Source: a bacterium OM1 bin76 (GTDB lineage: Bacteria > Actinomycetota > Acidimicrobiia > Spongiisociales > ZC4RG35). Taken from it: a stretch of DNA of 64,000 nucleotides. The stretch lies in contig MPNA01000007.1 in the NCBI GenBank assembly GCA_002238785.1, positions 15,583 through 79,582 on the forward strand. Direction: 5' to 3'. The position numbers and the translations under genes were made by a program. The notes under the pieces were generated by a model. The model saw nothing but the letters and a program-made list of their open reading frames with translations. It did no database searches and was not told the DNA's origin. Positions 1 through 64,000 of this stretch are shown here, in pieces; the stretch's first letter is position 1; every line of letters begins with the position of its first letter.

Positions 1-99
1 AACGCTATCTCCGCCGCGGCGTTGATGTGATAACGATGGCATCTGTCGTTGATCCCGTCAACCACTTTCCCGCCCACCGGCGCGAGCAACTACTCAGCG

Positions 100-425
100 A
101 AGCCGTGAGGCTATGACTGCAGCCCCGTCAGATGCCCTCCATGTGGGGGACATATTGCGTTGGTGCGACATTGTGCTAACGGATCAGGGATAGGAAGAAG
201 TCGCTACCTTGCAGATGACCTTGACTCTTTGTTGGTCAGACTGGCAATGGAGCGGTGTCTACAGAACATCGGGGAAATACTCATCGCCTCAGCCCCTCCT
301 TATTGGATCGCAACAAGGACATCCCGAGCGCACAGATAGTCGGTTTGAGAAATGTGTTGGCGCATAAATACGGAGACATTGATCACAGCATTCTCTGGTA
401 CATAGGCTATAGAAGATGTGCCTGA
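100..425 (+). pseudogene. HepT/DUF86-family toxin (HEPN nuclease of a HepT-MntA pair), disrupted by at least two frameshifts or in-frame stops
   Basis: Three reading frames together give ...RYLADDLDSLLVRLAMERCLQNIGEILIA... then QIVGLRNVLAHKYGDIDHSILW, containing the DUF86 Rx4HxY motif (RNVLAHKY). No single intact ORF exists. The preceding 1-100 nt could be the 3' end of a cognate nucleotidyltransferase gene. Confidence 0.55.
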
Positions 426-597
426 GTTGGCACGGGCGTTGCGGGCACCCAAATAGCGTCCCCCTATGGTTTTTTGGTGCTTCGGAAATGAGCGGGGAGT
501 CGTGAATCCATCGAATGTGAGGGAGGGTCCTCCATTATCGGGTGTTGAAGCTATTCGCATCCGAGAGGGGGACCCTGTGGAGACTGATGGTAGGCGT

Positions 598-1300
598 ATG
601 TGCGAGTTGTTGGTTGGCCTGGGTGAGGTGGATCTGGTGGGTGTCGAGGAGTTGGCGGGTGACCGGTTGAGAGTGACGATCAGGTCTCGTGGATCTCGTC
701 CGGTGTGCGGGGAATGTGGTGGGAGGGTGTGGTCCAAGGGCGACCAGCCGGTGCGGTTGGTGGATTTGCCGGCGTTCGGTCGGCCGGTGCGGCCTGGGGT
801 GGCGCATAACGCCGCTGGGTGTGCCCCAGACCGACGTGCGCGGTGGGGTCGTCTTGCGGAACAGGATCTGTCGGTGGCGCCGGAACGGGCCTTGTTGACG
901 TCTCGGGCAGGGCGATGGGCCACCGCTCAGGTGGGTCGGTTTGGTCGCACGGTGTCGGAGGTGGCCGAGGAGTTGGGCTGTAGTTTGGCATACGGTGAAC
1001 CGCGAGATCGTCCGGTGGGGAGACGCGCTGCTGGAAGCTGACATCGATCGGTTTGGACAGGTGGAAGCGGTGGGGGTGGACGAGACCCTGTTCTGGCGTA
1101 AGGGCCGGTGGCGGAAGAAGCAGTGGTGCACCTCGGTGGTGGACGTTGGCGGCCGTCAGTTGTTGGACATAGTGCCTGGTAGAACGGCTGAAAGCGCCGC
1201 TAGTTGGTTCCGGAACCAACCTACCGAATGGTGTGAGGCAATGTCGGTGGGCGGTGTTGGATTTGTCAGGTCCCTACCAGGTGGCCTATGACCCGAGTTT
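598..1300 (+). pseudogene. ISL3-family transposase, N-terminal fragment, frameshifted and truncated
   Basis: ORFs 466..1041 and 941..1291 carry ISL3 hallmarks: Cys-rich N-terminus (PVCGECGG), RLVDLPAFGRPVR, ...VGVDETLFWRKGRWRKKQWCTSVVDV...LLDIVPGR. A third frame continues with VLDLSGPYQVAYDP and then stops. The reading is broken where the next element begins. Confidence 0.7.
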
Positions 1301-1439
1301 GGCGGGTCAGGGGGTTTGGTGGGAGGCGATTGGTGTGTTGACCTGGGGTTTTGTGTTGTGAGGTGCTGTTCCGGCACGATTTTGTAGGGGCGACAGGTTG
1401 TTGGTGTTGTGGGGATCGGGGTGCTATTGTTGTGGGGTA

Positions 1440-2804
1440 TGTTCGCTTGAGACGACCCGGCGTCGAAGGGGCGACAAGGTTTACGAGTACTTGTCGTTGG
1501 TGGAAACGGTTCGCAAGGGGTCGAAGATCGGCCATCGGACCCTGCTGCGCTTGGGAGAGGTCACTGCTTTACGCGAATCGGGACAGTTGGGACGGATCAT
1601 TTCGGCGTTGGAACGTCACCTCCACACCGAACGCGTCGACGTTGACGGAATAATCGCCGAGGGAGCACCCGCGGTGGGAGCGGTAGCCGCCGCGGCTGCG
1701 GTCTGGAAACAGTTGGATCTCGAGGGGGTTTCTTCTCACAGGTGGGCGCGGAACGCCGTGCTGACGTTTTGGAGGATGCGGTGTTCGCGATGGTGGCCAA
1801 CCGGCTGGTAGCCCCGTGTTCGAAACGTCGGTTGCCCGAATGGACAGAACATGACGTGATCATGCCTTCTGGGTGGTCAGCGCCGTCGTTGGACCAGTAC
1901 TACCGTGCCCTGGACGCCGTCGCCGACGTCAAAGAAGAGACCGAGGAGCACCTTTACCGGCGGTTGTGCAACCTGACCAACCTGAACCTTCGGCTGGTGT
2001 GCTATGACCTGACATCCACCTATTTCGAGGGTTCCACCCGACCCTCCGACGCGTTCCCGTCGCGGGTGTTCGGGTATTGGCGGGATCATCGCTCGGACAG
2101 GCCCCAGATCGTGATCGGTCTGTTGTGCACCACAGACGGGATCCCGATAGCCCATCATGTGTTCGCGGGGAACACCAACGACGCCTCCACCCTACCCGAC
2201 GTGTTGGAAGACCTGGCCAAGAGGTTCGCGGTGGGTCGGATCTGTGTGGTTTCCGACCGGGGTCTCATATCAGCATCTAACCTGGAAACGGTCACCCAAG
2301 CGGGGTTTGATCACCTGATGGCCACCAGACTCCACCGCGATCCGATCACCGCCCAAGCACTGGCGGCTGTCGACCAGGACACCGTGTGGGTTGAGATCCC
2401 CGAACACGGTTGCAGAGCCGCGGATGTCACCCTCGAAGACGGGACCCGCACGGTGGTGGTCGAAATGCGACGTTCGTGCCCGTCGGGACACCCAACGCAC
2501 CGCCGAACTGATCGCCGCTGCCGAAACCGGGTTGTTGGCGTTGGAACATCGCGTCCGCTCGGGAAGGCTCAAAGACCCGGCCAAGATCGGGAGAGCCGCG
2601 CAACGCATCCTCGGCACCGGGCGGGTCGGGCGACTGTTCGACCTCGAAATCGGACCAGGCCGGTTTCTCTACCACTACAACGAAGAAGCCCAAGCCTACG
2701 AGAAGCTGTTGGCGGGTCGTTATGTGCTGACCACCAGCCTCACACCCGCACAAGCCGACACTGGAATGAATCCCCCCGGCTTTTGTGGAGGCTTTCTATC
2801 TTGA
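1440..2804 (+). pseudogene. IS1634-like (IS4 superfamily) DDE transposase, split over three frames
   Basis: ORF 1398..1811 has GDKVYEYLSLVETVRKGSKIGHRTLLRLGEV, typical of an IS1634 N-terminus. ORF 1742..2845 has ...LVCYDLTSTYFEG...RDHRSDRPQIVIGLLCTTDGIPIAHHVFAGNTND. ORF 2391..2804 has ...FLYHYNEEAQAYEKLLAGRYVLTTSL, a typical C-terminus. There are two frame changes. Confidence 0.7.
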
Positions 2805-2855
2805 GAGGATGGAGTCTCATGGCCAGTAATAGTTCTGTTAGGTAATGCGACTGAG

Positions 2856-3125
2856 TTGCGTGAGCGTGCTGTGCGGATGGTCCTGGAAGGCGTCCGTGAG
2901 GGGGTGTATTCCTCCGAGTGGGCAGCGATCCGGGCGGTGGCGCAGATGCTGGGACCTACTCCCGAAACGGTTCGTAAGTGGGTTCGTAAGGCCGAATCGA
3001 GGGTCTCAGCGGCAGCGGTGGACCACAAACGTCGGATCGTTGAGTTGGAACGGGAGAACCGGGAGCTGCGGCGAGCGAACGAGATCTTGAAAGCTGCTTC
3101 GGCTTTTTTCGCGCGGGAGCCCTGA
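2856..3125 (+). CDS. IS3-family transposase OrfA (HTH / leucine-zipper)
   Basis: 89-aa MRERAVRMVLEGVREGVYSSEWAAIRAVAQMLGPTPETVRKWVRKAE...RIVELERENRELRRANEILKAASAFFA, a classic IS3 OrfA. Confidence 0.8.
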   Translation: MRERAVRMVLEGVREGVYSSEWAAIRAVAQMLGPTPETVRKWVRKAESRVSAAAVDHKRRIVELERENRELRRANEILKAASAFFAREP

Positions 3126-3143
3126 TCCGCGACCGCCAAGGTA

Positions 3144-4083
3144 GTGGCTTTCATCGATCGTTATCGGACCAGGTTCGGGATGCGGGCCGATCTGTCGGGT
3201 GCCTGGGCGAGCGCAATGTCGGAATGCGCCCCTTCCACCTACTACGCCTTCAAGTCCCGTCCGCCGTCAACAAGAGCCCAGCGCGACGGATGGCTTGTTG
3301 AACAGATCCGCCGCGTGCACCAGGAGAACTATGGGGTGTACGGCGCGGTGAAGGTATGGGCACAGTTGAACCGTGAAGGCACCCGAGTGGCGCGGTGCAC
3401 AGTGGAACGGCTGATGCGAAACACCGGTCCTGCGTGGTGTTTCCCGCGGGCGGCGCAAGGTGTGCACCACCGAACCCTCCGGGACTGACTATCCGGCTGA
3501 TCTGGTGGAACGGGACTTCACCGCCGGGGCGCCAGATCGTCTTTGGGTTGCCGATCTCACGTATATTCGCACGCGGGCTGGGTGGGTGTACGCGGCGTTC
3601 ATCATCGACGTGTACTCCAAGTTCATAGTGGGATGGCAGACCGCTACCACCCTCCGCGCCAGCCTGGCCGTGGACGCGTTGGAAATGGCTTTGGCCACCC
3701 GCCGGCGTCGAAACCCCGAGAAATTGATACATCATTCGGACAGGGGAAGCCAATATCTGTCCGTGCGGTACACCACCCGTTTGGCCGAAAGCCAGATCGT
3801 TTCCTCGGTGGGAAGCCGGGGCGACAGCCTGCGACAACGCCCTGGCCGAGACCACCATCGGTCTTTACAAGACCGAACTGATCAACCAACAGGGACCATG
3901 GCAAAACCTGGACCACACCACCTTCGCCACCCTCGAGTACATCGACTGGTACAACCACCGACGCCTACACGGAGGAATCACCCCCGACAACACCTACATC
4001 CCCCCCGCCGACCACGAAACCGCCTACCATCAAACCACCCCCAGAAAACCCGCAACCACACAAACAACCCACTCTCCATGAAA
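3144..4083 (+). pseudogene. IS3-family transposase OrfB (rve integrase core), internal frameshift near 3830
   Basis: DDE core motifs are present. The reading frame jumps between ORF 3460..4194 and the +1 frame, where the conserved C-terminal segment is encoded. Confidence 0.7.
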
Positions 4084-4174
4084 CCCGGGGAGGTTCAATC
4101 GAAGACAACCTCAATCTCATGCCCCCGACGACTACACAACTGGAACAGCGCCCACGACCTCTACAAATCAACTA

Positions 4175-4207
4175 GGGAGGGCAACCACCGCTAGAGCTTG
4201 CCCTCCC
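4175..4207. repeat. Perfect 10-bp inverted repeat (GGGAGGGCAA / TTGCCCTCCC) with a 13-nt loop at the IS3 right end
   Basis: Read directly from the sequence. No following T-run, so not a canonical intrinsic terminator. Confidence 0.5.
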
Positions 4208-4480
4208 TTACGTTCGATGGATTCCCGACTCCCCTGAGATGTCCGAAGAACCAGTAAACCAAAGGCTCCTATCAGGTCACATCCAGTCCAGGTCGGTGAA
4301 AACCGCCCCTGGCCAAAAGGCAGGCCGACAGATCGCGACAAAGGCACAACAACCAGAAATGTTGAGAGTCAGACGTCCCCTGGCAAGGGGCACCCCTATT
4401 ATAAGTGATATGTTGGGATTTGGTTGCTGGATTGGGCATTAATCTATCGAGGGGTTTTACTTGGGGCGTACTGCAACTCC

Positions 4481-5146
4481 TCACTCGTTTTCGAAAAACG
4501 TTGTTAGGTCGAAGGCATCGTTCAATATGGCGCCAACTATCAAACTCAACAAGGTGATGGCTGCCATACTCCACCATTTACGACGGTCCTCTAATGCGGA
4601 TACTCTCTCGGCAAGCGCAGTGGGATTATAGGTTGGGCCTCTGAGGTTACTGATGTGAGAATCGCTAATATTAACTGCATTCTGTCGCGGACCACAATAT
4701 AGATCCTCAGTTGCCTTGTCGAGAGAAACGTACCACAACTGGAAAGTCCGTTGGTCTTGTGTAAGGCTGATAGATTTGGAGCCTGCATTAAACACGGCGA
4801 AGATCAGTTTGCCTTTGTAGCCAGGATCAACGTGGAAGCCAGAGACATTTATCAATCCTTGCATCTTCTTGCTCGATTTCATTGACAGCAATCCGACGGC
4901 GTTGGCGGGGATTTCTACAACTTCGGAGATCAAGAGTTGAGCGAATTGTCCAGGGGGAATATTGACTCGTTCCTTATCATCTATTTTGACTCTGATCCTG
5001 GTTCCTGCGTTGGAACTATTGGTAACCCATGCTTCGTCTCCCATCGAGAGTTCATATGAACAGTTCTTAATGTGTGACTCATCGTATGGCTCGATCAAGC
5101 TCGGTAGTCTTGTCTTGAGGGTCTCACTACTCCAGAAACCGGACAT
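4481..5146 (-). CDS. dCTP deaminase/dUTPase-fold (Dcd-like) protein with a C-terminal transmembrane anchor; catalytic Glu replaced by Ala
   Basis: 221 aa. IEPYDESHIKNCSYELSMGDEAWV and GFHVDPGYKGKLIFAVFNAG align with Dcd motifs (E. coli: HRIDPGWSGCIVLEFYN), but the LEF glutamate is an alanine. C-terminal WWSMAAITLLSLIVGAILNDAF is a predicted TM helix. Strong AAGGAGA RBS upstream. AT-richer than the flanks. Confidence 0.7.
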   Translation of the reverse strand: MSGFWSSETLKTRLPSLIEPYDESHIKNCSYELSMGDEAWVTNSSNAGTRIRVKIDDKERVNIPPGQFAQLLISEVVEIPANAVGLLSMKSSKKMQGLINVSGFHVDPGYKGKLIFAVFNAGSKSISLTQDQRTFQLWYVSLDKATEDLYCGPRQNAVNISDSHISNLRGPTYNPTALAERVSALEDRRKWWSMAAITLLSLIVGAILNDAFDLTTFFENE

Positions 5147-5294
5147 TCCTATCTCCTTAGCTATTAGGACCTATCGATTCGGAAGGTGGAAAGGCCTTAC
5201 TATCTAACCGCCTGCTACATAGATTAGGATTACTTCGCGGTTTCGCAATTCCTACTTGTGCAATCCGGCTGTCTTGGGCTCCCTCCATGTCGTG

Positions 5295-5333
5295 GGAGGG
5301 GTGTTTTGCGGAGGGGTGTTTTGCGGAGGGGTC
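5295..5333. repeat. Tandem direct repeat, about 2.6 copies of the 15-mer GGAGGGGTGTTTTGC
   Basis: Read directly from the sequence, in the intergenic gap between the TS-like gene (5514) and the Dcd-like gene (5146). Confidence 0.6.
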
Positions 5334-5513
5334 TTGCCTAGTCCATAAGAAGGCACTCGCTGGAGTGCGACGCCGGGGCGGTGAACATAGTGTTAGGGGC
5401 GGTTCGACCGATTGCTCAGGTCTTTCGGGATCTTGGGGGTTCACAGGGCCGCTTTGGAATTGGGTGAGGGATAGCCTAGCTTGAGAAGCCAGCACAACCA
5501 GTTCCATCGCACC

Positions 5514-6569
5514 TCATCTTGCTCGGCCCACTGACCTGTATTGTTGACGTTCGTTCTGCGAGCTTATGCTAACCCTCCTCAACCAACGATGCCATAACTT
5601 TCTATACACAGGATTGGTGCAGGTGGCCATAGCGTGATCATGCATCTCATCCCACCCTAGCCTCCGTGCTATTTCACTGGCCAGCACGGCAAGCATGTTA
5701 CGGAATGCCTCCGGGCCTTCATCCCAACGGACGACTCTTTCCAGTTGTGGGCGCCGTAGGCCAGGCGCGATCAGTCGCTCCATCCTTCGGCCCAACTCTT
5801 TGAATGCCGCTTCTGATTTCTCCTTGGGGAGCGCAAGCGAGTCTGTGTTTCGTAGCCGGTTTGGCGGCGTCTGTGAGGCGAATACATTCTCTTCGTCATG
5901 TTCATACATGTGCAGGCTGTCGCTCAGTTGGTGATAGGGACCACAATCGACGCCAAGCCACCCGGCCACAACCTCTTGAAGACTGGTGAACTGTACGAAG
6001 TTGTGAGGAACCCCTAAGAAGAGATCATTGCTTCGTAGTACCTGAAGCCACTCCAGCTTCCCTTCGCGGACCTTCAACAGTGCGAACACATTGCAAGGGA
6101 CATCCCGACTGGTGGGCAAACCCTCAGGGTCGGGAAGGTCGACGGACGAGTCCCAGATTTGCAGTACAACCTGCCGGGTGTCCGGGTTACTGCTTAGCAC
6201 CTGATAGGCCCGAGTTAGTTGGTCTACCCCCATGTGGTAGCGGAGTCGATGCCCATAGGCCCCATGAAGGTGGGGGCCTTCTCCCACATAGTCGGAGAGT
6301 TTGCTGTTCCACGCCCGGAGGAAAGCAAGATCGTTACGACCTGTCATGATCCAAACGATCTCGGCAATGGCGAAGGCAACATTCATGGGAGGTTGGCGGG
6401 AAACCACCCATCGTTGTCGCGGATCATTGATGGTGATGGCTGCATGGAGGATTTCTTTGGTTGCACCACCTCTACTTGGTTGGAGGAGGACACCATGGCC
6501 TGCCCGGAATGCCTCCACGACTTGCTCCCAGACTTCATCTGCGTCTTGGCCTTCAAACGCCCTAATCAT
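5514..6569 (-). CDS. Thymidylate synthase-family (ThyA / pyrimidine-nucleotide C5 hydroxymethylase-like) protein, paralogue 1, with a ~90-aa C-terminal extension
   Basis: 351 aa, colinear with ThyA: AIAEIVWIMTGRNDL (ELLWFIKGSTN), GVDQLTRAYQVLSSNPDTRQVVLQIWD (DQL..IK.NPDSRRII.SAWN), VPCNVFALLKVREGKLEWLQVLRSNDLFLGVPHNFVQF ([36 protein letters not shown]). Nucleophile Cys retained. Asn equivalent to N177 retained. PCH becomes PCN and RR becomes RQ. Confidence 0.75.
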   Translation of the reverse strand: MIRAFEGQDADEVWEQVVEAFRAGHGVLLQPSRGGATKEILHAAITINDPRQRWVVSRQPPMNVAFAIAEIVWIMTGRNDLAFLRAWNSKLSDYVGEGPHLHGAYGHRLRYHMGVDQLTRAYQVLSSNPDTRQVVLQIWDSSVDLPDPEGLPTSRDVPCNVFALLKVREGKLEWLQVLRSNDLFLGVPHNFVQFTSLQEVVAGWLGVDCGPYHQLSDSLHMYEHDEENVFASQTPPNRLRNTDSLALPKEKSEAAFKELGRRMERLIAPGLRRPQLERVVRWDEGPEAFRNMLAVLASEIARRLGWDEMHDHAMATCTNPVYRKLWHRWLRRVSISSQNERQQYRSVGRAR

Positions 6570-8247
6570 GAGATGTTCCGAGAGGAGGTATCAGGCTGTT
6601 GATGCCCCACTTGGGGGGATACCAATACTCTATTGGCTCTGTTGAGGGGCGATAGATTTGCTTGATACGGGAACGGTTGCCGATGCCTTTGAAATCGGGA
6701 TGCTTAACGCGGGCATACTTTGAGACCTCGCAGAAGAGGTTCTGGCAGTCTATGAGCTGAAGTCTTCTGCCCCAAAGGTCTACAAACCGCAGGCCGAGGC
6801 GGTCGAACTCTTCTTCCTGGCGTTCGGTGACCATTCTTATGAGTTCAGCGTCGGTCAAACCGCCCAGGTCAGTGAAACATTTACGGACGCCGTCTATCGC
6901 CCCGGGGCCAGGAACGACGAACTCCATTTCTGAGAAGTCGATAACTTCGCTGTAGTTCAGGTCGGTCACGAATTGGTAGGCAAGGAAATCGCCGATGGAC
7001 GGGTAGGAGCGCAACAAACCGAAGGCGTCCCGCATCCTGCGTGTCCCTGCGATCCTCTTGGGTAACTCGTCTGCCATCATCCGCTCGATGAGCCGGAGAT
7101 GATTGCGGTGCTTTCGGGAATGTCCGAAGACGCGCCCGGCCGATGGCATAATGTAGGCGGCGGAATAGATTGGTCGACCCTCGGCGAGTGCTTGCGACAG
7201 CACCCCGTTGTAGGCGTCGAACGAGTATGACGAGTACTCAACATCCCCCAAGGCGGCTCTGAGCAGCTCCCAAGTCCCAATCCTGTTGAAAACCTTGAAT
7301 AGCAGGGTACGAAAGAACACTTCTTCTGAGGATTGTGGACCCTGGTAGATGACGTTGCGGATGAGGTACTGGCTTACCCGATCAGAGGCTCGGTATGCGT
7401 TAGTGAACTTGAAGCGGGCCAATATCGGGTCGTCCGTCCAGGGAGGTGAACAGCCTTCGAGTCGGCGAAAGAACACTTCTTGGCGTTTCACCGCGAACCG
7501 CCAATAGGTGTCATAGACAACGGTCGGCTTCGCCGGTGAGAGGCGTGGCATTTTCGGTGGCTGGAGTGTTCTGCCATCAAGGAGTGCTGGTTGGCCACTT
7601 AGCTGAGCCACTGCCGGAGAATCTTGCCGTTCGCTGAATCTGCGTACGGTAGAAATAATCGTCTTCCACGCCATGTCAAGGGCGTGCTCAACAGACGAGT
7701 CGTTGTGTAGCGTGACCACATGGGAGCGGATCTGTTCTCGCTTCGCCAGCGCCCGATACCCGTCCCGCAGGTCATCACCATTGTCTGAATCCGCACTCTC
7801 GCGCTCTACCAGAAACACCATGTCCGGCTTGATTTGCTTCCAGTGGAGTCGCTCCAGTTCGATCATCGCCTCCAACGAGGGCTCTGACACTCCAAATGCA
7901 CCGCCATAGACCCGTGTGGACCACCAGAAGCGGTCCAAGACTATCCAAGAGCCTGTACGGAGGGCAGGCAGGATGTGCTCTTCTACGGCCTCTATATGAG
8001 CCGCAATGTGCAGGATCTGAAGACTTGTCGCGTTGACCTTGCCGAGGCCAAAGCTGGGTGCGTCGTGGTGGAGGTCATAGACCAGACGGCCCAGAGAGCC
8101 TAACTGCCTCCCTGGAAAGGATAGGTTTTCGCAGGGAACGCCCGCCTCGTGGAGGCGGTTTGTGAATAGCTCGGCAAGGGTACTCTTACCGACGCCGTCG
8201 CGCCCCTCGAACACGATGAGCCTGCCCGGGGTTTGCTGCTCTGTCAT
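6562..8247 (-). CDS. Fusion protein: N-terminal dTMP-kinase-family P-loop (d)NMP kinase plus C-terminal ~340-aa domain of unknown function
   Basis: 561 aa. The N-terminus matches Tmk: LIVFEGRDGVGKSTLAELF (FIVIEGLEGAGKTT), LSFPGRQ (TREPGGT), ILHIAAHIEAVEEHILPALRTGSWIVLDRFWWSTRVYGG ([38 protein letters not shown]), PDMVFLVE. The C-terminal part (TVVYDTYWRFAVKRQEVFFRR...ILARFKFTNAYRASDRVSQYL...GIGNRSRIKQIYRPS) matched no family I could name. Its start overlaps the next gene (ATGA). Confidence 0.7.
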   Translation of the reverse strand: MTEQQTPGRLIVFEGRDGVGKSTLAELFTNRLHEAGVPCENLSFPGRQLGSLGRLVYDLHHDAPSFGLGKVNATSLQILHIAAHIEAVEEHILPALRTGSWIVLDRFWWSTRVYGGAFGVSEPSLEAMIELERLHWKQIKPDMVFLVERESADSDNGDDLRDGYRALAKREQIRSHVVTLHNDSSVEHALDMAWKTIISTVRRFSERQDSPAVAQLSGQPALLDGRTLQPPKMPRLSPAKPTVVYDTYWRFAVKRQEVFFRRLEGCSPPWTDDPILARFKFTNAYRASDRVSQYLIRNVIYQGPQSSEEVFFRTLLFKVFNRIGTWELLRAALGDVEYSSYSFDAYNGVLSQALAEGRPIYSAAYIMPSAGRVFGHSRKHRNHLRLIERMMADELPKRIAGTRRMRDAFGLLRSYPSIGDFLAYQFVTDLNYSEVIDFSEMEFVVPGPGAIDGVRKCFTDLGGLTDAELIRMVTERQEEEFDRLGLRFVDLWGRRLQLIDCQNLFCEVSKYARVKHPDFKGIGNRSRIKQIYRPSTEPIEYWYPPKWGINSLIPPLGTSHD

Positions 8248-9059
8248 TTGCCCGCCTTTAACTGTTCCAAGATTCTCTCGACATCCCGTGCCAGTTTCTG
8301 AAGGGATCTCTTTGTGCGATCGCGTTTCGCAGGACTTGCCACGCAGGTCACCTGGGTTAGCTGCCTACCCATCTCCTGGGCCATGAAACGGCCGAGCCGG
8401 CACAAGCCCAGATAGTTACCGTAGGCACGTTCATAGATGTACTGCGTGGCATAGAACCCTGTCACCGTCAACCCGTCTGAGCCTTGCTGCGCAAACGCTA
8501 CCTGTTGAAGGCAGGGAAAGCCTCTCATACGCTGATTGGTGTGGTCCCTGTGTGGGTCAAAGATCGCCGCTTGTAATGCTGACCTGCGATGGTTGCCTCT
8601 GTGCCATGTTTGGATGATGTGTTCCAGTTGGTTGACGCTGTCCCCGTTGGCGGCGTTGCGGCCGTAGGCGATGAGGCGTTGGAAGTAGACGCCGTTCCTG
8701 TTGCTAGCGTCCTTGAGCACACGCGGCATGATTTGTCTGTAACGTCGGTATAGCTGTTGACGATCTGCTTCCGGGTTCCAGAGCGAGACGGGGAAAATGG
8801 TGTTGGCGACCTTGTGACAGGAGAGGGATTTGGCTTCGGCACCCAAGGCATCATCAAGGAGTTCACGTATTGGTGCTACTTCCAGGGGCTCCCCATGGTC
8901 GAACCCGCGAATCACGACTGTTAGAGGCGCAATCTCACTCCTGGCCATCAAGTGGAGGAACGCCCTAGCCCAGGCGACGGAGAGGTTGCCCTCTTCAATC
9001 GTAAGTGATCTACCCATCCCCAGCTTCTTCCCAGTGCCGGTACAGGGCACGCCCCACAT
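8244..9059 (-). CDS. Thymidylate synthase-fold protein, paralogue 2 (divergent; most catalytic residues other than Cys are lost; C-terminally short)
   Basis: 271 aa. VPCTGTGKKLGMGRS (DRTGTGTLSIFGHQ), NQLEHIIQTWHRGNHRRSALQAAIFDP ([26 protein letters not shown]), GFPCLQQVAFAQQGSDGLTVTGFYATQ ([24 protein letters not shown]), NYLGLCRLGRFMAQE (NIASYALLVHMMAQ). Lacks the equivalents of R166, D169 and N177. The 5' end overlaps the ImmA gene. Confidence 0.6.
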   Translation of the reverse strand: MWGVPCTGTGKKLGMGRSLTIEEGNLSVAWARAFLHLMARSEIAPLTVVIRGFDHGEPLEVAPIRELLDDALGAEAKSLSCHKVANTIFPVSLWNPEADRQQLYRRYRQIMPRVLKDASNRNGVYFQRLIAYGRNAANGDSVNQLEHIIQTWHRGNHRRSALQAAIFDPHRDHTNQRMRGFPCLQQVAFAQQGSDGLTVTGFYATQYIYERAYGNYLGLCRLGRFMAQEMGRQLTQVTCVASPAKRDRTKRSLQKLARDVERILEQLKAGK

Positions 9060-9870
9060 ACCCGCGTCGCGAAACGCGGACGAACGTAGACCAAGAATTG
9101 CCGGCTTCCAGCCGGCCGACTCCTGGGCTGGTCGCTATGAAGATAGAGCCCTGCTCAATGTCTGAAAAGGGCTCGAGGCAGACACTCTCTGGCTGCGCTC
9201 CACCTAGGACCAATATGAGGTCACCCACTTCCACATCCACGGCCCTCCCGATCCAGTGGGTATCCAACACCAAGGCGGTCTGTGACGCGTACCACCCGAG
9301 GAGCAGCGATTGAGCTTTACGGGAGCCCACTCTCAACAGCGTCCTAGCCCGCATGCCCGGTAACACTTGGAGCGCGCTTCGCAGATGGTGAACCAGCGTC
9401 GCGTATCCAACGCCAAAGTAGCCGGCAACCATAAAAGCCTGCTCGGGTGTACAGTCCTCCATGCTCCACCCTCGAAGCGCAAATGCCTTGGATACCGCCA
9501 ACTTGGGCATGAGAAGAGCACCCGCAAAGCAATCCGCCATGAACTCCTTGGGATCGAAACGAGGGTTGTCCCATTGCCCAACCAGTTCGTCGATATCCAC
9601 TCCGTCACTCTGGTTGTGGTGACCAAGTTCGTGGGCACAGGTAAACGCCCGGCGGCCGGGTGGGCGTAACGAGGAGACGATAATAGTGGGAGTGGAAACA
9701 GATAGGTACATTCCCTCCATACTGGGAAGGTCCAGAAACCGAACCTCAATGCCAAGTTTCTGAGCGAGATCGTACACAGAGACAGCGTGGTCAAGCCCGT
9801 AGCCAACCGAAAGACGGGTACGGAGGGCCGCCGCCGTTGCCTCTCGGGCTATCAATCGCCGGTTGCTCAT
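9010..9870 (-). CDS. ImmA/IrrE-family (Peptidase_M78/DUF955, CapP-like) zinc metallopeptidase
   Basis: 286 aa with HEXXH at CAHELGHH. Sits immediately downstream of, and overlapping, an XRE HTH gene, the classic XRE/ImmA arrangement. Confidence 0.8.
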   Translation of the reverse strand: MSNRRLIAREATAAALRTRLSVGYGLDHAVSVYDLAQKLGIEVRFLDLPSMEGMYLSVSTPTIIVSSLRPPGRRAFTCAHELGHHNQSDGVDIDELVGQWDNPRFDPKEFMADCFAGALLMPKLAVSKAFALRGWSMEDCTPEQAFMVAGYFGVGYATLVHHLRSALQVLPGMRARTLLRVGSRKAQSLLLGWYASQTALVLDTHWIGRAVDVEVGDLILVLGGAQPESVCLEPFSDIEQGSIFIATSPGVGRLEAGNSWSTFVRVSRRGYVGRALYRHWEEAGDG

Positions 9871-10220
9871 TCGATGTGATTTCTCGGAGCGCGGAGCGCC
9901 TGGACAAGCTGGAGAATGCGGTCAAGGTCCTCTTCTCGCAACTTGCTCAACTCCCTCGCCGCTAGCTTCACGCGATCCGCAGCCAAGCTCGACTCCTCGT
10001 CCCCCTCACCCACGATCCAAGAAATACTGACCCCGTACATCTCAGCCAGCGCAGTGAGTTCCTCGGCAGATACCCTTCTGCGAGCTGCTTCGATCTCGGA
10101 AACCGTAGGACGGTGCCAGTCCAGACTCTTGGCTACCTGACCTTGGGTGAGACCTGCCATCTCTCTCGACAGGCGAAGACGTGATGCGATTGCCTTTCGC
10201 TTCTCTTCGTATTTGGTCAT
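9867..10220 (-). CDS. XRE-family helix-turn-helix transcriptional regulator (CapH/ImmR-like)
   Basis: 117 aa: ...LRLSREMAGLTQGQVAKSLDWHRPTVSEIEAARRRVSAEELTALAEMYGVSISWIV, an HTH_3-type motif. Confidence 0.8.
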   Translation of the reverse strand: MTKYEEKRKAIASRLRLSREMAGLTQGQVAKSLDWHRPTVSEIEAARRRVSAEELTALAEMYGVSISWIVGEGDEESSLAADRVKLAARELSKLREEDLDRILQLVQALRAPRNHIE

Positions 10221-10223
10221 CCT

Positions 10224-10508
10224 TTAGGCCTCAGAGCCGACATAGGAACAAAGGGAGTCCGCTATCTCGCCAACCGACAATGCACGCTTCCCATCCTCAG
10301 AAATGAAGGGGTTGTAGTTGCCGGGAAGCTCCACCTTTAGGGACTCCGAAAGCATGACGGTCGCTTCCACCCCGCTAAGGCTGTCGAAGCCCTCCACCCC
10401 AAACACCGGGCACGTTGACGCATCTATGCCAGCACTTGACCGCCCGCTCACCTCTTGGACCTCGACGATGACTTGAACCACCCTCTTCAGGATCTCTTGC
10501 TTGTTCAT
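10224..10508 (-). CDS. Small carrier-protein-like (ACP/PCP-fold) protein, first gene of the operon
   Basis: 94 aa. LKRVVQVIVEVQEV...FGVEGFDSLSGVEATVMLSESLKVELP resembles the ACP DSL phosphopantetheine-attachment motif and helix pattern. AGGAGG RBS 5-11 nt upstream of the ATG. This assignment is tentative. Confidence 0.4.
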   Translation of the reverse strand: MNKQEILKRVVQVIVEVQEVSGRSSAGIDASTCPVFGVEGFDSLSGVEATVMLSESLKVELPGNYNPFISEDGKRALSVGEIADSLCSYVGSEA

Positions 10509-10526
10509 AAGTACCTCCTTACCGCA

Positions 10527-10543
10527 GGTAAGATTATCTTACC
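10527..10543. promoter_or_regulatory. Perfect palindrome GGTAAGAT-T-ATCTTACC about 19 bp upstream of the operon start codon; candidate XRE operator
   Basis: Read directly from the sequence. 8-bp arms with a 1-nt spacer, just upstream of the RBS of the first gene of the minus-strand operon. Confidence 0.45.
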
Positions 10544-10853
10544 ATAAGAAGCCGAGCGGTCAAAACATAACCCAATATTGCTCACCGACAGACCGGTCCT
10601 AAAGGGACAGCGTTGTTGCCCGTCCCGCATTGCTTTGGTAGGCGGCGTTCGGGCTGGCTACCGTCAGGATGGGCGGTTCGGATGTATGCGGGGCTCCTGA
10701 TATTTGCTTGGAGAGCATCTTGATTGGGAGACAACGAGCTAGGTCCAGATCCGTGTTGGAGAGTGGTGGCAACAGGCCGCTGTAAGGAGTCGGCGATTCT
10801 TTGTCAAGAGTCTCCTGGGGGCGGGTGTAACTGTATCCTGACGGACTGTCATC

Positions 10854-11072
10854 TCATGGGCACGTACCCACAGTAGAAGGAGCCATCACCCGGAACGGCA
10901 ACACCCGACTGGTGGAAACCCGCCCGAAGCTGATCCACACCGTTCCATCCACCAACTGTTCCAACCCCAACCGATCAACCAACGTCCCCGCCGTTAACAA
11001 CCCGGCGTCAGCCACCAAAGACTCATCATCGAAAACCACCCCAAAACGATTCGATACTCTGCAATACTCCAC
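10854..11072 (-). pseudogene. Transposase N-terminal remnant (IS1380/IS4-like)
   Basis: 72 aa: NRFGVVFDDESLVADAGLLTAGTLVDRLGLEQLVD, typical of IS1380/IS4-family transposase N-termini. Nothing follows it. Confidence 0.45.
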
Positions 11073-11431
11073 TCACAGGAAGTGCCTCCCAACTGTGGAC
11101 CAACAGCTTCTTCGCTAACAGCTATTGTCCCAGATCAGAGGCACTCTCCGCCTCTATCCACCCACCCACCAACCACACCCCATCGGTGGATTGAGGCTAA
11201 GAATCCGTCAAATCGCTATTCTGACTTTACGGCCCCGCCGCCCTGTGTCTTCAACTGGACCTAATGTCTTTCTCTGTCGAAGACGAATGCCTGTACTCCA
11301 TCCGAACTGATGTACCCTCTCTCTCAGGTCAAGAGTGGAACAGAGCAGTCGGTCACGGTAAGTTTTGGTACTATAAGTAGTATTAAGGCACTCTACTGTG
11401 GCTGTGACCTGGGATTATGTTGAGATCATAG

Positions 11432-11523
11432 CGGAGGCGGACGGGAATCGAACCCGCCGGGGATCGTTTGACCCCCCACCGGTTTTGAAGACCGGGGAGC
11501 CCACCAGGCGCTCGCTCGCCTCC
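11432..11523 (-). tRNA. selC: tRNA-Sec (selC-like), anticodon UCA, 92 nt, class II
   Basis: Reverse complement: GGAGGCGAGCGAGCGCCTGGTGGGCTCCCCGGTCTTCAAAACCGGTGGGGGGTCAAACGATCCCCGGCGGGTTCGATTCCCGTCCGCCTCCG. Anticodon stem CCGGT/ACCGG with loop CUUCAAA (identical to the E. coli selC loop), a long variable arm, T-loop TTCGATT, and 13 nt (8+5) between T-loop and discriminator. The 8th acceptor pair is an A.C mismatch. CCA is not encoded. Confidence 0.7.
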
Positions 11524-11557
11524 AGTGTGGAAGGGTAACCGGTGGGAGGGTGGTACT

Positions 11558-11992
11558 GTGAATGAGATCATGGGCGATCCCGAGAAGATGCAGGATCAGC
11601 AGGCGGCCCTGCGGGTCACCGGACTGGTGGACACGCCCCGCCGGTGGGATCTGGAGGCAATCTCTGGGCTTTCGGGGCAAGTTGCCGAGGCCGGGGGACG
11701 GGGTGTCTCGGCCGGTTCTCTCTTGGAGGCCAGTGGGCCGCGGGGCGGGTTTGTGTCGGTGGAGAGCGAAGATGGTGCCTACCGGGCTTCCATCCCGATT
11801 AAGGAGTTGTCCTCCAAGGGAGTGGTGGTATATGGGTTGGGCGACGGGCAACTTCCCAGGGAGAGGGGAGGTCCCTTCCGGATGCTGGTGCCGGGCGGCC
11901 ACACCCTGTGCTGGAACGTGAAGGGGGTGGGGGAGATGCGGGTGACCGCTGAACAGGAGCCTGACAGCGTGCCTGCCAATCCGACCCACTGA
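11558..11992 (+). CDS. Small molybdopterin-binding oxidoreductase (Oxidored_molyb, sulfite-oxidase-fold) domain protein
   Basis: DGAYRASIPIKEL..GVVVYGLGDGQLPRERGGPFRMLVPGGHTLCWNVKGVGEMRV matches the SUOX/YedY Mo-domain core (LAY.MNGEPLP..HGFPLRLVVPG.YG.KWL..I). GGGAGGG RBS before GTG 11558. Confidence 0.55.
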   Translation: MNEIMGDPEKMQDQQAALRVTGLVDTPRRWDLEAISGLSGQVAEAGGRGVSAGSLLEASGPRGGFVSVESEDGAYRASIPIKELSSKGVVVYGLGDGQLPRERGGPFRMLVPGGHTLCWNVKGVGEMRVTAEQEPDSVPANPTH

Positions 11993-12327
11993 GGCGTGGA
12001 CACGCTTCGGTGGGTGTCGTGATGAGGGTTGAGATGACGACGGTGAGGTCCACGATGGCAAGTCTTCGTAACGGGGGAACTGTCCGCCTGTAGGCCTCTT
12101 CAGTCTGCTGAGAGTCGTTCTGTCTGGTTACGCGTCTCGGGGCACTTCTTGGTTGATTTGTAACGGTTGTTCCGGGTGTCGTTGGGAGTTGTTCTGGCTT
12201 TTGCCCTGTACCGAGACGAAAAGTCGACTGAGGGGAGGACTCCAAACATTAAGTTATTAGTGTTTGTTTTCATAACTTAGTGTTGTGTAGAGGTGTTTTG
12301 TCACAGGACCTGTGCATACTGGTGGAT

Positions 12328-13557
12328 ATGAAAACAGAGTCTGCGAACCGGGCGGCCGTGAACAGGGCGCGTCTGCTGAGGCCTACCATGCCGGTGGCCG
12401 AGGCGTCGGTGGAACAGCTTAGACAGCGGATAAGGTCCACGATCCGCGTTCAGAACCAGGCTGCTGCGGACCGTGCCGAAGCGGTAGCGGAACTGGATCG
12501 ACGCCAGGGTACAGAATTGGTGGAAACCGTGCTGCGGGAGGATGGGCTGTTGGGCAGACGGCGGGCCCGGTCGGAGGTGGAAACTGCCAAAGAGTTGGAA
12601 GAGTTGCCCAAGACCCGGGAGGGTTTCCAAAAGGGAGACATCTCTGCGGACAACGCCCGCATCCTGGCCAGTGCTAACCAGCGGGGAACCATCAAAGAGG
12701 ACGAGTTGTTGGATGATGCCCGTTCTCAGTCTCCTGATAAGTTCGCCCGGTCGGTCCGAAAGCACGAACAACGACAGTCCCGTGATGATGGTGTTTCGAG
12801 GTTGGAGCATCAGCGTTCCCACCGGTTCGCGAAGATCACCACCGATGCCGACGATGGGATGACCGTGTTGTATGGGCGGTTCGACCCTGTTACGGGCGCT
12901 CGGATCGAAACGGCGGTGTCGGCGATGATGAACCAGTTGTGGCACAAAGAGGACCCCACCGATCGGGCCACGGCTCCACAGCGGATGGCCGACGCCCTAG
13001 CAAAACTTCTTACTCGTCAAGGGAAGGGCGGGGAGGGTCGTTCTCAGGATGTGCGACTGTTGTTGATCGCCGACTACGACGCGGTCAGCGGACGGTTGGG
13101 CAACCCCCGCTTGGAGAACGGCACCCCGGTTCCGGCGGGGACGTTGCGCCGTTTGGGGTGTGATGCTCAGGTACTGCCTGCTGTCTTCTCGGGTGGTTCG
13201 ATACCGCTGGACCTGGGGCGGGCCCGGCGTACCGCCAGCGGTTCCCAACGCGCTGCTTTGGTTGCCCGCGACAGACACTGTGTGGGTTGCGGCGCCAAAG
13301 CGTCCTGGTGTCAGGCTCACCATATCGTTCATTGGCAGGACGGAGGCCCCACCAGTTTGGAGAACATGTGCCTGCTGTGCAGCCGGTGTCACCACAAGGT
13401 TCATGACCAAGACTGGACCGTGCACCAAACCCCAACCGGGAAGTACACGCTACGTCGGCCGCCGATCACCGACTGGCGACGACCCTCCCGCCAAACCAAC
13501 CACCACCCCCGCCGTCGGCGACGCACCCGCAAACACCCCATCAAACAAAGAAAATGA
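12328..13557 (+). CDS. DUF222 + HNH endonuclease domain protein (REP13E12-like)
   Basis: C-terminal CVGCGAKASWCQAHHIVHWQDGGPTSLENMCLLCSRCHHKVH is an HNH motif. The N-terminal region is DUF222-like, as commonly seen in actinobacteria. Confidence 0.7.
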   Translation: MKTESANRAAVNRARLLRPTMPVAEASVEQLRQRIRSTIRVQNQAAADRAEAVAELDRRQGTELVETVLREDGLLGRRRARSEVETAKELEELPKTREGFQKGDISADNARILASANQRGTIKEDELLDDARSQSPDKFARSVRKHEQRQSRDDGVSRLEHQRSHRFAKITTDADDGMTVLYGRFDPVTGARIETAVSAMMNQLWHKEDPTDRATAPQRMADALAKLLTRQGKGGEGRSQDVRLLLIADYDAVSGRLGNPRLENGTPVPAGTLRRLGCDAQVLPAVFSGGSIPLDLGRARRTASGSQRAALVARDRHCVGCGAKASWCQAHHIVHWQDGGPTSLENMCLLCSRCHHKVHDQDWTVHQTPTGKYTLRRPPITDWRRPSRQTNHHPRRRRRTRKHPIKQRK

Positions 13558-13651
13558 TCCGCACCCACTCCCCAATCGTTCCTCTCAACAGCCGGTTGTG
13601 CCTGGATAGGTCCCTCAGGAAAAGGTCGGCAGTGGCGTATCCTTTGCCACT

Positions 13652-14215
13652 ATGACTCAGCGCACTAGCCGTCGACCCAGTGCCGGGCCCACCTTTGGGG
13701 AGATTCTGGAGAGTTTTCGACGTCGGCGCGGTTTCAAGAGAAGGCAGATCGCCCGGCAGTTGGGAGTTACCCAGGGTCAGGTGAAGGACTGGGAGCGTGG
13801 TGCGGAGATACCCATCCATCCCGGGTTGCTACGCTCGCTGGAGGCCATATTGGAGACACCGGAGGGGATACTGGTTCGGGCCGCCGGTTTCTCGGCGCCG
13901 GTGCCGGATGAGCCGAAGATGACCATTCAGGAATCGCTGGCCTCCCTGGCCAGTCCGGAGGACGAGGCCACTTTGCATCCCATGGATCTCCAGGAGGAAC
14001 TGCTACCTGTTCTCCCGCCAGCCCCGGCCGAGCCGTCTGGAGGACCATCGGGGTTGTTCTCCTACCGTTACAACCCTCCCGAAGAACGATGGGTGTACCG
14101 GATCCGGTTCCTGCTCACCGGTGCGGGACTGGCCCTTTTGGGTCTGCTGCTGATCTGGGCAGCGGGACGAGTTTGGGGGGAGTTGGGCACTCTCTGGGAT
14201 GCCGTCTTCGGTTGA
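13652..14215 (+). CDS. Membrane-anchored XRE-family HTH protein (RodZ/anti-sigma-like topology)
   Basis: N-terminal HTH (FGEILESFRRRRGFKRRQIARQLGVTQGQVKDWERG), a Pro-rich linker, and a C-terminal TM helix LLTGAGLALLGLLLIWAA. Confidence 0.55.
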   Translation: MTQRTSRRPSAGPTFGEILESFRRRRGFKRRQIARQLGVTQGQVKDWERGAEIPIHPGLLRSLEAILETPEGILVRAAGFSAPVPDEPKMTIQESLASLASPEDEATLHPMDLQEELLPVLPPAPAEPSGGPSGLFSYRYNPPEERWVYRIRFLLTGAGLALLGLLLIWAAGRVWGELGTLWDAVFG

Positions 14216-15164
14216 TGAGCCCCGCCCTGCCGTGACTGAAGCCATTCGGGTGGTGGTGCACCCCTCGCACCCTTGGGGAGTGCCCGAGAGCCTGGCAAGA
14301 GTCCCGGGGGTGGAGGTGATCACCCCACCGGACTTGGATTCCCTGTCCGAATGTCTCGCTGATCCCCGCTCTGAGATTCTGGTGAGCTTCATCTGGACCG
14401 ACGAGTGCCTGTCCGTGGGTCTGCGCTGGATCCAGTCGATCGCCTCGGGACTGGATTACTACCCACTCGAAGACCTGGCCGCAGCCGGAATCCGCCTGAC
14501 ATCCGGCCGGGGAGCCAATGCGCCGGCGGTGGCGGAGCACGCCTTCGCCCTGCTGTTGGCGGTCACCCGGCGGATCGGCAAGTCGGTGCGGTACTCCGAG
14601 CGGGCCCTGTGGCGGCAAGGGATGGGATTCGAACTGGTGGGCAAGACCTTGGGAGTATTGGGGTTGGGCACCGTTGGCGAGGAAATAGCCTGGCGGGCCA
14701 AGGCATGGGGGATGGAGGTGATCGGCACCAAGCGGCGCCCCGGCTCCTACCGAGGATGCGCAAGCCGCGTATTCCCTCCCGAGGAGACCGTGGAGGTGTT
14801 TCGCAGATCCTATGCGGTGGTCAGCGCTCTACCCCATGTGAAAGGCGCCCCTCCCCAGGTGGGCGCCGCCGAACTGGCGGCCCTGGGCGACGGTTGGTTC
14901 GTCAATGTCGGCCGTGGCTCGGTGGTGGACACCGAGGCGTTGCTCGATGCCCTGGACTCAGGAGAACTGCGTGGCGCCGGGCTGGACGTCACCTTCCCTG
15001 AGCCCCCTCCCCAGGACTCTGCGTTGTGGCGGCATCCCAAAGTGGTGCTCACACCACACCTGGGGGGCTTCTCGCCGGAGTACGCAGACCGCCTGGCGGA
15101 CATTTTCGCCACCAATCTGCGAGCCTTCCGCGGAGAGGGTGAGTGGGTTAATCTGGTTGTATAA
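14199..15164 (+). CDS. D-isomer-specific 2-hydroxyacid dehydrogenase family, NAD-binding
   Basis: GKTLGVLGLGTVGEEIA Rossmann motif. Conserved ...VVSALPHVKG... and ...LDVTFPEPPP... blocks of the PGDH/GyaR family. Confidence 0.8.
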   Translation: MPSSVDEPRPAVTEAIRVVVHPSHPWGVPESLARVPGVEVITPPDLDSLSECLADPRSEILVSFIWTDECLSVGLRWIQSIASGLDYYPLEDLAAAGIRLTSGRGANAPAVAEHAFALLLAVTRRIGKSVRYSERALWRQGMGFELVGKTLGVLGLGTVGEEIAWRAKAWGMEVIGTKRRPGSYRGCASRVFPPEETVEVFRRSYAVVSALPHVKGAPPQVGAAELAALGDGWFVNVGRGSVVDTEALLDALDSGELRGAGLDVTFPEPPPQDSALWRHPKVVLTPHLGGFSPEYADRLADIFATNLRAFRGEGEWVNLVV

Positions 15165-15221
15165 GACCTCGCCGCCCAGGTGGGGCGCACCGTTTCATAT
15201 CGCAGAAGACTGCCCACTCAT

Positions 15222-15941
15222 ATGAGCAAGATCAACCACCAGGAGGGGGTGGTGCTCCGCAGTTATCCGTTTGGCGAGGCGGACCGGGTGGTGGTGTTGC
15301 TCAGTCCCCGAAGGGGTAAGTTGCGCACCGTGGCGCGGGGGGTCCGGCGGGTGAAGAGCCGGTTGCGGGGAAGGCTGGAGCCATTCTGCTGGGTGGAATT
15401 GGTGTTGCATCGCGGACGGGAACTGGATCTGATCACCTCGGTGACGGTGGTGGCCGCCTATCCCGAGTTGCGGTCCGACCTGGACCGTTTGCTGGGCGCT
15501 TCCATGATGGTGAACGCGGTGGACGCGGTGGCTCAGCAGGAGCAGCGTTCGGGTCCGCTCTTTGGCTTGCTGACCGAGAGCCTGGGGGTGCTATGCACCT
15601 CTGACGACATCCCCGGTCTTACTACCGCCTTCCTGCTGCGTCTGGCCGAGACGGTGGGGGTGGCGCCGGCTCTGGAGTGGTGCGCCAGTTGCGGACGGGA
15701 AGCAGGGCTGGCCAGGTTTCACTTCGAGGGAGGGGGGGTAGTATGCGGGCGATGCCGAACGCAAGGCTCGGTCCGGCTGGTGGGGGGAGTAACCGAACAC
15801 CTGCGGGACCTGGCGCGAGCCGAATTGAACGATCTCCCCTTCACCACGGTTGATGTGTCACAACAGGCTATGAGTGTGGTCTGCCGGTTCTTGGAGTACC
15901 ACCTGGATCGCAGCTTTCGCCCGGTGGCGGCGCTGTCATGA
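15222..15941 (+). CDS. recO: DNA repair protein RecO
   Basis: N-terminal GVVLRSYPFGEADRVVVLLSPRRGKLRTVARGVRR, an OB fold, and a C-terminal Zn-finger CASCGR...CGRC. Confidence 0.85.
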   Translation: MSKINHQEGVVLRSYPFGEADRVVVLLSPRRGKLRTVARGVRRVKSRLRGRLEPFCWVELVLHRGRELDLITSVTVVAAYPELRSDLDRLLGASMMVNAVDAVAQQEQRSGPLFGLLTESLGVLCTSDDIPGLTTAFLLRLAETVGVAPALEWCASCGREAGLARFHFEGGGVVCGRCRTQGSVRLVGGVTEHLRDLARAELNDLPFTTVDVSQQAMSVVCRFLEYHLDRSFRPVAALS

Positions 15942-16660
15942 CCCAAGGGGTTCCCCGTCATGTGGGGGTGATACTGGACGGCAACGGCCGCTGGGCGCAA
16001 CAACGGGGATTGCCCCGGGTGGCCGGTCATGTGGCAGGGGAGGATGCGCTGCTGGACGTGCTGGAAGGCGCTCTGGAACTGGGGATCGAGTGGTTCACGA
16101 TATTCGTGTTCTCCACCGAGAACTGGCATCGTTCCTCTGATGAGGTGAGTTTCTTGATGGAGTTCTGTGAGGAGTTGCTGGTGAGGCGGGGCCGGGAACT
16201 GGCGGAGCGGGGAGCGCGCCTTCACTTTGCGGGAGACCTCGAGGATCCGCGGATACCCCACAGCGTGCGCCTCAACATCCGGGAGACCCTGGAAGTCACC
16301 ACCCCCAACCACAGATTGAACCTGGTGGTGGCCTTCAACTACGGGGGACGCCGCGAGATTGTGGAGGCTGCCCGGTCACTGGCGGCCGACGCCGCAGCAG
16401 GGAGGATCCGACCCGAGGAGGTGGACGAGCAGTCCCTGGCGGCCCGGCTCCACATTCCCGGGATGCCCGATGCCGACCTGATCATCCGCACTTCGGGTGA
16501 GAACCGCCTGTCGAACTTTTTGTTGTGGCAGGGTGCCTACGCCGAGTTGTACTTCACCGACGTGCTGTGGCCCGACTTCAACCGGGCCGAATTCGAAAGA
16601 GCCCTTGCCGAGTACCGGCGCCGGGAGCGGCGTTTCGGCCGAATACGGGACCCCTCCTAG
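15938..16660 (+). CDS. uppS: Isoprenyl transferase (undecaprenyl-diphosphate synthase)
   Basis: HVGVILDGNGRWA...FSTENWHRS...DLIIRTSGENRLSNFLLWQGAYAELYF, canonical cis-prenyltransferase motifs. Confidence 0.9.
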   Translation: MTQGVPRHVGVILDGNGRWAQQRGLPRVAGHVAGEDALLDVLEGALELGIEWFTIFVFSTENWHRSSDEVSFLMEFCEELLVRRGRELAERGARLHFAGDLEDPRIPHSVRLNIRETLEVTTPNHRLNLVVAFNYGGRREIVEAARSLAADAAAGRIRPEEVDEQSLAARLHIPGMPDADLIIRTSGENRLSNFLLWQGAYAELYFTDVLWPDFNRAEFERALAEYRRRERRFGRIRDPS

Positions 16661-16693
16661 CTTCGGGGTTCGATTAGCCTTTCCTTTGTCCCT

Positions 16694-17998
16694 ATGACCA
16701 GTTTGGAAACCATCGTCAACCTGTCCCGTCGCCGCGGGTTTGCTTTTCCATCCTCGGAGATATACGGCGGGCTGCGATCCGCCTACGACTACGGGCCGCT
16801 TGGGGTGGAACTGCTCCGCAACGTAAAGAACCAGTGGTGGCGTTCGATGGTGAACACCCGCCGGGACGTGGTGGGGATCGACTCGGCGGTGATTCAATCG
16901 CGCCGGGTGTGGCAGGCATCGGGGCACGAGTCGGTGTTCACCGACCCATTGGTGGAGTGTCGTCAATGTCATCAGCGATTCCGGCAGGACAAGCTGGCCC
17001 GACCCGAGCAGTGTCCCTCATGCGGGCGGCGTGACACCTTCACCGAGCCCCGCCATTTCAACCTCATGCTTCGCACCCACATGGGACCGGTGGAGACCGA
17101 GGAGAATCTGGTGTACCTGCGTCCCGAGACGGCCCAGGGGATATTCATCAACTTCGCCAATGTGCTGCGGGTCTCCCGCCGCAAGCTCCCGTTCGGAGTG
17201 GCGCAGATCGGCAAGTCGTTTCGCAACGAGATAACTCCCGGCCAGTTCGTTTTCAGGACCCGGGAATTCGAGCAGATGGAGATGGAGTGGTTCTGCCTGC
17301 CGTCGGAGGCCTCGCAGTGGTTCGAGTACTGGGTGGATGCCCGGCGTCGCTGGTATCTGGACCTGGGCATGAACCCGGAGAATCTTCGGATCCGACCCCA
17401 CGGCGACGACGAATTGTCCCACTATTCGAAGGAGACGGTGGATGTGGAGTACCGATTCTCCTGGGGATGGGACGAATTGGAGGGGATCGCCAACCGGACC
17501 GACTTCGACCTGCGACAACACTCCGAGCACTCCGGGCAGGACCTCAGCTATTTCGACCAGGCCACCGGAACGAAGGTGGTCCCCTACGTGATCGAACCGG
17601 CGGCAGGGGCCACCCGCACCACCTTCGCATTCTTGATCGACGCCTACCGCACAGAACAGGTCCGGGGCGCACAGCGGGTCGTCCTGGGACTGGACCCTCG
17701 TCTGGCGCCCTACCAGGTGGCGGTGCTGCCCCTCTCCCGAAAACCGGCATTGGTGGAGCCCTCCTCGCGAATCGCCGACGACCTGGGGGAACGGTTCTCG
17801 GTTGAATTCGACATCACGCAGTCGATCGGAAAGCGCTACCGGCGCCAAGACGAGATCGGCACTCCCCTGTGCGTCACCTTCGACTTCGCTTCACTGGAGG
17901 ACCAGGCGGTCACCGTCCGTGACCGGGACACCATGCAGCAGGACCGGGTGGGTGTGGATCGCCTGCGTGGGTACCTGGCAGAGAGGTTGAACGGATGA
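16694..17998 (+). CDS. glyQS: Glycine--tRNA ligase (alpha2 dimeric type)
   Basis: [34 protein letters not shown]... and [11 protein letters not shown]... are GlyRS class II motifs. 434 aa. Confidence 0.9.
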
Positions 17999-18861
17999 CC
18001 CGCAAGATCCTGATCGCCGTCTGGGCTTTGCTGGCGCTGGCGGCGGCCGGTGGGGTGATCTGGTTCTACGTGGCTGGGAATGTTGGTGACCCCACCGAAG
18101 TGACCGCTCCGCCCATCACGGCCGACACTGCGACTGCAGCCGGGGAACAACCCTCATCGCCGACCACTTCCGAAGCGCCAGCGGCGACCACCACCGAGAG
18201 CCCGGCGCCTTCCACAACCGCGGCTTCTTCGGGAGCGGAGGATGACGAGGCCTCTGCCGACGGCGCCGACCAGAGCCCGGATCCCGAACCGCAGGAGGAA
18301 GCCGAAGCAGCCTCGGGGGAGACGGTGGAGTTGCAATTGACCGACGGAACCGAGGCTCGATTCCTGATCTACGAGGACCTTCGGGGGGAACCGTTCACGG
18401 TGGTGGGGGTTACCACCGAAGTGGTGGGCAGGATAAACGTGAACCGGGCCGACCTGGCCGCATCGCAGATGGGAGACATCCTCATCAACGCCCGGACCTT
18501 TGTCACCGACACCGGGAATCGGGATCGCGCCATCCGGGGCCCGATTCTCAACGCCGAGCAGTTCGAGTTCATCGTTTTCCGTCCGCATGCGATCATCGGC
18601 CTGTCGGGCGCCGCCGAACCAGGGGTTGAGTGGAGCTTCACCGTTGAGGGGGAACTCACGGTGCGAGACATCACCAAGCCGGTGACCTTCGACGTGGTCG
18701 CCCGCTTGGAAGACGGGGATGTGCTGGAAGGAGAGGCCTCGGCGACCGTGTTCCGGTCCGACTTCAATCTCTCCATTCCGTCGGTGCCGTTCGTGGCCAA
18801 TGTGGCGGACGAAATTGGCTTGGAATTGGACTTCATTGCCGGGCCGGTCGGGCTAGGATGA
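17995..18861 (+). CDS. YceI-like family protein with N-terminal TM helix and a Pro/Thr/Ala/Glu-rich linker
   Basis: C-terminal ~170 aa ([32 protein letters not shown]...[13 protein letters not shown]...[20 protein letters not shown]) has YceI-like beta-barrel signatures. Confidence 0.6.
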
Positions 18862-18928
18862 CGGTCACCTGAATGTATTGCCCAAGGCGGTGTGGGATTA
18901 GAGGCGGTCCGTAATCGGGGGTGAAGAA

Positions 18929-20734
18929 ATGAACAGGGGGGATGAAGACCGGGAGCGGGTCCGAGCGGCGGTCAACCTGGTGGAACAGTTCGCGACTGTG
19001 ACCAAAGTGAAGAAAACCGGGCGCAACCACATGGCCCTGTGTCCCTTCCATCAGGAGAAGACACCGTCGCTTTCCATCGATGCTGCGCGAGGCCTGTTCT
19101 ATTGCCACGGGTGTCACAAGGGAGGGGATGTCTTCACGCTGGTGCAGGAGACCCAGGGGATGTCCTTCCCGGAGGCGCTGCAGACCCTCGCCAGGCAGGC
19201 GGGCATCACGCTGAACTACAACCCGGTTGACGGCCGCAAAGCGGCTGAGCGGGAACGTCTGGTGGCTGCGATGCGCCGGGCGGTCGACTTCTACACCCAG
19301 CGGCTCCTCTCGGGACCGGACGCCGGCCCCGCCCGCGCCTACCTGCGGTCCCGCGGTTATGACCGGGGACTGATCGAGAAGTTCGGCTTGGGGTTCTCCC
19401 CGCTGGGCGAGCCGTCGCTTCGGACAGAATTGCGGTCGGCGGGTTTTTCGGATGCGGTGATGGAGAGGGCCGGTCTGGTCATCAACCGGGGAGGGGATGG
19501 ATCCCGGGACCGCTTCTGGGGTCGTATCATGTTCCCGATACACGACCTGAAGGGCGACCCGGTGGGGTTCGGAGCCCGGTTGCTGAAGGGAACCGGCCCC
19601 AAATACCTCAACTCGCCGGACACCGCGCTGTATCACAAGTCCCGGTTGCTGTACGGATTGCACATGGCGCGGCGGGAGATCAGCCGGGAGGACCGGGCGG
19701 TGGTGGTGGAGGGATACACCGATGTCATCGCTCTCCACCAGGCGGGAATGGAGTCGGCGGTGGCCACCTGTGGCACCGCCCTGGGAGAGGACCACCTGGA
19801 GATGCTGGGCAGGTTGGGCGAGCAGATCGTGCTGGCATTCGACGCCGACCAGGCGGGGACCCAGGCGGTGCTCCGGGGCGAGCGGGTCAGCCGGCGCAGT
19901 GGACGCCGGTTGGACATGCGAGTGGCCGAACTGCCCGATGGGAAGGATCCGGCCGACCTCCTGCAGGATGGTCGCCTGGATGAGCTTCGCAAGGCGGTGG
20001 ATGATGCCCGCCCGGCGCTGGCATACCGGATAGAGCGGCGCCTGCGGGGAGTGGACCTCACCGACCCCGAGTCACGCGCTCGGGCGGTGAACGAGTTGGG
20101 GGCCCTGGTGGCGGCGGTGAGTGATCGGACCACCAGGGGCGACTACGAACAGACACTATCAAGGAGGACGGGAGTGGGCATAGAAGAGATACGAGCCGTG
20201 GTTTCCAGGGCGAAGGGACGACCGACGCAGACTCGCACCGAGAGTCGCCAGAGTCCCCCTCGGCCACCGAGGAGATCCACCCGCCGGGGATCCCCGGCGG
20301 AGCGGGAGCTTCTGAGGGCGGTGCTGTTGAACCATCCCGGTCTGCGGGAACTGGAAGTGGACAGCAACCTGTTTTGTGAAGGCCTGTATCGGCGGGCCTT
20401 CGAAGCCATCGAAGCCGACTGGAGGGCCACCCCCATGGGGAGGCGTACTCCCATCGCATGGCAACAAGAGCAGGCCGGGGAGGAGTCCCGCCGGCGCTCT
20501 CCGTCGGATGAGGTGACCATGGCGTTGCTGGAGATCTCCTCCGATCCGTCGGAGCCGGGCGATCCCCGTCCCATGGTCATCAGGTGCCGGCGGGAGGCGC
20601 TCGGCAGGGAGCGAAGCATGATCGACGCCCGAATGAGGGCGTTGGCCGCCGACGATCCTCAGCGGCCCCGCCTCCTCAATCAGATCGTGCAACTGGATCG
20701 CCGTCGCCAGGAACTTGCCGGAGATCTGCCGTGA
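18929..20734 (+). CDS. dnaG: DNA primase
   Basis: Zn-ribbon CPFHQEKTPSLSIDAARGLFYCHGCHKGGD, RNA polymerase core and TOPRIM (VVEGYTDVIALHQAG, AFDADQAG) domains. 601 aa. Confidence 0.9.
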   Translation: MNRGDEDRERVRAAVNLVEQFATVTKVKKTGRNHMALCPFHQEKTPSLSIDAARGLFYCHGCHKGGDVFTLVQETQGMSFPEALQTLARQAGITLNYNPVDGRKAAERERLVAAMRRAVDFYTQRLLSGPDAGPARAYLRSRGYDRGLIEKFGLGFSPLGEPSLRTELRSAGFSDAVMERAGLVINRGGDGSRDRFWGRIMFPIHDLKGDPVGFGARLLKGTGPKYLNSPDTALYHKSRLLYGLHMARREISREDRAVVVEGYTDVIALHQAGMESAVATCGTALGEDHLEMLGRLGEQIVLAFDADQAGTQAVLRGERVSRRSGRRLDMRVAELPDGKDPADLLQDGRLDELRKAVDDARPALAYRIERRLRGVDLTDPESRARAVNELGALVAAVSDRTTRGDYEQTLSRRTGVGIEEIRAVVSRAKGRPTQTRTESRQSPPRPPRRSTRRGSPAERELLRAVLLNHPGLRELEVDSNLFCEGLYRRAFEAIEADWRATPMGRRTPIAWQQEQAGEESRRRSPSDEVTMALLEISSDPSEPGDPRPMVIRCRREALGRERSMIDARMRALAADDPQRPRLLNQIVQLDRRRQELAGDLP

Positions 20735-21894
20735 CGAGAGGGGGAGAGGGTTTCGATCAGCGGGTGGGGATGATTGTGCGCCGGGGCCGGCAGCGGGGGT
20801 TCGTCACCACATCGGAACTGATGGCGGACCTGGACAGCCTGGACGACGCGGCGGCCGACGAGGGGAAGAGATGGGAGGATCTGATGGCTCGGCTGGGGGA
20901 GGAGGGCATCGAGGTGATCGAGGAGGTGGCGGAGGTCGAGAAGCAACTGGGCCGCCAGGGCTCGGGTAGATCTTCGAAGCTGTCCAATCCGGTCAGCCTT
21001 TACCTGAAGGAGATCGGACGGTATCCACTGCTCAAGCCCGAGCAGGAGGTGGAGTTGGCCGTGCAGATCGAAAGTGGCGTGTTGGCCCGGGAAGCTCTGC
21101 AGAGAGAAGGGTTGTCACGACGGGACCGCAGGGAGATGAGAAGGCGGGTTGCCCGGGGTGAGAAGGCCTACAACACCCTGGTGGAGTCGAATCTGCGGCT
21201 GGTGGTCTCTATCGCTCGCAAGACCTTCGGATCGATGAACGGGGCGACCCTGCTGGACCTGATCCAGGAGGGAAACATGGGCCTGATGAAGGCTGCGGAG
21301 CGTTTTGATCATCGGCGGGGGTTCCGTTTCTCCACCTACGCCGGCTGGTGGATCAGACAACCCATGATCAAGATGTTTGCGGAACAGTCACGGGCCATCC
21401 GGCTGCCTGCCCATCTGGCCGCCATGGTCCCGGTGCTCAAGGAGACCCAGAGGGAACTCACCCAGCAGGAGGGCCGGCCGCCCACCAATGCCGAGTTGGC
21501 GGCCCGGCTGGAGATCGACCCCGCCCAAGTGGAGCGGATGGTGAGGATCACCCAACGCACCGTGTCGCTCCAAGACCCGGTGGGGTCGGAGGAAGACGGG
21601 ACGACGGTGGGAGACATGGTCGAGGACCTGACCGCCCAGGATCCCTTCGATGCGGCCACCCTGGCGTTTCTTCAGAGGCACCTGGCCCACGTGCTGAAGA
21701 ATCTCCGCGGGCGTGAGCAGGAGATCCTGCGGCTGCGATTCGGTTTGGAGGACGGCAGGGTGTGGACGCTTGGGGAACTCTCCCGAAAATTCCGGGTCAC
21801 CAAGGAGAGGATCCGGCAGATGGAGAGAAAGGCGCTGTCCAAGATCCGCCACCAGCGCCTGACCAGGAGCCTGATGGAGTACCTGGAGGACTAG
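20731..21894 (+). CDS. RNA polymerase sigma-70 family factor (RpoD/SigA-like, regions 1.2-4 present)
   Basis: ESNLRLVVSIARK (region 2.2), MGLMKAAERFDHRRGFRFSTYAGWWIRQ (2.3/2.4), region 4 HTH LGELSRKFRVTKERIRQMERKALSKIR. GTG 20731 overlaps the dnaG stop (GTGA). ATG 20773 is an alternative start. Confidence 0.85.
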   Translation: MTRGGEGFDQRVGMIVRRGRQRGFVTTSELMADLDSLDDAAADEGKRWEDLMARLGEEGIEVIEEVAEVEKQLGRQGSGRSSKLSNPVSLYLKEIGRYPLLKPEQEVELAVQIESGVLAREALQREGLSRRDRREMRRRVARGEKAYNTLVESNLRLVVSIARKTFGSMNGATLLDLIQEGNMGLMKAAERFDHRRGFRFSTYAGWWIRQPMIKMFAEQSRAIRLPAHLAAMVPVLKETQRELTQQEGRPPTNAELAARLEIDPAQVERMVRITQRTVSLQDPVGSEEDGTTVGDMVEDLTAQDPFDAATLAFLQRHLAHVLKNLRGREQEILRLRFGLEDGRVWTLGELSRKFRVTKERIRQMERKALSKIRHQRLTRSLMEYLED

Positions 21895-22388
21895 CCGCAA
21901 GCAGGGACTGGACGCCCTATGCAGGGGACTCGGGGAGGATCGAGGTGGCTAAAAAAGATGGCAAAGCCGCGAAACATCACCACTCCTGAGGAGGGTCTCT
22001 CTCCTTGATTTCGACCCATGATGGGAAGACGACACGAAAAAGCCACCGGTCCGGACACCGAGCTCACCGACCGAAGGTTCCAGAGGGCGACAAAGGCCAA
22101 AGAGGCGAAGGCCATTCCTTTCGTGATGGGACTTCGCCCGTTCCACGATGGCGGCGGTGGCGGGGGTGGGCTCCCATGAATGGAGGCGAATTTTCGCGAG
22201 TTAGGTGTGGTTGTGTCTTGAAATGGCGCGGGAGGAGCCTGTTCGTCTTCTTGCCCATTTCAGGGCTTTGAGGCAACCTGCCCGCAGGAGGAAGGCGAGT
22301 GCCGCCAGCGACTTGTTGCCTCGGTCGGGTTTAGGCCAGCGCGAACGCGGGCTGTTTAGAGTCGAAAACCCTTTGTTTGGTTGGTCTG

Positions 22389-23646
22389 CTATCGGATCCA
22401 GTAGGCGTCTTCGCCGTGCTGGGCGATGTCCAGGCCGATGATCTCGTCCTCGGCGCTGGCTCGCAGGCCGATGGTCTTGTCGAGGATCTTGGCCAGGATC
22501 CAGGTGGCGCAGAAACTGAATACAACCACGGCCAGCACAGCCACTATCTGCTTGCCGAAGAAGGCGGCGCCGCCGTAGATGAGGCCGTTGAATTCGCCGT
22601 AGGCGGTGGATGAGAACACCCCGGTGAGAACCGAGCCGATGATGCCGCCCACCATGTGGATTGCCACCACGTCCAGGGAGTCGTCGTAGCCGAACCTCTC
22701 CTTGAGCCCAACCACCAGGGAACACACGTAACCGGCTGCCACGCCGATCACGATGGCGGCCGAAGGGCTGACGAACCCCGCTGCCGGGGTGATGGCGACC
22801 AGTCCCGCCACCGCTCCCGACACCAAACCCAGCAGGGTGGGACGGCGATGGCGCACCCAGTCGGAGACCATCCATCCGAACGCTCCGAGGGCAGCGCCCA
22901 CCTGCGTATTGAGGAGGGCGGTGATGGCGGCTCCATCGGCGGCCAGTGCCGAACCGGCGTTGAAACCGAACCACCCGAACCAGAGGATGCCGGTCCCTAT
23001 CAGAGTGATCGGAAGCGAATGCGGGGGATGCTCGACGCCGAAGTCCTGCCGGGGTCCCAACACTCTGATCAGCGCCAGAGCGGCGATCCCGGAGTTGATG
23101 TGGATCACATATCCGCCGGCGAAGTCCCGGGCGCCCCAGGAGAACAGGAGGCCGTCAGCGGCGAAGCCCCAGTGGGCCACCACCGGATAGATCAGAAGAG
23201 ACCACAGGGCTGCGAAGACCACCCAGGAAGCGAACTTCATTCTCCCGGCCACCGCGCCGGCAATCAGGGCGGGAGTGATGATGGCGAACATCATCTGGAA
23301 CGAGGCGAAAAGCGTCTCGTCGCTACCCAGGCCGTCCAATCCGGCTTTGCTGACGGCTCCGCTGAGAGGAGGACAGAGCCGCTGCCCCCCCCCCCGGCCC
23401 CCCCACCCGGGCTTCGGTGAGCCCCCCAAGGAGACCACGCCCGCCCGCCGAGGCGCCGAAGGCCAGCGAGAACCCGACGATCACCCAGATCACGGTGGCG
23501 ATGGGGATGGTGACGATGTTCATCATCAGCATGTTGACAACGTTCTTGGTGTTCACCATTCCGCCGTAAAAGAGCGCCAGTCCCGGCACCATGAACAGCA
23601 CCAAGGCGGAAGCGGTGATCATCCATGCAATGTCTCCAGTTCCCAA
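22389..23646 (-). pseudogene. amt: Ammonium transporter Amt, reading frame broken inside a C11-GG-C7 homopolymer tract (genuine frameshift/phase switch or sequencing artefact)
   Basis: The N-terminal 107-aa ORF (23323..23646) has Amt TM1-2: DIAWMITASALVLFMVPGLALFYGGMV. The C-terminal ORF (22389..23438) has FQMMFAIITPALIAGAVAGRMKFASWV...DFAGGYVIHINSG... The two frames meet at the poly-C run at 23385-23404. No glnK/glnB follows. Confidence 0.8.
23385..23404. repeat. Homopolymeric tract: 11 C, GG, 7 C (plus strand), inside amt
   Basis: Read directly: gctgCCCCCCCCCCCggCCCCCCCaccc. Confidence 0.9.
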
Positions 23647-23819
23647 AACGAATCCTTTCTCTTACGGATTGTGGTGATGCTGTCGGCGAAAGAAACCGTT
23701 CTTTCCACCGGGACTACTCACCCCTGACATGTGATGATAACTGTCGACATGGGCCCGTCCGGATAATCCGGCGCCACCGTCGGGGTGAAAGGGGGTGGGT
23801 TTCTCGCCGTGGCGGCGCC

Positions 23820-24773
23820 TCAGCCGCTGGAGAGTTCCTCGATCAGCCGGGGCATGACCTTGTGGACATCCCCTACGATCCCCAGGTCGGCGATGGTGAA
23901 GATAGGCGCATCGGGATCCTTGTTGATGGCGATGATGGTCTTGGCGTCCTTCATACCCACCAGGTGCTGCATGGCTCCGGAGATGCCGCAGGCAATGTAC
24001 ACGTCGGGTTTGACGGTCTTACCGGTCTGTCCCACCTGCTTGGCGTAGGGAACCCATCCGGCGTCCACAATGGCGCGGGTGGCTCCAGTGGCGGCGTCCA
24101 GAGGGGCGGCCACGCCCTCCACCAATGAATAGTGCTCCGCCGCTCCCAAACCGCGGCCGCCGGAGATGATCACCGCGGCTTCCTCCAGGTCCGGTCCCTT
24201 GCGCTGCCGCACATGGCGTTCTGTGACCACTGCGTTGGACTCGCCGACCTCCGGCAGGTCGAGGGTTATCACTTGCGGTGGGGGTCCGGCGACCGGTTCG
24301 GCAGGAAAAGACTTGGGGCGCACGATCACCAGGTGCGGACCGGGAGATGAGAAGACCGCCTCGGCAATCTCCGAGCCTCCCGAGATCTCGTGGCGGGAGC
24401 CCACTGCACCGCTGCGGTCCAAGGTCACGTCCACCGCATTGGACAGGACCGGCAGGCCCATGCGGGCTGCCAGGCGACCAGCCACGTCGCGGTCGGTGTA
24501 GGCCTGGCCGAAGAGAATCAGATGGGGAGCATGCTCGGCAGCCAGGGTCGCGGTGGCTGCTGCCACCGGCGCCGCGGCCAGCATGTCGCCGGGGTCGAAG
24601 TGGAAGACCCGGGCTGCTCCATGCTCTCCCAGGGTCTGCCAGGCTTGCGGGGACCCCGAACCCGCGTACAGGACGGTGGCGGACCCGAGTTGCCGGGCCT
24701 TGCTCAGCAATTCCAATCCGAGAGTGGAAGGGCCGCCGTCGGTCTCCTCGCAAAATGTCCAGACTTCGGCCAT
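23820..24773 (-). CDS. etfA: Electron transfer flavoprotein alpha subunit
   Basis: 317 aa. FAD-binding C-terminal domain [53 protein letters not shown]. Confidence 0.9.
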
Positions 24774-24775
24774 GG

Positions 24776-25534
24776 CTATATGACCTTCACTTCCCGTAGC
24801 TTCTCCACGATCAACAGGTGGCCCTCTCCCTCGTCTTCTGCTATCACTCCGGCTTCTCTCTCCGGCGCCGGCGAGACAGCTACCACTTCCTGGCCGATGG
24901 AGATCGAGATTCCCAGGTCGTCGGCGCTCAGCGTCTCGGTGGGCTTGCGCTTGGCCTGCATGATCCCGCGGAAAGTGGGGTAGCGAGGCTCCACCACTCC
25001 GGCGGTCACCGACACCACCGCCGGAAGACCGGAGACCACCACGTCATAGCCGGCGCTGGTCTGGCGGTGGATGGTCACCTGATCGTCTGCAACCTCCACG
25101 CTGGTGGCGTAGGTCATGGCCGCCACCGAGAGCAACTCGGCCATCATCTGGGGAACCACACCGGAGTACCCGTCGGTGGACTCGGTTCCGCAGATGACCA
25201 GGTCGAATCCGGTGTGCCGGGCCGCGGCCGCCAGGATCCGGGCGGTGGTCAGCGCGTCGGCGCCTTCCAGAGCCTCGTCCTCGACCATCACCGCCTGGTC
25301 GGCGCCCATCGCCAAGGCTTGGCGAATGCCCTGGGCACGGCCCACCGGGCCCATGGACAGCAGGGTGACCGTCCCTCCACTCGCCTCGGCCAGGCGCAAC
25401 CCCATCTCCACGCCGTACCGGTCCGTGTCGTCGAGGATCTGGTCCTCGGTACGGACCAGTCGATGGGTGACCGGGTCGAATCGAGAGGGATTGGCAGGAT
25501 CGGGAATCTGCTTGACGCACACCAATATCCGCAT
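24776..25534 (-). CDS. etfB: Electron transfer flavoprotein beta subunit
   Basis: 252 aa: [13 protein letters not shown]...[12 protein letters not shown]...[12 protein letters not shown]... Confidence 0.9.
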
Positions 25535-25566
25535 GAGAAAGCCCAGTTTACCGTCCTCGAACTTGA

Positions 25567-26391
25567 CTAAATCCGGGGCAGGAGGGCCGAGAGCAGCCGC
25601 CTGAAGTCCTCTTTTACGAGATTGGCGGTGGCCGTCACGTCCTCGTGGGTGAGCCGGTGGGTGGCGATGCCGGCGGCCAGGTTGGTGACCACCGAGAGTC
25701 CGATGATGTTCCGTCCCATGTGCCGGGCACAGATCACTTCGGGAACCGTGGACATCCCCACCAGGTCGGCGCCCAACCGGCGGGCCATCTCCACCTCGGC
25801 GGGCGTCTCGAAAGTCGGCCCCAGGAACCAGGCGTACACGCCTTCGGAGAGGGCGATGTCCTGTTCGGCGGCGACTTCCAGGGCCAGGCGCCGCAGTCCC
25901 GGCGTGTAGGTGTCCGACATGTCGGGGAACCGGGTCCCCAACCGGTCATCGTTGGGACCCATCAGGGGATTGATCCCCGCCAGGTTGATGTGGTCTGCTA
26001 TCAGGACAATGGATCCGGCCGTCATCCCGTCTCCGCATCCCCCCGCCGCATTGGTGACCACCAGGGTGTGGCAACCGGCCGCCAGGCATGCCTTCACCGC
26101 AAAAGTCAGCACGTCGGGGTTGTATCCCTCGTAGGCATGGACCCGCCCCGACAGGAGCAACACCCGGTTGTCCCCGAAGGTGGTCGAATAGAGAGTGCCG
26201 GCATGGCCCTTCACGGCCGGAACCGGAAACCCGGGGATCTGCGGGTAGGGGATGGCGGTCGACTCCTGCAGATGCTCGGGGAAGTCTCCCGACGCCGAGC
26301 CGAGCACCACCACCACGTCATGGCGGGCGTGTCCGGTGGCCTCGGCTATGGCCTGAGCCGCCGTTTGGAGTCTGTCGTAAAGATCGGTCAT
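25567..26391 (-). CDS. punA: Purine nucleoside phosphorylase (PNP/MTAP family 1)
   Basis: VVVVLGSASGDF..., LLLSGRVHAYEGY..., VTNAAGGC..., MSTVPEV... 274 aa. Confidence 0.85.
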   Translation of the reverse strand: MTDLYDRLQTAAQAIAEATGHARHDVVVVLGSASGDFPEHLQESTAIPYPQIPGFPVPAVKGHAGTLYSTTFGDNRVLLLSGRVHAYEGYNPDVLTFAVKACLAAGCHTLVVTNAAGGCGDGMTAGSIVLIADHINLAGINPLMGPNDDRLGTRFPDMSDTYTPGLRRLALEVAAEQDIALSEGVYAWFLGPTFETPAEVEMARRLGADLVGMSTVPEVICARHMGRNIIGLSVVTNLAAGIATHRLTHEDVTATANLVKEDFRRLLSALLPRI

Positions 26392-26398
26392 GGCAACC

Positions 26399-27724
26399 TC
26401 AATCCATCTCGCTGCTTCGAATTCTCTCTCCCATCAGAGGAACAGGTTCCGGTGGTTCGTCCCCGATCGACCATGCTCCCGCCAGCAGGCCCCGCACCGA
26501 CTGCCATCTGCTCTGCTCTCGATAGGCGACCTCGGCCAGGGCCTGGCCTCTCTCCACCCGATCACCCGGTTTGGCCAGGATGGTGACCCCCACCCCCGGA
26601 TCGATGGAGTCCTCCTTTCGCTCCCGGCCCGCCCCCAACCGGGTGGCGGCCACCCCCACCGTCAGGGCATGACATCCGGTGACCCATCCCGGCGCCGGGG
26701 CGACCACCTCGGCGCGCCGTGGGGCCAGGGGGAGGATGGAGGGATTCTCCACCACCCGGGGATCCCCGCCCTGGGCTTCCACCACCTTCTCGAAGACCGC
26801 CAGCGCCTCACCGGACCTGACCGCCTCGGTCAGCATCGACCGGGCCCGTGGTTCGTCGGGCGCCCGGTCGGCCAGCAGAAGCATCTCGGCGCCCAGGGCC
26901 AGGACGACCTCCCACAGGTCCCCGGGTCCCTCGCCCCGAAGGACTGCGATGGACTCCTTGATCTCCGAGGCATTGCCCACCTGCCTTCCCAGGGGAGACT
27001 CCATGGTGGTGAGGAAGGCGGTGGTCCTCACCCCATGGGCCTTGCCCAGTCCCACCATGGTGGCGGCGAGTTCCCGGGCCCGGGCCGGGTCGGGCATGAA
27101 CGCTCCGGCGCCGGTCTTGACATCCAGCACCAAGCCGTCCAGGTCTTCGGCCAGTTTCTTGGACATGATGGAAGATGCGATCAGGGGAAGGGAGGGGACG
27201 GTGCCGGTGGCATCCCTCAGGGCGTAGAGCTTGGCGTCGGCGGGCGCCAGGTTCTCCGACTGGCCGCCGTAGACCATGCCATGGGACCGCAGCACCTCCA
27301 TGAATTGCTCGGAGCTCAGAGAAGTGCTCAGCCCGGGAATGGCTTCCAGCTTGTCCCGGGTACCGCCGGTGTGACCCAGTCCCCGTCCGGTCAGGGTGGG
27401 AGCCAGCACGCCGCAGGCCCTGACCATGGGAAGGAGAGGGATGGTCACCTTGTCGCCCACCCCGCCGGTGGAATGCTTGTCCACCTTGGGACCTTCCAGC
27501 CCCGACAGGTCCAGGGTCTCACCCGAGTGCAGCATGGCGTCGGTCCACGTCGCCAGTTCCTGGTGATCAAGACCCCGCAGGTACACCGCCATGGCCATCG
27601 CCGCCATCTGGTAGTCGGTCACCTCACCAGAGGTGAAGGCCGAGATGAGCCACCTTATCTGGTCCGAACTCAGCTCCAGGCCGTCCCGTTTGCGTTCTAT
27701 CAGTTCCACTGCGGTGTAGTTCAT
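26399..27724 (-). CDS. deoA: Thymidine / pyrimidine-nucleoside phosphorylase
   Basis: 441 aa: ...DKHSTGGVGDKVTIPLLPMVRACG...TGRGLGHTGGTRDKLEAIPG..., a glycosyl-transferase family 3 signature. Confidence 0.9.
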   Translation of the reverse strand: MNYTAVELIERKRDGLELSSDQIRWLISAFTSGEVTDYQMAAMAMAVYLRGLDHQELATWTDAMLHSGETLDLSGLEGPKVDKHSTGGVGDKVTIPLLPMVRACGVLAPTLTGRGLGHTGGTRDKLEAIPGLSTSLSSEQFMEVLRSHGMVYGGQSENLAPADAKLYALRDATGTVPSLPLIASSIMSKKLAEDLDGLVLDVKTGAGAFMPDPARARELAATMVGLGKAHGVRTTAFLTTMESPLGRQVGNASEIKESIAVLRGEGPGDLWEVVLALGAEMLLLADRAPDEPRARSMLTEAVRSGEALAVFEKVVEAQGGDPRVVENPSILPLAPRRAEVVAPAPGWVTGCHALTVGVAATRLGAGRERKEDSIDPGVGVTILAKPGDRVERGQALAEVAYREQSRWQSVRGLLAGAWSIGDEPPEPVPLMGERIRSSEMD

Positions 27725-28908
27725 GCCACCTCGCTCCAGAAGGATGAGCCCTCCCCGAAGGCAGGAAGGCCGAACCCTTCGGTAATTGTCGCCGCCACGT
27801 CCGAGAACTGATTGCGTACCCCCAGGTCGGTTCCCGCTGCCTTGCGGCCCGCCACCAGCAGTGGGACGAACTCGCGGGTGTGGTCGGTGGAGTCGTCTGT
27901 GGGATCGGTGCCATGATCGGCGGTTATGAACAGCAGGTCCTGCTCTCCCAGGTTGTCCACCACCACGGGGATCCGGTCGTCGATCAAAGACAGTCCCTCG
28001 GCGTACCCGTGGGGATCCTGCCGATGTCCGTATCTCATGTCAAGGTCCACCAGGTTGGCGAAGATCAACCCGGTGCGGTTTCCTGCCACCATGCCTGACA
28101 GCGCGTCCTCGGTCTTTCGCAGGCCGTCGAGGTCCCCCTCGGTGTGCTCGCTTCTGGTCAGTCCGCGTCCGCAGAACAAGTCCTCGGTCTTGCCGACCCC
28201 CCACACCGTCATGCCGGCGTCGCAGACCCGATCCAGCAAGGTGGCAGATGGAGGAGGCATGGAGAAGTCCTTACGGTCGTAGGTGCGCTGAAAGCTACCC
28301 GGTTTCCCGACGAAGGGACGGGCAATCACCCGTCCGATCCGGCGCCGGTTGCAGTGGCGACGGGCTATGCGGCACAGGCGGTACAACTCGGAGAGGCTCA
28401 GAACCTCGTTGTGGCAGGCGATCTGGAAGACCGAATCGGCTGATGTGTAGAGAATCGGATGACCGGTGCGCAGGTGCTCGGCGCCCAGATCCTCGATGAT
28501 TACCGTTCCGGAGGCGGCGTAATTGCCGAGGAAGGGTCGTCCGAACTCGGCCTCGATGGGGGCGGTCAACTCGGCAGGGAATCCCTGGGGGAAGAGTCTG
28601 TGAGGTCGGGTGGTGCGCAGTCCGGCTATCTCCCAGTGGCCGGTGGTGGAGTCCTTGCCCACAGAGCTTGGGGTCATGCGCCCGAAGGCCATGGTGGGTT
28701 GGGGGGCAGGCGGCACTCCCCGCAGTTGGTGGAGGTTGCCCAGACCTGCTGCACCGAGGTTGGGGAGCCGAAGGCCTCCCACTGCCCGGGCCACGTTGCC
28801 CAGGGTGTCCGATCCGGTGTCCCCGTACCGGTCGGCGTCGGGGGCTTCGCCCGCCCCGCAGGAATCGAGCACTATCACCACCGCCCGCTCCAGGGGTGGG
28901 GTGCTCAC
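27721..28908 (-). CDS. deoB: Phosphopentomutase
   Basis: RAVVIVLDSCGAGEAPDADRYGDTGSDTLGN... (E. coli DeoB: IMVLDSFGIGA..) and a metal-binding ...ITADHGTDPT... motif. Likely GTG start at 28908, overlapping the ATL stop (GTGA). The upstream in-frame extension to 29034 is probably not translated. Confidence 0.85.
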   Translation of the reverse strand: MSTPPLERAVVIVLDSCGAGEAPDADRYGDTGSDTLGNVARAVGGLRLPNLGAAGLGNLHQLRGVPPAPQPTMAFGRMTPSSVGKDSTTGHWEIAGLRTTRPHRLFPQGFPAELTAPIEAEFGRPFLGNYAASGTVIIEDLGAEHLRTGHPILYTSADSVFQIACHNEVLSLSELYRLCRIARRHCNRRRIGRVIARPFVGKPGSFQRTYDRKDFSMPPPSATLLDRVCDAGMTVWGVGKTEDLFCGRGLTRSEHTEGDLDGLRKTEDALSGMVAGNRTGLIFANLVDLDMRYGHRQDPHGYAEGLSLIDDRIPVVVDNLGEQDLLFITADHGTDPTDDSTDHTREFVPLLVAGRKAAGTDLGVRNQFSDVAATITEGFGLPAFGEGSSFWSEVA

Positions 28909-29195
28909 GGCAGGGGACCCCCGGCCACCACCCTTCCATCCCTTACCGTCACCCCTTCCCGGGTGAGCTTGCGGACCTGCTCGGCGAGATTGGGGGCCAC
29001 CAACCGACCGTCGGCCCTGACCACCCTCCACCACGGGACCGGTTCGGCGGTGCCCTTCAACAGGTTGCCGACCGCCCGCGCCGCGCCCCGGTGGCCGGCG
29101 GCGGAGGCCAGTTCGCCGTAGCTGATCACCTCCCCCTCCCGCACGGCAGCCAGGATCTCCAGCACGGCCCCCTCGAAATCTGCCACCGGCGGCAT
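28905..29195 (-). CDS. Alkyltransferase-like protein (ATL; MGMT DNA-binding domain with Trp replacing the acceptor Cys)
   Basis: 97 aa from MPPVADFEGAVLEILAAVREGEVISYGELA...VPWWRVVRADGRL. The Ogt/MGMT active-site PCHRVV motif is here PWWRVV, as in ATL proteins. Starts 9 nt after the upp stop. Confidence 0.65.
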   Translation of the reverse strand: MPPVADFEGAVLEILAAVREGEVISYGELASAAGHRGAARAVGNLLKGTAEPVPWWRVVRADGRLVAPNLAEQVRKLTREGVTVRDGRVVAGGPLP

Positions 29196-29203
29196 CCGTG
29201 GTC

Positions 29204-29854
29204 TCAGTGGGGGGTTCCGAACAGCCGGTCGCCCATGTCGCCCAGGCCGGGGAGGATGTAGCTGTTGGGGTCGAGGCCGCGGTCGTGACCTGCCGTCAGC
29301 ACCGGTGTGTCGGGATGTCGCCGGGCCATGGTCTCCGCCCCGGGGGGACAGGTGACCATGCAAAGGCAGACGATGTCCTCACCCCCCGCTTCTTTGACCA
29401 GGTCAACCGCCTTGGCCAGGGATCCGCCCGTGGCCAACATGGGCTCCAGCACCAGCACCCGGGCGCCGGCCAGGTCAGGGAACTTGCTGTAGTAGCCCAC
29501 CGGTTGGACGGTCTCGGGGTCCCGCTGCAGCCCGACGTAGCCCACCGACGACTCCCCCAGGACGTCGAGGGCGCCGTCCAGCATGCCGACCCCGGCTCGC
29601 AGCACCGGCGCCAGCACGGTCGGCTTGCCCAACCGACCACCCATGAAGCCGCCTTCCATGGGGGTCTCGATCTCGACGGGCGCCACAGGCAGATCTGCCA
29701 CCGCCTCGGCGACCAGCAACCGGGTGATTCGGCGACTGGCGTCCCGGTACTCCCGCACCTCGGTCCGCCGGTCTCGCAGGACGGTCAGATAGTGCACCAC
29801 CAGGGGGTGATCCACCACTATGAGGGTGGCTGGTTGCATGTCGGAGGCTGTCAT
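29204..29854 (-). CDS. upp: Uracil phosphoribosyltransferase
   Basis: 216 aa: ...TLAPVLRAGVGMLDG..., VLVLEPMLATGGS... (PRPP-binding) ...YILPGLGDMGDRLFGT. Confidence 0.9.
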   Translation of the reverse strand: MTASDMQPATLIVVDHPLVVHYLTVLRDRRTEVREYRDASRRITRLLVAEAVADLPVAPVEIETPMEGGFMGGRLGKPTVLAPVLRAGVGMLDGALDVLGESSVGYVGLQRDPETVQPVGYYSKFPDLAGARVLVLEPMLATGGSLAKAVDLVKEAGGEDIVCLCMVTCPPGAETMARRHPDTPVLTAGHDRGLDPNSYILPGLGDMGDRLFGTPH

Positions 29855-29865
29855 GCCTTTAAACC

Positions 29866-32625
29866 TTATCCGGTGTTACGCATCCCCGCCGCGATTCCGT
29901 TGACGGTTATCAACAGGGCGCGCTGCAAGAGGGGATCGAAGGAATCTGCGGAGCGGGACCTCTTGAGGAGCGACACCTGCAGGAAGTTGAGCGGATCCAG
30001 GTAGATGTCACGGACTTCCAGGGTACGGCGCAGCACCGGGCTGGAGTGAAGCAGTGGTCCGCCGGTGAGCCGCGCCACCTCGCGGCAGGTGAGGTGGTAC
30101 TCCTCGGCGATGGTGGCGAAGATGTGATGGTGGCCGGGATCGACCAGTTCGCAGACGTAGCGGGTGGCGATGTCCAGATCGGTCTTGAACAGAGTCATCT
30201 CCACGTTGGAGACGAACGTGTCCAGAAAGGACCACTTGCGAAAGGCCTGTTCGAGGATGCCGCCCAGGCCGGCTCGGCGGGCGGCAGCCAGACCCGACCC
30301 GAGTCCGTACCAACCCGGGATCACCTGCCGGGACTGGGTCCACCCGAACACCCAGGGAATGGCTCTCATGCTCTCCAGTTCCGCTTTCTGCCCGCCCGGT
30401 CGGCGGGCCGGGCGGGAACCGATGTTCAGATAGGCCAACTCCTCCACCGGGGTGGAGGAGAGAAAGTACTCCACCAGCCCATCGGTCTCCATCAGGCGGC
30501 GATAGGAATCGAAGCTGGCTTCCGACACCACGTCCATGGCGTGATACCACGTCTGGTGCTCGGCTTCGCCGTGATGGGGGACGCGATGCAGAAGCGAAGA
30601 CTCCAACACCGAGGACAGCCCCAACTCCAGGTTGCGGTCCGCCAAAGCCGCAAGCCCGTACTTGTCGGAGATGACCTCGCCCTGCTCGGTGACCTTCACG
30701 GTCCCGTTCACCGTGCCGGCGGGTTGGGCCAGTATCGCCCGGTGAGTGGGGCCACCCCCCCGGCCCACCGTTCCTCCCCGCCCGTGGAAGAGCAACAGTC
30801 GGACTCCGTGCCGCTGGGTGACTTCCAACAGCTTCTGTTGGGCCTGGTAGATCTCCCACTGGGAGGTGGTGATACCCCCGTGCTTGCTGGAATCGGAATA
30901 GCCCAGCATGACCTCCTGGTAGTCGCCTCGCAGGGCTACCAGCCGCCGGTAGCCCTCATCGGAGAGCAGTCGGTCCACAATCTGGGGAGCGGCCCGCAAC
31001 TCGGTGATGGTCTCCAACAGGGGGACGAATCCCATCCGGGCGACCCCTCGGTGCAGGTCCACCAGGCCTGCCTCCCGGGCGAGGGCGGCGGCAGCCAGGA
31101 TGTCGTCGGCGCCCCGGGTCATCGAGACGATGTAGCTTTCGATGACCTCCGGTCCGAACCGATCCAGCGCCTTGCGGATGGTGTGGAAGGTCTCCACCAC
31201 CGTGTCTTCAGGCTGGCCCAACTTGGTGGCCACCGTGGACAGGGGGCGGGGACTTACCAATTCCTGGGACAGGAGCGCCGCCCGTGACTCCCGGTCCAGG
31301 GACGGGTAGTTGATGGAGAGGGGCTCATAGAGCTTGGAAAGCGCCATGTGATGATGCCCGGCGTGTTCCCGGACGTCCATCACGGCCAGGCAGAAACCGA
31401 AGGTCACCACATTGCGCGTCAGGCGGGCCAGAGCCCCTTCGGCGATCAACTCTCCGGCGTTGTCTCGCAACGAGGACTCCATCAACCGCAATTCATCCAA
31501 CAGCTCCCGGGGGTGGGAGTAGTCGGCGTCGGGGACATGCTTGGAGCCGTCCTCCAATCGTTTGAGAGTGTTCCGCAGGCGCTGGTGGATGAACGCCAGC
31601 TTCAGCCGGTAGGGCTCGGTGGCGTTGAGCCGCTTCCACCGCTCCCAGATATGGGGCAGGATGACCTTGTCGCGCTCCAAGGCCGTCACCAGTTCCTCGG
31701 AGACCTTCTGGATGAGGCTGGACACGGAAAGTTCAGAGGCCAGTTTCTCCACGGCGGTGACCAGGTTTCTCAAACCCTGGCGGTGTTGCCGCTCCAGCAC
31801 TTCCAAGGTCACTTCCGCGGTGATGTTGGGGTTTCCGTCGCGGTCTCCGCCCACCCAGGTTCCGAACCGGATGGGTGGGCGACCGTGGTTCTCTATGCCC
31901 AGGCGGGAGAATTGGTGATGGATCTTCTCACCCAGGTCCGGCATCACCTCCCCGAACAGGTCGTTGAGATAGAAGAGCACCGCTCCCGCCTCGTCCTGGG
32001 GAAGCGGCCTGACCCCCCGCAACTCGTCGGTCTGCCACATCTGGTCGATCAACTCGGCGGTGCGGCGGTCCAGCAGGAATTGCTGAGAGGCGGTGGCGCG
32101 CGGATCGTTGCGCTCCGCCAGAAGTTCGGAGAGGGCCTTCTGCTTGGTGAGCAGGCTTCGGCGGGCCGCCTCGGTGGGATGGGCGGTGAAGACCGGCCGC
32201 CATTCCAAACGCCCGGCGACCTCCTGTATCAGCGACGATTCACAGTTGCTCTCCAGGATCCGGTCCACGGTCCTCTCCAGCAGCCGGTCGTCGTCCCGCG
32301 ATGTCAGGTCGTCGATCCGGTGAACCTGTTCGGCCACGTTGGCCAGGTAGAAGTAGATGCTGAAGGCCCGGGCCAGATTGATGGCTTCGGGCAGCCCCAA
32401 ACCGGCCAGCAGTTGATCGAGTTGCTGACCTGCCTCGGTCTCCTCCCGGTATCGGATGGCCTTGGTCACCGCCCTGACCTGCTCGACGATGTCCAGCAGG
32501 TCCTCGCCGTGCTGGCGCACCAGGGTGTCCCCCAGTTGATGGCCCAGCCGGCGGATGTCTCTTCTGAGCAACATGCTCCGCTCATCCCGCTGCGGGTAGC
32601 TGGGAACCGGAGCCCGGCCTTCCAC
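29866..32625 (-). CDS. ppc: Phosphoenolpyruvate carboxylase
   Basis: 919 aa with PEPC signatures: ...VFTAHPTE..., ...GYSDSSKHGG..., FHGRGGTVGRGGGP... and a C-terminal ...NTG. Confidence 0.9.
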   Translation of the reverse strand: MEGRAPVPSYPQRDERSMLLRRDIRRLGHQLGDTLVRQHGEDLLDIVEQVRAVTKAIRYREETEAGQQLDQLLAGLGLPEAINLARAFSIYFYLANVAEQVHRIDDLTSRDDDRLLERTVDRILESNCESSLIQEVAGRLEWRPVFTAHPTEAARRSLLTKQKALSELLAERNDPRATASQQFLLDRRTAELIDQMWQTDELRGVRPLPQDEAGAVLFYLNDLFGEVMPDLGEKIHHQFSRLGIENHGRPPIRFGTWVGGDRDGNPNITAEVTLEVLERQHRQGLRNLVTAVEKLASELSVSSLIQKVSEELVTALERDKVILPHIWERWKRLNATEPYRLKLAFIHQRLRNTLKRLEDGSKHVPDADYSHPRELLDELRLMESSLRDNAGELIAEGALARLTRNVVTFGFCLAVMDVREHAGHHHMALSKLYEPLSINYPSLDRESRAALLSQELVSPRPLSTVATKLGQPEDTVVETFHTIRKALDRFGPEVIESYIVSMTRGADDILAAAALAREAGLVDLHRGVARMGFVPLLETITELRAAPQIVDRLLSDEGYRRLVALRGDYQEVMLGYSDSSKHGGITTSQWEIYQAQQKLLEVTQRHGVRLLLFHGRGGTVGRGGGPTHRAILAQPAGTVNGTVKVTEQGEVISDKYGLAALADRNLELGLSSVLESSLLHRVPHHGEAEHQTWYHAMDVVSEASFDSYRRLMETDGLVEYFLSSTPVEELAYLNIGSRPARRPGGQKAELESMRAIPWVFGWTQSRQVIPGWYGLGSGLAAARRAGLGGILEQAFRKWSFLDTFVSNVEMTLFKTDLDIATRYVCELVDPGHHHIFATIAEEYHLTCREVARLTGGPLLHSSPVLRRTLEVRDIYLDPLNFLQVSLLKRSRSADSFDPLLQRALLITVNGIAAGMRNTG

Positions 32626-32645
32626 TCTGGGTTCGAAAAGGTGGT

Positions 32646-32879
32646 CTAGAGGCGAACCGCCGGACAGGTGAGAGTGCGGGTTATCCCCTGCAGCATCTGG
32701 ATTTCGGACACCACCAGCCGTCCCAGCGCATCCATGTTGGGCGCCTGCACCTTGACGATCACGTCGTAGGGGCCGGTTACGTTATCGGCCTCCTCGACGC
32801 CCGCGATGGAGCGCACATTCTGCGCTACCTGCTGGGCTTTACCTACATCGGTCTGTATCAGTATGTACGCGGTGGCCAC
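32646..32879 (-). CDS. Stand-alone Lrp/AsnC ligand-binding (RAM) domain protein
   Basis: 77 aa: MATAYILIQTDVGKAQQVAQNVRSIAGVEEADNVTGPYDVIVKVQAPNMDALGRLVVSEIQMLQGITRTLT, a RAM-domain pattern without an HTH. Confidence 0.6.
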   Translation of the reverse strand: MATAYILIQTDVGKAQQVAQNVRSIAGVEEADNVTGPYDVIVKVQAPNMDALGRLVVSEIQMLQGITRTLTCPAVRL

Positions 32880-32896
32880 TATTCCTCCTCCAAAGA

Positions 32897-33109
32897 TCAG
32901 TATCCGTCCTGACCCATCCTCACGGTATGGGCGAAAGAGTGCTCTCCCTCTCTTTCGGTTTCAAATACAATCCGCTGTCCCTGTCGGAGAAAGCGAAAGA
33001 TGGAGCCTTGCAGCGAGCCCGGTCTGAGCAGGACCGCACTCCGGTCGTCGTCACAAATGATCACTCCGACCCCGGTCTGCGGATCGTAGGTCTTGACGAC
33101 TCCCTGCAC
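32897..33109 (-). CDS. Cold-shock-domain-like small protein
   Basis: MQGVVKTYDPQTGVGVIICDDDRS... resembles CspA MxGTVKWFNAEKGFGFI. Confidence 0.5.
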   Translation of the reverse strand: MQGVVKTYDPQTGVGVIICDDDRSAVLLRPGSLQGSIFRFLRQGQRIVFETEREGEHSFAHTVRMGQDGY

Positions 33110-33112
33110 TAC

Positions 33113-33301
33113 TTAGACCTTTTCCACCTTGCCTGCCTTGATACAAGAGGTGCATACCCGGGCCCGACGGGTATTGGACCCCCGGCGGACCCGAACACGC
33201 TGTATGTTGGGACGCCACCGACGGTTGTTTCTTTTGTGAGAAAAGGTCACGGTCTTTCCGAAAGACGGTTTGCGCCCGCAGACCTCGCATTGGTACGCCA
33301 T
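33113..33301 (-). CDS. rpmB: 50S ribosomal protein L28
   Basis: [59 protein letters not shown]. The longer ORF 33113..33646 is an upstream read-through artefact. Confidence 0.9.
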
Positions 33302-33363
33302 GGATTTCCTCCTGAGTGGAAGAATAGTAAACCTACCAACCAGATAACCAACCGGACTGAACA

Positions 33364-35643
33364 GTGAGCGCACCCGGACCCCCCAGGCAGTCCCCGCCCA
33401 CGCCGTCAGCGGCGGCGGCGGGCCGAAGTCTTGCCTATCTGCACGGGGTCGGCGTGGAACGGGTCCGCTACATCGGTCCGCAACAGGCTTACGTCCTGGC
33501 GAAGGGAGGCATCGAATCGGTTGCCGACCTGTTGCAGCATTTCCCCCATCGATACATGGACCGGACCCTGGTGGTTCCGATCGCCGAGCTTCCCGTGGGC
33601 GAGGAGGTGACCTTGTTCGCGGAGGTGTTGAGGACATATCGGCCACGGTCGGCAGGTCGACGGGGACCCAGGGAGATCCTGAAAGTCACCGTGGCGGACC
33701 CCGATTCGGGAGGGCGGGGGTCCGATCGGGTGTTGCTGGCAGGACCCAGGATGGAGATCACCTTCTTCAACCAGCCCTACCGCAGCCGCCAACTGCAGCC
33801 GGGCACCGTCGCCGCCTTCTCGGGCAAGGTCAGTCTCTTCAGGGCCCGTCCCCAGATGACCAATCCCGATGTGGAGGTGATGTCCTCCGGAGAGGAGGAG
33901 TTTGCCGGGAAGGTGGTCCCGGTGCACTCTGCGGTGGGGGACTTGACGCCTTCCAGAGTCCGGTTGGCCATGCAAAACGCCCTCAACCGGGCCCGCCCGA
34001 TCTCCGACCCGGTCCCCGGTTCGATCGTCAGGAAGAACCGGTTGATGGACCGGGACCGGGCGTTTGCCAACATCCACTTCCCCCAGAGCCTGGACCTGGC
34101 TGAAAGGGCCCGCAGGCGGTTGGTGTTCGACGAACTGTTCAGGATCCAGTTGGCCCTGGCGTTGATCCGCCATCGCCTGGTGGAGGAGCAGGAGGGGGTC
34201 TCCCAGGAGGTCCATTGTCCCGTGGTGGCCACTTTCGTGGGCGGCCTTCCCTACGACCTGACAGGCGCCCAGAAACGGGTGATCGAGGAGATAGCCCGGG
34301 ATATGGCCGGGCCTCGCCCGATGCACCGGATGCTGCAGGGAGAGGTGGGGTCGGGCAAGACGGTGGTGGCCCTGGTCGCCTTGCTGGCCGCGGTGGGATC
34401 GGGGCACCAGGCTGCCATCATGGCGCCCACCGAGGTGCTGGCCGAGCAACTCTACATGGTGCTTCGGGAGATGCTCAGCCATGCCGGGCTGTCACCACCG
34501 GTGGCCCGCGCCCTGGGACCTGGCCAGCAGATGGGCTCGCTCTTCCAATCCGCGTCGGAGGTCACGGTGCGGGTGGCGCTTCTCACCTCCTCGCGGGCTT
34601 CGGCCAACTTCCTGGACTCTCCCGGCCGAGCGAGGGTCAAGGAGGCGGTGGCGACCGGTGAGGCCCAGATCGTGGTGGGTACTCACTCACTGATACAAGA
34701 GGGGATCACCTTCGATCGGCTGGGACTGGCGGTGGTTGACGAGCAGCATCGGTTCGGAGTGTCACAGCGCAACACGCTCAAGTACAAGGCGGCGGGATGG
34801 CAGCCGGATCTGCTGATAATGACCGCCACTCCCATTCCCAGGACCCTGTCAATGACCCTTTACGGGGATCTGGCGCTCTCCTACATAGATGAAATGCCGC
34901 CGGGACGTTCCCCGGTGAAGACCCGGGTTGTCCAGAACTCCCCTGAGGGCCTCAGCAGGGCGTATCAGGTGATCAGAGACGAGGTCCGCAAGGGCCGGCA
35001 GGCGTTTGTGATCTGCCCGCTGATCGACGACAGCGACAAGCTGGAGGTCAGTTCGGTTGCCTCCCAGCACCGCCAGATCCGATCGGTGTTCGGGGACCTC
35101 GTGGTCGACAGGATGCATGGGCAACTGTCCAGCGCGGCCAAGGAGGAGGTGATGGCCAGGTTCCGCGCCGGGGAGACCGACATCTTGGTGAGCACCACCG
35201 TCATCGAGGTGGGAATCGACATCCCCAATGCAACCGTGATGCTGATCATCGACGCCCAGCGTTTCGGGCTCTCCCAACTCCATCAGTTGCGGGGTCGGGT
35301 GGGTAGGGGTAGACACCCGGGCCATTGCCTGCTGGTGGCAGAACCCGCCACCCCGGCTTCCGAACGACGGATGAAGGCGATGGCCCGTACCACCAACGGC
35401 TTGGAATTGGCGGAGGAGGATCTGAGAATCCGGGGGCAGGGGACAGTGTTCGGCGCCCGTCAGTCGGGGATGGGGGACCTGAAACTGGCCGACATCCTCC
35501 GAGACCGTGGCGCTTTGAACCGGGCCCGGCAAACCGCCACGGAACTGATCCGGTCGGATCCCGGCCTTCGACGGCATCCCGACCTGGGAGAGGAACTCCG
35601 CACCATCCTGGGTGATGACGTGAAGTGGCTGTTCGACTCATGA
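33364..35643 (+). CDS. recG: ATP-dependent DNA helicase RecG
   Basis: Wedge domain plus helicase motifs: [12 protein letters not shown] (Walker A), [10 protein letters not shown] (DEQH), [18 protein letters not shown]. 759 aa. Confidence 0.9.
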
Positions 35644-36185
35644 GAGTGATCGCCGGTCAGTACCGCGGATTGCGCATCCGGGCTCCCCGCGGGCCGGGGA
35701 CCCGACCGGCCACCGGCCGGGTGCGGGAATCGGTCTTCTCGGCGCTGGGTTCCGTGGTGGTGGGGGCTCGGGTGCTGGACCTCTACGCCGGTTCCGGGAG
35801 CTTTGGGATCGAGTCGTTGAGCAGGGGGGGAAGGTCGGCGTTGTTCGTCGAACGGTCCCGTCCGGCGTTGGCGGCGCTGCGGTCCAACCTCCAGTTCATG
35901 GGGATCGGTGACCGGGCGGAGGTGGCCGCCACCAGTGTGGAGAGGTTCGTGACGCGAGGGGAGGGAGGGCGCCGGTTCGATATAGTCTTCGCGGACCCCC
36001 CTTGGGATATATCATCAGAGACACTGGCGGGGATACTCGTTTTGGTTTCCCGCTGGATGAACCCGGACGCTGTGGCAATCGTCACCCGGAGAGCGGGCGA
36101 CGATGTTCCGGCGGTCAGCGGGATGGAGGTTGCCGATCAGCGTCGTCATGGTGATGCCGAAGTTATCAGATACAGCAGAGAGTGA
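35637..36185 (+). CDS. rsmD: 16S rRNA (guanine966-N2)-methyltransferase
   Basis: [36 protein letters not shown]...LDLYAGSGSFGIESLSRG...FADPPW, RsmD motifs. GTG 35625 is an alternative start. Confidence 0.85.
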   Translation, partial: LMRVIAGQYRGLRIRAPRGPGTRPATGRVRESVFSALGSVVVGARVLDLYAGSGSFGIESLSRGGRSALFVERSRPALAALRSNLQFMGIGDRAEVAATSVERFVTRGEGGRRFDIVFADPPWDISSETLAGILVLVSRWMNPDAVAIVTRRAGDDVPAVSGMEVADQRRHGDAEVIRYSRE

Positions 36186-36188
36186 AGG

Positions 36189-36665
36189 ATGACCGTCGCT
36201 CTCTGCCCGGGAAGTTTCGATCCGCCCACCAGCGGACACCTGGATGTGATTCGCAGGTGCGCCCGCCTCTTTGAGAGGGTGGTGGTGGGGGTGGTGATCA
36301 ACCCTTCCAAGCAGTCCCTCTTCAGCCTCGAGGAGAGAGTGGGTTTTTTGAAGGCAGCCGTTGCGGACCTGCCGCAAGTGGTGGTCCGTCACCATCAGGG
36401 CCTGCTGGTGGACTTCGCCCGCCGTGAGGGAGCACAGGTGCTGGTGAAGGGTTTGCGGGCGGTGAGCGACTTCGACAGCGAGTTGCAGATGGCCCAGATG
36501 AACCAGACCGTGGGGGGGATAGAGACGATGTTCATGCCAACCAGTCCCGCCTGGAGTTTTCTTTCCTCTTCCCTGATCCGCGAGGTTGCCTCTCTGGGAG
36601 GGTCCGTGGCTGGTCTGGTTCCCGACAGTGTCGCCGAAGCAATGAAGGAGCGCTTCCATGAGTGA
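36189..36665 (+). CDS. coaD: Phosphopantetheine adenylyltransferase
   Basis: ALCPGSFDPPTSGHLDVIRR..., VKGLRAVSDFDSELQMAQMN..., ...SSSLIRE. 158 aa. Confidence 0.9.
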   Translation: MTVALCPGSFDPPTSGHLDVIRRCARLFERVVVGVVINPSKQSLFSLEERVGFLKAAVADLPQVVVRHHQGLLVDFARREGAQVLVKGLRAVSDFDSELQMAQMNQTVGGIETMFMPTSPAWSFLSSSLIREVASLGGSVAGLVPDSVAEAMKERFHE

Positions 36666-37191
36666 TGACCAAATCCCTCACCTCCAACAGTCCGAGGTGG
36701 TCCCAGTCCGTTCTTCGGTTGGCAGCTTGCTCGGGCTGGTGGAGGAGTTGATCGACGAGGTGCGCCATGCCCGTTCCCTCCCTCTCTCCCAGAATGCCCT
36801 GGTGGACCGGGACAAGATGCTGAACCGGCTCGAAGCCCTGCTGAGGGGCCTTCCCGACGAGTTGCGGGCGGCCCGCTGGATGGTCCGGGAACGGGAGAAC
36901 TTCATGCAGCGCGCCCAGGCACAGTCCGAGGAGATCGTGAACAGGGCCAGGTCGGAGGCCAGGCGCCTGGTCAGTCAGTCTCACATCTTGGAGGAGGCGG
37001 TTGCCGAAGCCAACGCCCTGGTGCGAAGAGCCGAAGGGGAAGCCCGGCGGACCCGCTTGGAGGCCGAGGACATGGCCGACGCGGTAATGGAGTCATTGGA
37101 GACACTGATCGGGGATCTGGCGGCAAGAGTGAGTTCCACCCGTTCCGACCTCCATCGGGCCAGGCCTGTGGATCCGCCGCCGCCCATCTGA
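36658..37191 (+). CDS. Conserved coiled-coil hypothetical protein
   Basis: 177 aa, rich in heptad-like Ala/Arg/Glu/Leu repeats. No catalytic motif recognised. Sits between coaD and the YceD-rpmF-plsX block. Confidence 0.4.
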   Translation: MSDDQIPHLQQSEVVPVRSSVGSLLGLVEELIDEVRHARSLPLSQNALVDRDKMLNRLEALLRGLPDELRAARWMVRERENFMQRAQAQSEEIVNRARSEARRLVSQSHILEEAVAEANALVRRAEGEARRTRLEAEDMADAVMESLETLIGDLAARVSSTRSDLHRARPVDPPPPI

Positions 37192-37676
37192 TGCGATCCC
37201 CCAGGAAAGTGGATGTCAGCCATTTTCTCAACGCACCGGGCCGCGGCGAGCGCCGGCGTTGGGTGATGCCTTTAATGGTGCAAATGCCATTGGCCGTCGC
37301 CGAAGAGGCCACCGTGGACATCTGGTTGGAGGGCAGCGATGACGGGATCCGCATCACGGGAACGGTCGCCACAGACGTCAACATGAGCTGTTACCGGTGT
37401 CTGGAGGGGTGGCGGAGCAAGAAGGTGATCCGCTTGGACCGCACGGTCAGGCGTCAACCCGATGGCGACGGTTACACCCTTGCGGAGGACGGTTTGCTGC
37501 AGTTGGATGGGATTGTGATCGATGAGGTGGTACTCTCATTGCCGACCGCGCCATTGTGTGATGAGGATTGCCGAGGCATCTGCTCCGGATGCGGGGTCCA
37601 CTTGAACGCAGAGGCATGCGGGTGTGTCGACGAAGACCGGCAGTCTCCGTTCTCTGTCTTGTCCGAATTGCTATAG
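37191..37676 (+). CDS. yceD: YceD/DUF177 family protein (large-subunit rRNA accumulation protein)
   Basis: 161 aa with C-terminal Cys pairs (CDEDCRGICSGCGVHLNAEACGC). Conserved position directly upstream of rpmF. Confidence 0.7.
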   Translation: MRSPRKVDVSHFLNAPGRGERRRWVMPLMVQMPLAVAEEATVDIWLEGSDDGIRITGTVATDVNMSCYRCLEGWRSKKVIRLDRTVRRQPDGDGYTLAEDGLLQLDGIVIDEVVLSLPTAPLCDEDCRGICSGCGVHLNAEACGCVDEDRQSPFSVLSELL

Positions 37677-37687
37677 GAGAGTCGCCA

Positions 37688-37864
37688 ATGGCTGTTCCCA
37701 AGAAAAAAAGCTCCAAGATGCGCACCAGGCAAAGAAAAGCGGCGTGGAAAGTCAATCCTCCCACCGTTTCCAAGTGCCCGCGATGTCATGCTCCACAGAT
37801 TCCACATAGGGCTTGTCCGGAGTGTGGTAACTATCGAGGACGTGAAATAGTCGAAATCGAGTAG
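37688..37864 (+). CDS. rpmF: 50S ribosomal protein L32
   Basis: MAVPKKKSSKMRTRQRKAAWKV...CPRCHAPQIPHRACPECGNYRGREIVE. Confidence 0.9.
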   Translation: MAVPKKKSSKMRTRQRKAAWKVNPPTVSKCPRCHAPQIPHRACPECGNYRGREIVEIE

Positions 37865-38838
37865 TGCCGACTATTGCCCTGGACGCCGGTGGGGGCGACT
37901 TCGCCCCGCGGGAGACGGTGGCTGGTGCGGTGGCGGCGGCAGCCGATGGCATTGATGTGCTGCTGGTGGGGGATCGACCTGTCCTAGAGGGCGAATTGGA
38001 GCATCACGGGGTGGAGTTGCCGATCATCCACGCTCCATCGGTGGTGGGGATGGGGGACTTCCCGATCAGGGCGATCAGGGAAGTGCCCGACGCGTCGGTG
38101 GTGATCTGTGGGAAGCTGGTCTCCACCGGTGACGCGGTGGGTTTTGTCTCGGCAGGCTCTACCGGCGCTTCGCTGGCGGTGGCGGCGGTCGGGATGGGTC
38201 GGTTGCCGGGGGTCTCCAGGCCTGCTATCGCCAGCCTGATGCCCATTCCCTGGAACCCGACGGTCCTGTGCGATGCGGGAGCCAACCTGGCGGTGCGTCC
38301 CAGCCAACTGGTGGAGTTCGCGGTGATGGGATCGGTGGTGGCGGAGACCACTGCCGGTATCCCCAATCCGAGGGTGGGTCTGTTGAACAATGGTTCGGAG
38401 GACTCGAAGGGAAGGGAGATGGAGAGGGAGGGCTTGGCGCTTCTGCGGGAGGCGCCCGTCAATTTCGTGGGAAATGTCGAGGGAAGCGACTTCGCCACCG
38501 GGGTGGTGGATGTGATCGTCACCGATGGGTTCACCGGAAACGTCTTCTTGAAGACCGTGGAGGCCTCGGTGGTGATGGTGGCCAAGGCATTCTTTTCGAT
38601 GCTGGCCAAAAAGGACCCGGAAGCCGAGGAGAAGGTGCGCCCTCAATTCTCAGCTCAGGGCCGACAACTCATGGATGATCGCCACGCCGGCGCCCATCTG
38701 GTGGGTGCCCGGGGGATTGCGGTCATAGCCCATGGGCATGCCAAGAGCGCAGCCGTTGCAAAAGCGCTACAGATGGCCCATGAGGGTTCCGAGAGCCGGC
38801 TTTCTGAGCAGATCGAGGAGAGGTTTCACTGCCTGTAG
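37864..38838 (+). CDS. plsX: Phosphate acyltransferase PlsX
   Basis: IALDAGGGDFAP..., ...VIVTDGFTGNVFLKT... 324 aa. Confidence 0.9.
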   Translation: MPTIALDAGGGDFAPRETVAGAVAAAADGIDVLLVGDRPVLEGELEHHGVELPIIHAPSVVGMGDFPIRAIREVPDASVVICGKLVSTGDAVGFVSAGSTGASLAVAAVGMGRLPGVSRPAIASLMPIPWNPTVLCDAGANLAVRPSQLVEFAVMGSVVAETTAGIPNPRVGLLNNGSEDSKGREMEREGLALLREAPVNFVGNVEGSDFATGVVDVIVTDGFTGNVFLKTVEASVVMVAKAFFSMLAKKDPEAEEKVRPQFSAQGRQLMDDRHAGAHLVGARGIAVIAHGHAKSAAVAKALQMAHEGSESRLSEQIEERFHCL

Positions 38839-38885
38839 CCGGCCTGGAAAAACGCCTGGGCCATCGCTTCAGGTCCCGGGAACTG

Positions 38886-39620
38886 TTGCTGACCGCTCTG
38901 ACCCATACCTCCTATGCCAACGAGAGGGGGATTGAGGATTACGAGAGACTGGAGTTCCTGGGCGATACCGTCTTGCAGTTGGTGGTGACCCGGCACCTGT
39001 TCAGGGAATACTCTCACCTCAAAGAAGGCCAGATGACCCGAGTGAGGGCGGCGGTGGTGAGGAAGGAGACGTTGGTGGAGATGGCCACCGCATTCGGGGT
39101 GGGGGAGGCTCTTCGCCTCGGCAAGGGGGAGATCCAATCGGGAGGGAGACAAAAGCCCAGCATCCTGGCCGATTCCATGGAGGCGGTGATCGGAGCGGTG
39201 TATGAAGACGGGGGGTGGAAATCGGCGCAGAAGCTGATCATGAAGCATTGGGAGCACATAATCGCCGAACAGGCTGCCGTGCCCGATGCCCGGGATGCCA
39301 AGACGCGCCTGCAGGAGGTGCTCGCCCCCGAAGGTCAGGCCCCCGAATACCGCAGGACCGAGACGGGGCCGAGTCATGCCCGCCGATTCCATGTGGAAGT
39401 GTGGATCAGCGGGAAGCCCGAGGGGAGGGGAGAGGGGTCCTCGCGGCGGTTGTCCGAGCAACGGGCGGCGGCAGACACCCTCCACAATCTGTATCCCGAC
39501 CGGTCTCTCTCAGTCCCCCGGCCGTCGCCGACCGTACCCACCCCTGCTGTCTCACTGGGGTCCCCGATCATGCGCCGGATCCGGGATTGGGGAAACAGGA
39601 GGGCTGGAGAGGGGTCCTGA
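38886..39620 (+). CDS. rnc: Ribonuclease III
   Basis: RNase III signature ERLEFLGDTVL, catalytic ...DSMEAVIGAVYED..., C-terminal dsRBD. The true start is probably a few codons upstream (non-ATG), since ...LEKRLGHRF... precedes the listed start. Confidence 0.85.
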   Translation: MLTALTHTSYANERGIEDYERLEFLGDTVLQLVVTRHLFREYSHLKEGQMTRVRAAVVRKETLVEMATAFGVGEALRLGKGEIQSGGRQKPSILADSMEAVIGAVYEDGGWKSAQKLIMKHWEHIIAEQAAVPDARDAKTRLQEVLAPEGQAPEYRRTETGPSHARRFHVEVWISGKPEGRGEGSSRRLSEQRAAADTLHNLYPDRSLSVPRPSPTVPTPAVSLGSPIMRRIRDWGNRRAGEGS

Positions 39621-39630
39621 CAGAGGCGCC

Positions 39631-40473
39631 ATGCCTGAATTGCCAGAGGTGGAGACAGTGCGGCGGGCTATCCATCCCGAGTTGGTGGGCCGCAGGGTGG
39701 AAAGGGCGCGGATCTGTCACGCCCGCACCGCTCGCCGCCATGCCCGCTCCACCGATGTGGAGGATCGCCTGGTGGGGAGGCGGGTCACAGGCACGGATCG
39801 GATCGGGAAATTCCTGATTCTGCAGTTGGACTCCGACCTGGCCTGGGTGATCCACCTGGGAATGTCCGGTCGCATCCGTCTTGTCCCACCGGAGGACCCC
39901 CAGGAGGTGCACACCAGGTTCTGGGCAGAGACCGATTCGGGGCCCTCGCTTCGTTTCATCGACGCCCGGACCTTCGGGTTCGTGGCGGTGTTCACCTCCG
40001 AAGAGATGTCCTCCTCCAGCCTGGCGAAACTGGGCCCTGACGCCTGGAATGAGTTGCCCTCCGCCCACGATTTGGGGATGCGGATGGAGGGCCGGTCCAT
40101 CGCGGTGAAGAGCCTGCTGCTGGATCAGCGTTTTCTGGCAGGTCTGGGGAACATCTATGCCGACGAGGTGTTGCACCGGGCAGGGATCCATCCGGCCCGG
40201 CCGGCCGGGAGCCTTTCCGGGTCGGAGGTTGGCATGCTCCACTCCCGGGTGAGACCGGTGCTGCGGGACGGGATCAGGCGCGGTGGGACCAGTTTGGACG
40301 ATCTGGCCTATCTGTTGCCGGATGGGCGGGCGGGCGGCTTCCTCGAATACCTGCAGGCCTACGGTCGGGAAGGGCGCCCCTGTCGGACCTGCCACACTGC
40401 GATCCGGCGGATCGTGATCAGGGCACGGTCATGTTTCTTCTGTCCCCGCTGCCAGAGACCCCCTTTCACGTAA
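39631..40473 (+). CDS. mutM: Formamidopyrimidine-DNA glycosylase
   Basis: MPELPEVETVRR (N-terminal Pro nucleophile), H2TH, C-terminal zinc finger CRTCHTAIRRIVIRARSCFFCPRCQ. Confidence 0.9.
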   Translation: MPELPEVETVRRAIHPELVGRRVERARICHARTARRHARSTDVEDRLVGRRVTGTDRIGKFLILQLDSDLAWVIHLGMSGRIRLVPPEDPQEVHTRFWAETDSGPSLRFIDARTFGFVAVFTSEEMSSSSLAKLGPDAWNELPSAHDLGMRMEGRSIAVKSLLLDQRFLAGLGNIYADEVLHRAGIHPARPAGSLSGSEVGMLHSRVRPVLRDGIRRGGTSLDDLAYLLPDGRAGGFLEYLQAYGREGRPCRTCHTAIRRIVIRARSCFFCPRCQRPPFT

Positions 40474-40519
40474 TAAACCACCAATTGGCGAGCACACCGG
40501 TTAAGTTGGGTAGTTCCCC

Positions 40520-43500
40520 ATGTACTTAAAGTCCATCACCTTGGCGGGGTTCAAGTCCTTCGGGGGTCGGACCACCTTGGAACTGGATCCGGGGATCACG
40601 GTGATAGTGGGCCCCAACGGATCCGGTAAATCCAACATCGTGGATGCTGTGGCCTGGGCCACCGGGGGCCAGTCGACCCGGGGACTTCGAGCAGACCGGA
40701 CCGAGGAACTGCTCTTCTGCGGGACCGCCGGTCTCCCTCCCGCCTCCCGGGCCGAGGTGACCCTGGTCTTCGACAACACTTCGGGGTTGCTGCCCATCGA
40801 TCGCCCGGAGATCTCGATCACCCGTCGTTTCCATCGGTCCGGAGAGTCGGAGTTCGAGATCAACCGGAATTCCTGCCGTTTGATGGACATAACGGAGTTG
40901 CTGGCCGCCGCGGGACTGCGCAAGAGCCGTCATGCCCTGCTGGGGCAGGGTCAGGTGGACCGGATACTCAATGCGTCTGCGACCGAGCACCGCAAGGTGT
41001 TGGAGGAGGCTTCGGGGGTGGGCAAGCATCTGTGGCGGCGGGAAAAGGCGGTCCGGCGCCTGGAGTCGACCCGGGTGGATCTGGATCGGATCGAGGACGT
41101 GATTGCCGAGAAGAAGCGCCGCCTGCGTCCGCTGCGGCGCCAGGCCGAAGCCTTGGAACGTTACAACCGCCTCGTCCAACAGATCAGATCCCTGCGTCTG
41201 CACCTGGAGGGAGCGAGGCTGCGGGAAATCGATGGAAGGCTTGAGGCAGCCTTCAGGAGTCGGGCGCTTCTGGAGAAGGCGCGGTCGGATGCGGCCGCCC
41301 GACGGGAGGCCTGTCTTGCCACCCTGGCCGGAGTCGAATCCGCCCAGGAGCGATTACGAGCCGACTCGGCGGCTGGCCTGATACAGGACTGGGAGATGGT
41401 GTCCGAGAGGATGCGGCGAATCTCGGAGGTGGCCGCGTTGCGATCCCGGGAGCGGCGCCTTCGGATGCAGGCGCATCGGCGAAGACTGGCCTTGGACGAG
41501 GAACGTCTCGCCTTGGAGAAGGACCTGGCAGAGATGGATGTCTTGATCGAGACCGCCACGGCTGAGGTGCAGGAGTCCCGGATGACTGCAGTCCGATTGG
41601 CCGGAGAACTGAACAGGCTCTCGGAGCTTCGGGGCGCCGACGCCGAGGCGGAAATCGGGGGGTTGCTTGGTGAGCGGGCCGCCCTGGAGGCGGCATTTGA
41701 TCGGGACCGCCGGGAATTGCAGGGTGTGGAGTCCCGGCTCGCTGAGTTGTCAACTTCGGCGAAGCTGGCGGATGCGGAGACCGGGGAGAAACAACCGCGC
41801 CTTGCTCAACAGGAGGAGGCCTTGGGGGAGGAGGAGAAGCAGATGGAAGAGGCGAAGCGGGCGCTGGCGGAGAAGAGGCTTGATCTGCGGGCGGCCGAGA
41901 CCCGGGCGGCTGAGGGCCGCAACGCGCTTGGGGAGGCGTCCGGCAGGTTGGAGGCGGCCCGTCTCTCCCTGATGCTCGAGGATCCGCGCCGCAGGAAAGT
42001 GGTGGAGTCTCTCACCGGTTGGGCGGGTTGGGTCGGCCAGATGCTGCAGGTTCCCGAGGACCTGGCTGCCGCGGTGGAGGCCGGGTTGGAGAAGTGGGCC
42101 GACGCGGCGGCCTTCGAGGGTCCGGTGGCGTTGGGGAACGCGGTAGACAGGATGGGGGAGGTGTCGGCCACGGGGGGCCCGGTGCTAATGGTCAGCGCCC
42201 GATTTCCCGGCGGCGCCGACAGCCTGGCCCGCACCGTGGCCGCCTCCGGCGCCAAGGTGACGCCTTTGATCGACCAACTGGACCCGAGCGACCGATCCGC
42301 CCTTGCGGTGCGCATGTTGGGTGATGTGGTCCTGGTGGAGGATTGGCAGAGCGGATGGGAAGTGGTGGGAAGCCATCCGCATCTTCGCGCCGTCACCCTG
42401 AGGGGTGACCTGATCACGGTTCGCGGGGTTTCGCTGGGGGGCGGAAGGCGCTTGCCGGACCTGTCGGCGGCCACCACCAGGGCCGAGCAGGCAGCCTTGG
42501 CCAGCCGCGTTCTCGAGGAGAGAGTGGCAGCACTGCGGTCGGAGGTCGATGGGTTGGAGAAGGAAACCGAAGGGATGTATTCGGATCTTGACCGCCGCCG
42601 CCAACTGGTGGCGGACACTCAACGGAGTCTCGACCGGTCGCTTGCCCGTCGCCGGGACATCGCCCGAGAGGGCGGCCATTTGAGGGCCCGACGGGAGTCT
42701 CTGTCGAGGGCCAACCTGTCGATGGAGGCCCGGTTGGTCGAATTGAGGGATCGGATCGAGCGGTTGCAGGAGGGCGCCACCGAGAAGAAGGGAGAGGCGG
42801 AGGAGTTGGCCCACCGGATTGAAGAGGCGTCCCGGGCCAAGATGGCGGCCGAGGAGCAAAACCGATCCAAGACCATGGGGCTGACGCGACTGGGAGAACG
42901 TCGTCGGCTGCAGCAGATCCGCCTGGAGCAGGTCATGATGGAGATGTCGCAGGTGGCACTCCTGCCCGAGGACCTGCCGGCGGACCGGTCCGAGGAGGTA
43001 GCTGACATGGCCGCTCGTGCTCTGCGTTTGCTGACGGATCGCAGGGGGGTTCTGGAAGAGTTGGACCGGGCGGCCAAACGGCGGGGGAGGGAACTTGCTG
43101 CTGAAGCGGCGGAGGCCAGGAGTGCGATGGGCCGCGCCGACCACAACGAACGCCTGGCGACCGGCGAGATAGAGCACCTGATAGCAGAGATATCCCGGTT
43201 GGAGGCCCGCCGCCAGTCCATCACCGAGGGCCTTTATGAGATGGATGCCGACCCGGAACAGGCGCTGGAAGCCGCGGCGCCGGATTGCGAGGACCCCGCG
43301 GCGACCTTGGCGGCTTTGGTGGGAGAACTGGAAAGGGCCCGGCCCATCAACCACTATGCCGCTTCGGACCTGGCGATTCTAGACGAGGAGTTGTCACAAC
43401 TGTGCGACCAGCGCGACGACATCGTGGGATCCGCCCGGCGGTTGGGCAAGGTGATCTCGGAATTGGAGAAAGAGGCCACGGAGCGTTACATGGCGGTTTT

Positions 43501-43978
43501 CAGGGAGGCGGCCCGCGCTTTCGAGCAGACATTCGCGCGGGTCTTTCCCGGCGGCCGCGGGCGTCTTCGCATCGTCGATCCGGCTGATCCACTGGGATCG
43601 GGGGTGGAGATACATGCCAGACCCCAGGGCAAGAGGGTGTCTCGGTTGAGCCTGCTGTCGGGAGGGGAGCGGGCGTTGGGCGCCATGGCCTTCCTGTTTG
43701 CTCTGATGAAGACCCGTCCGTCTCCCTTCTATCTCCTGGACGAAATGGATGCCACCTTGGACTCGGCAAACCTGAGCCGCGTTCTGGAGATTGTGCGGGA
43801 GTTGCGGTCCAAGGCGCAGATCCTGATCATCACCCACCAACCCCAGACCGCCGAGTTCGCCGAGGTGCTCTACGGCGTGACCATGCCGCCCGGAGGGACC
43901 ACCCAAGTGGTCTCCCGGCGAATGGACCGAGCCGAGGTGGCAATGACCGAGTTGAACCCCCAAGCCCGGTCCGCCTAG
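40520..43978 (+). CDS. smc: Chromosome partition protein SMC
   Basis: 1152 aa. N-terminal Walker A GPNGSGKSNIVDA, long coiled coils, hinge, C-terminal LSGGERALGAMAFLFAL...FYLLDEMDATLD. Confidence 0.9.
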   Translation: MYLKSITLAGFKSFGGRTTLELDPGITVIVGPNGSGKSNIVDAVAWATGGQSTRGLRADRTEELLFCGTAGLPPASRAEVTLVFDNTSGLLPIDRPEISITRRFHRSGESEFEINRNSCRLMDITELLAAAGLRKSRHALLGQGQVDRILNASATEHRKVLEEASGVGKHLWRREKAVRRLESTRVDLDRIEDVIAEKKRRLRPLRRQAEALERYNRLVQQIRSLRLHLEGARLREIDGRLEAAFRSRALLEKARSDAAARREACLATLAGVESAQERLRADSAAGLIQDWEMVSERMRRISEVAALRSRERRLRMQAHRRRLALDEERLALEKDLAEMDVLIETATAEVQESRMTAVRLAGELNRLSELRGADAEAEIGGLLGERAALEAAFDRDRRELQGVESRLAELSTSAKLADAETGEKQPRLAQQEEALGEEEKQMEEAKRALAEKRLDLRAAETRAAEGRNALGEASGRLEAARLSLMLEDPRRRKVVESLTGWAGWVGQMLQVPEDLAAAVEAGLEKWADAAAFEGPVALGNAVDRMGEVSATGGPVLMVSARFPGGADSLARTVAASGAKVTPLIDQLDPSDRSALAVRMLGDVVLVEDWQSGWEVVGSHPHLRAVTLRGDLITVRGVSLGGGRRLPDLSAATTRAEQAALASRVLEERVAALRSEVDGLEKETEGMYSDLDRRRQLVADTQRSLDRSLARRRDIAREGGHLRARRESLSRANLSMEARLVELRDRIERLQEGATEKKGEAEELAHRIEEASRAKMAAEEQNRSKTMGLTRLGERRRLQQIRLEQVMMEMSQVALLPEDLPADRSEEVADMAARALRLLTDRRGVLEELDRAAKRRGRELAAEAAEARSAMGRADHNERLATGEIEHLIAEISRLEARRQSITEGLYEMDADPEQALEAAAPDCEDPAATLAALVGELERARPINHYAASDLAILDEELSQLCDQRDDIVGSARRLGKVISELEKEATERYMAVFREAARAFEQTFARVFPGGRGRLRIVDPADPLGSGVEIHARPQGKRVSRLSLLSGGERALGAMAFLFALMKTRPSPFYLLDEMDATLDSANLSRVLEIVRELRSKAQILIITHQPQTAEFAEVLYGVTMPPGGTTQVVSRRMDRAEVAMTELNPQARSA

Positions 43979-44074
43979 CGCCCCGCCTTCCGCTGGAGTG
44001 GGGTACATTGAAGGGATGAGTGATGTGGATCTCTCTTTGTCTCCCCCAAACTTGGGGATGACCCGGGATAAGGG

Positions 44075-44695
44075 ATGGTAAATGTGACCGAGGATGAATT
44101 TGCCGGGAGACAAGATACTGGATTGTTCTCGATCGGTCACTCGAACCACCGTTTCGAGGAATTAGTGCGGTTGCTTGGTGAGCACCGAGTGCAGGCAGTG
44201 GCAGATGTGCGCACTTCGCCTTACTCCAGGTATAACCCGCAATTCAACAGCCGCGATCTTCGCTACGGCTTGGAGGGAACGGGTATTCGGTATGTCTTTT
44301 TGGGGAAGGAACTGGGAGGGCGTCCTGAGGGGGCCAGGTTTTACGACACCGATGGGCACGTTCACTACGGACGGGTGGCGGAGACCCAGTGGTTCCAGAC
44401 CGGGCTGGATCGGCTCTGTGACGGGGCAAGGCGGTTCAGGACAGCCATTCTTTGCAGCGAAGAGGATCCTGCGGAGTGCCATCGCTTTCTCCTTATCACC
44501 CGTGCTCTTGACGACCGAGGCGTGGAGGTCACACACATTCGGGGTGACGGTGCTGTCCAGGGAACGAAGGAGATTTCCGCTTTTGATGCTGAACACAAGG
44601 TAGTTTCTCTCTTTGGAGAGGATGTGAGGAGTTCATGGAGATCTACACGATCGGTTTTACCAAAAGGTCGGCTGAAGACTTCTTCGAATCGCTGA
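44075..44695 (+). CDS. DUF488 (YeaO-like) family protein, copy 1, with a C-terminal extension
   Basis: LFSIGHSNHRFEELVRLLGEHRVQAVADVRTSPYSRYNPQFN...IRYVFLGKELGGR...LCSEEDPAECHRFLL, the DUF488 core. 3' end overlaps copy 2. Confidence 0.65.
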   Translation: MVNVTEDEFAGRQDTGLFSIGHSNHRFEELVRLLGEHRVQAVADVRTSPYSRYNPQFNSRDLRYGLEGTGIRYVFLGKELGGRPEGARFYDTDGHVHYGRVAETQWFQTGLDRLCDGARRFRTAILCSEEDPAECHRFLLITRALDDRGVEVTHIRGDGAVQGTKEISAFDAEHKVVSLFGEDVRSSWRSTRSVLPKGRLKTSSNR

Positions 44696-45072
44696 GCAAC
44701 TGGGGGATCGAACGACTCGTGGATGTACGGGTCAGCAACAACTCCCAGTTGGCAGGTTTCGCCAAGAAACTTGATCTTGCCTATTTGCTGAGGGAACTGG
44801 TTGGAGCAGACTATCACCACGAACCCTTGCTCGCGCCCACAAAGGCACTTCTGAAGGATTACCGCACCAAACAACTCGACTGGGGTCAATACGAGGCGGC
44901 ATTCGTGAATCTCCTGTCAGAGCGCAAGATCGAGGACGAGATCCCAGGAGATCTCTTCTTGCCGCGCACCGTGCTGTTATGTAGCGAACCCACTCCCGCC
45001 TTCTGCCACCGGCGATTGGTGGTGGAATACTTGAATGGGTCTTGGGGAGATGTGCAGGCTGTTGATCTGTAG
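44635..45072 (+). CDS. DUF488 (YeaO-like) family protein, copy 2
   Basis: MEIYTIGFTKRSAEDFFESLSNWGIERLVDVRVSNNSQLAGFAKK...LLCSEPTPAFCHRRLVVEYL, paralogous to copy 1. Confidence 0.65.
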   Translation: MEIYTIGFTKRSAEDFFESLSNWGIERLVDVRVSNNSQLAGFAKKLDLAYLLRELVGADYHHEPLLAPTKALLKDYRTKQLDWGQYEAAFVNLLSERKIEDEIPGDLFLPRTVLLCSEPTPAFCHRRLVVEYLNGSWGDVQAVDL

Positions 45073-45169
45073 GGACCAACAATGCGCATCCTGATCAACC
45101 ATCTGACGCGGATGAGATACCCCTATATGTGTAGCTGGGATTCGGCAAGACGGTTCGCATGTACGTCCT

Positions 45170-45652
45170 GTGCTTGAAGGTACCCAACTGGGTCGTGATC
45201 TATTGCGTAGCAACGGAGGACCATTCTCGTTGGGATCGGTTGTCGACCTGGGCGCGATAGATCCCCGACCGGTTGTTCCCGAGTTAGAGGACGTCGTCTT
45301 TACTCCAGGGAAGGTTCGGTGGGAGAAGGCGCTGGAGCCAGTCGTCTTCAGGGAACTATTGGAGATGACTGCAAAAGACTCCCTTCAAGAGATCTTTGGA
45401 GACGAACTGGTCCGGTTGAGCGAAACGGCCGCGGCGGTTCCCAAGGGAAAGGGGGTCGCCTCTCTGGGGGTCTTGAAGATTGATGGTGGGAAGGATCTTG
45501 ATATCCGGTCTGACGGATCCTCCGTGAGATGCACATTCGAAGATCCCGACTTAGGAATCCTCTCATTGAAAGTGACAGATCTGAGGATGTGGAGACCCGA
45601 TCATGTGACCCCAGCAGAGAGGGGGATCAGTGCTGTTCGCCCACTCCCCTGA
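45170..45652 (+). CDS. Hypothetical protein (160 aa) in the low-GC insert
   Basis: An ORF in the AT-richer stretch. No motif recognised. Coding status uncertain. Confidence 0.3.
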   Translation: MLEGTQLGRDLLRSNGGPFSLGSVVDLGAIDPRPVVPELEDVVFTPGKVRWEKALEPVVFRELLEMTAKDSLQEIFGDELVRLSETAAAVPKGKGVASLGVLKIDGGKDLDIRSDGSSVRCTFEDPDLGILSLKVTDLRMWRPDHVTPAERGISAVRPLP

Positions 45653-46099
45653 CTGCATGGTGGCGGTCGGGCTAACCCGTTATTGGCCGGTCCCTCGCTA
45701 CCCCGGTTTCGGACACTGGTTGCAGATCAATAACGTCTTCCCGATGGAGGATCCGTTGTGGGTCACAGAGTGACCGACGGAAAGGTAGGGATTGACAGTG
45801 TCGCGCGGGCAATGGATGGGTGCCTTGACGTCTAACCGGGTGGAGTGGCTTCTCTCGAAAGAGGTTGGGAAAAATCACGCGCTGAGCCTTGACCGTGTCA
45901 CATCGGCGATTCATGCTGTCTGGAGTCGAAAAACACCTGCGCGACCCGTGGGACGCTTAACGGGGTCGCCGCCCTGGGATCAGATACTCGTTCCCGCCCC
46001 CGGCAGGTGGCGGAAGCCTGTCCCAACGTTGACAAGGTGGTTGGCGGTGGATGGCCTTTGCTGAAGAGTTTGGGTCGGTTTTTCGCGGCTTAGAGACTT

Positions 46100-47191
46100 A
46101 TGTCGCAATTCTGGAGGGGTCCTTGCCTTTCCACGCGGGGTGGGTTGGTTGAGACAGGGAAAGGTCATGCGGCGGTTGGTCACGGGCGGGATGGTCCGGC
46201 GCCGGCATCATTAAACTGCTCAAGAGTGGGTTGGCTGACAGGCTGGTGGAGAAAGCGCGGTTCTTCTGTACGAAGGAGACCGCCTACCCGGGTGGATCCG
46301 ACTGTTTCCGCTTTGGCCAAGACTCGACGTGCATTGGGCGAGATGCTGCGGTCCATCGCGGGGGGTGACCGTCTCGACAGCGACTTCTGGGAGGGTCTGG
46401 AGGAAGCTTTGGTGTCGGCTGACATCGGTGTGGAGGTCTCCACCGAACTGGTGGCGGCGGTGCGCCGGGGTAAGCCCTCCGATCGCGCCGGGGCCCGATC
46501 CCTGCTGGCAGAGGAAATGCTGGCCTCCTTCACCGACCGGGACCGAACTCTGGCTTGTTCCGGCAACGGTGCCCCGGGGGTTGTAATGGTGGTGGGGGTG
46601 AACGGCGCCGGAAAGACCACCACCGCGGCAAAGATCGCTCATCTGCTGGCCTCACAGGAAAAGGAGTGTCTCCTGGGAGCGGCGGACACCTACCGTCCCG
46701 CAGCCCAACAGCAACTGGCTGTCTGGGCGCAGTCGTTGGGGGTGGATGTGGTGGGCGGTAGGGAAGGCGCCGATCCGGCGGCGGTGGCCCGCGACGCCTG
46801 GTCGGCGGCGAAGAGCCGAGGCAGGGAGGTGGTGATCATTGACACCGCCGGGCGCCTTCACTCCAAGACCCATCTGATGAGCCAGTTGCAGAAGATCAAG
46901 CGAGTTCTGGTCAATGCGGCCGGAAAGGTGGACGAGGTGCTGCTGGTCCTGGATGCGTCCACCGGTCAGAACGGCTTGGCGCAAGCCCGGGAGTTCTGTG
47001 ACCGGGTGGGGGTGACAGGGGTGGTTCTGACCAAGTTGGACGGCACCGCCCGGGGCGGGGTTGCGGTAGCGGTGGAACGCCGCCTGGGGGCTCCGGTCAA
47101 GATGGTGGGCACCGGTGAGGGCCTTACGGACCTGGCCCCGTTCTCCGCCCAGACCTTCGTTCGCGCCCTGTTGGAGGAAGATCCCTCATGA
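46100..47191 (+). CDS. ftsY: Signal recognition particle receptor FtsY
   Basis: NG domain: VVMVVGVNGAGKTTTAAKIAH..., IIDTAGRLH..., LTKLDGTARGG... The N-terminal start is uncertain. Confidence 0.85.
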   Translation: MSQFWRGPCLSTRGGLVETGKGHAAVGHGRDGPAPASLNCSRVGWLTGWWRKRGSSVRRRPPTRVDPTVSALAKTRRALGEMLRSIAGGDRLDSDFWEGLEEALVSADIGVEVSTELVAAVRRGKPSDRAGARSLLAEEMLASFTDRDRTLACSGNGAPGVVMVVGVNGAGKTTTAAKIAHLLASQEKECLLGAADTYRPAAQQQLAVWAQSLGVDVVGGREGADPAAVARDAWSAAKSRGREVVIIDTAGRLHSKTHLMSQLQKIKRVLVNAAGKVDEVLLVLDASTGQNGLAQAREFCDRVGVTGVVLTKLDGTARGGVAVAVERRLGAPVKMVGTGEGLTDLAPFSAQTFVRALLEEDPS

Positions 47192-47592
47192 CGGGACACG
47201 AAGACCTGGTCCGAAGGGCCCGTCAAGCCGGCCTCAACTCTTACTCGCCATATTCGGGATTCAGGGTGGGAGCCGCCCTGCTGGCGGAGGATGGCACGGT
47301 CTACACCGGTACCAATGTGGAGAACGCCGCCTACCCCGTATCCAACTGCGCGGAGGTGACTGCTGTGAACACCGCGGTGGCGGAAGGAGTCCGAAGAATC
47401 GACACGGTGGCCGTGGTCTGTCTCGATGCGGATTCGATCGATGACGCCTATCCCTGCGGAGGCTGCCGGCAGGTGATGAACGAGTTCGCGGTGCAGACCG
47501 TGTTGGTGGCCGCCGGCGGCGGGCCGCACCGTGTTCATTCCCTCTCCGAGTTGCTGCCCCATGGCTTCTCGGGTGAGACCCTCTTGTCGTGA
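47188..47592 (+). CDS. cdd: Cytidine deaminase
   Basis: NCAEVTAV (H/CAE zinc motif) and ...PCGGCRQVM. 134 aa. Confidence 0.85.
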   Translation: MTGHEDLVRRARQAGLNSYSPYSGFRVGAALLAEDGTVYTGTNVENAAYPVSNCAEVTAVNTAVAEGVRRIDTVAVVCLDADSIDDAYPCGGCRQVMNEFAVQTVLVAAGGGPHRVHSLSELLPHGFSGETLLS

Positions 47593-47698
47593 TGGGACGC
47601 CTCAAGTGTGGAGTCGGACCCTTTGGGGGGAAGGTAGAATTCGTGGGGTCATCGTCCCTCCCTTCAGCAGGGGCGGGAACCCGGCGGAAGGAATCCCC

Positions 47699-48979
47699 AT
47701 GATCGATATGCGTCCTCTCTCCGAGGTGGATCCCCGCACTGCCGCTTTGATCCGCAGCGACGTGGAGCGGCAGAACAGCCACATTCATCTGATCGCCTCT
47801 GAGAACTTCGCCTCCCCGGCGGTGATGGCCGCCTCCGGGTCGATATTCACCAACAAGTACGCCGAGGGGTATCCGGGCCGCCGGTATTACGAGGGATGTC
47901 ACGTGGTGGACGAGATCGAGACCCTGGCGATCGACAGGGCCAAGGCGCTTTTTGGCGCGGAAGCCGCCAATGTTCAGCCCCATTCGGGGGCACAGGCCAA
48001 CATGAGCGTCTACTTCTCGTTGCTCAAACCGGGAGACCGGGTCCTGGGGATGAGACTCGACCAGGGAGGGCACCTAACCCACGGGTCTCCGGTCAACTTC
48101 TCCGGCCTCTACTACGACTTCGTCGCCTACGGGGTTGATCCGAAAACCGAGCAGATCGACATGGATCAGGTCAGGGAACTGGCGCTGCGGCACCGCCCTC
48201 GCATCCTTCTGGCGGGATACTCCGCCTATTCGCGGCATCTCGACTACCAGGGGTTCCGGGAGATCGCCGACGAGGTGGGCGCCATATTCATGGTGGATGC
48301 CGCTCATTTCATCGGGTTGGTGGCCGGCCAGGCCTATCCCAATCCGGTTCTCCACGCCGACATCGTTACCGGCACCACCCACAAGGCCCTGCGGGGTCCC
48401 CGCGGTGGCCTGGCTCTGGCCAGGGAGGAGTACTCCGGGGCGATCAACAAGGCGGTGTTCCCCAACGCCCAGGGCGGGCCTCTGATCAATCAGGTGGCCG
48501 CCAAGGCGGTGTGCTTTCTGGAGGCGTCCACGCCACTGTTTCACTCCTACGCCACCCAGATCATTCGTAACGCCTCGGCCATGGCCGGCGCCGTGCAGGA
48601 AGCCGGGGCCCGGGTGGTGTCGGGAGGCACCGACAATCACCTGTTCCTGATCGACCTGAGATCGGTTGACGAGGACCTGACCGGACGGGCGGCGGCCCGG
48701 TTGCTGGACGGGCTGGGAATAACCCTCAACTTCAACACCATTCCCTTCGATCCACGCCCTCCCTACCGGGCGTCGGGCCTGCGTATCGGCACTCCCGCCA
48801 TGACCTCCCAGGGCATGACCGAACCACAGGCCCAGCAGGTGGGGTCCCTGATCGTCAGGGCCCTGCAGGAGCGTCACGACGAGTCGGCGTTGCGGGCCAT
48901 CGGAGGGCAGGTTTCGGACTTGGCAGGATCCTTCCAGCCGTACCCGGTTGGTTTTCGAGGATACGGCGAATCCGTATAA
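47699..48979 (+). CDS. glyA: Serine hydroxymethyltransferase
   Basis: ...LIASENF..., ...TGTTHKALRGPRGG... (PLP lysine). About 426 aa from ATG 47699. The track ORF extends upstream artefactually. Confidence 0.9.
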   Translation: MIDMRPLSEVDPRTAALIRSDVERQNSHIHLIASENFASPAVMAASGSIFTNKYAEGYPGRRYYEGCHVVDEIETLAIDRAKALFGAEAANVQPHSGAQANMSVYFSLLKPGDRVLGMRLDQGGHLTHGSPVNFSGLYYDFVAYGVDPKTEQIDMDQVRELALRHRPRILLAGYSAYSRHLDYQGFREIADEVGAIFMVDAAHFIGLVAGQAYPNPVLHADIVTGTTHKALRGPRGGLALAREEYSGAINKAVFPNAQGGPLINQVAAKAVCFLEASTPLFHSYATQIIRNASAMAGAVQEAGARVVSGGTDNHLFLIDLRSVDEDLTGRAAARLLDGLGITLNFNTIPFDPRPPYRASGLRIGTPAMTSQGMTEPQAQQVGSLIVRALQERHDESALRAIGGQVSDLAGSFQPYPVGFRGYGESV

Positions 48980-49014
48980 CCTTTGGTCTTGGTATTCACA
49001 GCACAGGAGAGGTC

Positions 49015-49382
49015 TTGGACGTAGAGGCAATCATCGGGCGCCGCCTGGCGGGGCGAGCGCTCCTGATATCGCCGCTGGCCGCAGTGGTGTCATGGGCACT
49101 GTGGACCGCGGCGGCAGGAGGTTGGGCGGTGGCCGGAGCCTTGGCGGCGGCCGGTTCTTTCGCGGCCACCGGTTGGGGGCTCTCCCTGGCAGCGCGTCGT
49201 TCCTTCGTCACCCTGGGAGCGGTGGCGTTCGGAGGTTTTGTGATCCGGTTGGCGCTGATCACTCTGCTGGTGTGGGCGGCCGTGGCCATCTGGGACGCCC
49301 ACCTGTACGGGATGTTCCTGGGAGTGGGAGCAGCCTGGCTGGGATCGCTCACCATCGAGGCTCGTAGACAGGTGGCCACCGG

Positions 49383-49386
<4 letters not shown>
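49015..49386 (+). CDS. Small hydrophobic protein upstream of atpB (AtpI-like)
   Basis: 123 aa, about four hydrophobic segments, immediately precedes and overlaps the atpB start. Confidence 0.4.
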
Positions 49387-50963
<1,577 letters not shown>

Positions 50964-50967
<4 letters not shown>

Positions 50968-51497
50968 GCGAAGTCACGGAGGGCTACGCAGACGCTCTGT
51001 TCGGACTGGCTGCGGCAGAGTCGCAACTCGAACAGGTGGAGAGTGAACTCTACGTCCTGGCGCGGGCGGTGGAGAGTTCCCCGGAACTGACCGACGCCCT
51101 GTCAGACCCACACCTGCCCTCCGACCGCCGCCAGAGCCTGATGTCTGAACTGCTTTCCGTCCGGGCGGCGCCGGTGACCCGGGAGGCGGTCAGTCTTCTG
51201 ATCCGCATGAACCGGCTCTCCGACGTGGTGGCGATCGCCGACCGCCTGGCCGAGAAGGCGGCGCTTTCCCGGGGCCGCAAGATAGCCGAGGTGCGGTCTG
51301 CGGTGGCGCTGTCACCGGAGACGATCGCCCGGCTGGAAGAAGTCTTAACCAAGGCCGTGGGTCATCCCGTCGAGGTGAGAGCCGTCGTGGATCCCGATGT
51401 CCTGGGGGGAGTGGTGGCCCGGGTGGGGGATCTGGTGGTGGACGGGACGGTTCGCTCCCGGATGAACCAGGTACGCGCCCTGCTGGCCGATGTTTGA
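50964..51497 (+). CDS. atpH: ATP synthase F1 subunit delta
   Basis: 177 aa OSCP-like. Position in the operon. Confidence 0.85.
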
Positions 51498-51513
51498 ATC
51501 TAAGGAGTAGCCC

Positions 51514-53031
51514 ATGGCCCAGATGACGATCACCGCCCACGACATAACCGAGGCGCTCCGAAGGTCCCTCGAAGACTGGAAGCCCTCCATCTCCCGTGAA
51601 ACGGTGGGTTATGTTGCTTCCATCGCGGACGGAGTGGCCCGGGTGAAGGGCCTCCCTCAGGCCATGTCGTCGGAACTGTTGGAATTTCAGGGCGGGCTGC
51701 TGGGAGTGGTGCTCGACTTGGACGAGGATTCCATCGGGGTGGTGATGATGGGAGAGTCGTACCATGTGGAGGAGGGCGACCCCGTCCACCAGACCAGCCG
51801 GGTGCTGGAGATTGGGGTGGGCGACGAACTGCTCGGTCGGGTGATCGACCCGTTGGGCAATCCCATCGACGGCAAGGGTCCCATCAACACCACCGCTCGC
51901 CGCCGCTTGGAGGTGCAGGCGCCCACCGTGGTGGAACGCCAACCCGTCCACGAGCCGCTGCAGACCGGCATCAAGGCGATCGACGCCATGACCCCGGTGG
52001 GACGGGGACAGCGGGAACTCATCATCGGCGACCGCCAGACCGGTAAGACCGCGGTAGTGGTGGACACGATCATCAACCAGCGGGACGCCGGCGTCAAGTG
52101 CGTGTACGTTGCCATAGGCCAGAAGGCCTCCACTGTGGCCGAGGTGGTCGCCTCTCTTGAAGAGCACGGCGCCATGGAGTACACCGTGGTGGTGAACGCC
52201 TCCGCGGCCGCCCCCCCGGCGCTTCAGATGTATGCGCCCTATGCAGGGTCGGCCATCGGCCAGTATTGGATGTACAACGGTGAGCACGCATTGGTGATCT
52301 TCGATGACCTCTCCAAGCAGGCGGTGGCCTACCGGGAAATCGCCTTGTTGCTGCGCCGTCCGCCCGGCAGGGAAGCCTATCCGGGCGACGTGTTCTACCT
52401 CCACAGCCGGTTGCTGGAGCGTTGCGCCAAGCTGTCTGACGAGTTGGGAGGAGGTTCCATGACGGGACTTCCCATCGTGGAGACCAAGGCCGGAGACGTC
52501 TCGGCATTCATTCCCACCAATGTGATCTCCATCACCGACGGGCAGATTTATCTGGAGACCGACCTCTTCTACTCGGGGGTCCGTCCCGCCATCAATGCCG
52601 GAATCTCGGTTTCCAGGGTGGGGGGCGCCGCCCAGTTGAGCGCCATGAAGAAGGTGGCCGGCCCGATCCGGATCAACCTGGCCCAATACCGAGAGCTGGA
52701 GGCTTTCGCGCAGTTCGGGTCGGAACTGGATGCCGCCTCCCAATCGCAATTGGAGCGGGGCGCCAGGGTGGTTGAGGTCCTCAAGCAGCCGCAGTTCCGT
52801 CCGGCCGCCGTGGAAGACCAGGTTGTCTCCCTCTATGCGGTCACCAATGGCTTCATGGATGAAGCGCCGGTGGCAGAGATCCAACGGTTCGAACGGGAAC
52901 TCAACGCTCACCTGCGCCGCCGCCACGGGCACCTGCTGCGTGGCATCGCGGAGACCGGGAAGCTTCCGGACACCGCAACTCTGGATGCCGCGATAGGGGA
53001 GTTCGCCAAGAGCTTCCGTTCCGGAGACTGA
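51514..53031 (+). CDS. atpA: ATP synthase F1 subunit alpha
   Basis: [10 protein letters not shown] (P-loop) and ...[18 protein letters not shown]... 505 aa. Confidence 0.95.
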
Positions 53032-53041
53032 GCGTCCGCCT

Positions 53042-53929
53042 GTGGCTTCCGCCGAACTGCGAATCATCCGCCGGCGTATCGCCAGCGTTTCGGCCACCCG
53101 CAAGATCACCCGGGCGATGGAGTTGATCGCGGCGTCGCGGATCGTCAAAGCCCAGCAAAGAGTGCTGCAGTCCCGACCCTACGTGAGCCGGCTGATCGAA
53201 GTGATCAGCAATGTGGGACGGGATTCGGGGGGTTCGGGGCATCTCCTCTCGGAAGTGAGAGACGTCTCCACAGTGGGGATGGTGATCATCAGTTCCGACC
53301 GGGGACTGGCAGGCGCCTACAACGCCAACCTGATTCGCATGGCCGAGAGAGCGATCGGCCATCATACCCTGGAGGGTCGTGACACCCGCCTGTTCGTGAT
53401 CGGCAAGAAGGCGCAGGGTTACCTGCGATTCCGGGGATACCGGATCGATCAATCCTTCAACGGCATGACCGATCAGCCCAACTACGGGCATGCCCGGGCG
53501 GTGGCCAACCTGGTGATCGAGTCCTATGTTTCAGAAGAGGTGGACGCGGTTGAGGTCTTCTACACCGACTACCGGTCGGTTCTCCACCAGGTCCCCACCA
53601 GGGTGGAGCTTCTGCCGGTGCATCCCCCGGCACAAGAGAGCGAGGAAGAGGCGGGATCGGTGTCCTACAGTTACGAACCTTCTCCCGAGGAGATCCTGAG
53701 CAGGATTCTCCCCCGCTACATCGAGGCGGCCACCTTCGGGTTCTTGTTGGAGAGTTCGGCCTCCGAACACGCCTCCCGGCAGCGGGCGATGAAGGCGGCC
53801 ACCGACAATGCCGCAGAACTCACAAAAGTATTGACCAGGGTGGCCAATCAGGCCCGGCAGGCCGAGATCACCACCGAGATATCAGAGATCGTGGGTGGCG
53901 CCGAAGCGCTCATGGCCTCCGACCGTTAA
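53042..53929 (+). CDS. atpG: ATP synthase F1 subunit gamma
   Basis: ...LRIIRRRIASVSATRKITRAMELIAASR..., C-terminal ...ITTEISEIVGGAEAL. Confidence 0.9.
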   Translation: MASAELRIIRRRIASVSATRKITRAMELIAASRIVKAQQRVLQSRPYVSRLIEVISNVGRDSGGSGHLLSEVRDVSTVGMVIISSDRGLAGAYNANLIRMAERAIGHHTLEGRDTRLFVIGKKAQGYLRFRGYRIDQSFNGMTDQPNYGHARAVANLVIESYVSEEVDAVEVFYTDYRSVLHQVPTRVELLPVHPPAQESEEEAGSVSYSYEPSPEEILSRILPRYIEAATFGFLLESSASEHASRQRAMKAATDNAAELTKVLTRVANQARQAEITTEISEIVGGAEALMASDR

Positions 53930-53939
53930 GACGAATTAA

Positions 53940-55373
<1,434 letters not shown>

Positions 55374-55375
55374 CT

Positions 55376-55705
55376 GTGGCCCGTCCCTTCAGTGTCGACG
55401 TGGTCTCACCGGAGGGGACCCTCTGGTCGGGCGATGCTCAGTTCTTGGTGGCTCGCACCACCGAAGGCGAGATCGGAATACTGGCCGGTCACGAGCCGTT
55501 GATGGCCGCTCTGGCCGCTGGTGCGGTGCTGATCGACCATGATGACGACCAGCGGACCACCATTGCGGTGCACGGGGGATTCATGCAGGTCGTGGAGAAC
55601 CGCGTCACCCTGCTGACCGACCGTGCCAAGATCACCGCCGGGGACCGCGACGAGGCCATCGAGGAAGCGCGCCGGCTGGCTGAAAGCGAGTCGCCTGGGT
55701 TCTAG
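55376..55705 (+). CDS. atpC: ATP synthase F1 subunit epsilon
   Basis: 109 aa. N-terminal beta sandwich. Position in the operon. Confidence 0.85.
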   Translation: MARPFSVDVVSPEGTLWSGDAQFLVARTTEGEIGILAGHEPLMAALAAGAVLIDHDDDQRTTIAVHGGFMQVVENRVTLLTDRAKITAGDRDEAIEEARRLAESESPGF

Positions 55706-55762
55706 CAGGACCAACTCAACCCAAAGGCGCCTCCGGCGTCCTGCCAACGTGTCGATGTTCCC

Positions 55763-56062
55763 TTGGATCCCAGCACCCAGCGACGGGATATCGATGAGTT
55801 GCGAAACGCGCTGATGGAAGCGTTCTGGGCCCGTATGCAAGTCGAACTTGTAGACCGAAGACGCTGGCTGACCCGTATCGAACTCGCCAACGCTATCTTC
55901 GAGTACCTTGAAGTCTTCCACAATGGCCAACGCCGCCACACCGCCTTGGATATGCTGACGCCGATCGAATACGAGAGAATCCACTACCACAACAACCCAA
56001 ACCGTCGTAACGCTGATCCAAGTGAGCTGACTCCACAAAACCGGGTCACCATCAACCGATGA
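55763..56062 (+). pseudogene. IS3-family transposase OrfB, C-terminal remnant only
   Basis: ...FWARMQVELVDRRRWLTRIELANAIFEYLEVFHNGQRRHTALDMLTPIEYE is the conserved rve C-terminal tail. No upstream DDE core or orfA. Confidence 0.6.
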
Positions 56063-56255
56063 GAGACATAACTGAGTTGAACGGTTTCTCGTAATGTGAC
56101 CAAGAGTCTGTTTGTTAGTTTCAGAGTGAATAGTGGCTGTGGTGCACCATTAGGAGAGTCGGGGTGGTTCGCGTTGAAGGAAGTTCCTTGAGGCATCAGA
56201 CGGCAGGGTGGGGTGTATGCGGGGTGTTGATCTGCTACAAGTAGAGTTCTGTGCG

Positions 56256-57008
56256 ATGAAGGGCGCTCGGCACCGGTTGATCAAGGATCTCCTTCGGGAT
56301 AGGGGCGAGATGACGGTGCGTGCTTTGGCCCGGGAACTTGGGGTGAGCGAAGCAACAATTCGGCGAGACCTCAAGGAACTGTTGGGCACTAGCGGCCTAC
56401 GCCGTGTCCATGGAGGCGCGGCGTTTATGGAAGATGTGGAACCCCCCGTGGTGGCCCGCCGGAGAAAAAATGCCGAGGAGAAAATAGCCTTGGCGGCTTA
56501 CGCTGCGTCACGCATTCCGGAAGGCGCCACCGTTTTCATCGGGAGTGGATCGACGATGTCCTTCTTGGCTGAAGCCTTGGTTGTGCGGAGAGAATTGACT
56601 GTTATCACCAATGCCTGCAATGTTGCGGTGACCTTGGCCTCAGCCACCGGCGTCGATGTGTGTATGACCGGTGGCGCTCTTAGGAGAGGCGAGATGTCTC
56701 TAATCGGTGCTATCGCCGAAGAGAGCGTCACCAGCCTGGAATTCGAGACTGCATTCATGAGCATCCAGGGGATCGACCCAAACGTTGGCCTGACCAACAG
56801 CTTCGTACCGGAGGCGAGTATGGATAGGGCAGTGGTAGCGCACGCTCCACGATTGGTGATTCTGGCCGAAGGATACAAACTCGGGCGGGTCGCTCCTGTG
56901 GTGGTTGGTTCAGTCGAGGTAATGGATTCCCTCATTACCAGCCGGACGGCGAACCAGTCTCAGATAGATCGACTGGTGGATTTGGGCGTTGAGGTGGAAC
57001 TTGTGTGA
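56256..57008 (+). CDS. DeoR-family transcriptional regulator
   Basis: N-terminal HTH (MTVRALARELGVSEATIRRDLKEL) plus a C-terminal DeoR sugar-phosphate sensor domain. Confidence 0.8.
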   Translation: MKGARHRLIKDLLRDRGEMTVRALARELGVSEATIRRDLKELLGTSGLRRVHGGAAFMEDVEPPVVARRRKNAEEKIALAAYAASRIPEGATVFIGSGSTMSFLAEALVVRRELTVITNACNVAVTLASATGVDVCMTGGALRRGEMSLIGAIAEESVTSLEFETAFMSIQGIDPNVGLTNSFVPEASMDRAVVAHAPRLVILAEGYKLGRVAPVVVGSVEVMDSLITSRTANQSQIDRLVDLGVEVELV

Positions 57009-57124
57009 TCGTCGGCTGCCACGGCGCATCCTGCTGCGGCCGCTCCAACCCTTAATCGGTTACGAGTCCCCAGATAGCGGCCCGTGGGATGTCGGTTTGC
57101 GCAGACACTCGGCACGACAACCAC

Positions 57125-58075
57125 CTAGGCAAGACGGGCCAGGTCCGCAACCACCTCGGCACGGGCCTCGGGGAACCAGGTAGAGGCATTGGCCGCGCCT
57201 GCGCAAACGCCGGCTAGGAGCGGATCGGCAACTTCTGAGAGGGTTCCGTGGCCGGCGGCGAGATAGCCGGCTAGGAAGGCATCACCGCTGGCGGTGGGGT
57301 TTCGGGTCTCCACGGTAGGAGATGTGAGCCAGCGGAGTTCTCCAGATGTCTTGTGGGCCGCTCCGGCCCTACCGGCGGTCACGATCAAATTATCGATATA
57401 CCCGCCCAGTACCTCACATGCTCCCAGCGTTCGGGCCTTTGTGTTACCAACAGGAATGTCTTCGTCAACGGCTAGCCCAAGCCGCATTGCCAAGTCAACG
57501 GCTTCGGCCAGATTGACCTTGATCGATATCTTTCCCAGGTGCCGTACCGCTGCGACAAGTGGCGCTCCCGATGTGTCTACCCAGATCTCGGTGTGACCGC
57601 CCAATGCCTTGAAGAGCATTTCAGCGGCCGGGACACCCTTCACGGTGGGGAAACTCCCGGAAACGCAGATGACGTCGGCATCGTCGGCTGATTCTGACAC
57701 CAGGTCCACGAAAGAGGCCCAGGTAGCGGGATCGATGATCGGCGGTGGATCGCTGGTGGAAATCACCAGCGCGTCGCTGGTGGAGACCAGGATGGGGCAA
57801 ATGCGCACCTTGGCCGCAGGCGCCAAGGCCGTTCTCAACGTCAGCCGGTCTTGTTCGCACAGAGCTTGCAGGAGTTCGGCGCCGAGGCCACCGCAGCAGG
57901 CGACCGTTTGAGCCTCGAGGCCGAAGGCGGCGGCAAACCTGGCCAGGTTGATTCCCTTTCCGCCCGCGGTGGTTCGGCTTTGGCCGGCTCGGGTAGTCTC
58001 ATCGTTCTGCAACCGGTCCGTTATGACGGTGTGATCGATCGCCGGATTGGGGCAAACACAGAGCAACCGCATCAT
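57125..58075 (-). CDS. PfkB-family sugar(-phosphate) kinase (1-phosphofructokinase / tagatose-6-P kinase / fructosamine kinase-like)
   Basis: ...TTAGGKGINLA... (GG motif) and a C-terminal ...PTASGDAFLAGYL... (DTxGAGD-type motif). Confidence 0.8.
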   Translation of the reverse strand: MMRLLCVCPNPAIDHTVITDRLQNDETTRAGQSRTTAGGKGINLARFAAAFGLEAQTVACCGGLGAELLQALCEQDRLTLRTALAPAAKVRICPILVSTSDALVISTSDPPPIIDPATWASFVDLVSESADDADVICVSGSFPTVKGVPAAEMLFKALGGHTEIWVDTSGAPLVAAVRHLGKISIKVNLAEAVDLAMRLGLAVDEDIPVGNTKARTLGACEVLGGYIDNLIVTAGRAGAAHKTSGELRWLTSPTVETRNPTASGDAFLAGYLAAGHGTLSEVADPLLAGVCAGAANASTWFPEARAEVVADLARLA

Positions 58076-58214
58076 TTGAGTCTTGTCCGGTTGAACCTGG
58101 CGTAGTCATTGATGTGCGCGAGGTCTCCTTTTGGCCCCACCATCGTTCTGATCGGCTTAAGTTTTCTGGTGTTATTGCGCATATTTAGGCATATTATCTC
58201 TATACTGAGCGTAA

Positions 58215-59108
58215 ATGAGCATTACTCGTGCAGAGATAAACAGCCAATCAGAGGTATGGAGCGACTCTCGAGTCCCGGAATTGGCGCGTGGCTTGCCGGA
58301 GCGGGGGGCATGGGTCGGCATAACCGGGTGTGGAACATCATTGCACGTCGCCCAGTCCTACGCGGCTTTCCGAGAAGACAACGGTCATGGCCTGACCGAT
58401 GTCTTCCCCGCTTCGCTGGCGCCACAGCGAGAATGGGATGTTCTGATCGCTCTCTCCAGGTCGGGCACCACCACCGAGGTTGTGGAGGCGATACGAAGGA
58501 GTCGCGCCGGCAAGGTGGTTGCATTGACCGCCACCGAGGGGAGCCCTATCGCATCGAAGGCTGATGTGAGTCTAATAGCGCCTTTCGCCGATGAACAGTC
58601 GGTGGTACAGACCCGATTCGCCACCATGGCCTTGCTGGTCCTTCTGACCAGTGTCGGCTATCAGATCGAAAGGGCGGCGGCGGATCTCTCCGGCAACGGG
58701 GTCGAGCCTCGGCCCGCGGATGTCGGGGGGCGATCACATTTCGTCTTCGTTGGCACTGGCTGGACCTACGGGATCGCCAACGAGGCCGCCCTGAAACTGA
58801 GGGAGATGGCCCACCTTTGGTCGGAGTCGTATCCGGCAATGGAGTTTCGTCACGGGCCGATCTCGGCGGCCGGATCCCGGACTCTTGTCTGGGGATTCGG
58901 GAAAAGGGACGAGGCATTGATAAAGGCCTCGTCCGCCACCGGAGCAGCCGTTCATTGGCCTGAGTGCGATCCGTTGGCTTCCTTGGTCGGCGTTCAGCGG
59001 CTGGGTCTACGGATGGCGGCCGAAAGAGGCCACAACCCTGACAAACCCCGCCACCTGACCAGGTCGGTCATTCTTGACCGGGTGCGTCACATTCCGGCAA
59101 GGCGTTGA
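58215..59108 (+). CDS. Double SIS-domain sugar isomerase/deglycase (AgaS/FrlB/GlmS-C-like)
   Basis: Two SIS halves: ...GITGCGTSLHVAQ...LIALSRSGTTTE... and ...VFVGTGWTYGIANEAALKLREMA... Confidence 0.7.
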   Translation: MSITRAEINSQSEVWSDSRVPELARGLPERGAWVGITGCGTSLHVAQSYAAFREDNGHGLTDVFPASLAPQREWDVLIALSRSGTTTEVVEAIRRSRAGKVVALTATEGSPIASKADVSLIAPFADEQSVVQTRFATMALLVLLTSVGYQIERAAADLSGNGVEPRPADVGGRSHFVFVGTGWTYGIANEAALKLREMAHLWSESYPAMEFRHGPISAAGSRTLVWGFGKRDEALIKASSATGAAVHWPECDPLASLVGVQRLGLRMAAERGHNPDKPRHLTRSVILDRVRHIPARR

Positions 59109-59147
59109 TTTCGAAAATCTGTCGATACGTAAAGGAGAACGTGCAAT

Positions 59148-60545
59148 ATGAGATTCGTCACAATCAAGGGCATCCGCGGAATAGGGTCGCTGAGGCAGAT
59201 CCTCACCGTTTTGGTTGTCCTGGCAATGGTGAGCGCGGCTTGCGGAGGCGACGACAGCTCGGCGTCCCCCACCACCGAAGCGCCGCCTCAAACGACCGCT
59301 GCCCCACCGAGCGAACCCGAGGAGACCGAAACCACGGAAGCCGCACCCGCAGAGCCGCAAACCGTCAGGTACTTCTCAATGTGGAACGAAGGCGAGCCTC
59401 AGCAGGTGGTGCTGCAAGGCATCATTGACGACTTCGAATCCGAGACCGGGATCGAAGTCGATGTGCTGTGGGGAGGCCGGGAGATACTGACCAGTGTCCG
59501 GGCTGCGTTGTCGGCCGGAGATCCCGTCGACCTGGTGGACCTGGACGCTGAACCGCTGGTTGGAGCGCTGGTGAACACCGGCGAGACTGTTTCGCTGGCC
59601 GGGGTGCTGGACATGCAGATTCCCGGTGAGAACAACACCGTGGGTGACGTCATCCCCGCGGCGTTCCTGGACGTTTATGCCATCGATGGGGAACCTCATC
59701 TGATTCCCTATGAGGTCATATCGTCGGGGATCCACTACGACGGTTCGCGTCTCGCTTCCCTTGGGATCGATCCTCCGGAGACATGGGACGAGTTCATCGC
59801 CGCCAGCGTAGCAGCCGGGGAGAACGCCGTTCAGGCCGATGGGCTGATCAACTTCTATAACGCCTACTGGCTGTACTGGCTGATGGTCCGCCATGGAGGA
59901 CCGGGCGTCTTCTACGAAGCCGCTTCCGATCCGACCGGTGAGGCCTGGCGGTCAGAAGCCATCGTGAATGCGGTGAACGACCTGGTGAAGTTGGTGGAGT
60001 CGGGAGCGATGGCTGAGGGATACGATGGCAGCAATTATCCCCTCGCTCAGCAGGAATGGGCGGTCGGCAACGGAACGTTCATGGTGAACGGGACATGGCT
60101 GGCGTCCGAAACGTCGAGTTACGCTGCCGAGGGCTTCGATTACAGGCTCCTCTCCTTCCCAACGGTGCCGGGCGGGTTTGATTCGGCTGAGCTGTATCAG
60201 ATCGGCTGGGTTGTCCCCAGGGCGGCGCAAACCCCGGATGCCGCAATGGACTTTATCGCCTACTCGTTGAACCGGGAACGTCTTGCCGGTATCGCGGATG
60301 TGGCGAAGAACATAACCCCCCGCTCCGACATCGGCGTACCTCCCGAGATCCAGGACGCCGCTGACATATTCGCTTCGGAGCCTCCGGTCCATCGGATCTA
60401 CGACGGTGTGCAGGGCGACTTCCCCGAGTATTGGGAGACGGTCTTCCTGCCACTTGACGACCAGTTGTTCTTCGGACAGATCGGGGCACAGGAGTTCATC
60501 GACAAGATCACATCAGCCACCGCCGACTACTGGGCGTCCCGATAA
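59148..60545 (+). CDS. ABC transporter substrate-binding lipoprotein (carbohydrate, family 1)
   Basis: Lipoprotein signal ...LVVLAMVSAACGG followed by a low-complexity linker, then an SBP_bac_1-like domain. Confidence 0.75.
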   Translation: MRFVTIKGIRGIGSLRQILTVLVVLAMVSAACGGDDSSASPTTEAPPQTTAAPPSEPEETETTEAAPAEPQTVRYFSMWNEGEPQQVVLQGIIDDFESETGIEVDVLWGGREILTSVRAALSAGDPVDLVDLDAEPLVGALVNTGETVSLAGVLDMQIPGENNTVGDVIPAAFLDVYAIDGEPHLIPYEVISSGIHYDGSRLASLGIDPPETWDEFIAASVAAGENAVQADGLINFYNAYWLYWLMVRHGGPGVFYEAASDPTGEAWRSEAIVNAVNDLVKLVESGAMAEGYDGSNYPLAQQEWAVGNGTFMVNGTWLASETSSYAAEGFDYRLLSFPTVPGGFDSAELYQIGWVVPRAAQTPDAAMDFIAYSLNRERLAGIADVAKNITPRSDIGVPPEIQDAADIFASEPPVHRIYDGVQGDFPEYWETVFLPLDDQLFFGQIGAQEFIDKITSATADYWASR

Positions 60546-60577
60546 TGGAATGACCGGTTAGAAAAACTGCAAGTACG

Positions 60578-61534
60578 ATGGTCAAGAGCGTGGGCGTGCT
60601 CCCAGGTTCGATGAGGAGACCCAGGACGAGTCTCCACCGTCAACCTGGAAGGTCCGTGCCTCGGCAGGCCGGGATCTTCCTTGCCCCCGCCTTGATCATT
60701 TACTTGCTGATCATTGTGGCGCCGACAGTCGCCACGATCTGGATCAGCCTCACCGAGTGGAAGGGGATCGGCGACGAGGCCACGTTCGTAGGCATTGACA
60801 ATTACCGGCGGTTGTGGCAGGATGAGACGTTTCGGGCGTCTTTCAACCGAACCCTGACCATCCTGGTGGTTGGCGGCGTAATTGTCTTTGCCTGTGCATT
60901 CGTGTTCACGATGCTCCTCCGGGAACTGCGCTCCAGAAAGTTCGTCCGAGCGGTCATCTTCTTTCCGAACATCGTTCCTCCCGTCGCCCTCGCCATCGCC
61001 TGGGGCGTTCTGTTGGCGCCCCGGAGTGGGCTTCTCAACGGGTTCCTCGAGGCCATAGGGCTCTCCTCGCTAACCCAGACATGGCTGTCCCCGGATCTGT
61101 TCTTCGGGTCGATCATGGCTGGCCTCATCTGGATCTACACAGGCTTTTTCGCGACCATCCTGATGGCAGGTGTAGACCGGGTCCCGAACTACTTTTACGA
61201 AGCCGCCGGACTCGAGGGCGCTTCTTCCCGGCAGTTGTTCACCAGGGTCACGATCCCCTTGACATGGGACGTGCTCAGCGTCTCGGCGGTGCTTTGGGTG
61301 ATAGTCGCAATCAAGACGTTTGAGTTCATCTACGCGTTGGGAGGTTCGGGTACCGATCCATCGGCGGCATCCTGGACTCTTCCCGTCCACATGTACGTCA
61401 TAGCTCTTGGCAATCGCAGCCCCATACTCGCCCTGGGACAAGGCAGCGCCATCGCGGTGATAATGGTGATAATGGTTGGGTTGCTGGTAGTGCTGCTAAG
61501 GCGTTTGATGCGGCGAGGGGTGGTGGAGTTCTGA
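60578..61534 (+). CDS. ABC transporter permease (MalF/UgpA-type)
   Basis: Multi-TM protein with the EAA-like loop ...YFYEAAGLEGASSRQLFTRVTIPL... Confidence 0.8.
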   Translation: MVKSVGVLPGSMRRPRTSLHRQPGRSVPRQAGIFLAPALIIYLLIIVAPTVATIWISLTEWKGIGDEATFVGIDNYRRLWQDETFRASFNRTLTILVVGGVIVFACAFVFTMLLRELRSRKFVRAVIFFPNIVPPVALAIAWGVLLAPRSGLLNGFLEAIGLSSLTQTWLSPDLFFGSIMAGLIWIYTGFFATILMAGVDRVPNYFYEAAGLEGASSRQLFTRVTIPLTWDVLSVSAVLWVIVAIKTFEFIYALGGSGTDPSAASWTLPVHMYVIALGNRSPILALGQGSAIAVIMVIMVGLLVVLLRRLMRRGVVEF

Positions 61535-62409
61535 TGACGGGAAGCGGGGCAAACCGGTTTCAGACTGGTGTGGCCAAACGCTTGTACCGCTGGTTGTGGC
61601 GGGGTCTGGGCGGGGCGTTCGTCTGGTTGTGGGTGGCCTTCAGCCTTGGGATCCTCGCTTGGATCATCCTGGCGGCCTTCAAGCGGAACGACACGGTATT
61701 CGCCGATCTGTGGTCTCTGCCCGACAGCATCGAGGGAGAGAATTTCAGTGACGCCTGGGGACTCCTCAATCTCGCACGGACGTCTTTCAACAGCGTTCTG
61801 ACTGTCGGCGGGGGTACCTTCCTGACCATGGCGGTCTCCGCGCCGGCCGCCTATGCGCTAGCCAGAATGGGCTTTCGGGGGGCAGGTGGTTTGACGGCCT
61901 TTTTTGCATTTGGCATAGGCGTACCGGTGCACTCCATAGTGATCCCGCTGTTCCTCGGGCTCTCGGAAGTTGGGCTGTCCAACAGCCTGACGGGCCTCAC
62001 CATCGCCTATGTGGGAGTCTCCATTCCCTTCGCGGTGTTTCTCATGACCGGATTCTTCCGATCTCTGCCGACCGAATTGGAGGAGGCGGCAACCATGGAA
62101 GGCGCCAAACCGGTTCGGGTCTTCTTCTCCGTGATGCTCCCGCTGGCCAAGCCCGGAATGGTCGCCACCTCGCTAATAGTGGCAGTTGGGCTCTGGAACG
62201 AGTTCTTATTGGCATTGACCCTGACGTTCGACGAGGCGAAACGAACCATTGGTATTGGATTGCTGAACACGTTCGGGGCCATGAGGTACACGTCCAACTG
62301 GGTGGGACTCTTCGCGGCGGTGGTGATAATGATCGTGCCGATGACCGTCCTCTATACGTGGATGTCCCGTCGGATAATTGAAGGTTTGACGGTTGGAGCA
62401 ACGAGGTAG
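61534..62409 (+). CDS. ABC transporter permease (MalG/UgpE-type)
   Basis: ...LEEAATMEGAKPVRVFFSVMLPLAKPG... (EAA motif). 291 aa. Confidence 0.8.
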   Translation: MTGSGANRFQTGVAKRLYRWLWRGLGGAFVWLWVAFSLGILAWIILAAFKRNDTVFADLWSLPDSIEGENFSDAWGLLNLARTSFNSVLTVGGGTFLTMAVSAPAAYALARMGFRGAGGLTAFFAFGIGVPVHSIVIPLFLGLSEVGLSNSLTGLTIAYVGVSIPFAVFLMTGFFRSLPTELEEAATMEGAKPVRVFFSVMLPLAKPGMVATSLIVAVGLWNEFLLALTLTFDEAKRTIGIGLLNTFGAMRYTSNWVGLFAAVVIMIVPMTVLYTWMSRRIIEGLTVGATR

Positions 62410-62412
62410 GAA

Positions 62413-63507
62413 ATGGCATCAATCTCTTTTGACAAGGTCACCAAGCGTTTCCCGGGCAGCGAAGTCAAGGCGCTCTCATCTGTCAGCTTTGACATAGGAG
62501 ATGGAGAATTCGTCGTGTTGGTCGGTCCGAGCGGATGCGGCAAGACGACGCTCCTGCGAATAGTGGCCGGGCTGGAGTCAGCCACCGAAGGGCGGGTCCT
62601 GATCGACGGGAAGGACATCTCAAGAGTGCCGCCGGGGGACCGCAACATTGCCATGGTATTCCAGAATTACGCGCTCTTTCCCCACTTGACGGTGGAACAC
62701 AACATCGGCTTTGGACTGCGCATCCGGGGCGTTCCCAAAGCCGAACGGAAAAGGAAGGTCCGGGAGGCGGCCGAGCTGTTGGAACTCGACCAATACCTGG
62801 ATCGCCGACCGGGCGAACTTTCCGGAGGGCAGCGCCAGAGAGTGGCCATGGGCCGGGCCATCGTGCGTAGACCGGCGGCGTTCCTGATGGATGAGCCACT
62901 CTCCAATCTCGACGCGAAGCTCCGCGTCGAGATGCGGGCGGAGATATCGCGCCTGCAGCGAAGACTGGGAGCGACGATGGTCTATGTCACCCACGACCAG
63001 ACAGAAGCAATGACCATGGGTGATCGGGTGGCGGTACTCGACCAAGGGCTGGTTCAGCAAGTGGCGCCTCCGGTCGAGTTGTACCAAAACCCCGCCAATG
63101 TCTTCGTCGGTGGGTTCATCGGTGCTCCCAGGATGAATCTTCTACGCGGGACCTGCCGGGGCGGTACCCTTCGCATAGGGGATAGACCCGTCCGGCAGAA
63201 GGCCCCAAATATGGGGGACGGCGAGGTGTTGATAGGCGCCAGGCCCGAAGACGTGGAACTCGTATCTCCCGAGAGTGAGGCTGCAGTGCTGACCGGCAGG
63301 GTCGCCTTGGTGGAACACCTTGGCAAGGAAACGCATGTTCATCTCGACATCGACGAGTCGCTGACTCTACCGGACGGCGGCAACATTGTGGCCACCAGCG
63401 CTCCGCTCGCCGTGCCGCAGGAAGGAGCTGTCGTAGGGATAGGAATTGACCTCCATCTAACGCACTTCTTTGCTGCTGACTCCGGCCTCTCGATGCGTGC
63501 TCACTAG
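62413..63507 (+). CDS. ABC transporter ATP-binding protein (MalK/UgpC/MsmX-type)
   Basis: GPSGCGKTT (Walker A), LSGGQRQRVAMGRA (signature), FLMDEPLSNLD (Walker B), C-terminal TOBE-like domain. Confidence 0.9.
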   Translation: MASISFDKVTKRFPGSEVKALSSVSFDIGDGEFVVLVGPSGCGKTTLLRIVAGLESATEGRVLIDGKDISRVPPGDRNIAMVFQNYALFPHLTVEHNIGFGLRIRGVPKAERKRKVREAAELLELDQYLDRRPGELSGGQRQRVAMGRAIVRRPAAFLMDEPLSNLDAKLRVEMRAEISRLQRRLGATMVYVTHDQTEAMTMGDRVAVLDQGLVQQVAPPVELYQNPANVFVGGFIGAPRMNLLRGTCRGGTLRIGDRPVRQKAPNMGDGEVLIGARPEDVELVSPESEAAVLTGRVALVEHLGKETHVHLDIDESLTLPDGGNIVATSAPLAVPQEGAVVGIGIDLHLTHFFAADSGLSMRAH

Positions 63508-63582
63508 CCATCAGACAGGCTGGCGGCAGTGTCGGGCTGGGCTATGGAAGGGGCGGGTCGCCGCCGCTCGCCAAGCAGGTGA

Positions 63583-64000
63583 ATGGTGGACGGTTCTGAA
63601 GCTCTAACATCTGCCGACGGTGCCATCGGGATCGACGTGGGAGGCACGGCGATCAAGGGACTGGTGGCCAGCGCCGGGTCCGTCCTGGTCTCAACGGCGC
63701 AAGAGCCCACAGGCCCCGAGGCGCACGGCCGCCAAATCCTCGACGACGTGATTCGACTCGCCAAGAACTTGGTGGAAGCCGCCAAACGGGCGGAAGTGGC
63801 CGTGAAAGCCGTGGGGATAGGTATCCCCGGCGCCGTTGACGCCGAGGCCGGGGTGGGTAAGGCCTCCGCCAATCTGTTGTGGAAGGACTTCCCGGTTGGG
63901 AAAACCGTTGGGCGCCACCTGGATCTGCCGGTTTTCGTCGAACAGGACGTCTACCTCGGAGCCCTGGCGGAGTTCACAATGGGAGCGGCCCGCAACGACC
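63583..64000 (+). CDS. ROK-family sugar kinase/regulator (partial, runs off the window)
   Basis: MVDGSEALTSADGAIGIDVGGTAIKGLV (ROK N-terminal ATPase motif), ...AVGIGIPGAVD... Continues beyond 64000. Confidence 0.7.
   Translation, partial: MVDGSEALTSADGAIGIDVGGTAIKGLVASAGSVLVSTAQEPTGPEAHGRQILDDVIRLAKNLVEAAKRAEVAVKAVGIGIPGAVDAEAGVGKASANLLWKDFPVGKTVGRHLDLPVFVEQDVYLGALAEFTMGAARND

Follow-up and report, generated by a model that had tools for sequence, protein, structure and literature searches.

A mosaic of foreign, anti-phage-type genes beside tRNA-Sec in an Acidimicrobiia genome points to a lineage-wide defence hotspot

The 3' flank of the tRNA-Sec gene in this genome is quite likely a long-lived hotspot that gains and replaces foreign, mostly anti-phage genes, and its present content is a mosaic, not one island. 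In the window (the whole 64,000-nt stretch of DNA analysed), the 3' side of the tRNA gene carries an intact seven-gene operon of anti-phage type. The mosaic comprises a 5.3-kb operon, a dCTP-deaminase-like gene, three nested dead insertion sequences (IS) and a decayed MNT/HepT pair. The region is foreign and variable across the lineage, mobility functions are absent from it, and its junction with conserved DNA lies ∼140 nt beyond tRNA-Sec. As genomic islands go, the locus is of an ordinary kind, without the integrase and repeat scars of arrival. The tRNA gene and its neighbours on the 5' side would stay fixed while the 3' flank turns over.

On its fixed side, the variable region is bounded by a selC-type tRNA-Sec gene with anticodon UCA (11431..11523, minus strand). 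The sequence-only reading had called it as such, and both predictors agree: ARAGORN reports tRNA-SeC, anticodon tca, at 11431-11523 (minus strand), and Rfam RF01852 gives a full-length match at 11433-11523 (76.7 bits vs a gathering score of 47, E 5.4e-14). Reading the structure directly confirms the anticodon loop CUUCAAA and the long variable arm (∼20 nt), and shows a 5-bp T stem with the loop UUCGAUU. The 8+5 spacing that had been proposed holds for the T stem and for the 8-position acceptor frame, but position 8 is unpaired: an A.C mismatch, invariant across all relatives, leaves 7 pairs plus the mismatch. CCA is not encoded in the gene. Beyond it lies a conserved 3' trailer (11290..11430, minus strand), placed outside the foreign DNA by blastn homology, alignment and a motif scan. 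Homology to the loci L008, L011/L014 and L013 reaches 11290-11295, ∼140 nt past the tRNA (blastn), and at least ∼28 nt of homology past the tRNA is found in all species compared (alignment). Of the 15 relative loci, 11 also carry the trailer motif GCTGTGACCTGGG (here at 11401-11413), 13-18 nt beyond the tRNA (motif scan), and the RNAalifold fold of the trailer contains 1 compensatory pair. The insertion had been placed at the 3' end of the tRNA; in the classical sense this is not supported, as homology runs 28-140 nt past it and no copy of the tRNA end is present in 12.4 kb.

Composition sets the 3' flank apart. GC content is 55.4% at 4266-10508 and 54.7% at 10509-11290, vs 63.1% at 11524-64000, in line with the AT-richer flank first noticed from the sequence, and the lowest-GC 6.2-kb window elsewhere in the 64 kb stands at 59.5%. 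Leftward, contig MKWU01000180.1, which carries this locus, stops 985 nt beyond the window, so that 12.4 kb from tRNA-Sec are covered. At the contig end, left of the MNT gene, Pfam identifies an SBP_bac_3 periplasmic-binding-protein gene with core-like GC3 (0.73), found near tRNA-Sec in none of the relatives. Five relatives have a conserved distal flank, a kbl-like aminotransferase plus nitroreductase, which did not turn up in this contig. The assemblies with this locus represent essentially one population (99.994% identity), and no empty site of the same species was seen.

Comparison with 15 related Acidimicrobiia loci, 14 of them independent (L011 and L014 are duplicates) and with RecO 77-86% identical, reveals a stable edge and an unstable flank. 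In all 15, tRNA-Sec is 95-98% identical and unchanged in position, and the 5' flank is syntenic. The region's cargo genes were detected by blastn and tblastx in none of the 15 3' flanks, where only IS relatives matched; the region is thus missing from every related locus that keeps tRNA-Sec and the 5' flank, as expected of the accessory, foreign DNA proposed from the sequence. With the tRNA isotype confirmed, these genes missing from relatives and GC not uniform, that proposal stands. The relatives' 3' flanks lie 3-10 GC points below the 5' flank in 14 of 15 loci and differ from one another in most pairwise comparisons. Within sub-clades, the junction is identical at 100-160 nt from tRNA-Sec and the cargo beyond it differs. 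These flanks hold type I and type II restriction-modification (R-M), AIPR and SIR2 genes: type I R-M, complete or fragmentary, in L010, L011, L012, L018 and L020; MT-A70, BglII and AIPR in L016; SIR2_2 with an SMC-like ATPase in L007; Cas GSU0053/GSU0054 (type I-U) in L009; and Hypoth_Ymh in L011. ISL3 occurs in L008, and relatives of ISL3, IS3 and IS1634 recur across several flanks. A single Phage_integrase gene, in L017, makes 1 of 14 independent relatives with an integrase in the flank. Because the relatives' 3' flanks differ and carry defence genes, we read the site as a defence island and as a hotspot shared across the lineage.

The core of the cargo is a 5.3-kb mobile cassette block of six co-directional genes (5362..10640, minus strand), defined by its match to copies elsewhere, with start/stop overlaps at four of five gene junctions. 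The first gene of the operon (10224..10508, minus strand) encodes 94 aa with no match in Pfam, PADLOC, PHROGs or NCBIfam; it keeps this place in every cassette copy, with a gene for 94-97 aa at the equivalent position in L022, L023, L026, L116 and L117. It is followed by a CapH-like XRE-family HTH regulator of 117 aa (9867..10220, minus strand; Pfam HTH_31 6.3e-15, PADLOC capH 6.9e-12) and a CapP/ImmA/IrrE-like M78 metallopeptidase of 286 aa (9010..9870, minus strand; Pfam Peptidase_M78 1.3e-18). The latter carries HEXXH within 'CAHELGHH', and its match to PADLOC capP (4.7e-17) is limited to the peptidase domain. Next comes a divergent second thymidylate-synthase (TS)-fold protein (8244..9059, minus strand; 257-271 aa depending on the start chosen) with an 'FPC' motif, no Pfam match, a below-cut-off match to NCBIfam thy_syn_methano (2.5e-11) and a match to PHROG 5131 (1.3e-6). 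The gene at 6562..8247 (minus strand) encodes a dNMP-kinase/5-hmdU-DNA-kinase fusion (Pfam HMUDK_hel 1.4e-111 and Thymidylate_kin 2.8e-15) with at least 8000 homologues, one of them named by NCBI a 'putative DNA base hypermodification protein'; it is 29% identical to the HMUDK_hel protein of the E. coli system DS-4 (E 5e-35). The last cassette gene (5514..6569, minus strand) specifies a 351-aa TS-like enzyme (Pfam Thymidylat_synt 1.3e-21; PHROG 5131, 6.3e-61) with a catalytic-type 'VPCN', which by its sequence resembles phage dUMP hydroxymethylases and is 26% identical to the DS-4 thymidylate synthase (E 5e-18). Beyond the cassette lies a gene for a dCTP deaminase/dUTPase-fold protein of 221 aa (4481..5146, minus strand; Pfam DCD 4.9e-16, NCBIfam dCTP_deam 2e-19, below cut-off). 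Its position beyond the limits of the 90%-identical block, together with a GC content of 46.7%, the lowest in the region, marks this gene as a separate addition.

The PADLOC capH/capP matches and the homology to DS-4 proteins suggest a defence character for this cargo. It may form a nucleotide-modifying anti-phage system of DS-4 type, induced by DNA damage or ssDNA when CapP cleaves CapH. This predicted function draws on homology at 26-29% identity, and TIR and Nmad2 genes, which DS-4 carries, are missing here.

The cargo block is mobile. The cassette matches positions 7607-12904 of L116 at 90.0% nucleotide identity over 5303 nt in an unrelated context, its gene order is repeated in many unrelated genomes, and the block recurs at 60-90% identity in unrelated contexts of other genomes, one homologue being assigned to Caldilineaceae by NCBI. 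The same operon adjoins type I R-M and SAVED genes in L023 and McrBC in L118. In L116, the 94-aa gene is preceded, at a distance of 240 nt, by a tyrosine recombinase gene. Here, that place is taken by a degenerate, species-specific spacer between cassette and trailer (10641..11289), which matched nothing in any relative or cassette locus. The transposase stub previously noticed within it (10854-11072, minus strand) does match the N-terminus of an IS1380-type transposase, but weakly (NCBIfam IS1380, E 1.5e-3). With a copy elsewhere that matches it at 90% nucleotide identity, the cargo is not ancient; the description of the island as 'old' therefore suits the mobility genes but not the intact cargo.

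At the far end lie the dead IS and the TA remnant. The TA remnant seen in the sequence-only reading consists of an intact MNT (Polbeta/NTP_transf_2) antitoxin gene, which starts 216 nt before the window and has its 3' end at 1..116 (plus strand; Pfam, called genes of L001 and L028), and a frameshifted HepT toxin pseudogene (160..425, plus strand, in pieces 160-339 and 255-425), of which 255-425 matches Pfam HepT-like (2.9e-9) at profile positions 71-105 only. The 5' part of an ISL3-family element follows (463..1293, plus strand; NCBIfam ISL3 2.1e-14, Pfam DDE_Tnp_ISL3), with its left inverted repeat at 463-527 and N-terminal transposase fragments. Within ISL3 sits an IS1634-family element (1294..2850, plus strand; NCBIfam IS1634 8.7e-52) with a frameshifted transposase (1398-1811 and 1742-2845), 81% identical in nucleotides to a copy likewise near tRNA-Sec in L007. 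A dead IS3-family element (2856..4194, plus strand; Pfam HTH_Tnp_1, HTH_21 and rve; NCBIfam IS3 5.4e-38) comprises orfA (2856-3125) and an orfB split into 3144-3488 and 3460-4194; a repeat scan found no terminal repeats for it. An ISL3-type terminal inverted repeat at 4201..4265 is 82% complementary to the 463-527 repeat and, judged against the uninterrupted ISL3 of L029, probably stems from another copy of ISL3. In L029, a contig of another population, ISL3 is intact, lacks the IS1634 insertion and has different DNA beyond it; the MNT/HepT remnant is joined to different DNA there. The ISL3, IS1634-like and IS3 remnants thus lie in the region as had been stated, but an additional IS3-type fragment at 55763-56062 lies outside it. 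The idea of a single island is not supported: cassette, lower-GC dCTP-deaminase-like gene, nested dead IS and TA remnant are pieces acquired separately.

As first noted from the sequence, no integrase survives beside tRNA-Sec: no ORF tested matched Phage_integrase, and tblastn with two lineage-relevant integrases for a remnant gave a best E of 1.5. No repeat of the tRNA-Sec 3' end occurs within the 12.4 kb here or the relatives' 4-8 kb flanks, and no direct repeat of the trailer was found. The attL and integrase looked for left of the window did not appear: the available 12.4 kb hold neither a tRNA 3'-end copy nor an integrase. As neither an integrase or its remnant nor a repeated tRNA 3' end or trailer is present, we can only infer the integration step. 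In a related setting, tRNA-Sec is usable as a phage attachment site: the integrase gene of provirus L119 begins 88 nt from the tRNA-Sec 3' end, at a junction from which the trailer motif is missing.

Tentatively, and with confidence a little short of even, we suggest that the cassette came to lie next to tRNA-Sec by means of a small tyrosine-recombinase element. The integrase and att site of this element would later have been lost through IS insertion and deletion, where the IS1380-like stub now stands, and the distal pieces would have joined through IS-mediated rearrangement. The hotspot could instead turn over with no site-specific recombinase at all. DNA taken up would be exchanged by homologous recombination in conserved flanks, tRNA-Sec plus trailer at one end and core genes at the other, with IS-IS recombination and IS transposition acting alongside, and the cassette would have come along as a passenger. 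This is possible, if somewhat doubtful. It fits the lack of att repeats and integrase here, the rarity of integrases in the relatives (1 of 14 independent flanks), the sub-clade junctions identical at 100-160 nt with different cargo beyond, the recurrent ISL3, IS3 and IS1634 relatives, and published defence hotspots, which in the available portions of the reports often lack mobile-element hallmarks (PMC10121019, PMC10250203). Against it, the closest cassette copy, in L116, has a tyrosine recombinase gene as its neighbour on precisely the side that faces tRNA-Sec here, and the distal aminotransferase-nitroreductase flank of five relatives is not found in this contig. A single classical island, in which a tyrosine integrase entered the tRNA-Sec 3' end long ago and was lost, with attR beyond the contig end, is unlikely. 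It would explain a low-GC, IS-rich region on the 3' side of tRNA-Sec that relatives lack, and it has precedents in provirus L119, with its integrase gene 88 nt from the 3' end, and in L017, where Phage_integrase lies ∼1 kb from tRNA-Sec. However, homology extends 28-140 nt past the tRNA and includes the trailer motif that the L119 junction lacks, no tRNA-end repeat occurs in the 12.4 kb here or the relatives' 4-8 kb flanks, the pieces differ in GC and origin, with the TA/ISL3 segment joined to different DNA in L029, and cargo 90% identical to a copy elsewhere is not ancient.

Two further explanations dispense with a hotspot of this kind. A degraded prophage, with the TS, kinase and dCTP-deaminase genes as remains of phage thymidine hypermodification and HTH/ImmA as a phage repressor pair, would account for the PHROGs matches of all enzymes and of the HTH/metalloprotease pair, and 5-HMUDK is coupled with dUMP hydroxymethylase in phage clusters (PMC5889632). 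It is nevertheless highly improbable: no structural, packaging, lysis or integrase gene was found, aGPT-Pplase/glycosylase-fold, PLP and radical-SAM partners were not found among the genes scanned, and many bacterial chromosomes carry the same compact operon on its own, next to R-M, McrBC and SAVED genes. That there is no island, and that ancestral DNA beside a rearrangement breakpoint is low in GC for functional reasons, is scarcely credible and close to refuted. The distal SBP_bac_3 gene with core-like GC3 and a left boundary that is not delimited speak for it; cargo genes without counterpart in 15 relatives' flanks, a cargo block at 60-90% identity in unrelated contexts, a GC content lower than in any other 6.2-kb window of the 64 kb and four kinds of IS remnant speak against it.

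Among known systems, the cargo block is related to DS-4 ('NTTI') of E. coli, which came from DefensePredictor and protects against phage (PMC13092281). In each, a single operon brings together a TS-like gene with genes for a P-loop nucleotide kinase and an HMUDK_hel 'DNA base hypermodification protein'. In DS-4, the kinase and helical proteins are separate and TIR and Nmad2 genes are present (PMC13092281), whereas here the kinase and helical parts are fused in one protein, the operon also includes a second TS-fold protein, a dCTP-deaminase-like gene and CapH/CapP-like regulators, and neither TIR nor Nmad2 is present. As with CapH/CapP, which respond to DNA damage in CBASS and other immune operons, a small XRE HTH gene adjoins an M78 metallopeptidase gene beside a defence operon. 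In CBASS, the pair is usually found upstream in the opposite orientation (Lau et al. 2022, bioRxiv 10.1101/2022.04.27.489752; PMC13228613); here, it is co-directional with and overlaps the effector genes, and the capP model is matched by the peptidase domain only. Unlike phage thymidine-hypermodification clusters (PMC5889632, PMC8989533), the operon is chromosomal and free of phage genes. It also lacks their downstream aGPT-Pplase, PLP and radical-SAM enzymes, and stands under a repressor/peptidase switch.

In the selC islands of Enterobacteriaceae (such as LEE and SHI-2), a P4-type integrase adjoins selC, and tRNA 3'-end repeats mark the borders. The present locus resembles them in having foreign, lower-GC, IS-rich DNA 3' of tRNA-Sec whose content varies among related genomes. 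It differs in lacking integrase and repeats, in a junction 28-140 nt beyond the tRNA, in cargo of defence rather than virulence type, and in its host, a sponge- and coral-associated Acidimicrobiia MAG lineage. As far as the available portions of those reports describe them, the E. coli pan-genome hotspots (PMC10121019) and P. aeruginosa core defence hotspots (PMC10250203) share with it a fixed position, conserved bounds and different defence systems per genome; here, the variation spans species (RecO 77-86% identical) rather than strains, the anchor is tRNA-Sec and one flank is defined. Within the same class, Actinomarina also associates selC with a hypervariable, singleton-rich region: of 84 genomes, 32 have selC inside a tRNA-bounded hypervariable region, and the others have it elsewhere (bioRxiv 10.64898/2026.04.03.716425). 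Unlike in Actinomarina, selC here is fixed in position in all 15 relatives, at the edge of the variable DNA.

The only tRNA gene of the 64-kb window is a tRNA-Sec with anticodon tca, placed by ARAGORN at 11431-11523 on the minus strand. The Rfam model RF01852 matches it over its full length (11433-11523, model positions 1-91) with 76.7 bits against a gathering score of 47 (E = 5.4e-14). Read directly, the gene has the anticodon loop CUUCAAA (UCA), a variable arm of ∼20 nt, a T stem of 5 bp, and an acceptor in the bacterial 8-position frame, with 7 pairs and an A.C mismatch at position 8. This mismatch is invariant across all relatives, which makes it a mark of a working gene and not of decay. 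At each of the 15 related loci the copy in this position is 95-98% identical, and the gene reads as functional rather than as a pseudo-tRNA or att remnant. The identity proposed by the sequence-only reading is thus upheld: both searches agree with the CUUCAAA loop, the long variable arm and the 8/5 frame, and neither another isotype nor a pseudo-tRNA was called.

The related loci were recovered by a RecO-anchored scan of species-representative genomes, which yielded 15 loci from Acidimicrobiia MAGs (RecO 77-86% identical), many of them from sponge or coral hosts. Two (L011 and L014) do not differ over 7.9 kb of the locus (100% identity), hence 14 independent genomes; their labels differ (unclassified ‘bacterium’ and ‘Caldilineaceae bacterium’), and one of the two is probably mis-binned. 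The tRNA-Sec lies on the same strand in all 15 loci, ∼2.1 kb upstream of recO in 14 and ∼3.5 kb in the relative L007. On its 5' side the gene order follows that of the window: a molybdopterin-oxidoreductase-domain gene, an HTH gene, a 2-hydroxyacid dehydrogenase and recO. The only difference there is a segment of ∼1.7 kb (11994-13673), which L007 alone among the 15 relatives shares; it holds an HNH endonuclease-DUF222 gene (12280-13557, plus strand) and looks like a separate selfish insertion.

The 3' side of the same gene is a lineage-wide variable site, and the DNA that the window carries there is accessory, which makes the site a defence island or hotspot next to a tRNA gene: tRNA-Sec and its 5' flank are kept in 15/15 loci, while most pairs of relatives show no homology between their 3' flanks. 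In 14 of the 15 relatives the 3' flank lies 3-10 GC points below the locus's own 5' flank. Type I restriction-modification (R-M) systems or fragments occur among these flanks, with complete systems filling the whole 3' flank in L012 and L020. Elsewhere they hold a type II pair of MT-A70 methylase and BglII endonuclease with AIPR (L016, 4144-7325), a SIR2_2 protein with an SMC-like ATPase (L007, 29-4246), the type I-U Cas genes GSU0053/GSU0054 (L009, 683-3571), and, in other relatives, a Hypoth_Ymh protein and an ISL3 transposase. A tyrosine integrase is found in the 3' flank of L017 only, ∼1 kb from the tRNA. In five relatives the variable interval is bounded distally, at 3.1-6.5 kb from the tRNA, by a core block of a kbl-like aminotransferase and a nitroreductase; this block was not found in the window's contig.

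In the window, the tRNA-Sec 3' end points to lower coordinates, where GC is 50-59% per kb versus 60-68% across most of the remainder. The interval 4266-10508 has 55.4% GC versus 63.1% in 11524-64000, and every other 6.2-kb window has at least 59.5%, which bears out the AT-richer region said to face the tRNA 3' end. tBLASTx found no counterpart of the cargo genes in the 3' flanks of the 15 relatives, where only IS1634- and IS3-type elements match. Deviant GC and the absence of cargo homologues together confirm a foreign accessory region, and the comparison with related genomes did not reveal the same genes at this locus with uniform GC. A conspecific empty site was also sought: every contig with the neighbouring Oxidored_molyb protein carries the cassette, and all assemblies with the locus, 99.994% identical over 18 kb, come from a single near-clonal population.

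The flank itself is a mosaic of toxin-antitoxin, IS and operon DNA. The locus record is MKWU01000180.1 (GCA_001753035.1; window position = record position - 985), and the 985 nt that precede the window in it contain an MNT antitoxin gene, which is intact, and, where the contig stops, part of an SBP_bac_3 gene. A frameshifted HepT gene follows at 160-425, so that the toxin-antitoxin remnant noticed earlier is present as an MNT/HepT pair. Next come the 5' portion of an ISL3 (463-1293), the frameshifted IS1634-family element that interrupts it (∼1294-2850), a dead IS3 element (2856-4194) for which terminal repeats were searched and none found, and an ISL3-type terminal repeat (4201-4265). Rightward of this repeat lies a minus-strand operon whose genes encode, in transcription order, a 94-aa protein, a CapH-like HTH protein, a CapP-like M78 peptidase, a divergent thymidylate-synthase (TS)-fold protein (8244-9059), the kinase-HMUDK_hel fusion (6562-8247), a TS-like enzyme (5514-6569) and, last, a dCTP-deaminase-like protein. 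Operon and tRNA are separated by 650 nt of degenerate and unique DNA that includes a weak IS1380-type stub, and then by 140 nt kept in relatives.

The statement that all IS remnants lie in this accessory region does not hold, since an IS3-type rve_2 fragment is found outside it at 55763-56062, past the ATP synthase epsilon gene. This fragment is 81% identical to positions 4526-4763 of the relative L019, which sit in that genome's tRNA-Sec flank. A low-GC patch at 44075-45072 (55%) holds two adjacent DUF488 genes, one of them from the DUF488-N3a subclade, directly upstream of an ftsY/SRP54-type gene (46100-47191), and may be another small accessory insert.

Beyond this locus the cassette is mobile. 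The block 5362-10640 is 90.0% identical over 5303 nt to positions 7607-12904 of the metagenomic contig L116, which has no tRNA within 7.6 kb, is IS-rich (IS110, ISL3, IS30-like), and encodes a tyrosine recombinase (6590-7498; Phage_integrase, 1e-18) 240 nt upstream of the 94-aa gene. The recombinase side of the cassette in L116 corresponds to the tRNA-facing side in the window. The dCTP-deaminase-like gene (46.7% GC) lies outside the block common to both. The operon core also occurs in unrelated neighbourhoods, with a type I R-M system and a SAVED gene in one case (L023) and with McrBC in another (L118). Homologues of the kinase-HMUDK protein number at least 8000; one of them, at 69% identity, is named a Caldilineaceae protein by NCBI.

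The distal side is best seen in a conspecific contig from another sample, L029 (JGI24794J26673_10009442), the one conspecific contig recovered by a metagenome scan with the SBP_bac_3 fragment. It completes the SBP_bac_3 gene and carries the same SBP-MNT-HepT' order followed by an intact ISL3 element without the IS1634 insertion: it is 96% identical to the window up to 1293, then continues into an uninterrupted ISL3 transposase and has different DNA beyond a different right-end repeat. The uninterrupted transposase at this point makes the IS1634 insertion recent or strain-specific, and, given the arrangement, the distal segment and the cassette were probably joined through IS-mediated events. 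L029 does not reach the distal core flank, and the MAGs GCA_001753035.1 and GCA_026713945.1 are both interrupted within the IS cluster. The next-best SBP_bac_3 contigs (62-76% identity) have nothing in common with the tRNA-Sec neighbourhood, and leftward extension by exact-protein look-up of the HepT fragment returned the same NCBI contig only.

Insertion at the tRNA 3' end, as proposed earlier, is correct as to the side and less clearly so as to the point, for the relatives' homology runs 28-140 nt past the tRNA. Homology ends within a few nt of the tRNA end in 11 loci, and at window positions 11290-11295 in L008, L011/L014 and L013. Some 28 nt of this conserved trailer (11290-11430) are kept in all species, sub-clades share 100-160 nt and then diverge, and ∼140 nt are common to four species with different DNA beyond. 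A 13-nt motif, GCTCTGACCTGGG, stands at 11401-11413 within those 28 nt and recurs 13-18 nt past the tRNA in 11/15 relative loci. The trailer may be a recombination site, a small RNA, or an element for processing or termination. RNAalifold on its 140 nt (4 sequences), run to seek a structured RNA, gave 39 pairs with only 1 compensatory change.

The attL repeat of the tRNA 3' end for which a search had been proposed was found neither in the window nor in 12.4 kb of the record. The tRNA 3' 21-mer has no second copy in the window at up to 3 mismatches, and blastn-short with 60 nt of tRNA and 40 nt of trailer against the 12.4 kb and the 15 relatives' flanks returned no tRNA 3'-end copy, the only matches above chance being 17 nt (94% identity) in L007, 300 nt off, and 14 nt in L010. 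The trailer motif GCTSTGACCTGGG was considered as an att core and not adopted: it has one chance-level second match in the window, at 40646, and its 5 extra same-strand copies in the relatives' flanks (≤2 mismatches; an estimated 1.3 or so expected) are suggestive and too weak. The earlier remark that no integrase survives is sustained, with no recombinase domain in the scanned ORFs of the region, no tblastn match to the L116 and L017 integrases better than E = 1.5, and negative tblastx and tblastn searches for an integrase remnant in 10641-11289.

A genuine integration at this gene is seen in the IMG/VR provirus L119 (UViG_3300033168_000020, 9616-10951). Its integrase gene (phrog_1, 2e-76) begins 88 nt beyond the 3' end of a tRNA-Sec that matches the window's tRNA in its last ∼32 nt. 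Phage early genes follow (ImmA-like, ParB-like, HNH/exonuclease, RecT, methyltransferase). Attachment at tRNA-Sec is thus possible in bacteria of this kind. In L119, foreign DNA begins at the tRNA end and the trailer motif is absent, and the window junction does not look like an event of this type. Of the hallmarks of a classical integrase-mediated tRNA island, the region has deviant GC and absence from relatives, and shows no recombinase in the scanned ORFs and no flanking att repeats within the 12.4 kb of the record. The observation behind the sequence-only reading is sound and its interpretation partly so: accessory variable DNA is confirmed, and classical integration is not demonstrated, because no tRNA 3'-end copy is found, the trailer is retained, and the true junction of L119 differs.

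While the comparison demonstrates the hotspot itself, its route of entry we infer. The account we prefer, tentatively and with somewhat less than even confidence, starts from the recombinase that adjoins the cassette in L116 on the side that faces the tRNA here. A small recombinase-borne cassette would have integrated beside the tRNA-Sec trailer; IS insertion and deletion would then have removed the recombinase, at the present site of the IS1380-like stub, and more IS activity would have rearranged the distal side. The main alternative, only slightly less likely, is that the site turns over when conserved flanks recombine homologously, without any site-specific event; the trailer common to species with different DNA beyond would fit such exchange, and the recombinase beside the L116 cassette speaks for recombinase-borne entry.

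The cargo is enriched in known defence systems: in the window a capH/capP-like and DS-4-like operon with an MNT/HepT remnant, and in relatives R-M, AIPR, SIR2_2 and Cas genes. The regulators match PADLOC capH (6.9e-12) and capP (4.7e-17; the alignment covers the peptidase domain only, residues 18-132) and Pfam HTH_31 and Peptidase_M78. An XRE HTH protein adjoining an M78 peptidase by an immune-type operon fits a putative CapH/CapP pair. CapP is an ssDNA-activated peptidase that cuts the CapH repressor and so induces adjacent immune operons (bioRxiv 10.1101/2022.04.27.489752; PMC13228613). The operon enzymes match the initial steps of phage thymidine-hypermodification pathways, where 5-HMUDK is found together with a dUMP hydroxymethylase (PMC5889632). 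Both TS-fold proteins keep Pro-Cys at the catalytic cysteine position (‘FPC’ in 8244-9059, ‘VPC’ in 5514-6569), and the shorter one has diverged too far for Pfam to recognise it. PHROGs returned only nucleotide-metabolism and regulator matches, except that the HMUDK_hel region also matched, weakly and as a secondary hit, a terminase small subunit (4.8e-12); a degraded prophage was considered and rejected because no virion, packaging or lysis genes were among them.

A related described system is DS-4 (NTTI), whose five genes protected E. coli against phage in the DefensePredictor study (PMC13092281; gene list from its supplement). Like DS-4, the operon joins a TS-like gene, a P-loop nucleotide kinase and an HMUDK_hel protein (BLASTP: thymidylate synthase 26% identity, E = 5e-18; HMUDK_hel 29%, E = 5e-35). 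Unlike DS-4, none of its proteins matches a TIR domain or Nmad2, and with these genes absent we class it as a relative, not a member, of the system. A combined reading, which we regard as unlikely, makes the operon a CapH/CapP-switched hypermodification weapon and the trailer, rather than the tRNA, the docking site. DNA damage or infection would switch the host operon on through CapH/CapP; the dCTP-deaminase-like and TS-like enzymes, then the kinase, would yield 5-hydroxymethyl-dUMP-type nucleotides; and hmU in DNA would be phosphorylated, poisoning or marking replicating phage DNA. The trailer, 17-140 nt past the tRNA-Sec, would be where a family of small defence cassettes, carried by recombinases, docks in the Acidimicrobiia symbionts of sponges.

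The pattern across genomes is clear, and the cargo, though partly described already, is of interest: an intact, widely spread operon that pairs DNA-damage-type regulators with enzymes that elsewhere belong to the hypermodification of phage DNA. The tRNA-Sec is the fixed edge of a cleanly delimited, lineage-wide hotspot of accessory DNA in an uncultured symbiont group, and different defence cargo at one spot in 14 independent genomes makes it a useful place to seek new defence systems there. As a genomic island it is an ordinary find, and its natural comparisons are the enterobacterial selC islands and the selC-containing hypervariable region of Actinomarina.

Follow-up and report, generated by a model that had tools for sequence, protein, structure and literature searches.

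The seven-gene cassette described here has about an even chance of being a mobile anti-phage system, induced by DNA damage or infection, that makes 5-hydroxymethyl-dU (5-hm-dU) nucleotides and so corrupts phage DNA or nucleotide pools. From its sequence, it is probably a different subtype within the broad family of DS-4 (working name NTTI), an anti-phage system of E. coli reported with DefensePredictor (DeWeirdt, Mahoney, Laub, Science 2026; PMC13092281). Three features were new: a two-module pattern in the partners of PF18723, a GTAAG-N5-CTTAC operator shared across phyla, and the presence of a PPTase gene in eight loci of the window type.

Gene content and genomic context

The cassette lies in a 64 kb window, i.e., the whole stretch of DNA that was analysed, and comprises the following features, in order of transcription:

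11431..11523, minus strand: tRNA-SeC (ARAGORN); border of the island, given for context only
10514..10563, minus strand: promoter and operator region, read from the sequence
10224..10508, minus strand: carrier-protein-like gene, first in the operon (94 aa; GFDS motif, Ser43)
9867..10220, minus strand: XRE-family HTH repressor, CapH-like (117 aa; HTH_31 6e-15, HTH_3 8e-13)
9010..9870, minus strand: ImmA/IrrE-type M78 metallopeptidase, CapP-like (286 aa; Peptidase_M78 1e-18)
8244..9017, minus strand: TS-like 2, divergent TS fold (257 aa from Met15; the ORF could reach 9059)
6562..8247, minus strand: kinase fusion protein, with two domains
7633..8226, minus strand: thymidylate-kinase-fold domain, aa 8-205 of the fusion (Thymidylate_kin, PF02223, 3e-15)
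6685..7521, minus strand: PF18723 'HMUDK_hel' domain, aa 243-521 of the fusion (E = 1.4e-111)
5514..6569, minus strand: TS-like 1, dUMP-hydroxymethylase-like (351 aa; Thymidylat_synt 1e-21)
4481..5146, minus strand: dUTPase/Dcd-fold protein (221 aa; DCD, PF22769, 5e-16; dUTPase 4e-5)

All seven co-directional ORFs of the initial annotation were confirmed at its coordinates, and five of its family assignments were upheld by profile searches, where HTH_31, Peptidase_M78, Thymidylate_kin, Thymidylat_synt and DCD were all matched. The first six ORFs adjoined or overlapped by 4-8 nt, while a gap of 367 nt preceded the last (the Dcd-like gene, 4481-5146). This gene may form its own transcription unit, apart from the other six, because its position and strand differ among related loci. 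The operon was indeed AT-richer than its surroundings (47-58% GC, against 60-68% in the flanks), and the selC-adjacent, IS-rich setting was evident from tRNA-SeC and from transposase fragments on both sides of the cassette. Among 40 related loci, tRNA-SeC was not found as a recurrent neighbour. The seven genes are real and were horizontally acquired.

Enzymes of the cassette

TS-like 1 is grouped by sequence comparison with the dUMP hydroxymethylases of phages, not with ThyA. Its closest phage proteins were the dUMP hydroxymethylases of PaMx11-like, SP-10 and ViI-like phages (33-38% identity), and the best match in the PDB was the MilA hydroxymethylase (1e-25), with ThyA at about 1e-14. The PCN in place of PCH, the RQ in place of RR and the long tail had been read correctly at the outset. 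Relative to ThyA, the substitutions H147N, W80L and W83Y were observed and Asn177 was retained; H147N and the W80/W83 changes were common to TS-like 1, the DS-4 TS and a phage enzyme. All scores fell below the NCBIfam equivalog cut-offs, those for TS far below. Given the three substitutions and these TS scores, the identification of TS-like 1 as a housekeeping ThyA was rejected. MilA/BcmA-type hydroxymethylases and phage dCMP hydroxylases are TS-fold enzymes that do not produce dTMP. MilA is the best solved relative of TS-like 1, but TS-like 1 differs from the MilA/BcmA type and from dCMP hydroxylases in keeping Asn at the ThyA-177 position, a residue that indicates uracil rather than cytosine.

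The start of TS-like 2 is most likely Met15 (nt 9017), the start used by an identical database protein and by most homologues. A Pfam profile search of the protein returned no match, and its similarity to the NCBIfam archaeal TS (2.5e-11) was under the cut-off. The AF2 model (pLDDT 83) was matched by Foldseek to TS, MilA and dCMP hydroxylase (probability 1.0, TM 0.5-0.57), and its fits to MilA and to the phage dCMP hydroxylase AfhB equalled that to TS. The Cys of the GFPC motif was invariant, an NHRR motif was present, and the Asn177 segment seemed to be missing, in an alignment that was non-significant.

The kinase domain of the fusion protein is a true Tmk fold, and most catalytic residues were retained in the TS and Tmk folds of the cassette. 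The C-terminal 340 aa, initially described as an unknown domain, were identified by Pfam profile as PF18723 (HMUDK_hel), which has a helical, glycosylase-like fold with invariant GPG, Cys506-Glu507, Lys510 and Arg513, and is recurrently fused to nucleotide kinases (Tmk or MazG-MazG_C). Profile searches of the seven proteins detected neither PF18748, the P-loop 5-hmdU DNA kinase, nor PF18724 (aGPT-Pplase2), the amino-acid:DNA transferase. By hhalign, the window kinase matched the M6-like DNA kinase at the P-loop alone (probability 8%), and the PF18723 family showed no similarity to a PF18724 protein. PF18723 was situated next to a TS1-like gene in 49 of 59 viral loci, and beside the validated 5-hmdU DNA kinase in an M6-like cluster; the phage PF18723 protein (M6 gp55 position) is dispensable in vitro.

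The label of ACP-like, given to the first gene initially, stood in one respect: Ser43 of the GFDS motif aligned with Ser36 of E. coli AcpP, the serine of phosphopantetheine attachment, and the DS motif was kept in homologues. The PP-binding profile match was below threshold (E = 0.042; score 14.6 against a Pfam cut-off of 20.8). No PPTase gene was found in the window. A PPTase gene (PF01648) was located inside 8 of 32 related cassettes, and therefore the link between carrier and PPTase holds at the level of the family; in one widespread cassette variant the order carrier-TS2-PPTase was contiguous. The carrier protein has no clear role in the 5-hm-dU model set out below.

The sequence of the dUTPase-fold protein matched Dcd-like chains in the PDB at 1e-15; towards its C-terminus lay a coiled segment, together with a single TM helix at about aa 191-208 (nt 4523-4576). 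In place of Glu138 of E. coli Dcd, the window protein has Ala, and all 18 family members aligned have Ala or Ser; the VDPGY/F motif was kept in the family, and the C-terminus was hydrophobic. Identification as a dCTP deaminase was rejected, since the catalytic Glu is missing family-wide, though the Dcd/dUTPase beta-barrel fold is present; the protein was therefore regarded as dUTPase-like rather than Dcd. The initial statement that Dcd-like enzymes are established dNTP-depletion effectors also failed: the window protein matched no PADLOC model and lacked the deaminase Glu, and the PADLOC dCTP-deaminase defence sequence in the DefensePredictor supplement carries the annotation Cytidylate_kin plus APOBEC-like, which is another fold (PMC13092281). 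Homologues of the window protein sampled from three further contexts were all within PF18723 systems.

Promoter and regulatory switch

Upstream of the carrier gene, a -35 box (TTGACC, 10558-10563) was separated by a 16-nt spacer from a -10 box (TAAGAT, 10536-10541). The palindrome GGTAAGAtaaTCTTACC at 10527-10543 enclosed the -10 box, and a third GTAAG half-site (10517-10523) overlapped the ribosome-binding site AAGGAGG. The 64 kb window contained a single GTAAG-N5-CTTAC, where 0.01 would be expected, and about 30 related loci, drawn from several phyla, had the same architecture at a distance of 25-50 nt ahead of the carrier gene. The palindrome over the -10 box is a predicted repressor operator, conserved across phyla.

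The XRE and ImmA proteins matched the PADLOC models capH (7e-12) and capP (5e-17) respectively, in agreement with the CapH/CapP-like pair first proposed. The ImmA translation contained HELGH (HEXXH), and its C-terminal ~120 aa had no assigned domain. As with CapH/CapP in CBASS and other defence operons, the head of the operon has an HTH repressor and, after it, an M78 HEXXH peptidase, and a palindromic operator, here a predicted one, lies across the promoter. Unlike CapH/CapP, the window-type switch is preceded by a carrier-like gene and governs a nucleotide-modification cassette instead of CBASS; cleavage and the inducing signal are here suggested by analogy. In a sister clade, ImmA carried a chagasin-type inhibitor domain and was followed by a papain-like peptidase.

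Distribution and module pairing

The cassette was found in 67 species-representative genomes from many phyla, with a patchy spread. A gene-neighbourhood search showed conserved synteny in many genomes, and some copies were inside defence islands. Pairing was counted across 47 species-representative loci, of which 32 had XRE and ImmA and 15 did not. TS-like 2 was present in 32/32 of the former but only 1/15 of the latter, and the carrier-like gene in 28/32. PF18723 partners one of two near-exclusive modules: either TIR-Nmad2 (the DS-4 type), or the window set of four genes (carrier protein, XRE, ImmA, TS-like 2). Window-type cassettes adjoined DS-4-type TIR-Nmad2 genes at three loci (L011, L017 and L071). 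TS-like 1 was less constant within the window subtype (18/32 loci), as was the dUTPase-fold protein (11/32).

The XRE/ImmA/TS2/carrier module was nearly absent from 2.9 million viral contigs, occurring once in 59 viral loci (as did TS-like 2) compared with 32/47 bacterial loci; one cassette copy lay on an IMG/VR contig (L081). Cassettes were often situated between housekeeping genes or, in a neighbour survey for defence genes without a control set, beside RM, Gabija, SoFic and other defence genes. One was inserted between housekeeping genes of a 4.3-Mb chromosome. No integrase, replication or structural genes were seen beside the cassette in the loci inspected.

Comparison with known systems

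DS-4 comprises a TS, a dNMP kinase, a PF18723 protein, a ThsB-like TIR protein and Nmad2, and was shown to protect E. coli against phage (PMC13092281). It shares with the window a TS homologue with PCN motif and long tail (phmmer of TS1 against the DS-4 TS, E = 4.6e-14), a nucleotide kinase, and a PF18723 protein (window domain against DS-4 protein 3, E = 5e-30). Hence, the initial view that the combination is not a described system was incorrect, given that a system with homologous TS and PF18723 proteins protects E. coli. The two differ in that DS-4 has TIR and Nmad2, neither of which had a match anywhere in the 64 kb window, and has no XRE, ImmA, carrier, TS-like 2 or dUTPase-fold gene. The DS-4 kinase is a separate protein of DNMK type (PF21448), whereas the window kinase is of Tmk type (PF02223) and fused. 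Since TIR and Nmad2 are missing from the window, defence is not simply transferable from DS-4.

Thymidine hypermodification clusters are known from phages M6, PaMx11, ViI, SP10 and PhiW-14 (Lee et al. 2018, 2021; PMC5889632, PMC8989533), and what dTTPase/dUTPase, hydroxymethylase and dNMP kinase each do in the phage pathway is documented (PMC8989533, PMC13458397). These clusters resemble the cassette in their TS of dUMP-hydroxymethylase type, PF18723 protein, nucleotide kinases, and dUTP/dTTP hydrolases feeding the 5-hm-dU pathway. The suggestion that the components of the cassette are related to those of the phage 5-hmdU pathway was upheld. However, the window has no PF18748, PF18724, PLP or radical-SAM tailoring enzymes, or phage polymerase, and its cassette is chromosomal and repressor-controlled. 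Three features are bacteria-specific in this comparison: TS-like 2, the carrier protein and the TM anchor of the dUTPase-fold protein.

Evolutionary and functional interpretation

Gene content, folds, residue signatures, operator, synteny and co-occurrence were observed directly; for the window subtype, we infer every catalytic step and the antiviral outcome. XRE would repress the operon through the three-half-site GTAAG operator spanning the -10 box and the ribosome-binding site. Once DNA is damaged or the cell is infected, ImmA would inactivate XRE, as CapP does CapH, and the induced enzymes would recreate in the cell the pre-replicative 5-hm-dU pathway of phages. The dUTPase-fold membrane protein may hydrolyse dUTP and/or dTTP. 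To judge from its homologues and its residue signature, TS-like 1 would turn dUMP into 5-hm-dUMP, which the Tmk-fold domain would phosphorylate; the final step to 5-hm-dUTP would fall to the NDP kinase of the host. 5-hm-dU could then replace T in replicating phage DNA, and the PF18723 domain, with TS-like 2 and the carrier protein, might further process the base or nucleotide. The result would be a block to phage replication or abortive infection. This route is not the whole story, because TS-like 1 and the dUTPase-fold protein are present at 18/32 and 11/32 loci, and TS-like 2 is the invariant enzyme. Of the two roles first suggested, an inducible nucleotide defence fits better; marking of host DNA is a poorer fit, because the operon is repressed by default and has no restriction partner.

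Depletion of nucleotide pools is an established principle of defence, and it is conceivable, though unlikely, that the dUTPase-fold and TS-like enzymes act by this means alone, draining dTTP, dUTP or dUMP and causing abortive infection without a modified base in DNA. The repressed state of the operon is consistent with this, as is the recurrence of the dUTPase-fold protein and, in sister loci, of a MazG pyrophosphohydrolase. However, the dUTPase-fold gene is missing from two thirds of loci, and depletion leaves unexplained why there is a dedicated kinase of Tmk fold, driving the product towards triphosphate, as well as the carrier protein, the PPTase and the glycosylase-like PF18723 with its invariant Cys-Glu. 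It is very unlikely that the cassette serves a prophage, satellite or integrative element as its early module and, upon ImmA/XRE induction, hypermodifies the element's own DNA against restriction in the manner of M6- or ViI-like phages. XRE-ImmA pairs do drive lysogeny switches in phages and ICEs, thymidine-hypermodifying phages typically have homologues of PF18723 and TS1, the window copy sits in an IS-rich island by a tRNA gene, and one copy is on a viral contig. Against this, the inspected loci lack integrase, replication and structural genes, one cassette interrupts a housekeeping region, PF18724 and PF18748, which define phage hypermodification clusters, are absent, the module is bacterial rather than viral in its distribution, and the tRNA adjacency does not recur. 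Housekeeping or stress-backup thymidylate synthesis by ThyA and Tmk paralogues is extremely improbable. The retained catalytic residues favour it; the patchy spread, GC atypical for the host, repressor control, hydroxymethylase-type signature and affinity of TS-like 1, scores under the equivalog cut-offs, and fusion of the kinase to PF18723 all contradict it, as the initial annotation had anticipated.

A rather improbable alternative to 5-hm-dU corruption places the carrier protein at the centre: its phosphopantetheine thiol would act as the nucleophile, and TS-like 2 or PF18723 would couple it to a C5-methylene, either that of a uracil nucleotide or that of 5-hm-dU within DNA. Thiols trap the exocyclic-methylene intermediate of thymidylate synthase, which lends this chemistry some plausibility, and the conserved DS serine, the co-occurrence of carrier, TS-like 2 and XRE/ImmA, the PPTase genes and the contiguous carrier-TS2-PPTase order agree with it. 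A further analogy is provided by phage PF18724 proteins, in which an active-site thiolate reportedly acts on the pyrimidine base while an amino acid replaces the 5-phosphomethyl group (PMC8989533); as sequence similarity between PF18723 and PF18724 was not detected, this is an analogy by genomic association only. The scheme is a matter of inference throughout, no PPTase gene is present in the window itself, the carrier domain is under the Pfam threshold, and the carrier could instead be part of the regulatory switch. If true, covalent protein-nucleotide or protein-DNA adducts would be the effector, stalling phage replication; carrier proteins and the TS fold would thereby gain a new use, and PF18723 its first function.

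Organization of the cassette and its surroundings

All seven minus-strand ORFs that the initial annotation had placed at 4481-10543 were found there: a 94-aa ACP-like carrier, an XRE regulator, an ImmA peptidase, a thymidylate synthase-like protein (TS-like 2), a kinase fused to PF18723 (HMUDK_hel), a second such synthase (TS-like 1) and the Dcd-like protein, a membrane protein of dUTPase fold. The first six genes abutted or overlapped by 4-8 nt, and the last was preceded by a gap of 367 nt. The GC content of the operon was 47-58%, against 60-68% in its flanks. Transposase fragments occurred on both sides, and no integrase was seen.

Features of the cassette and its flanks
4481-10543, minus strand: seven-gene cassette
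466-1291, 1742-2845, 2856-4194 and 10854-11072: transposase fragments (IS3-type HTH_Tnp_1/HTH_21 pieces and other degenerate ORFs)
11431-11523: tRNA-SeC gene, neighbour of the cassette
upstream of the first cassette gene: -35 box TTGACC, 16-nt spacer, -10 box TAAGAT
putative XRE operator: GGTAAGATAATCTTACCTGCGGTAAGG

Two NCBI MAG contigs, MKWU01000180.1 and JAPONN010000023.1, were collinear with the window. Promoter- and terminator-like matches in the gap between TS-like 1 and the Dcd-like gene were weak and at chance level only, and a 116-aa ORF called here in some assemblies looks spurious. The gap also contained a tandem repeat, CCCTCCGCAAAACAC, in two copies and a partial third (5294-5330). 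At the left edge of the window, a HepT-like (HEPN) gene and its nucleotidyltransferase partner, likely a toxin-antitoxin pair, lay at about 255-425, a position mapped from 18593-18763 of an identical NCBI contig (L077). A DUF222-HNH endonuclease gene (12280-13557) was situated just past tRNA-SeC. In a related locus on a 4.3-Mb chromosome (L075, 12871-14010), the cassette adjoins selA, while the window cassette adjoins selC; this is probably coincidence, because none of 40 other loci had tRNA-SeC next to the cassette, and tRNA-SeC was rejected as a recurrent integration site.

A predicted regulatory switch

The CapH/CapP-like pair proposed by the initial annotation was supported by profile searches. 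The XRE protein matched HTH_31 (6e-15) and the PADLOC CapH model (7e-12), and the ImmA protein, with its HELGH motif, matched Peptidase_M78 (1e-18) and the PADLOC CapP model (5e-17). A palindrome, GGTAAGAtaaTCTTACC, enclosed the -10 box, and the ribosome-binding site was overlapped by a third GTAAG half-site. GTAAG-N5-CTTAC occurred once in the window, where 0.01 occurrences were expected, and about 30 loci, from Chloroflexota, Acidobacteriota, Thermodesulfobacteriota, Planctomycetota, Bacteroidota, Cyanobacteria and Actinomycetota, had the same promoter/operator layout 25-50 nt ahead of the carrier gene. Together, these features provide strong evidence for autorepression by the XRE protein, which would bind the GTAAG operator.

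In a sister clade (L052, 2667-3314; L064, 10778-11425; L140-L142, 6187-6897) the ImmA protein was longer, and a papain-like C1 peptidase gene came after it. In L140-L142 the ImmA protein had a precomputed match to the chagasin-type Inhibitor_I42, which suggests that the switch incorporates a paired protease and inhibitor.

Two modules associated with PF18723

Conservation of the gene neighbourhood was examined by scanning a single genome for each species, and this returned 67 loci in many phyla, some of them beside defence genes. Their ORFs were annotated with the window proteins and the five proteins of DS-4, an anti-phage system of E. coli; co-occurrence was counted in the 47 loci that were flanked on both sides by 4 kb or more. 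XRE and ImmA were present in 32 of the 47. All 32 contained TS-like 2 and 28 a carrier-like gene, with TS-like 1 (18/32), the dUTPase-fold gene (11/32), a phosphopantetheinyl transferase (PPTase; 8/32) and a papain-like peptidase (8/32) being less frequent. Among the 15 loci lacking XRE and ImmA, TS-like 2 occurred once and the carrier never, and ten had TIR and Nmad2. PF18723 is therefore accompanied by either of two almost mutually exclusive modules: the carrier-XRE-ImmA-TS-like 2 quartet or the DS-4-type TIR-Nmad2 pair.

A widespread variant had the order carrier-like, TS-like 2, PPTase, XRE, ImmA (with chagasin-type inhibitor domain), papain-like peptidase, dUTPase-fold, Tmk and TS-like 1. 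In a neighbour survey that had no control set, some bacterial copies adjoined type I or type IIG RM, Gabija, SoFic or PD-T4-4 genes; another sat between housekeeping genes. On viral contigs a gene resembling TS-like 1 adjoined PF18723 in 49 of 59 loci, and a profile scan identified one full XRE/ImmA/TS-like 2/carrier cassette among the 59; a single-protein scan of viral contigs produced no match to the cassette. Some PF18723 loci (L143, 8978-12205; L144, 13-867) also had TIR_2 and SLOG-type LD_cluster2 genes, which tie the family to other nucleotide-centred conflict systems.

Properties of the encoded proteins

TS-like 1 retained all ThyA residues needed for pyrimidine activation, including Asn177, which indicates uracil as its predicted substrate base. 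Its best solved relative was the hydroxymethylase MilA (1e-25, against about 1e-14 for ThyA), and its best phage relatives were the dUMP hydroxymethylases of PaMx11-like, SP-10 and ViI-like phages. TS-like 1 had the H147N substitution and the loss of Trp80/Trp83 in common with the DS-4 synthase and a phage enzyme. TS-like 2, probably translated from Met15, had no Pfam match; its predicted model (pLDDT 83) matched TS-fold enzymes in Foldseek with probability 1.0. A Cys in GFPC and an NHRR motif were invariant. Profile alignments of TS-like 2 with ThyA and with TS-like 1 did not score significantly, leaving local motif matches alone as usable. A housekeeping ThyA/Tmk reading of the cassette was considered and rejected.

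The kinase C-terminal domain, 'unknown' to the initial annotation, is PF18723. Bacterial and phage members kept a GPG turn and an invariant Cys-Glu...Lys...Arg cluster, and this suggests that the domain is an enzyme. Comparison with amino-acid:DNA transferases by hhalign was negative, and no solved relative was detectable in a profile search of PDB sequences; the sole structural lead was a fold-level match to DUF2419. The fused kinase had more than 8000 database relatives, and shared the P-loop alone with the phage DNA kinase. Fusion partners of PF18723 were Tmk or MazG-MazG_C, the latter replacing Tmk in L033, L039, L042 (7932-9923), L045 and L052. An unvalidated predicted system highlighted by DefensePredictor, with MazG-C, dUTPase and an 'aGPT-Pplase' domain (PMC13092281), may correspond to these loci.

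The Dcd-like protein had the Dcd/dUTPase fold. The deaminase Glu (E. coli Glu138) was Ala or Ser in every aligned family member, so the dCTP deaminase assignment was rejected. The family retained a dUTPase-type VDPGY/F motif, followed by a coiled segment and one TM helix. Homologues in three further sampled contexts were all in PF18723 systems.

The carrier fell below the Pfam PP-binding threshold; its GFDS motif was conserved and aligned with the attachment serine of AcpP. No PPTase gene was found in the window. Related cassettes encoded one (PF01648: L033, 2942-3325; L042, 9936-10319; L052, 6090-6473; L144, 3313-3840; L142, 4267-4740), with assignments exceeding Pfam's threshold; the gene for the membrane dUTPase-fold protein usually came next downstream.

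Relationship to DS-4 and proposed mechanism

DeWeirdt, Mahoney and Laub validated 42 E. coli systems, and 5-hydroxymethyluracil kinase and thymidylate synthase were among the domains newly implicated in defence (PMC13092281). DS-4 comprises a TS, an adenylate-type kinase, a PF18723 protein, TIR and Nmad2, and its mechanism was not studied in that paper (PMC13092281). Neither TIR nor Nmad2 was found in the window, unlike DS-4. The initial annotation's claim of novelty gives way, since DS-4 is a validated member of the same family; the precedent that the annotation saw in Dcd-fold defence enzymes also needs correction. Its interpretation is supported in part: of the two options, defence is favoured over marking of host DNA. 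The cassette is probably a widespread subtype within a family of which one member has been validated, and literature searches found no paper describing this subtype or its mechanism.

The best-supported reading, to which we would give roughly an even chance, is that the cassette is inducible and would rebuild the phage pre-replicative 5-hm-dU pathway. In phages the order is dUTP/dTTP hydrolase, dUMP hydroxymethylase and dNMP kinase (PMC8989533, PMC13458397). The corresponding cassette enzymes would act in turn, each catalytic step being predicted, and their product would be incorporated into the DNA of replicating phage or would disturb nucleotide pools, with PF18723, TS-like 2 and the carrier processing it further. 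However, TS-like 1 and the dUTPase-fold gene are optional components in this family, unlike TS-like 2 and the carrier, so the core chemistry may differ from this model. In another, rather improbable reading, the phosphopantetheine thiol of the carrier would act as the nucleophile and become linked to the C5-methylene of uracil; thiols are known to trap the TS intermediate.

Lee et al. showed the phage 5-hmdU DNA kinase to be a separate P-loop protein, and the phage M6 proteins gp51 and gp54 alone sufficed in lysate reactions that excluded gp55 (PMC5889632, PMC8989533). Bordetella phage CN2, which is M6-like, has its PF18723 gene directly behind the 5-hmdU DNA kinase gene, and by synteny this gene therefore corresponds to M6 gp55; one family member was dispensable in vitro.

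Defence systems that act by producing modified nucleotides, as opposed to cutting or depleting nucleotides, have hardly been explored. The window cassette represents a second subtype, apparently commoner than DS-4, with a clear switch predicted to be inducible and a conserved operator. Because of its three unexplained parts (another enzyme of TS fold, a carrier that in some genomes has a transferase of its own, and a dUTPase-fold protein anchored in the membrane), the loose term 'nucleotide modification' can be replaced by definite steps open to testing. PF18723 occurs in hundreds of hypermodifying phages, and the cassette also provides a way to approach the function of this domain.

Follow-up and report, generated by a model that had tools for sequence, protein, structure and literature searches.

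What can a protein with the fold of dCTP deaminase (Dcd) do when the glutamate of the deaminase site is missing and its C-terminus forms a membrane helix? The question is raised by a gene on contig MPNA01000007.1 of the Acidimicrobiia bacterium OM1 bin76, which we analyzed within a window of 64,000 nucleotides. The gene (4481..5146, minus strand) encodes 221 amino acids, and its product is called Dcd-TM here. It starts with ATG, with the Shine-Dalgarno sequence AAGGAG 6 nt 5' of the start, and was recognized from the open reading frame, this ribosome binding site and a match to Pfam DCD. As judged from its sequence, Dcd-TM is a Dcd/dUTPase-fold protein that is membrane-anchored and incapable of deamination. 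A β-barrel core (residues 1-145; 4712..5146), delimited by alignment with PDB entries 1xs4, 8y1w and 9ln0 and by AF2 and Foldseek, is followed by a C-terminal lid arm (residues 146-169; 4640..4711), placed by alignment and column counts. Next come a juxtamembrane stalk (residues 170-189; 4580..4639), defined by conservation and an AF2 helix, a single predicted TM helix (residues 190-212; 4511..4579), assigned from hydrophobicity and positive-inside bias, and a short extracytoplasmic tail (residues 213-221 plus stop; 4481..4510), all on the minus strand.

The fold is apparent from both sequence and structure. Pfam DCD (PF22769) matches residues 9-139 with an E-value of 4.9e-16, Pfam dUTPase (PF00692) matches at 4e-5 and the PHROG family 'dCTP deaminase' at 1.5e-17, and the best PDB sequence match (E 9e-16) is with the archaeal monofunctional dUTPases 8y1w and 9ln0. 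With the AF2 model (pLDDT 88), Foldseek returned Dcd-fold structures at TM-scores (target) up to 0.87, with an rmsd of about 2 Å for 8y1w and 9ln0 and a probability of 1.00 for 1xs4, 2v9x and 4xjc. The initial annotation had described an alignment with Dcd along the whole length. The homology holds in the DCD match and the 1xs4 alignment, but it extends over no more than about 155 of the 221 residues, the remainder being lid, stalk and TM helix. Scores stay below the NCBIfam cut-offs for dCTP deaminase (equivalog TIGR02274, 70.0 vs 92.8 bits) and for dUTPase (TIGR00576, 28.8 vs 102.6 bits; NF001862, 20.9 vs 103 bits); this position under both dCTP_deam and dut counts against assigning the protein as a pyrophosphatase.

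In Dcd, Glu138 activates the water molecule that carries out deamination. In a HMMER alignment to PDB 1xs4, the E138A mutant of the E. coli enzyme, Ala117 of Dcd-TM (codon 4796-4798, GCC) takes the place of residue 138, as had been noted from the sequence, while K90/S91 correspond to R110/S111, M95 to R115 and D107 to D128. The catalytic triad S111/R115/E138 of Dcd is accordingly S91/M95/A117 in this membrane-anchored protein. A comparison of structure and active site with Dcd and dUTPase, suggested in the initial annotation, gave the same picture, with a Dcd fold by AF2 and Foldseek and Ala117 in the Glu column. We also considered a catalytic Glu located elsewhere in the protein. None was found: all alignments put Ala117 in the Glu138 column, and the sole invariant glutamate, E75, matches a Glu that Dcd itself keeps in the LES/ExV strand.

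The description of the protein as deaminase-dead is correct in that the Glu is absent, but the loss is not a peculiarity of this gene. Across 252 family members, the Glu138 column contains Ser (161), Ala (67), Gly (18), Thr (5) or Cys (1) and never Glu (0/252), which resembles active archaeal dUTPases. Trimeric dUTPases have a small residue at this position, and the Ser found in 161 of the 252 members is as in the E. coli Dut motif ISVWN. The R115 column holds F, M, L or Q in the family.

Other parts of the site are well preserved. The core motif S102-G-F-H-V-D107-P-G-Y110-x-G112 ... V118-x-N120-A is conserved across the family, with D107, G109, G112, N120 and Y150 invariant, a conserved basic residue (K/R) at position 90, and Y, F or W at position 110. 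The dUTPase motif III, D-x-x-Y-x-G, is present as D107-P-G-Y110-K-G112 ... F-A117-V-F-N120. The Gly-rich dUTPase motif V is absent from Dcd-TM, which instead has a Dcd-type lid with residues T146, Y150, G152, R154 and I160, modeled at a lower pLDDT (73-61); this lid equals the PYRGNYQG arm of archaeal dUTPases, with L-Y150-C-G152 falling on PYRG. Going by these alignments, Dcd-TM keeps the residues of a dUTPase-type, nucleotide-binding site, namely Asp107, Tyr110, Gly112, the basic residue 90, Lys94 and the Tyr150/Arg154 lid. On the other hand, motif I is YELS, in which E replaces D and S replaces R, and the column of Dcd S111 (the motif-II Ser, Dut Ser72) is S in 104, A in 66 and F in 61 of the 252 members. 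These changes could have altered or abolished the chemistry of a classical dUTPase.

The closest relatives by sequence and structure are the archaeal Dcd-like dUTPases, represented by P. furiosus P45 (9ln0/9ln3) and the enzymes of Thermococcus pacificus (8y1w) and Sulfolobus tokodaii (2zdc/2yzj). They share with Dcd-TM the β-barrel, the Tyr/Gly C-terminal lid and a VDPG[WY]xG motif, and their catalytic Glu column holds Met or Ala (Met in 9ln0 and 8y1w). They differ in being soluble housekeeping enzymes of 150-170 amino acids that lack a stalk and TM helix and belong to no operon; identity to Dcd-TM is about 25%, and their RSSLAR and YDLR motifs are KSSKKM and YELS in Dcd-TM. E. coli Dcd and the Dcd-Dut enzymes of M. 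jannaschii, M. tuberculosis and B. halodurans have the fold, PF22769, Asp128-Pro-Gly and the lid in common with Dcd-TM. Because the nearest relatives are Glu-less dUTPases, because Ser prevails in the Glu column and because D107, G109, G112, N120 and Y150 are invariant, we favor, with slightly less than even confidence, the view that Dcd-TM is a dUTPase-type dNTP pyrophosphatase of a defensive pyrimidine-modification pathway.

The membrane anchor noted in the initial annotation is a family trait. The most hydrophobic 19-mer, MAAITLLSLIVGAILNDAF, has a mean Kyte-Doolittle value of 1.89, AF2 models one unbroken helix over residues 175-219, and a C-terminal hydrophobic TM segment is kept in 243 of 252 homologues. 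A positively charged RRKWW patch directly precedes the predicted helix, and across the family the 15 residues before the TM segment contain on average 3.7 K+R vs 0.7 after it, a bias that places the Dcd domain in the cytoplasm. The stalk follows the consensus G170-P-T-Y-N-P175-T-A-L-A-x-R-V-x-x-L-E186-x-R, in which G170 and P175 are invariant, and the 4-3-4 spacing of its hydrophobic residues would permit a coiled coil of three chains; Dcd-TM is probably a trimer. Major residues have a mean frequency of 0.64 in the stalk, 0.68 in the catalytic core and 0.31 in the TM segment. Such an unconstrained TM sequence fits an anchor better than a structured channel. The C-terminal tail is hypervariable, and rich in Thr, Ser and Pro in many relatives. 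A purely enzymatic model would leave unexplained both the universal TM helix and the strong conservation of the stalk.

These features could also suit a nucleotide-gated membrane effector or sensor, in which the Dcd-fold trimer serves as the ligand module for a modified or phage-specific dNTP, a reading that we consider rather unlikely. The operon's TS-like and kinase enzymes, described below, would produce the modified dNTP; lid closure would be passed through the stalk to three TM helices, the membrane would be perturbed and infection aborted. Membrane effectors in defense operons are usually built from a ligand-binding domain fused to a TM segment. This is the layout of PycTM, Cap15 and TM-ThsA, which perturb the membrane upon cyclic-nucleotide or ADPR signals, and Dcd-TM shares it. 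The near-universal TM helix, the absence of soluble or other-domain-fused versions among the top 150 representatives and a lid-to-membrane stalk as conserved as the core agree with such a role, and the loss of the motif-II Ser in half of the family together with the change from YDLR to YELS suggests relaxed catalysis. However, there is one helix per subunit, its residues are conserved for hydrophobicity alone, and both the lid residues and Asp107, the putative general base, are invariant, which is also seen in active enzymes. That Dcd-TM represents a novel type of immune effector, namely a trimeric receptor with a dUTPase fold in which substrate-induced lid closure is coupled via a coiled-coil stalk to three tail-anchor helices, seems unlikely to us, and we regard it as similarly doubtful that operon-made 5-hydroxymethyl- or phosphomethyl-dUTP, or a phage-specific dNTP, is the signal for abortive infection at the membrane.

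The genomic setting adds information on function. The initial annotation missed this setting. Rather than standing alone, Dcd-TM is part of an operon and is widely conserved there as an integral component; in the window it is the last of seven genes, all on the minus strand. The first gene (10224..10508) encodes an ACP-like small protein of 94 amino acids with a GFDSL serine motif and a weak PP-binding match; members of its family reach up to 30 bits for PP-binding, over the cut-off. It is followed by a CapH-like XRE-family HTH repressor (9867..10220; 117 amino acids; Pfam HTH_31, 6e-15; PADLOC capH, 6.9e-12) and a CapP/ImmA/IrrE-like M78 metallopeptidase (9010..9870; 286 amino acids; Peptidase_M78, 1.3e-18; PADLOC capP, 4.7e-17). 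The fourth gene (8244..9059) encodes X271, a divergent TS-fold protein of 271 amino acids that matches NCBIfam TIGR03283 at 2.5e-11. A PDB sequence search with X271 gave no match, so its kinship to TS was established by profile-profile alignment (hhalign probability 93%), with the catalytic Cys aligned in the motif GFPCLQ.

The fifth product (6562..8247; 561 amino acids) is a fusion of a P-loop thymidylate-kinase-like domain (about residues 8-150; Thymidylate_kin, 2.8e-15; PDB Tmk matches, 2e-8) with an HMUDK_hel/aGPT-Pplase1-type helical domain (residues 243-521; HMUDK_hel, 1.4e-111). Matches to the helical domain came from 503 records of thymidine-hypermodifying phages, one of which carries the annotation aGPT-Pplase1, and a PDB sequence search gave no solved relative. 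The sixth gene (5514..6569) encodes a TS-like enzyme of 351 amino acids with the catalytic Cys motif DVPCN (Thymidylat_synt, 1.3e-21; phrog_5131, 6e-61), which scores under every NCBIfam ThyA cut-off and, by its sequence matches, is a probable C5 hydroxymethylase or methylase of pyrimidine dNMPs. In PADLOC 2.0, models exist for none of Dcd-TM, X271 and the TS-like gene, and matches were confined to the regulators and the P-loop of the kinase.

The upstream gap pointed out in the initial annotation (5147..5513) is 367 bp long and separates Dcd-TM from the TS-like gene. A spacer of about 400 bp, around 85% identical, is retained in the closest relative (L087/L088), and a 15-bp tandem duplication, CCTCCGCAAAACACC on the coding strand, is specific to the window. 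A scan of positions 4300-5700 for sigma-70 promoters and terminators, which is unsuited to Acidimicrobiia, gave matches no commoner than in shuffled sequences, and Rfam found nothing in the spacer, the sole match across 1-12 kb being tRNA-Sec. The separate promoter suggested in the initial annotation gains no support from the scan, nor is it contradicted. The Dcd-TM gene has a GC content of 46.7% vs 55-59% in the remaining operon genes. In most relatives, Dcd-TM is placed tightly within the operon.

Homologues of Dcd-TM number 1039, and the representatives with E<1e-30 fall into no fewer than 758 clusters at 50% identity. The family occurs in 417 of 185,579 species genomes, patchily across phyla; cultured hosts include Sinorhizobium, Sphingomonas, Xanthomonas, Nostoc and Acinetobacter. 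A phage origin can be rejected, since there was one IMG/VR match in 2.9 million contigs and GenBank phage matches were ordinary Dcd genes only, with at most 33% identity. A family that is cellular and patchy, lies on plasmids and in defense islands and is all but missing from phages argues for a pathway of defense.

Such a distribution bears on the possibility that Dcd-TM is an ordinary housekeeping Dcd or dUTPase that adjoins a mobile island by chance. The RefSeq name of its homologues, 'deoxycytidine triphosphate deaminase', would suit this explanation. The deaminase triad is missing throughout the family, however, the NCBIfam scores are too low, a TM anchor is present, the family is rare and patchy with atypical GC, and operon partners are kept in 73-76 of 83 Dcd-TM loci. 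These context statistics effectively refute a housekeeping role already, and we give it a negligible probability.

In the 83 loci, HMUDK_hel accompanies Dcd-TM in 73, an X271-type TS-fold protein (X278) in 56 and TS in 24. The kinase is Tmk-like in 23 loci and of the MazG_C type in 33, a CapH-like HTH is found in 52 and an M78 peptidase in 50. The commonest gene order is HTH-M78-X278-DcdTM-(Tmk+HMUDK_hel)-TS, with Dcd-TM midway among the enzyme genes. The favored pyrophosphatase assignment draws on these HMUDK_hel, TS-fold and kinase neighbors, and the position between enzyme genes in many loci speaks against an effector. In many other loci Dcd-TM is the final gene, sometimes beside the small helical protein c16/Y199, for which Pfam gave no match; this position would be in line with an effector. 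TS-like genes are missing altogether from about a quarter of the loci, so feeding a TS-like enzyme is not the universal role of Dcd-TM. An ACP-like gene lies 5' of the HTH gene in 28 loci, and a PPTase (ACPS) is present in 26 related loci. Between two small-protein families 5' of the HTH gene, cluster 6 and c27, homology was not demonstrable with hhalign (probability 11%).

The prevalence of peptidases invites another explanation, in which Dcd-TM is a scaffold or latent enzyme: the anchor would keep the trimer, possibly along with partner enzymes, membrane-bound until it is released or activated by a cut in the G170-P-T-Y-N-P175 linker, made by the M78 peptidase or, at some loci, by a papain-like one. 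The invariant G170 and P175 between lid and stalk, the 50 loci with M78 and the 11 with a papain-like peptidase are compatible with it. The argument is purely architectural, 33 loci lack the M78 peptidase, and CapP-type peptidases are known to cleave the HTH protein they are paired with rather than effectors (10.1101/2022.04.27.489752; PMC13228613). We regard proteolytic release as very improbable.

CapH/CapP pairs (ImmR/ImmA, DdrO/IrrE-type) are DNA-damage-responsive regulators of immune operons (10.1101/2022.04.27.489752; PMC13228613). Described pairs are divergent from the operon they control (10.1101/2022.04.27.489752), whereas the CapH/CapP-like pair of the window is co-directional and overlaps the downstream genes, with stop and start codons overlapping.

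A closer comparison is offered by DS-4, given in the DefensePredictor report (DeWeirdt et al., Science 2026) as TS - dNMP kinase - HMUDK_hel - TIR - Nmad2 (PMC13092281). Its protection of E. coli against phage was validated in 2026 and reported without a mechanism (PMC13092281). Both operons have a core of a TS-like protein, a P-loop nucleotide kinase and HMUDK_hel, and the 351-aa TS-like enzyme of the window shares 26% identity with the DS-4 TS WP_087900468.1 (BLASTP, E 4e-18). DS-4 lacks Dcd-TM, the second TS-like protein (X278), the CapH/CapP-like regulators and the ACP-like gene; the window operon, unlike DS-4, has its Tmk-like kinase fused to HMUDK_hel and contains no pair of ThsB-like TIR and Nmad2, which is also absent from the operon of the closest relative, likewise ending with Dcd-TM. 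By gene content, the window operon is related to DS-4 through the common core and may serve in defense as well. The core shared with a phage-protective system is a further reason to place the pyrophosphatase in a defense pathway. Several Dcd-TM loci are exactly DS-4 plus Dcd-TM.

Twenty of the 83 loci contain the TIR-Nmad2 pair, and 6 of these 20 also have a separate 2-TM protein, which argues against Dcd-TM being the effector there; in the window operon, which has no TIR-Nmad2, no other obvious effector is present, and this favors such a role.

The DefensePredictor report also describes a predicted, unvalidated 'MazG-C kinase + dUTPase + aGPT-Pplase' defense system (PMC13092281, Fig. 6F / S12C), the earlier in-silico prediction of which it credits to Burroughs et al. 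2015 NAR (PMC13092281). As described, this is the three-domain combination of 33 Dcd-TM loci, whose minimal core is Dcd-TM, HMUDK_hel/aGPT-Pplase1 and MazG_C, and we infer that its dUTPase belongs to the Dcd-TM family. The window operon differs from the system so described in having a Tmk-like kinase instead, plus two TS-like genes. In the text on the predicted system in PMC13092281, we found no discussion of a TM anchor or a missing Glu.

Phages provide a metabolic precedent. Phage T4 makes hmC with the dCTPase/dUTPase gp56, the dCMP hydroxymethylase gp42 and the dNMP kinase gp1, and hmU phages use a dTTPase-dUTPase, a dUMP hydroxymethylase and a kinase. Thymidine-hypermodification genes are known in phages ViI, M6, SP10 and PhiW-14 (PMC5889632, PMC8989533). 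The order of these phage pathways, from dNTP pyrophosphatase to TS-like hydroxymethylase to dNMP kinase, together with an HMUDK_hel/aGPT-Pplase1-type domain, resembles the enzyme set of the operon. Phage pyrophosphatases are soluble, however, whereas Dcd-TM operons are cellular, controlled by repressor and peptidase, and located in defense islands.

In the favored pyrophosphatase mechanism, Dcd-TM would form one subunit of a tail-anchored protein of the inner membrane, probably a trimer, with its Dcd/dUTPase-fold domain in the cytoplasm, and it would be encoded in an anti-phage operon induced by DNA damage or infection under CapH/CapP-like control. It would hydrolyze dUTP, and possibly dCTP or dTTP, to dNMP and PPi, which would drain a canonical dNTP and provide the dNMP substrate to the TS-like enzymes. 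A C5-modified product such as 5-hm-dUMP could then be re-phosphorylated by the kinase domain and enter replicating, mainly phage, DNA, where the HMUDK_hel module may further process the modified base. The TM helix would act as a sequence-unconstrained anchor, and the conserved stalk would couple the lid to the membrane. Two observations speak against the pyrophosphatase reading: some Dcd-TM systems already possess a MazG-type NTP pyrophosphatase, and DS-4 works without Dcd-TM.

The same chemistry could instead protect the host. Dcd-TM would then resemble a housekeeping dUTPase dedicated to the system, hydrolyzing the operon's toxic modified dNTP, or dUTP, and limiting incorporation into host DNA. 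The dUTPase-like fold and residues and the tight linkage to enzymes expected to make 5-substituted dUMP/dUTP are consistent with this, as are the Dcd-fold pockets known to accept dTTP (PDB 2qxx, 4a6a and 2j4q, among the Foldseek matches). Co-expression from one inducible operon would cancel the output of the pathway, though, the membrane anchor would be left unexplained, and DS-4 needs no such protein; self-protection is thus an improbable function. The options of the initial annotation, a pyrophosphatase, a nucleotide sensor or a membrane effector, are all still live.

Dcd-TM is an invariant extra subunit, membrane-tethered and dUTPase-like, of a larger and phylogenetically broad relative of DS-4. 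If it acts in the modification pathway, it would divert dNTPs into that pathway as its entry enzyme, and bacteria would be reusing the phage trick of hmU and hypermodified-T DNA as an immune weapon. If it is an effector, it would be the first membrane-coupled nucleotide receptor with a dUTPase fold, a case in which a fold of deoxynucleotide metabolism has been recruited to sense a second messenger. For proteins incapable of deamination, the usual database label 'dCTP deaminase' is corrected here, and whichever reading holds, the family provides a defined, testable handle on pyrimidine-modification defense.

The open reading frame at 4481-5146 (minus strand) is clearly a genuine gene, with an ATG start, an upstream AAGGAG motif at a 6-nt spacing, and a 221-aa product, Dcd-TM, in which a Dcd/dUTPase-fold domain is followed by a stalk and a C-terminal transmembrane (TM) helix. 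Residues 9-139 match Pfam family DCD (PF22769, E = 4.9e-16), and the protein also matches dUTPase (PF00692, E = 4e-5) and the PHROG family 'dCTP deaminase' (1.5e-17). Among 5.8 billion proteins, 1039 homologues were found, the closest, from Acidimicrobiia MAGs, being 86-100% identical. The initial annotation aligned Dcd-TM with dCTP deaminase along its whole length, but only the first ~155 residues can be aligned, and residues 170-221 form an additional helix. The AF2 model, built from a 42-sequence alignment (mean pLDDT 88), consists of a β-barrel, a linker of lower confidence (residues ~161-180, pLDDT 61-73) and a single long helix (175-219). The hydrophobic character proposed for this helix was borne out: segment MAAITLLSLIVGAILNDAF, directly preceded by RRKWW, has a mean Kyte-Doolittle value of 1.89, and a C-terminal hydrophobic 19-mer occurs in 243 of 252 family members. 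At 46.7%, the GC content of the gene is below that of both the remaining operon (55-59%) and the remainder of the window (63%), a difference that points to modular acquisition.

An HMMER alignment with E. coli Dcd (PDB 1xs4, the E138A mutant) places Ala117 (codon 4796-4798) at residue 138, so the motif alignment by which the catalytic Glu had been described as replaced by Ala was right. In the same alignment, K90/S91 correspond to R110/S111, M95 to R115 and D107 to D128. In none of the 252 family members does the Glu138 column contain Glu; it holds Ser in 161, Ala in 67, Gly in 18, Thr in 5 and Cys in one. At the S111 column the family has S, A or F, and at the R115 column F, M, L or Q; D107, G109, G112, N120, K94 and an S-G-F-H motif are invariant, with K/R at residue 90 and Y/F/W at residue 110.

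By both sequence and structure, the best matches of Dcd-TM are archaeal Dcd-like monofunctional dUTPases, among them those of T. pacificus (8y1w; sequence E = 9e-16), P. furiosus (P45, 9ln0; Foldseek E = 9e-13, TM-score(target) 0.87, rmsd 2.1 Å) and S. tokodaii (2yzj/2zdc). Dcd and Dcd-Dut of M. tuberculosis, E. coli, B. halodurans and M. jannaschii come next. Like Dcd-TM, the archaeal dUTPases lack the catalytic Glu (VDPGWDGNLTLMLFNAS); its absence is thus the usual state of a Dcd-fold pyrophosphatase and no sign of a dead protein. The initial reading held for the fold, the loss of Glu and the anchor, but not for a 'dead' site as an oddity. For both dCTP_deam and dut, the scores of Dcd-TM stay under all NCBIfam cut-offs, and the protein falls within neither equivalog. 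Its place is in a large, uncharacterised Dcd-fold clade, nearest to archaeal dUTPases and uniquely tail-anchored. We tentatively read it, at somewhat less than an even chance, as a pyrophosphatase feeding a pyrimidine-modification pathway whose product is loaded into phage DNA. The motif-II Ser, which is unconserved in the family, and the YDLR motif, which reads YELS, argue against this reading.

A profile of 42 members, searched against representative clusters at 50% identity, matched 6109 clusters at E ≤ 1e-3 and at least 758 at E ≤ 1e-30. All of the 150 best representatives are 205-372 aa long, match into the stalk/TM section of the profile and carry no fusions to other domains. In the family, the 15 residues before the hydrophobic 19-mer contain on average 3.7 K+R, against 0.7 after it, which places the Dcd domain in the cytoplasm and the tail (median ~16 residues) outside. 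Mean major-residue frequency is 0.68 in the core, 0.54 in the lid, 0.64 in the stalk (170-189), 0.31 in the TM helix and 0.25 in the tail. The TM helix is thus an anchor without sequence constraint, and the constraint on the stalk (G170-P-T-Y-N-P175-T-A-L-A-x-R-V-x-x-L-E186) equals that on the catalytic core. A universal anchor with a conserved stalk is left unexplained by the enzyme model. In the main rival explanation, Dcd-TM is a nucleotide-gated membrane effector in which lid closure on a modified dNTP would act through the stalk on three anchors; this would give an effector to the window operon, which, unlike the E. coli anti-phage system DS-4, has no TIR-Nmad2. The unconstrained TM sequence and the invariance of Asp107 and the lid residues speak against it, and we consider it rather unlikely.

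In the window, Dcd-TM follows six minus-strand genes. The first encodes a 94-aa ACP-like protein with a GFDSL serine motif (10224-10508), followed by an XRE HTH protein (9867-10220; PADLOC capH, 6.9e-12) and an M78 peptidase (9010-9870; capP, 4.7e-17). The 271-aa X271 (8244-9059) had no Pfam match; it matches NCBIfam archaeal-TS (2.5e-11) and, by hhalign, the thymidylate synthase (TS) family (probability 93%), with its catalytic Cys aligned. As called, the M78 and X271 genes overlap by 50 nt (9010-9059), also in the closest relative, and translation of X271 may actually begin further downstream. Next are a 561-aa protein in which a thymidylate-kinase homologue is fused to HMUDK_hel (6562-8247; Pfam 1.4e-111, PDB Tmk matches 2e-8) and a 351-aa TS-like enzyme (5514-6569). 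The helical domain of the fusion matched 503 phage records, which belong to the ViI-like and M6-like thymidine-hypermodifying phages (PMC5889632), one record being annotated 'aGPT-Pplase1 domain'. The closest relative (L087/L088; Dcd-TM 86% identical) has the identical seven genes in the same order, with a ~400 bp spacer preceding Dcd-TM and unrelated genes after it, making Dcd-TM the last gene of the operon. In the window, the spacer contains a tandem duplicate of the 15-bp unit GGGGTGTTTTGCGGA (plus strand, 5296-5330); the relative, whose spacer is otherwise ~85% identical, lacks the duplication. The TS-like protein of the relative has 335 aa (L087, 4627-5634), and the differing 3' ends may reflect a frameshift or alternative stop in one gene. 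IS remnants cluster directly downstream of Dcd-TM (1-4200), including DDE_Tnp_1 transposase (1742-2845) and rve integrase-core (3460-4194) ORFs and other overlapping ORFs; in L088 IS genes flank the opposite side, which suggests mobility of the island, either together with IS copies or between them. A tRNA-Sec gene (11433-11523, minus strand; RF01852, 76.7 bits) lies ~0.9 kb past the operon start at the ACP-like end; together with the GC difference and the IS elements at the other end, this may indicate insertion of the island at or near this tRNA.

We clustered all ORFs of 83 Dcd-TM loci and counted partners within 9-10 kb on either side. HMUDK_hel was found in 73 loci, the TS-fold protein X278 in 56, HTH in 52, M78 in 50, a MazG_C-type predicted kinase in 33, TS in 24, a Tmk-like kinase in 23, TIR + Nmad2 in 20, a papain-like peptidase in 11 and DUF1643 in 10. 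That Dcd-TM is a latent enzyme released by a protease seems very improbable. The most frequent order is HTH-M78-X278-DcdTM-(Tmk+HMUDK_hel)-TS, followed in some loci by TIR-Nmad2. Two further points count against the enzyme reading: about a quarter of the loci lack any TS-like gene, and some systems also contain a MazG-type NTPase.

Directly upstream of Dcd-TM, as if a dedicated partner, 24 loci encode a ~200-aa all-helical protein (c16/Y199) with an H-D-x-x-[FY]-H motif (L004 9430-10035, L029 9324-9923, L075 9403-10014, L090 7487-7990); it forms two homologous clusters (hhalign probability 96%), has no Pfam match and is absent from the window. In six loci (L023, L027, L032, L037, L044, L079), TIR-Nmad2 is flanked by c37, a ~230-aa protein that has two TM helices at its N-terminus and could be a membrane effector of the DS-4-like module distinct from Dcd-TM. 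ACP-like proteins of ~95 aa lie upstream of HTH in 28 loci (e.g., L044 1949-2233, L069 4920-5207), relatives reaching PP-binding scores of 30 bits, and the 4'-phosphopantetheinyl transferase ACPS occurs in 26 (e.g., L060 9582-9980, L090 2283-2657). A carrier-protein thiol beside an aGPT-Pplase1-type domain hints that the modification chemistry uses a nucleophile borne by a protein or cofactor, and possibly even links DNA to protein.

Three look-ups with precomputed Pfam annotation placed Dcd-TM clusters in defence islands, adjoining TIR, AbiEii, type I R-M, HEPN, toxin-antitoxin, LD_cluster2 and MazG_C. Relatives are encoded by 417 of 185,579 species genomes (Acidimicrobiia, Cyanobacteria, Planctomycetota, Verrucomicrobiota, Acidobacteriota, Proteobacteria and Bacteroidota) and by 9 plasmids, and are essentially absent from the IMG/VR contigs and GenBank phages searched. 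A housekeeping role is effectively refuted. One complete related system (L090) lies on the conjugative plasmid pSfreNXT3a of the cultured rhizobium S. fredii NXT3 (NZ_CP024308.1, 5345-13033) and adjoins VapBC, RES-Xre and an integrase. Its RefSeq labels ('deoxycytidine triphosphate deaminase', 'thymidylate synthase' twice, 'nucleotide kinase domain-containing protein', 'NTP pyrophosphohydrolase family protein', 'holo-ACP synthase') obscure membership in one system.

Phages replace a canonical pyrimidine in three steps, by gp56, gp42 and gp1 in T4 and by a dTTPase-dUTPase, a dUMP hydroxymethylase and a kinase in hmU phages. The Dcd-TM operon shares this logic, in that it encodes a pyrophosphatase-like protein of the Dcd fold, C5-modifying enzymes of TS-like type and a dNMP kinase, and has the HMUDK_hel/aGPT-Pplase1 domain in common with thymidine-hypermodifying phages. 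As a pyrophosphatase, Dcd-TM would convert dUTP, and possibly also dCTP or dTTP, into the respective monophosphate, which would both deplete the canonical pool and supply the TS-like enzymes; upon induction, the modified and further processed pyrimidine would enter replicating phage DNA. A role as self-protecting sanitiser is improbable.

Dcd-TM lies within a DS-4-related operon under CapH/CapP-like control, with a probable role in defence by pyrimidine modification. DS-4, made up of TS, HMUDK_hel, a dNMP kinase, Nmad2 and a ThsB-like TIR, was validated as anti-phage, with no mechanism worked out (DeWeirdt et al., DefensePredictor, Science 2026, PMC13092281). The window TS-like protein is 26% identical to its TS (E = 4e-18), and several loci are exactly DS-4 plus Dcd-TM. 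In CapH/CapP-type regulation, DNA damage leads to ssDNA-activated repressor cleavage and induction of the immune operon (10.1101/2022.04.27.489752; PMC13228613); the described pairs are divergent from their operon, whereas the HTH and M78 genes of the window are co-directional with theirs. PMC13092281 also predicts a combination of MazG-C kinase, dUTPase and aGPT-Pplase, which is the minimal core of Dcd-TM loci, and names Burroughs et al. 2015 as the source of earlier predictions for several such domains. As a predicted component, the domain was already flagged in silico in 2026; the TM/stalk architecture of Dcd-TM appears to be newly described. Tractable hosts of such systems exist, among them S. 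fredii NXT3 (plasmid pSfreNXT3a), Sphingomonas, Xanthomonas cannabis and Acinetobacter (plasmid).
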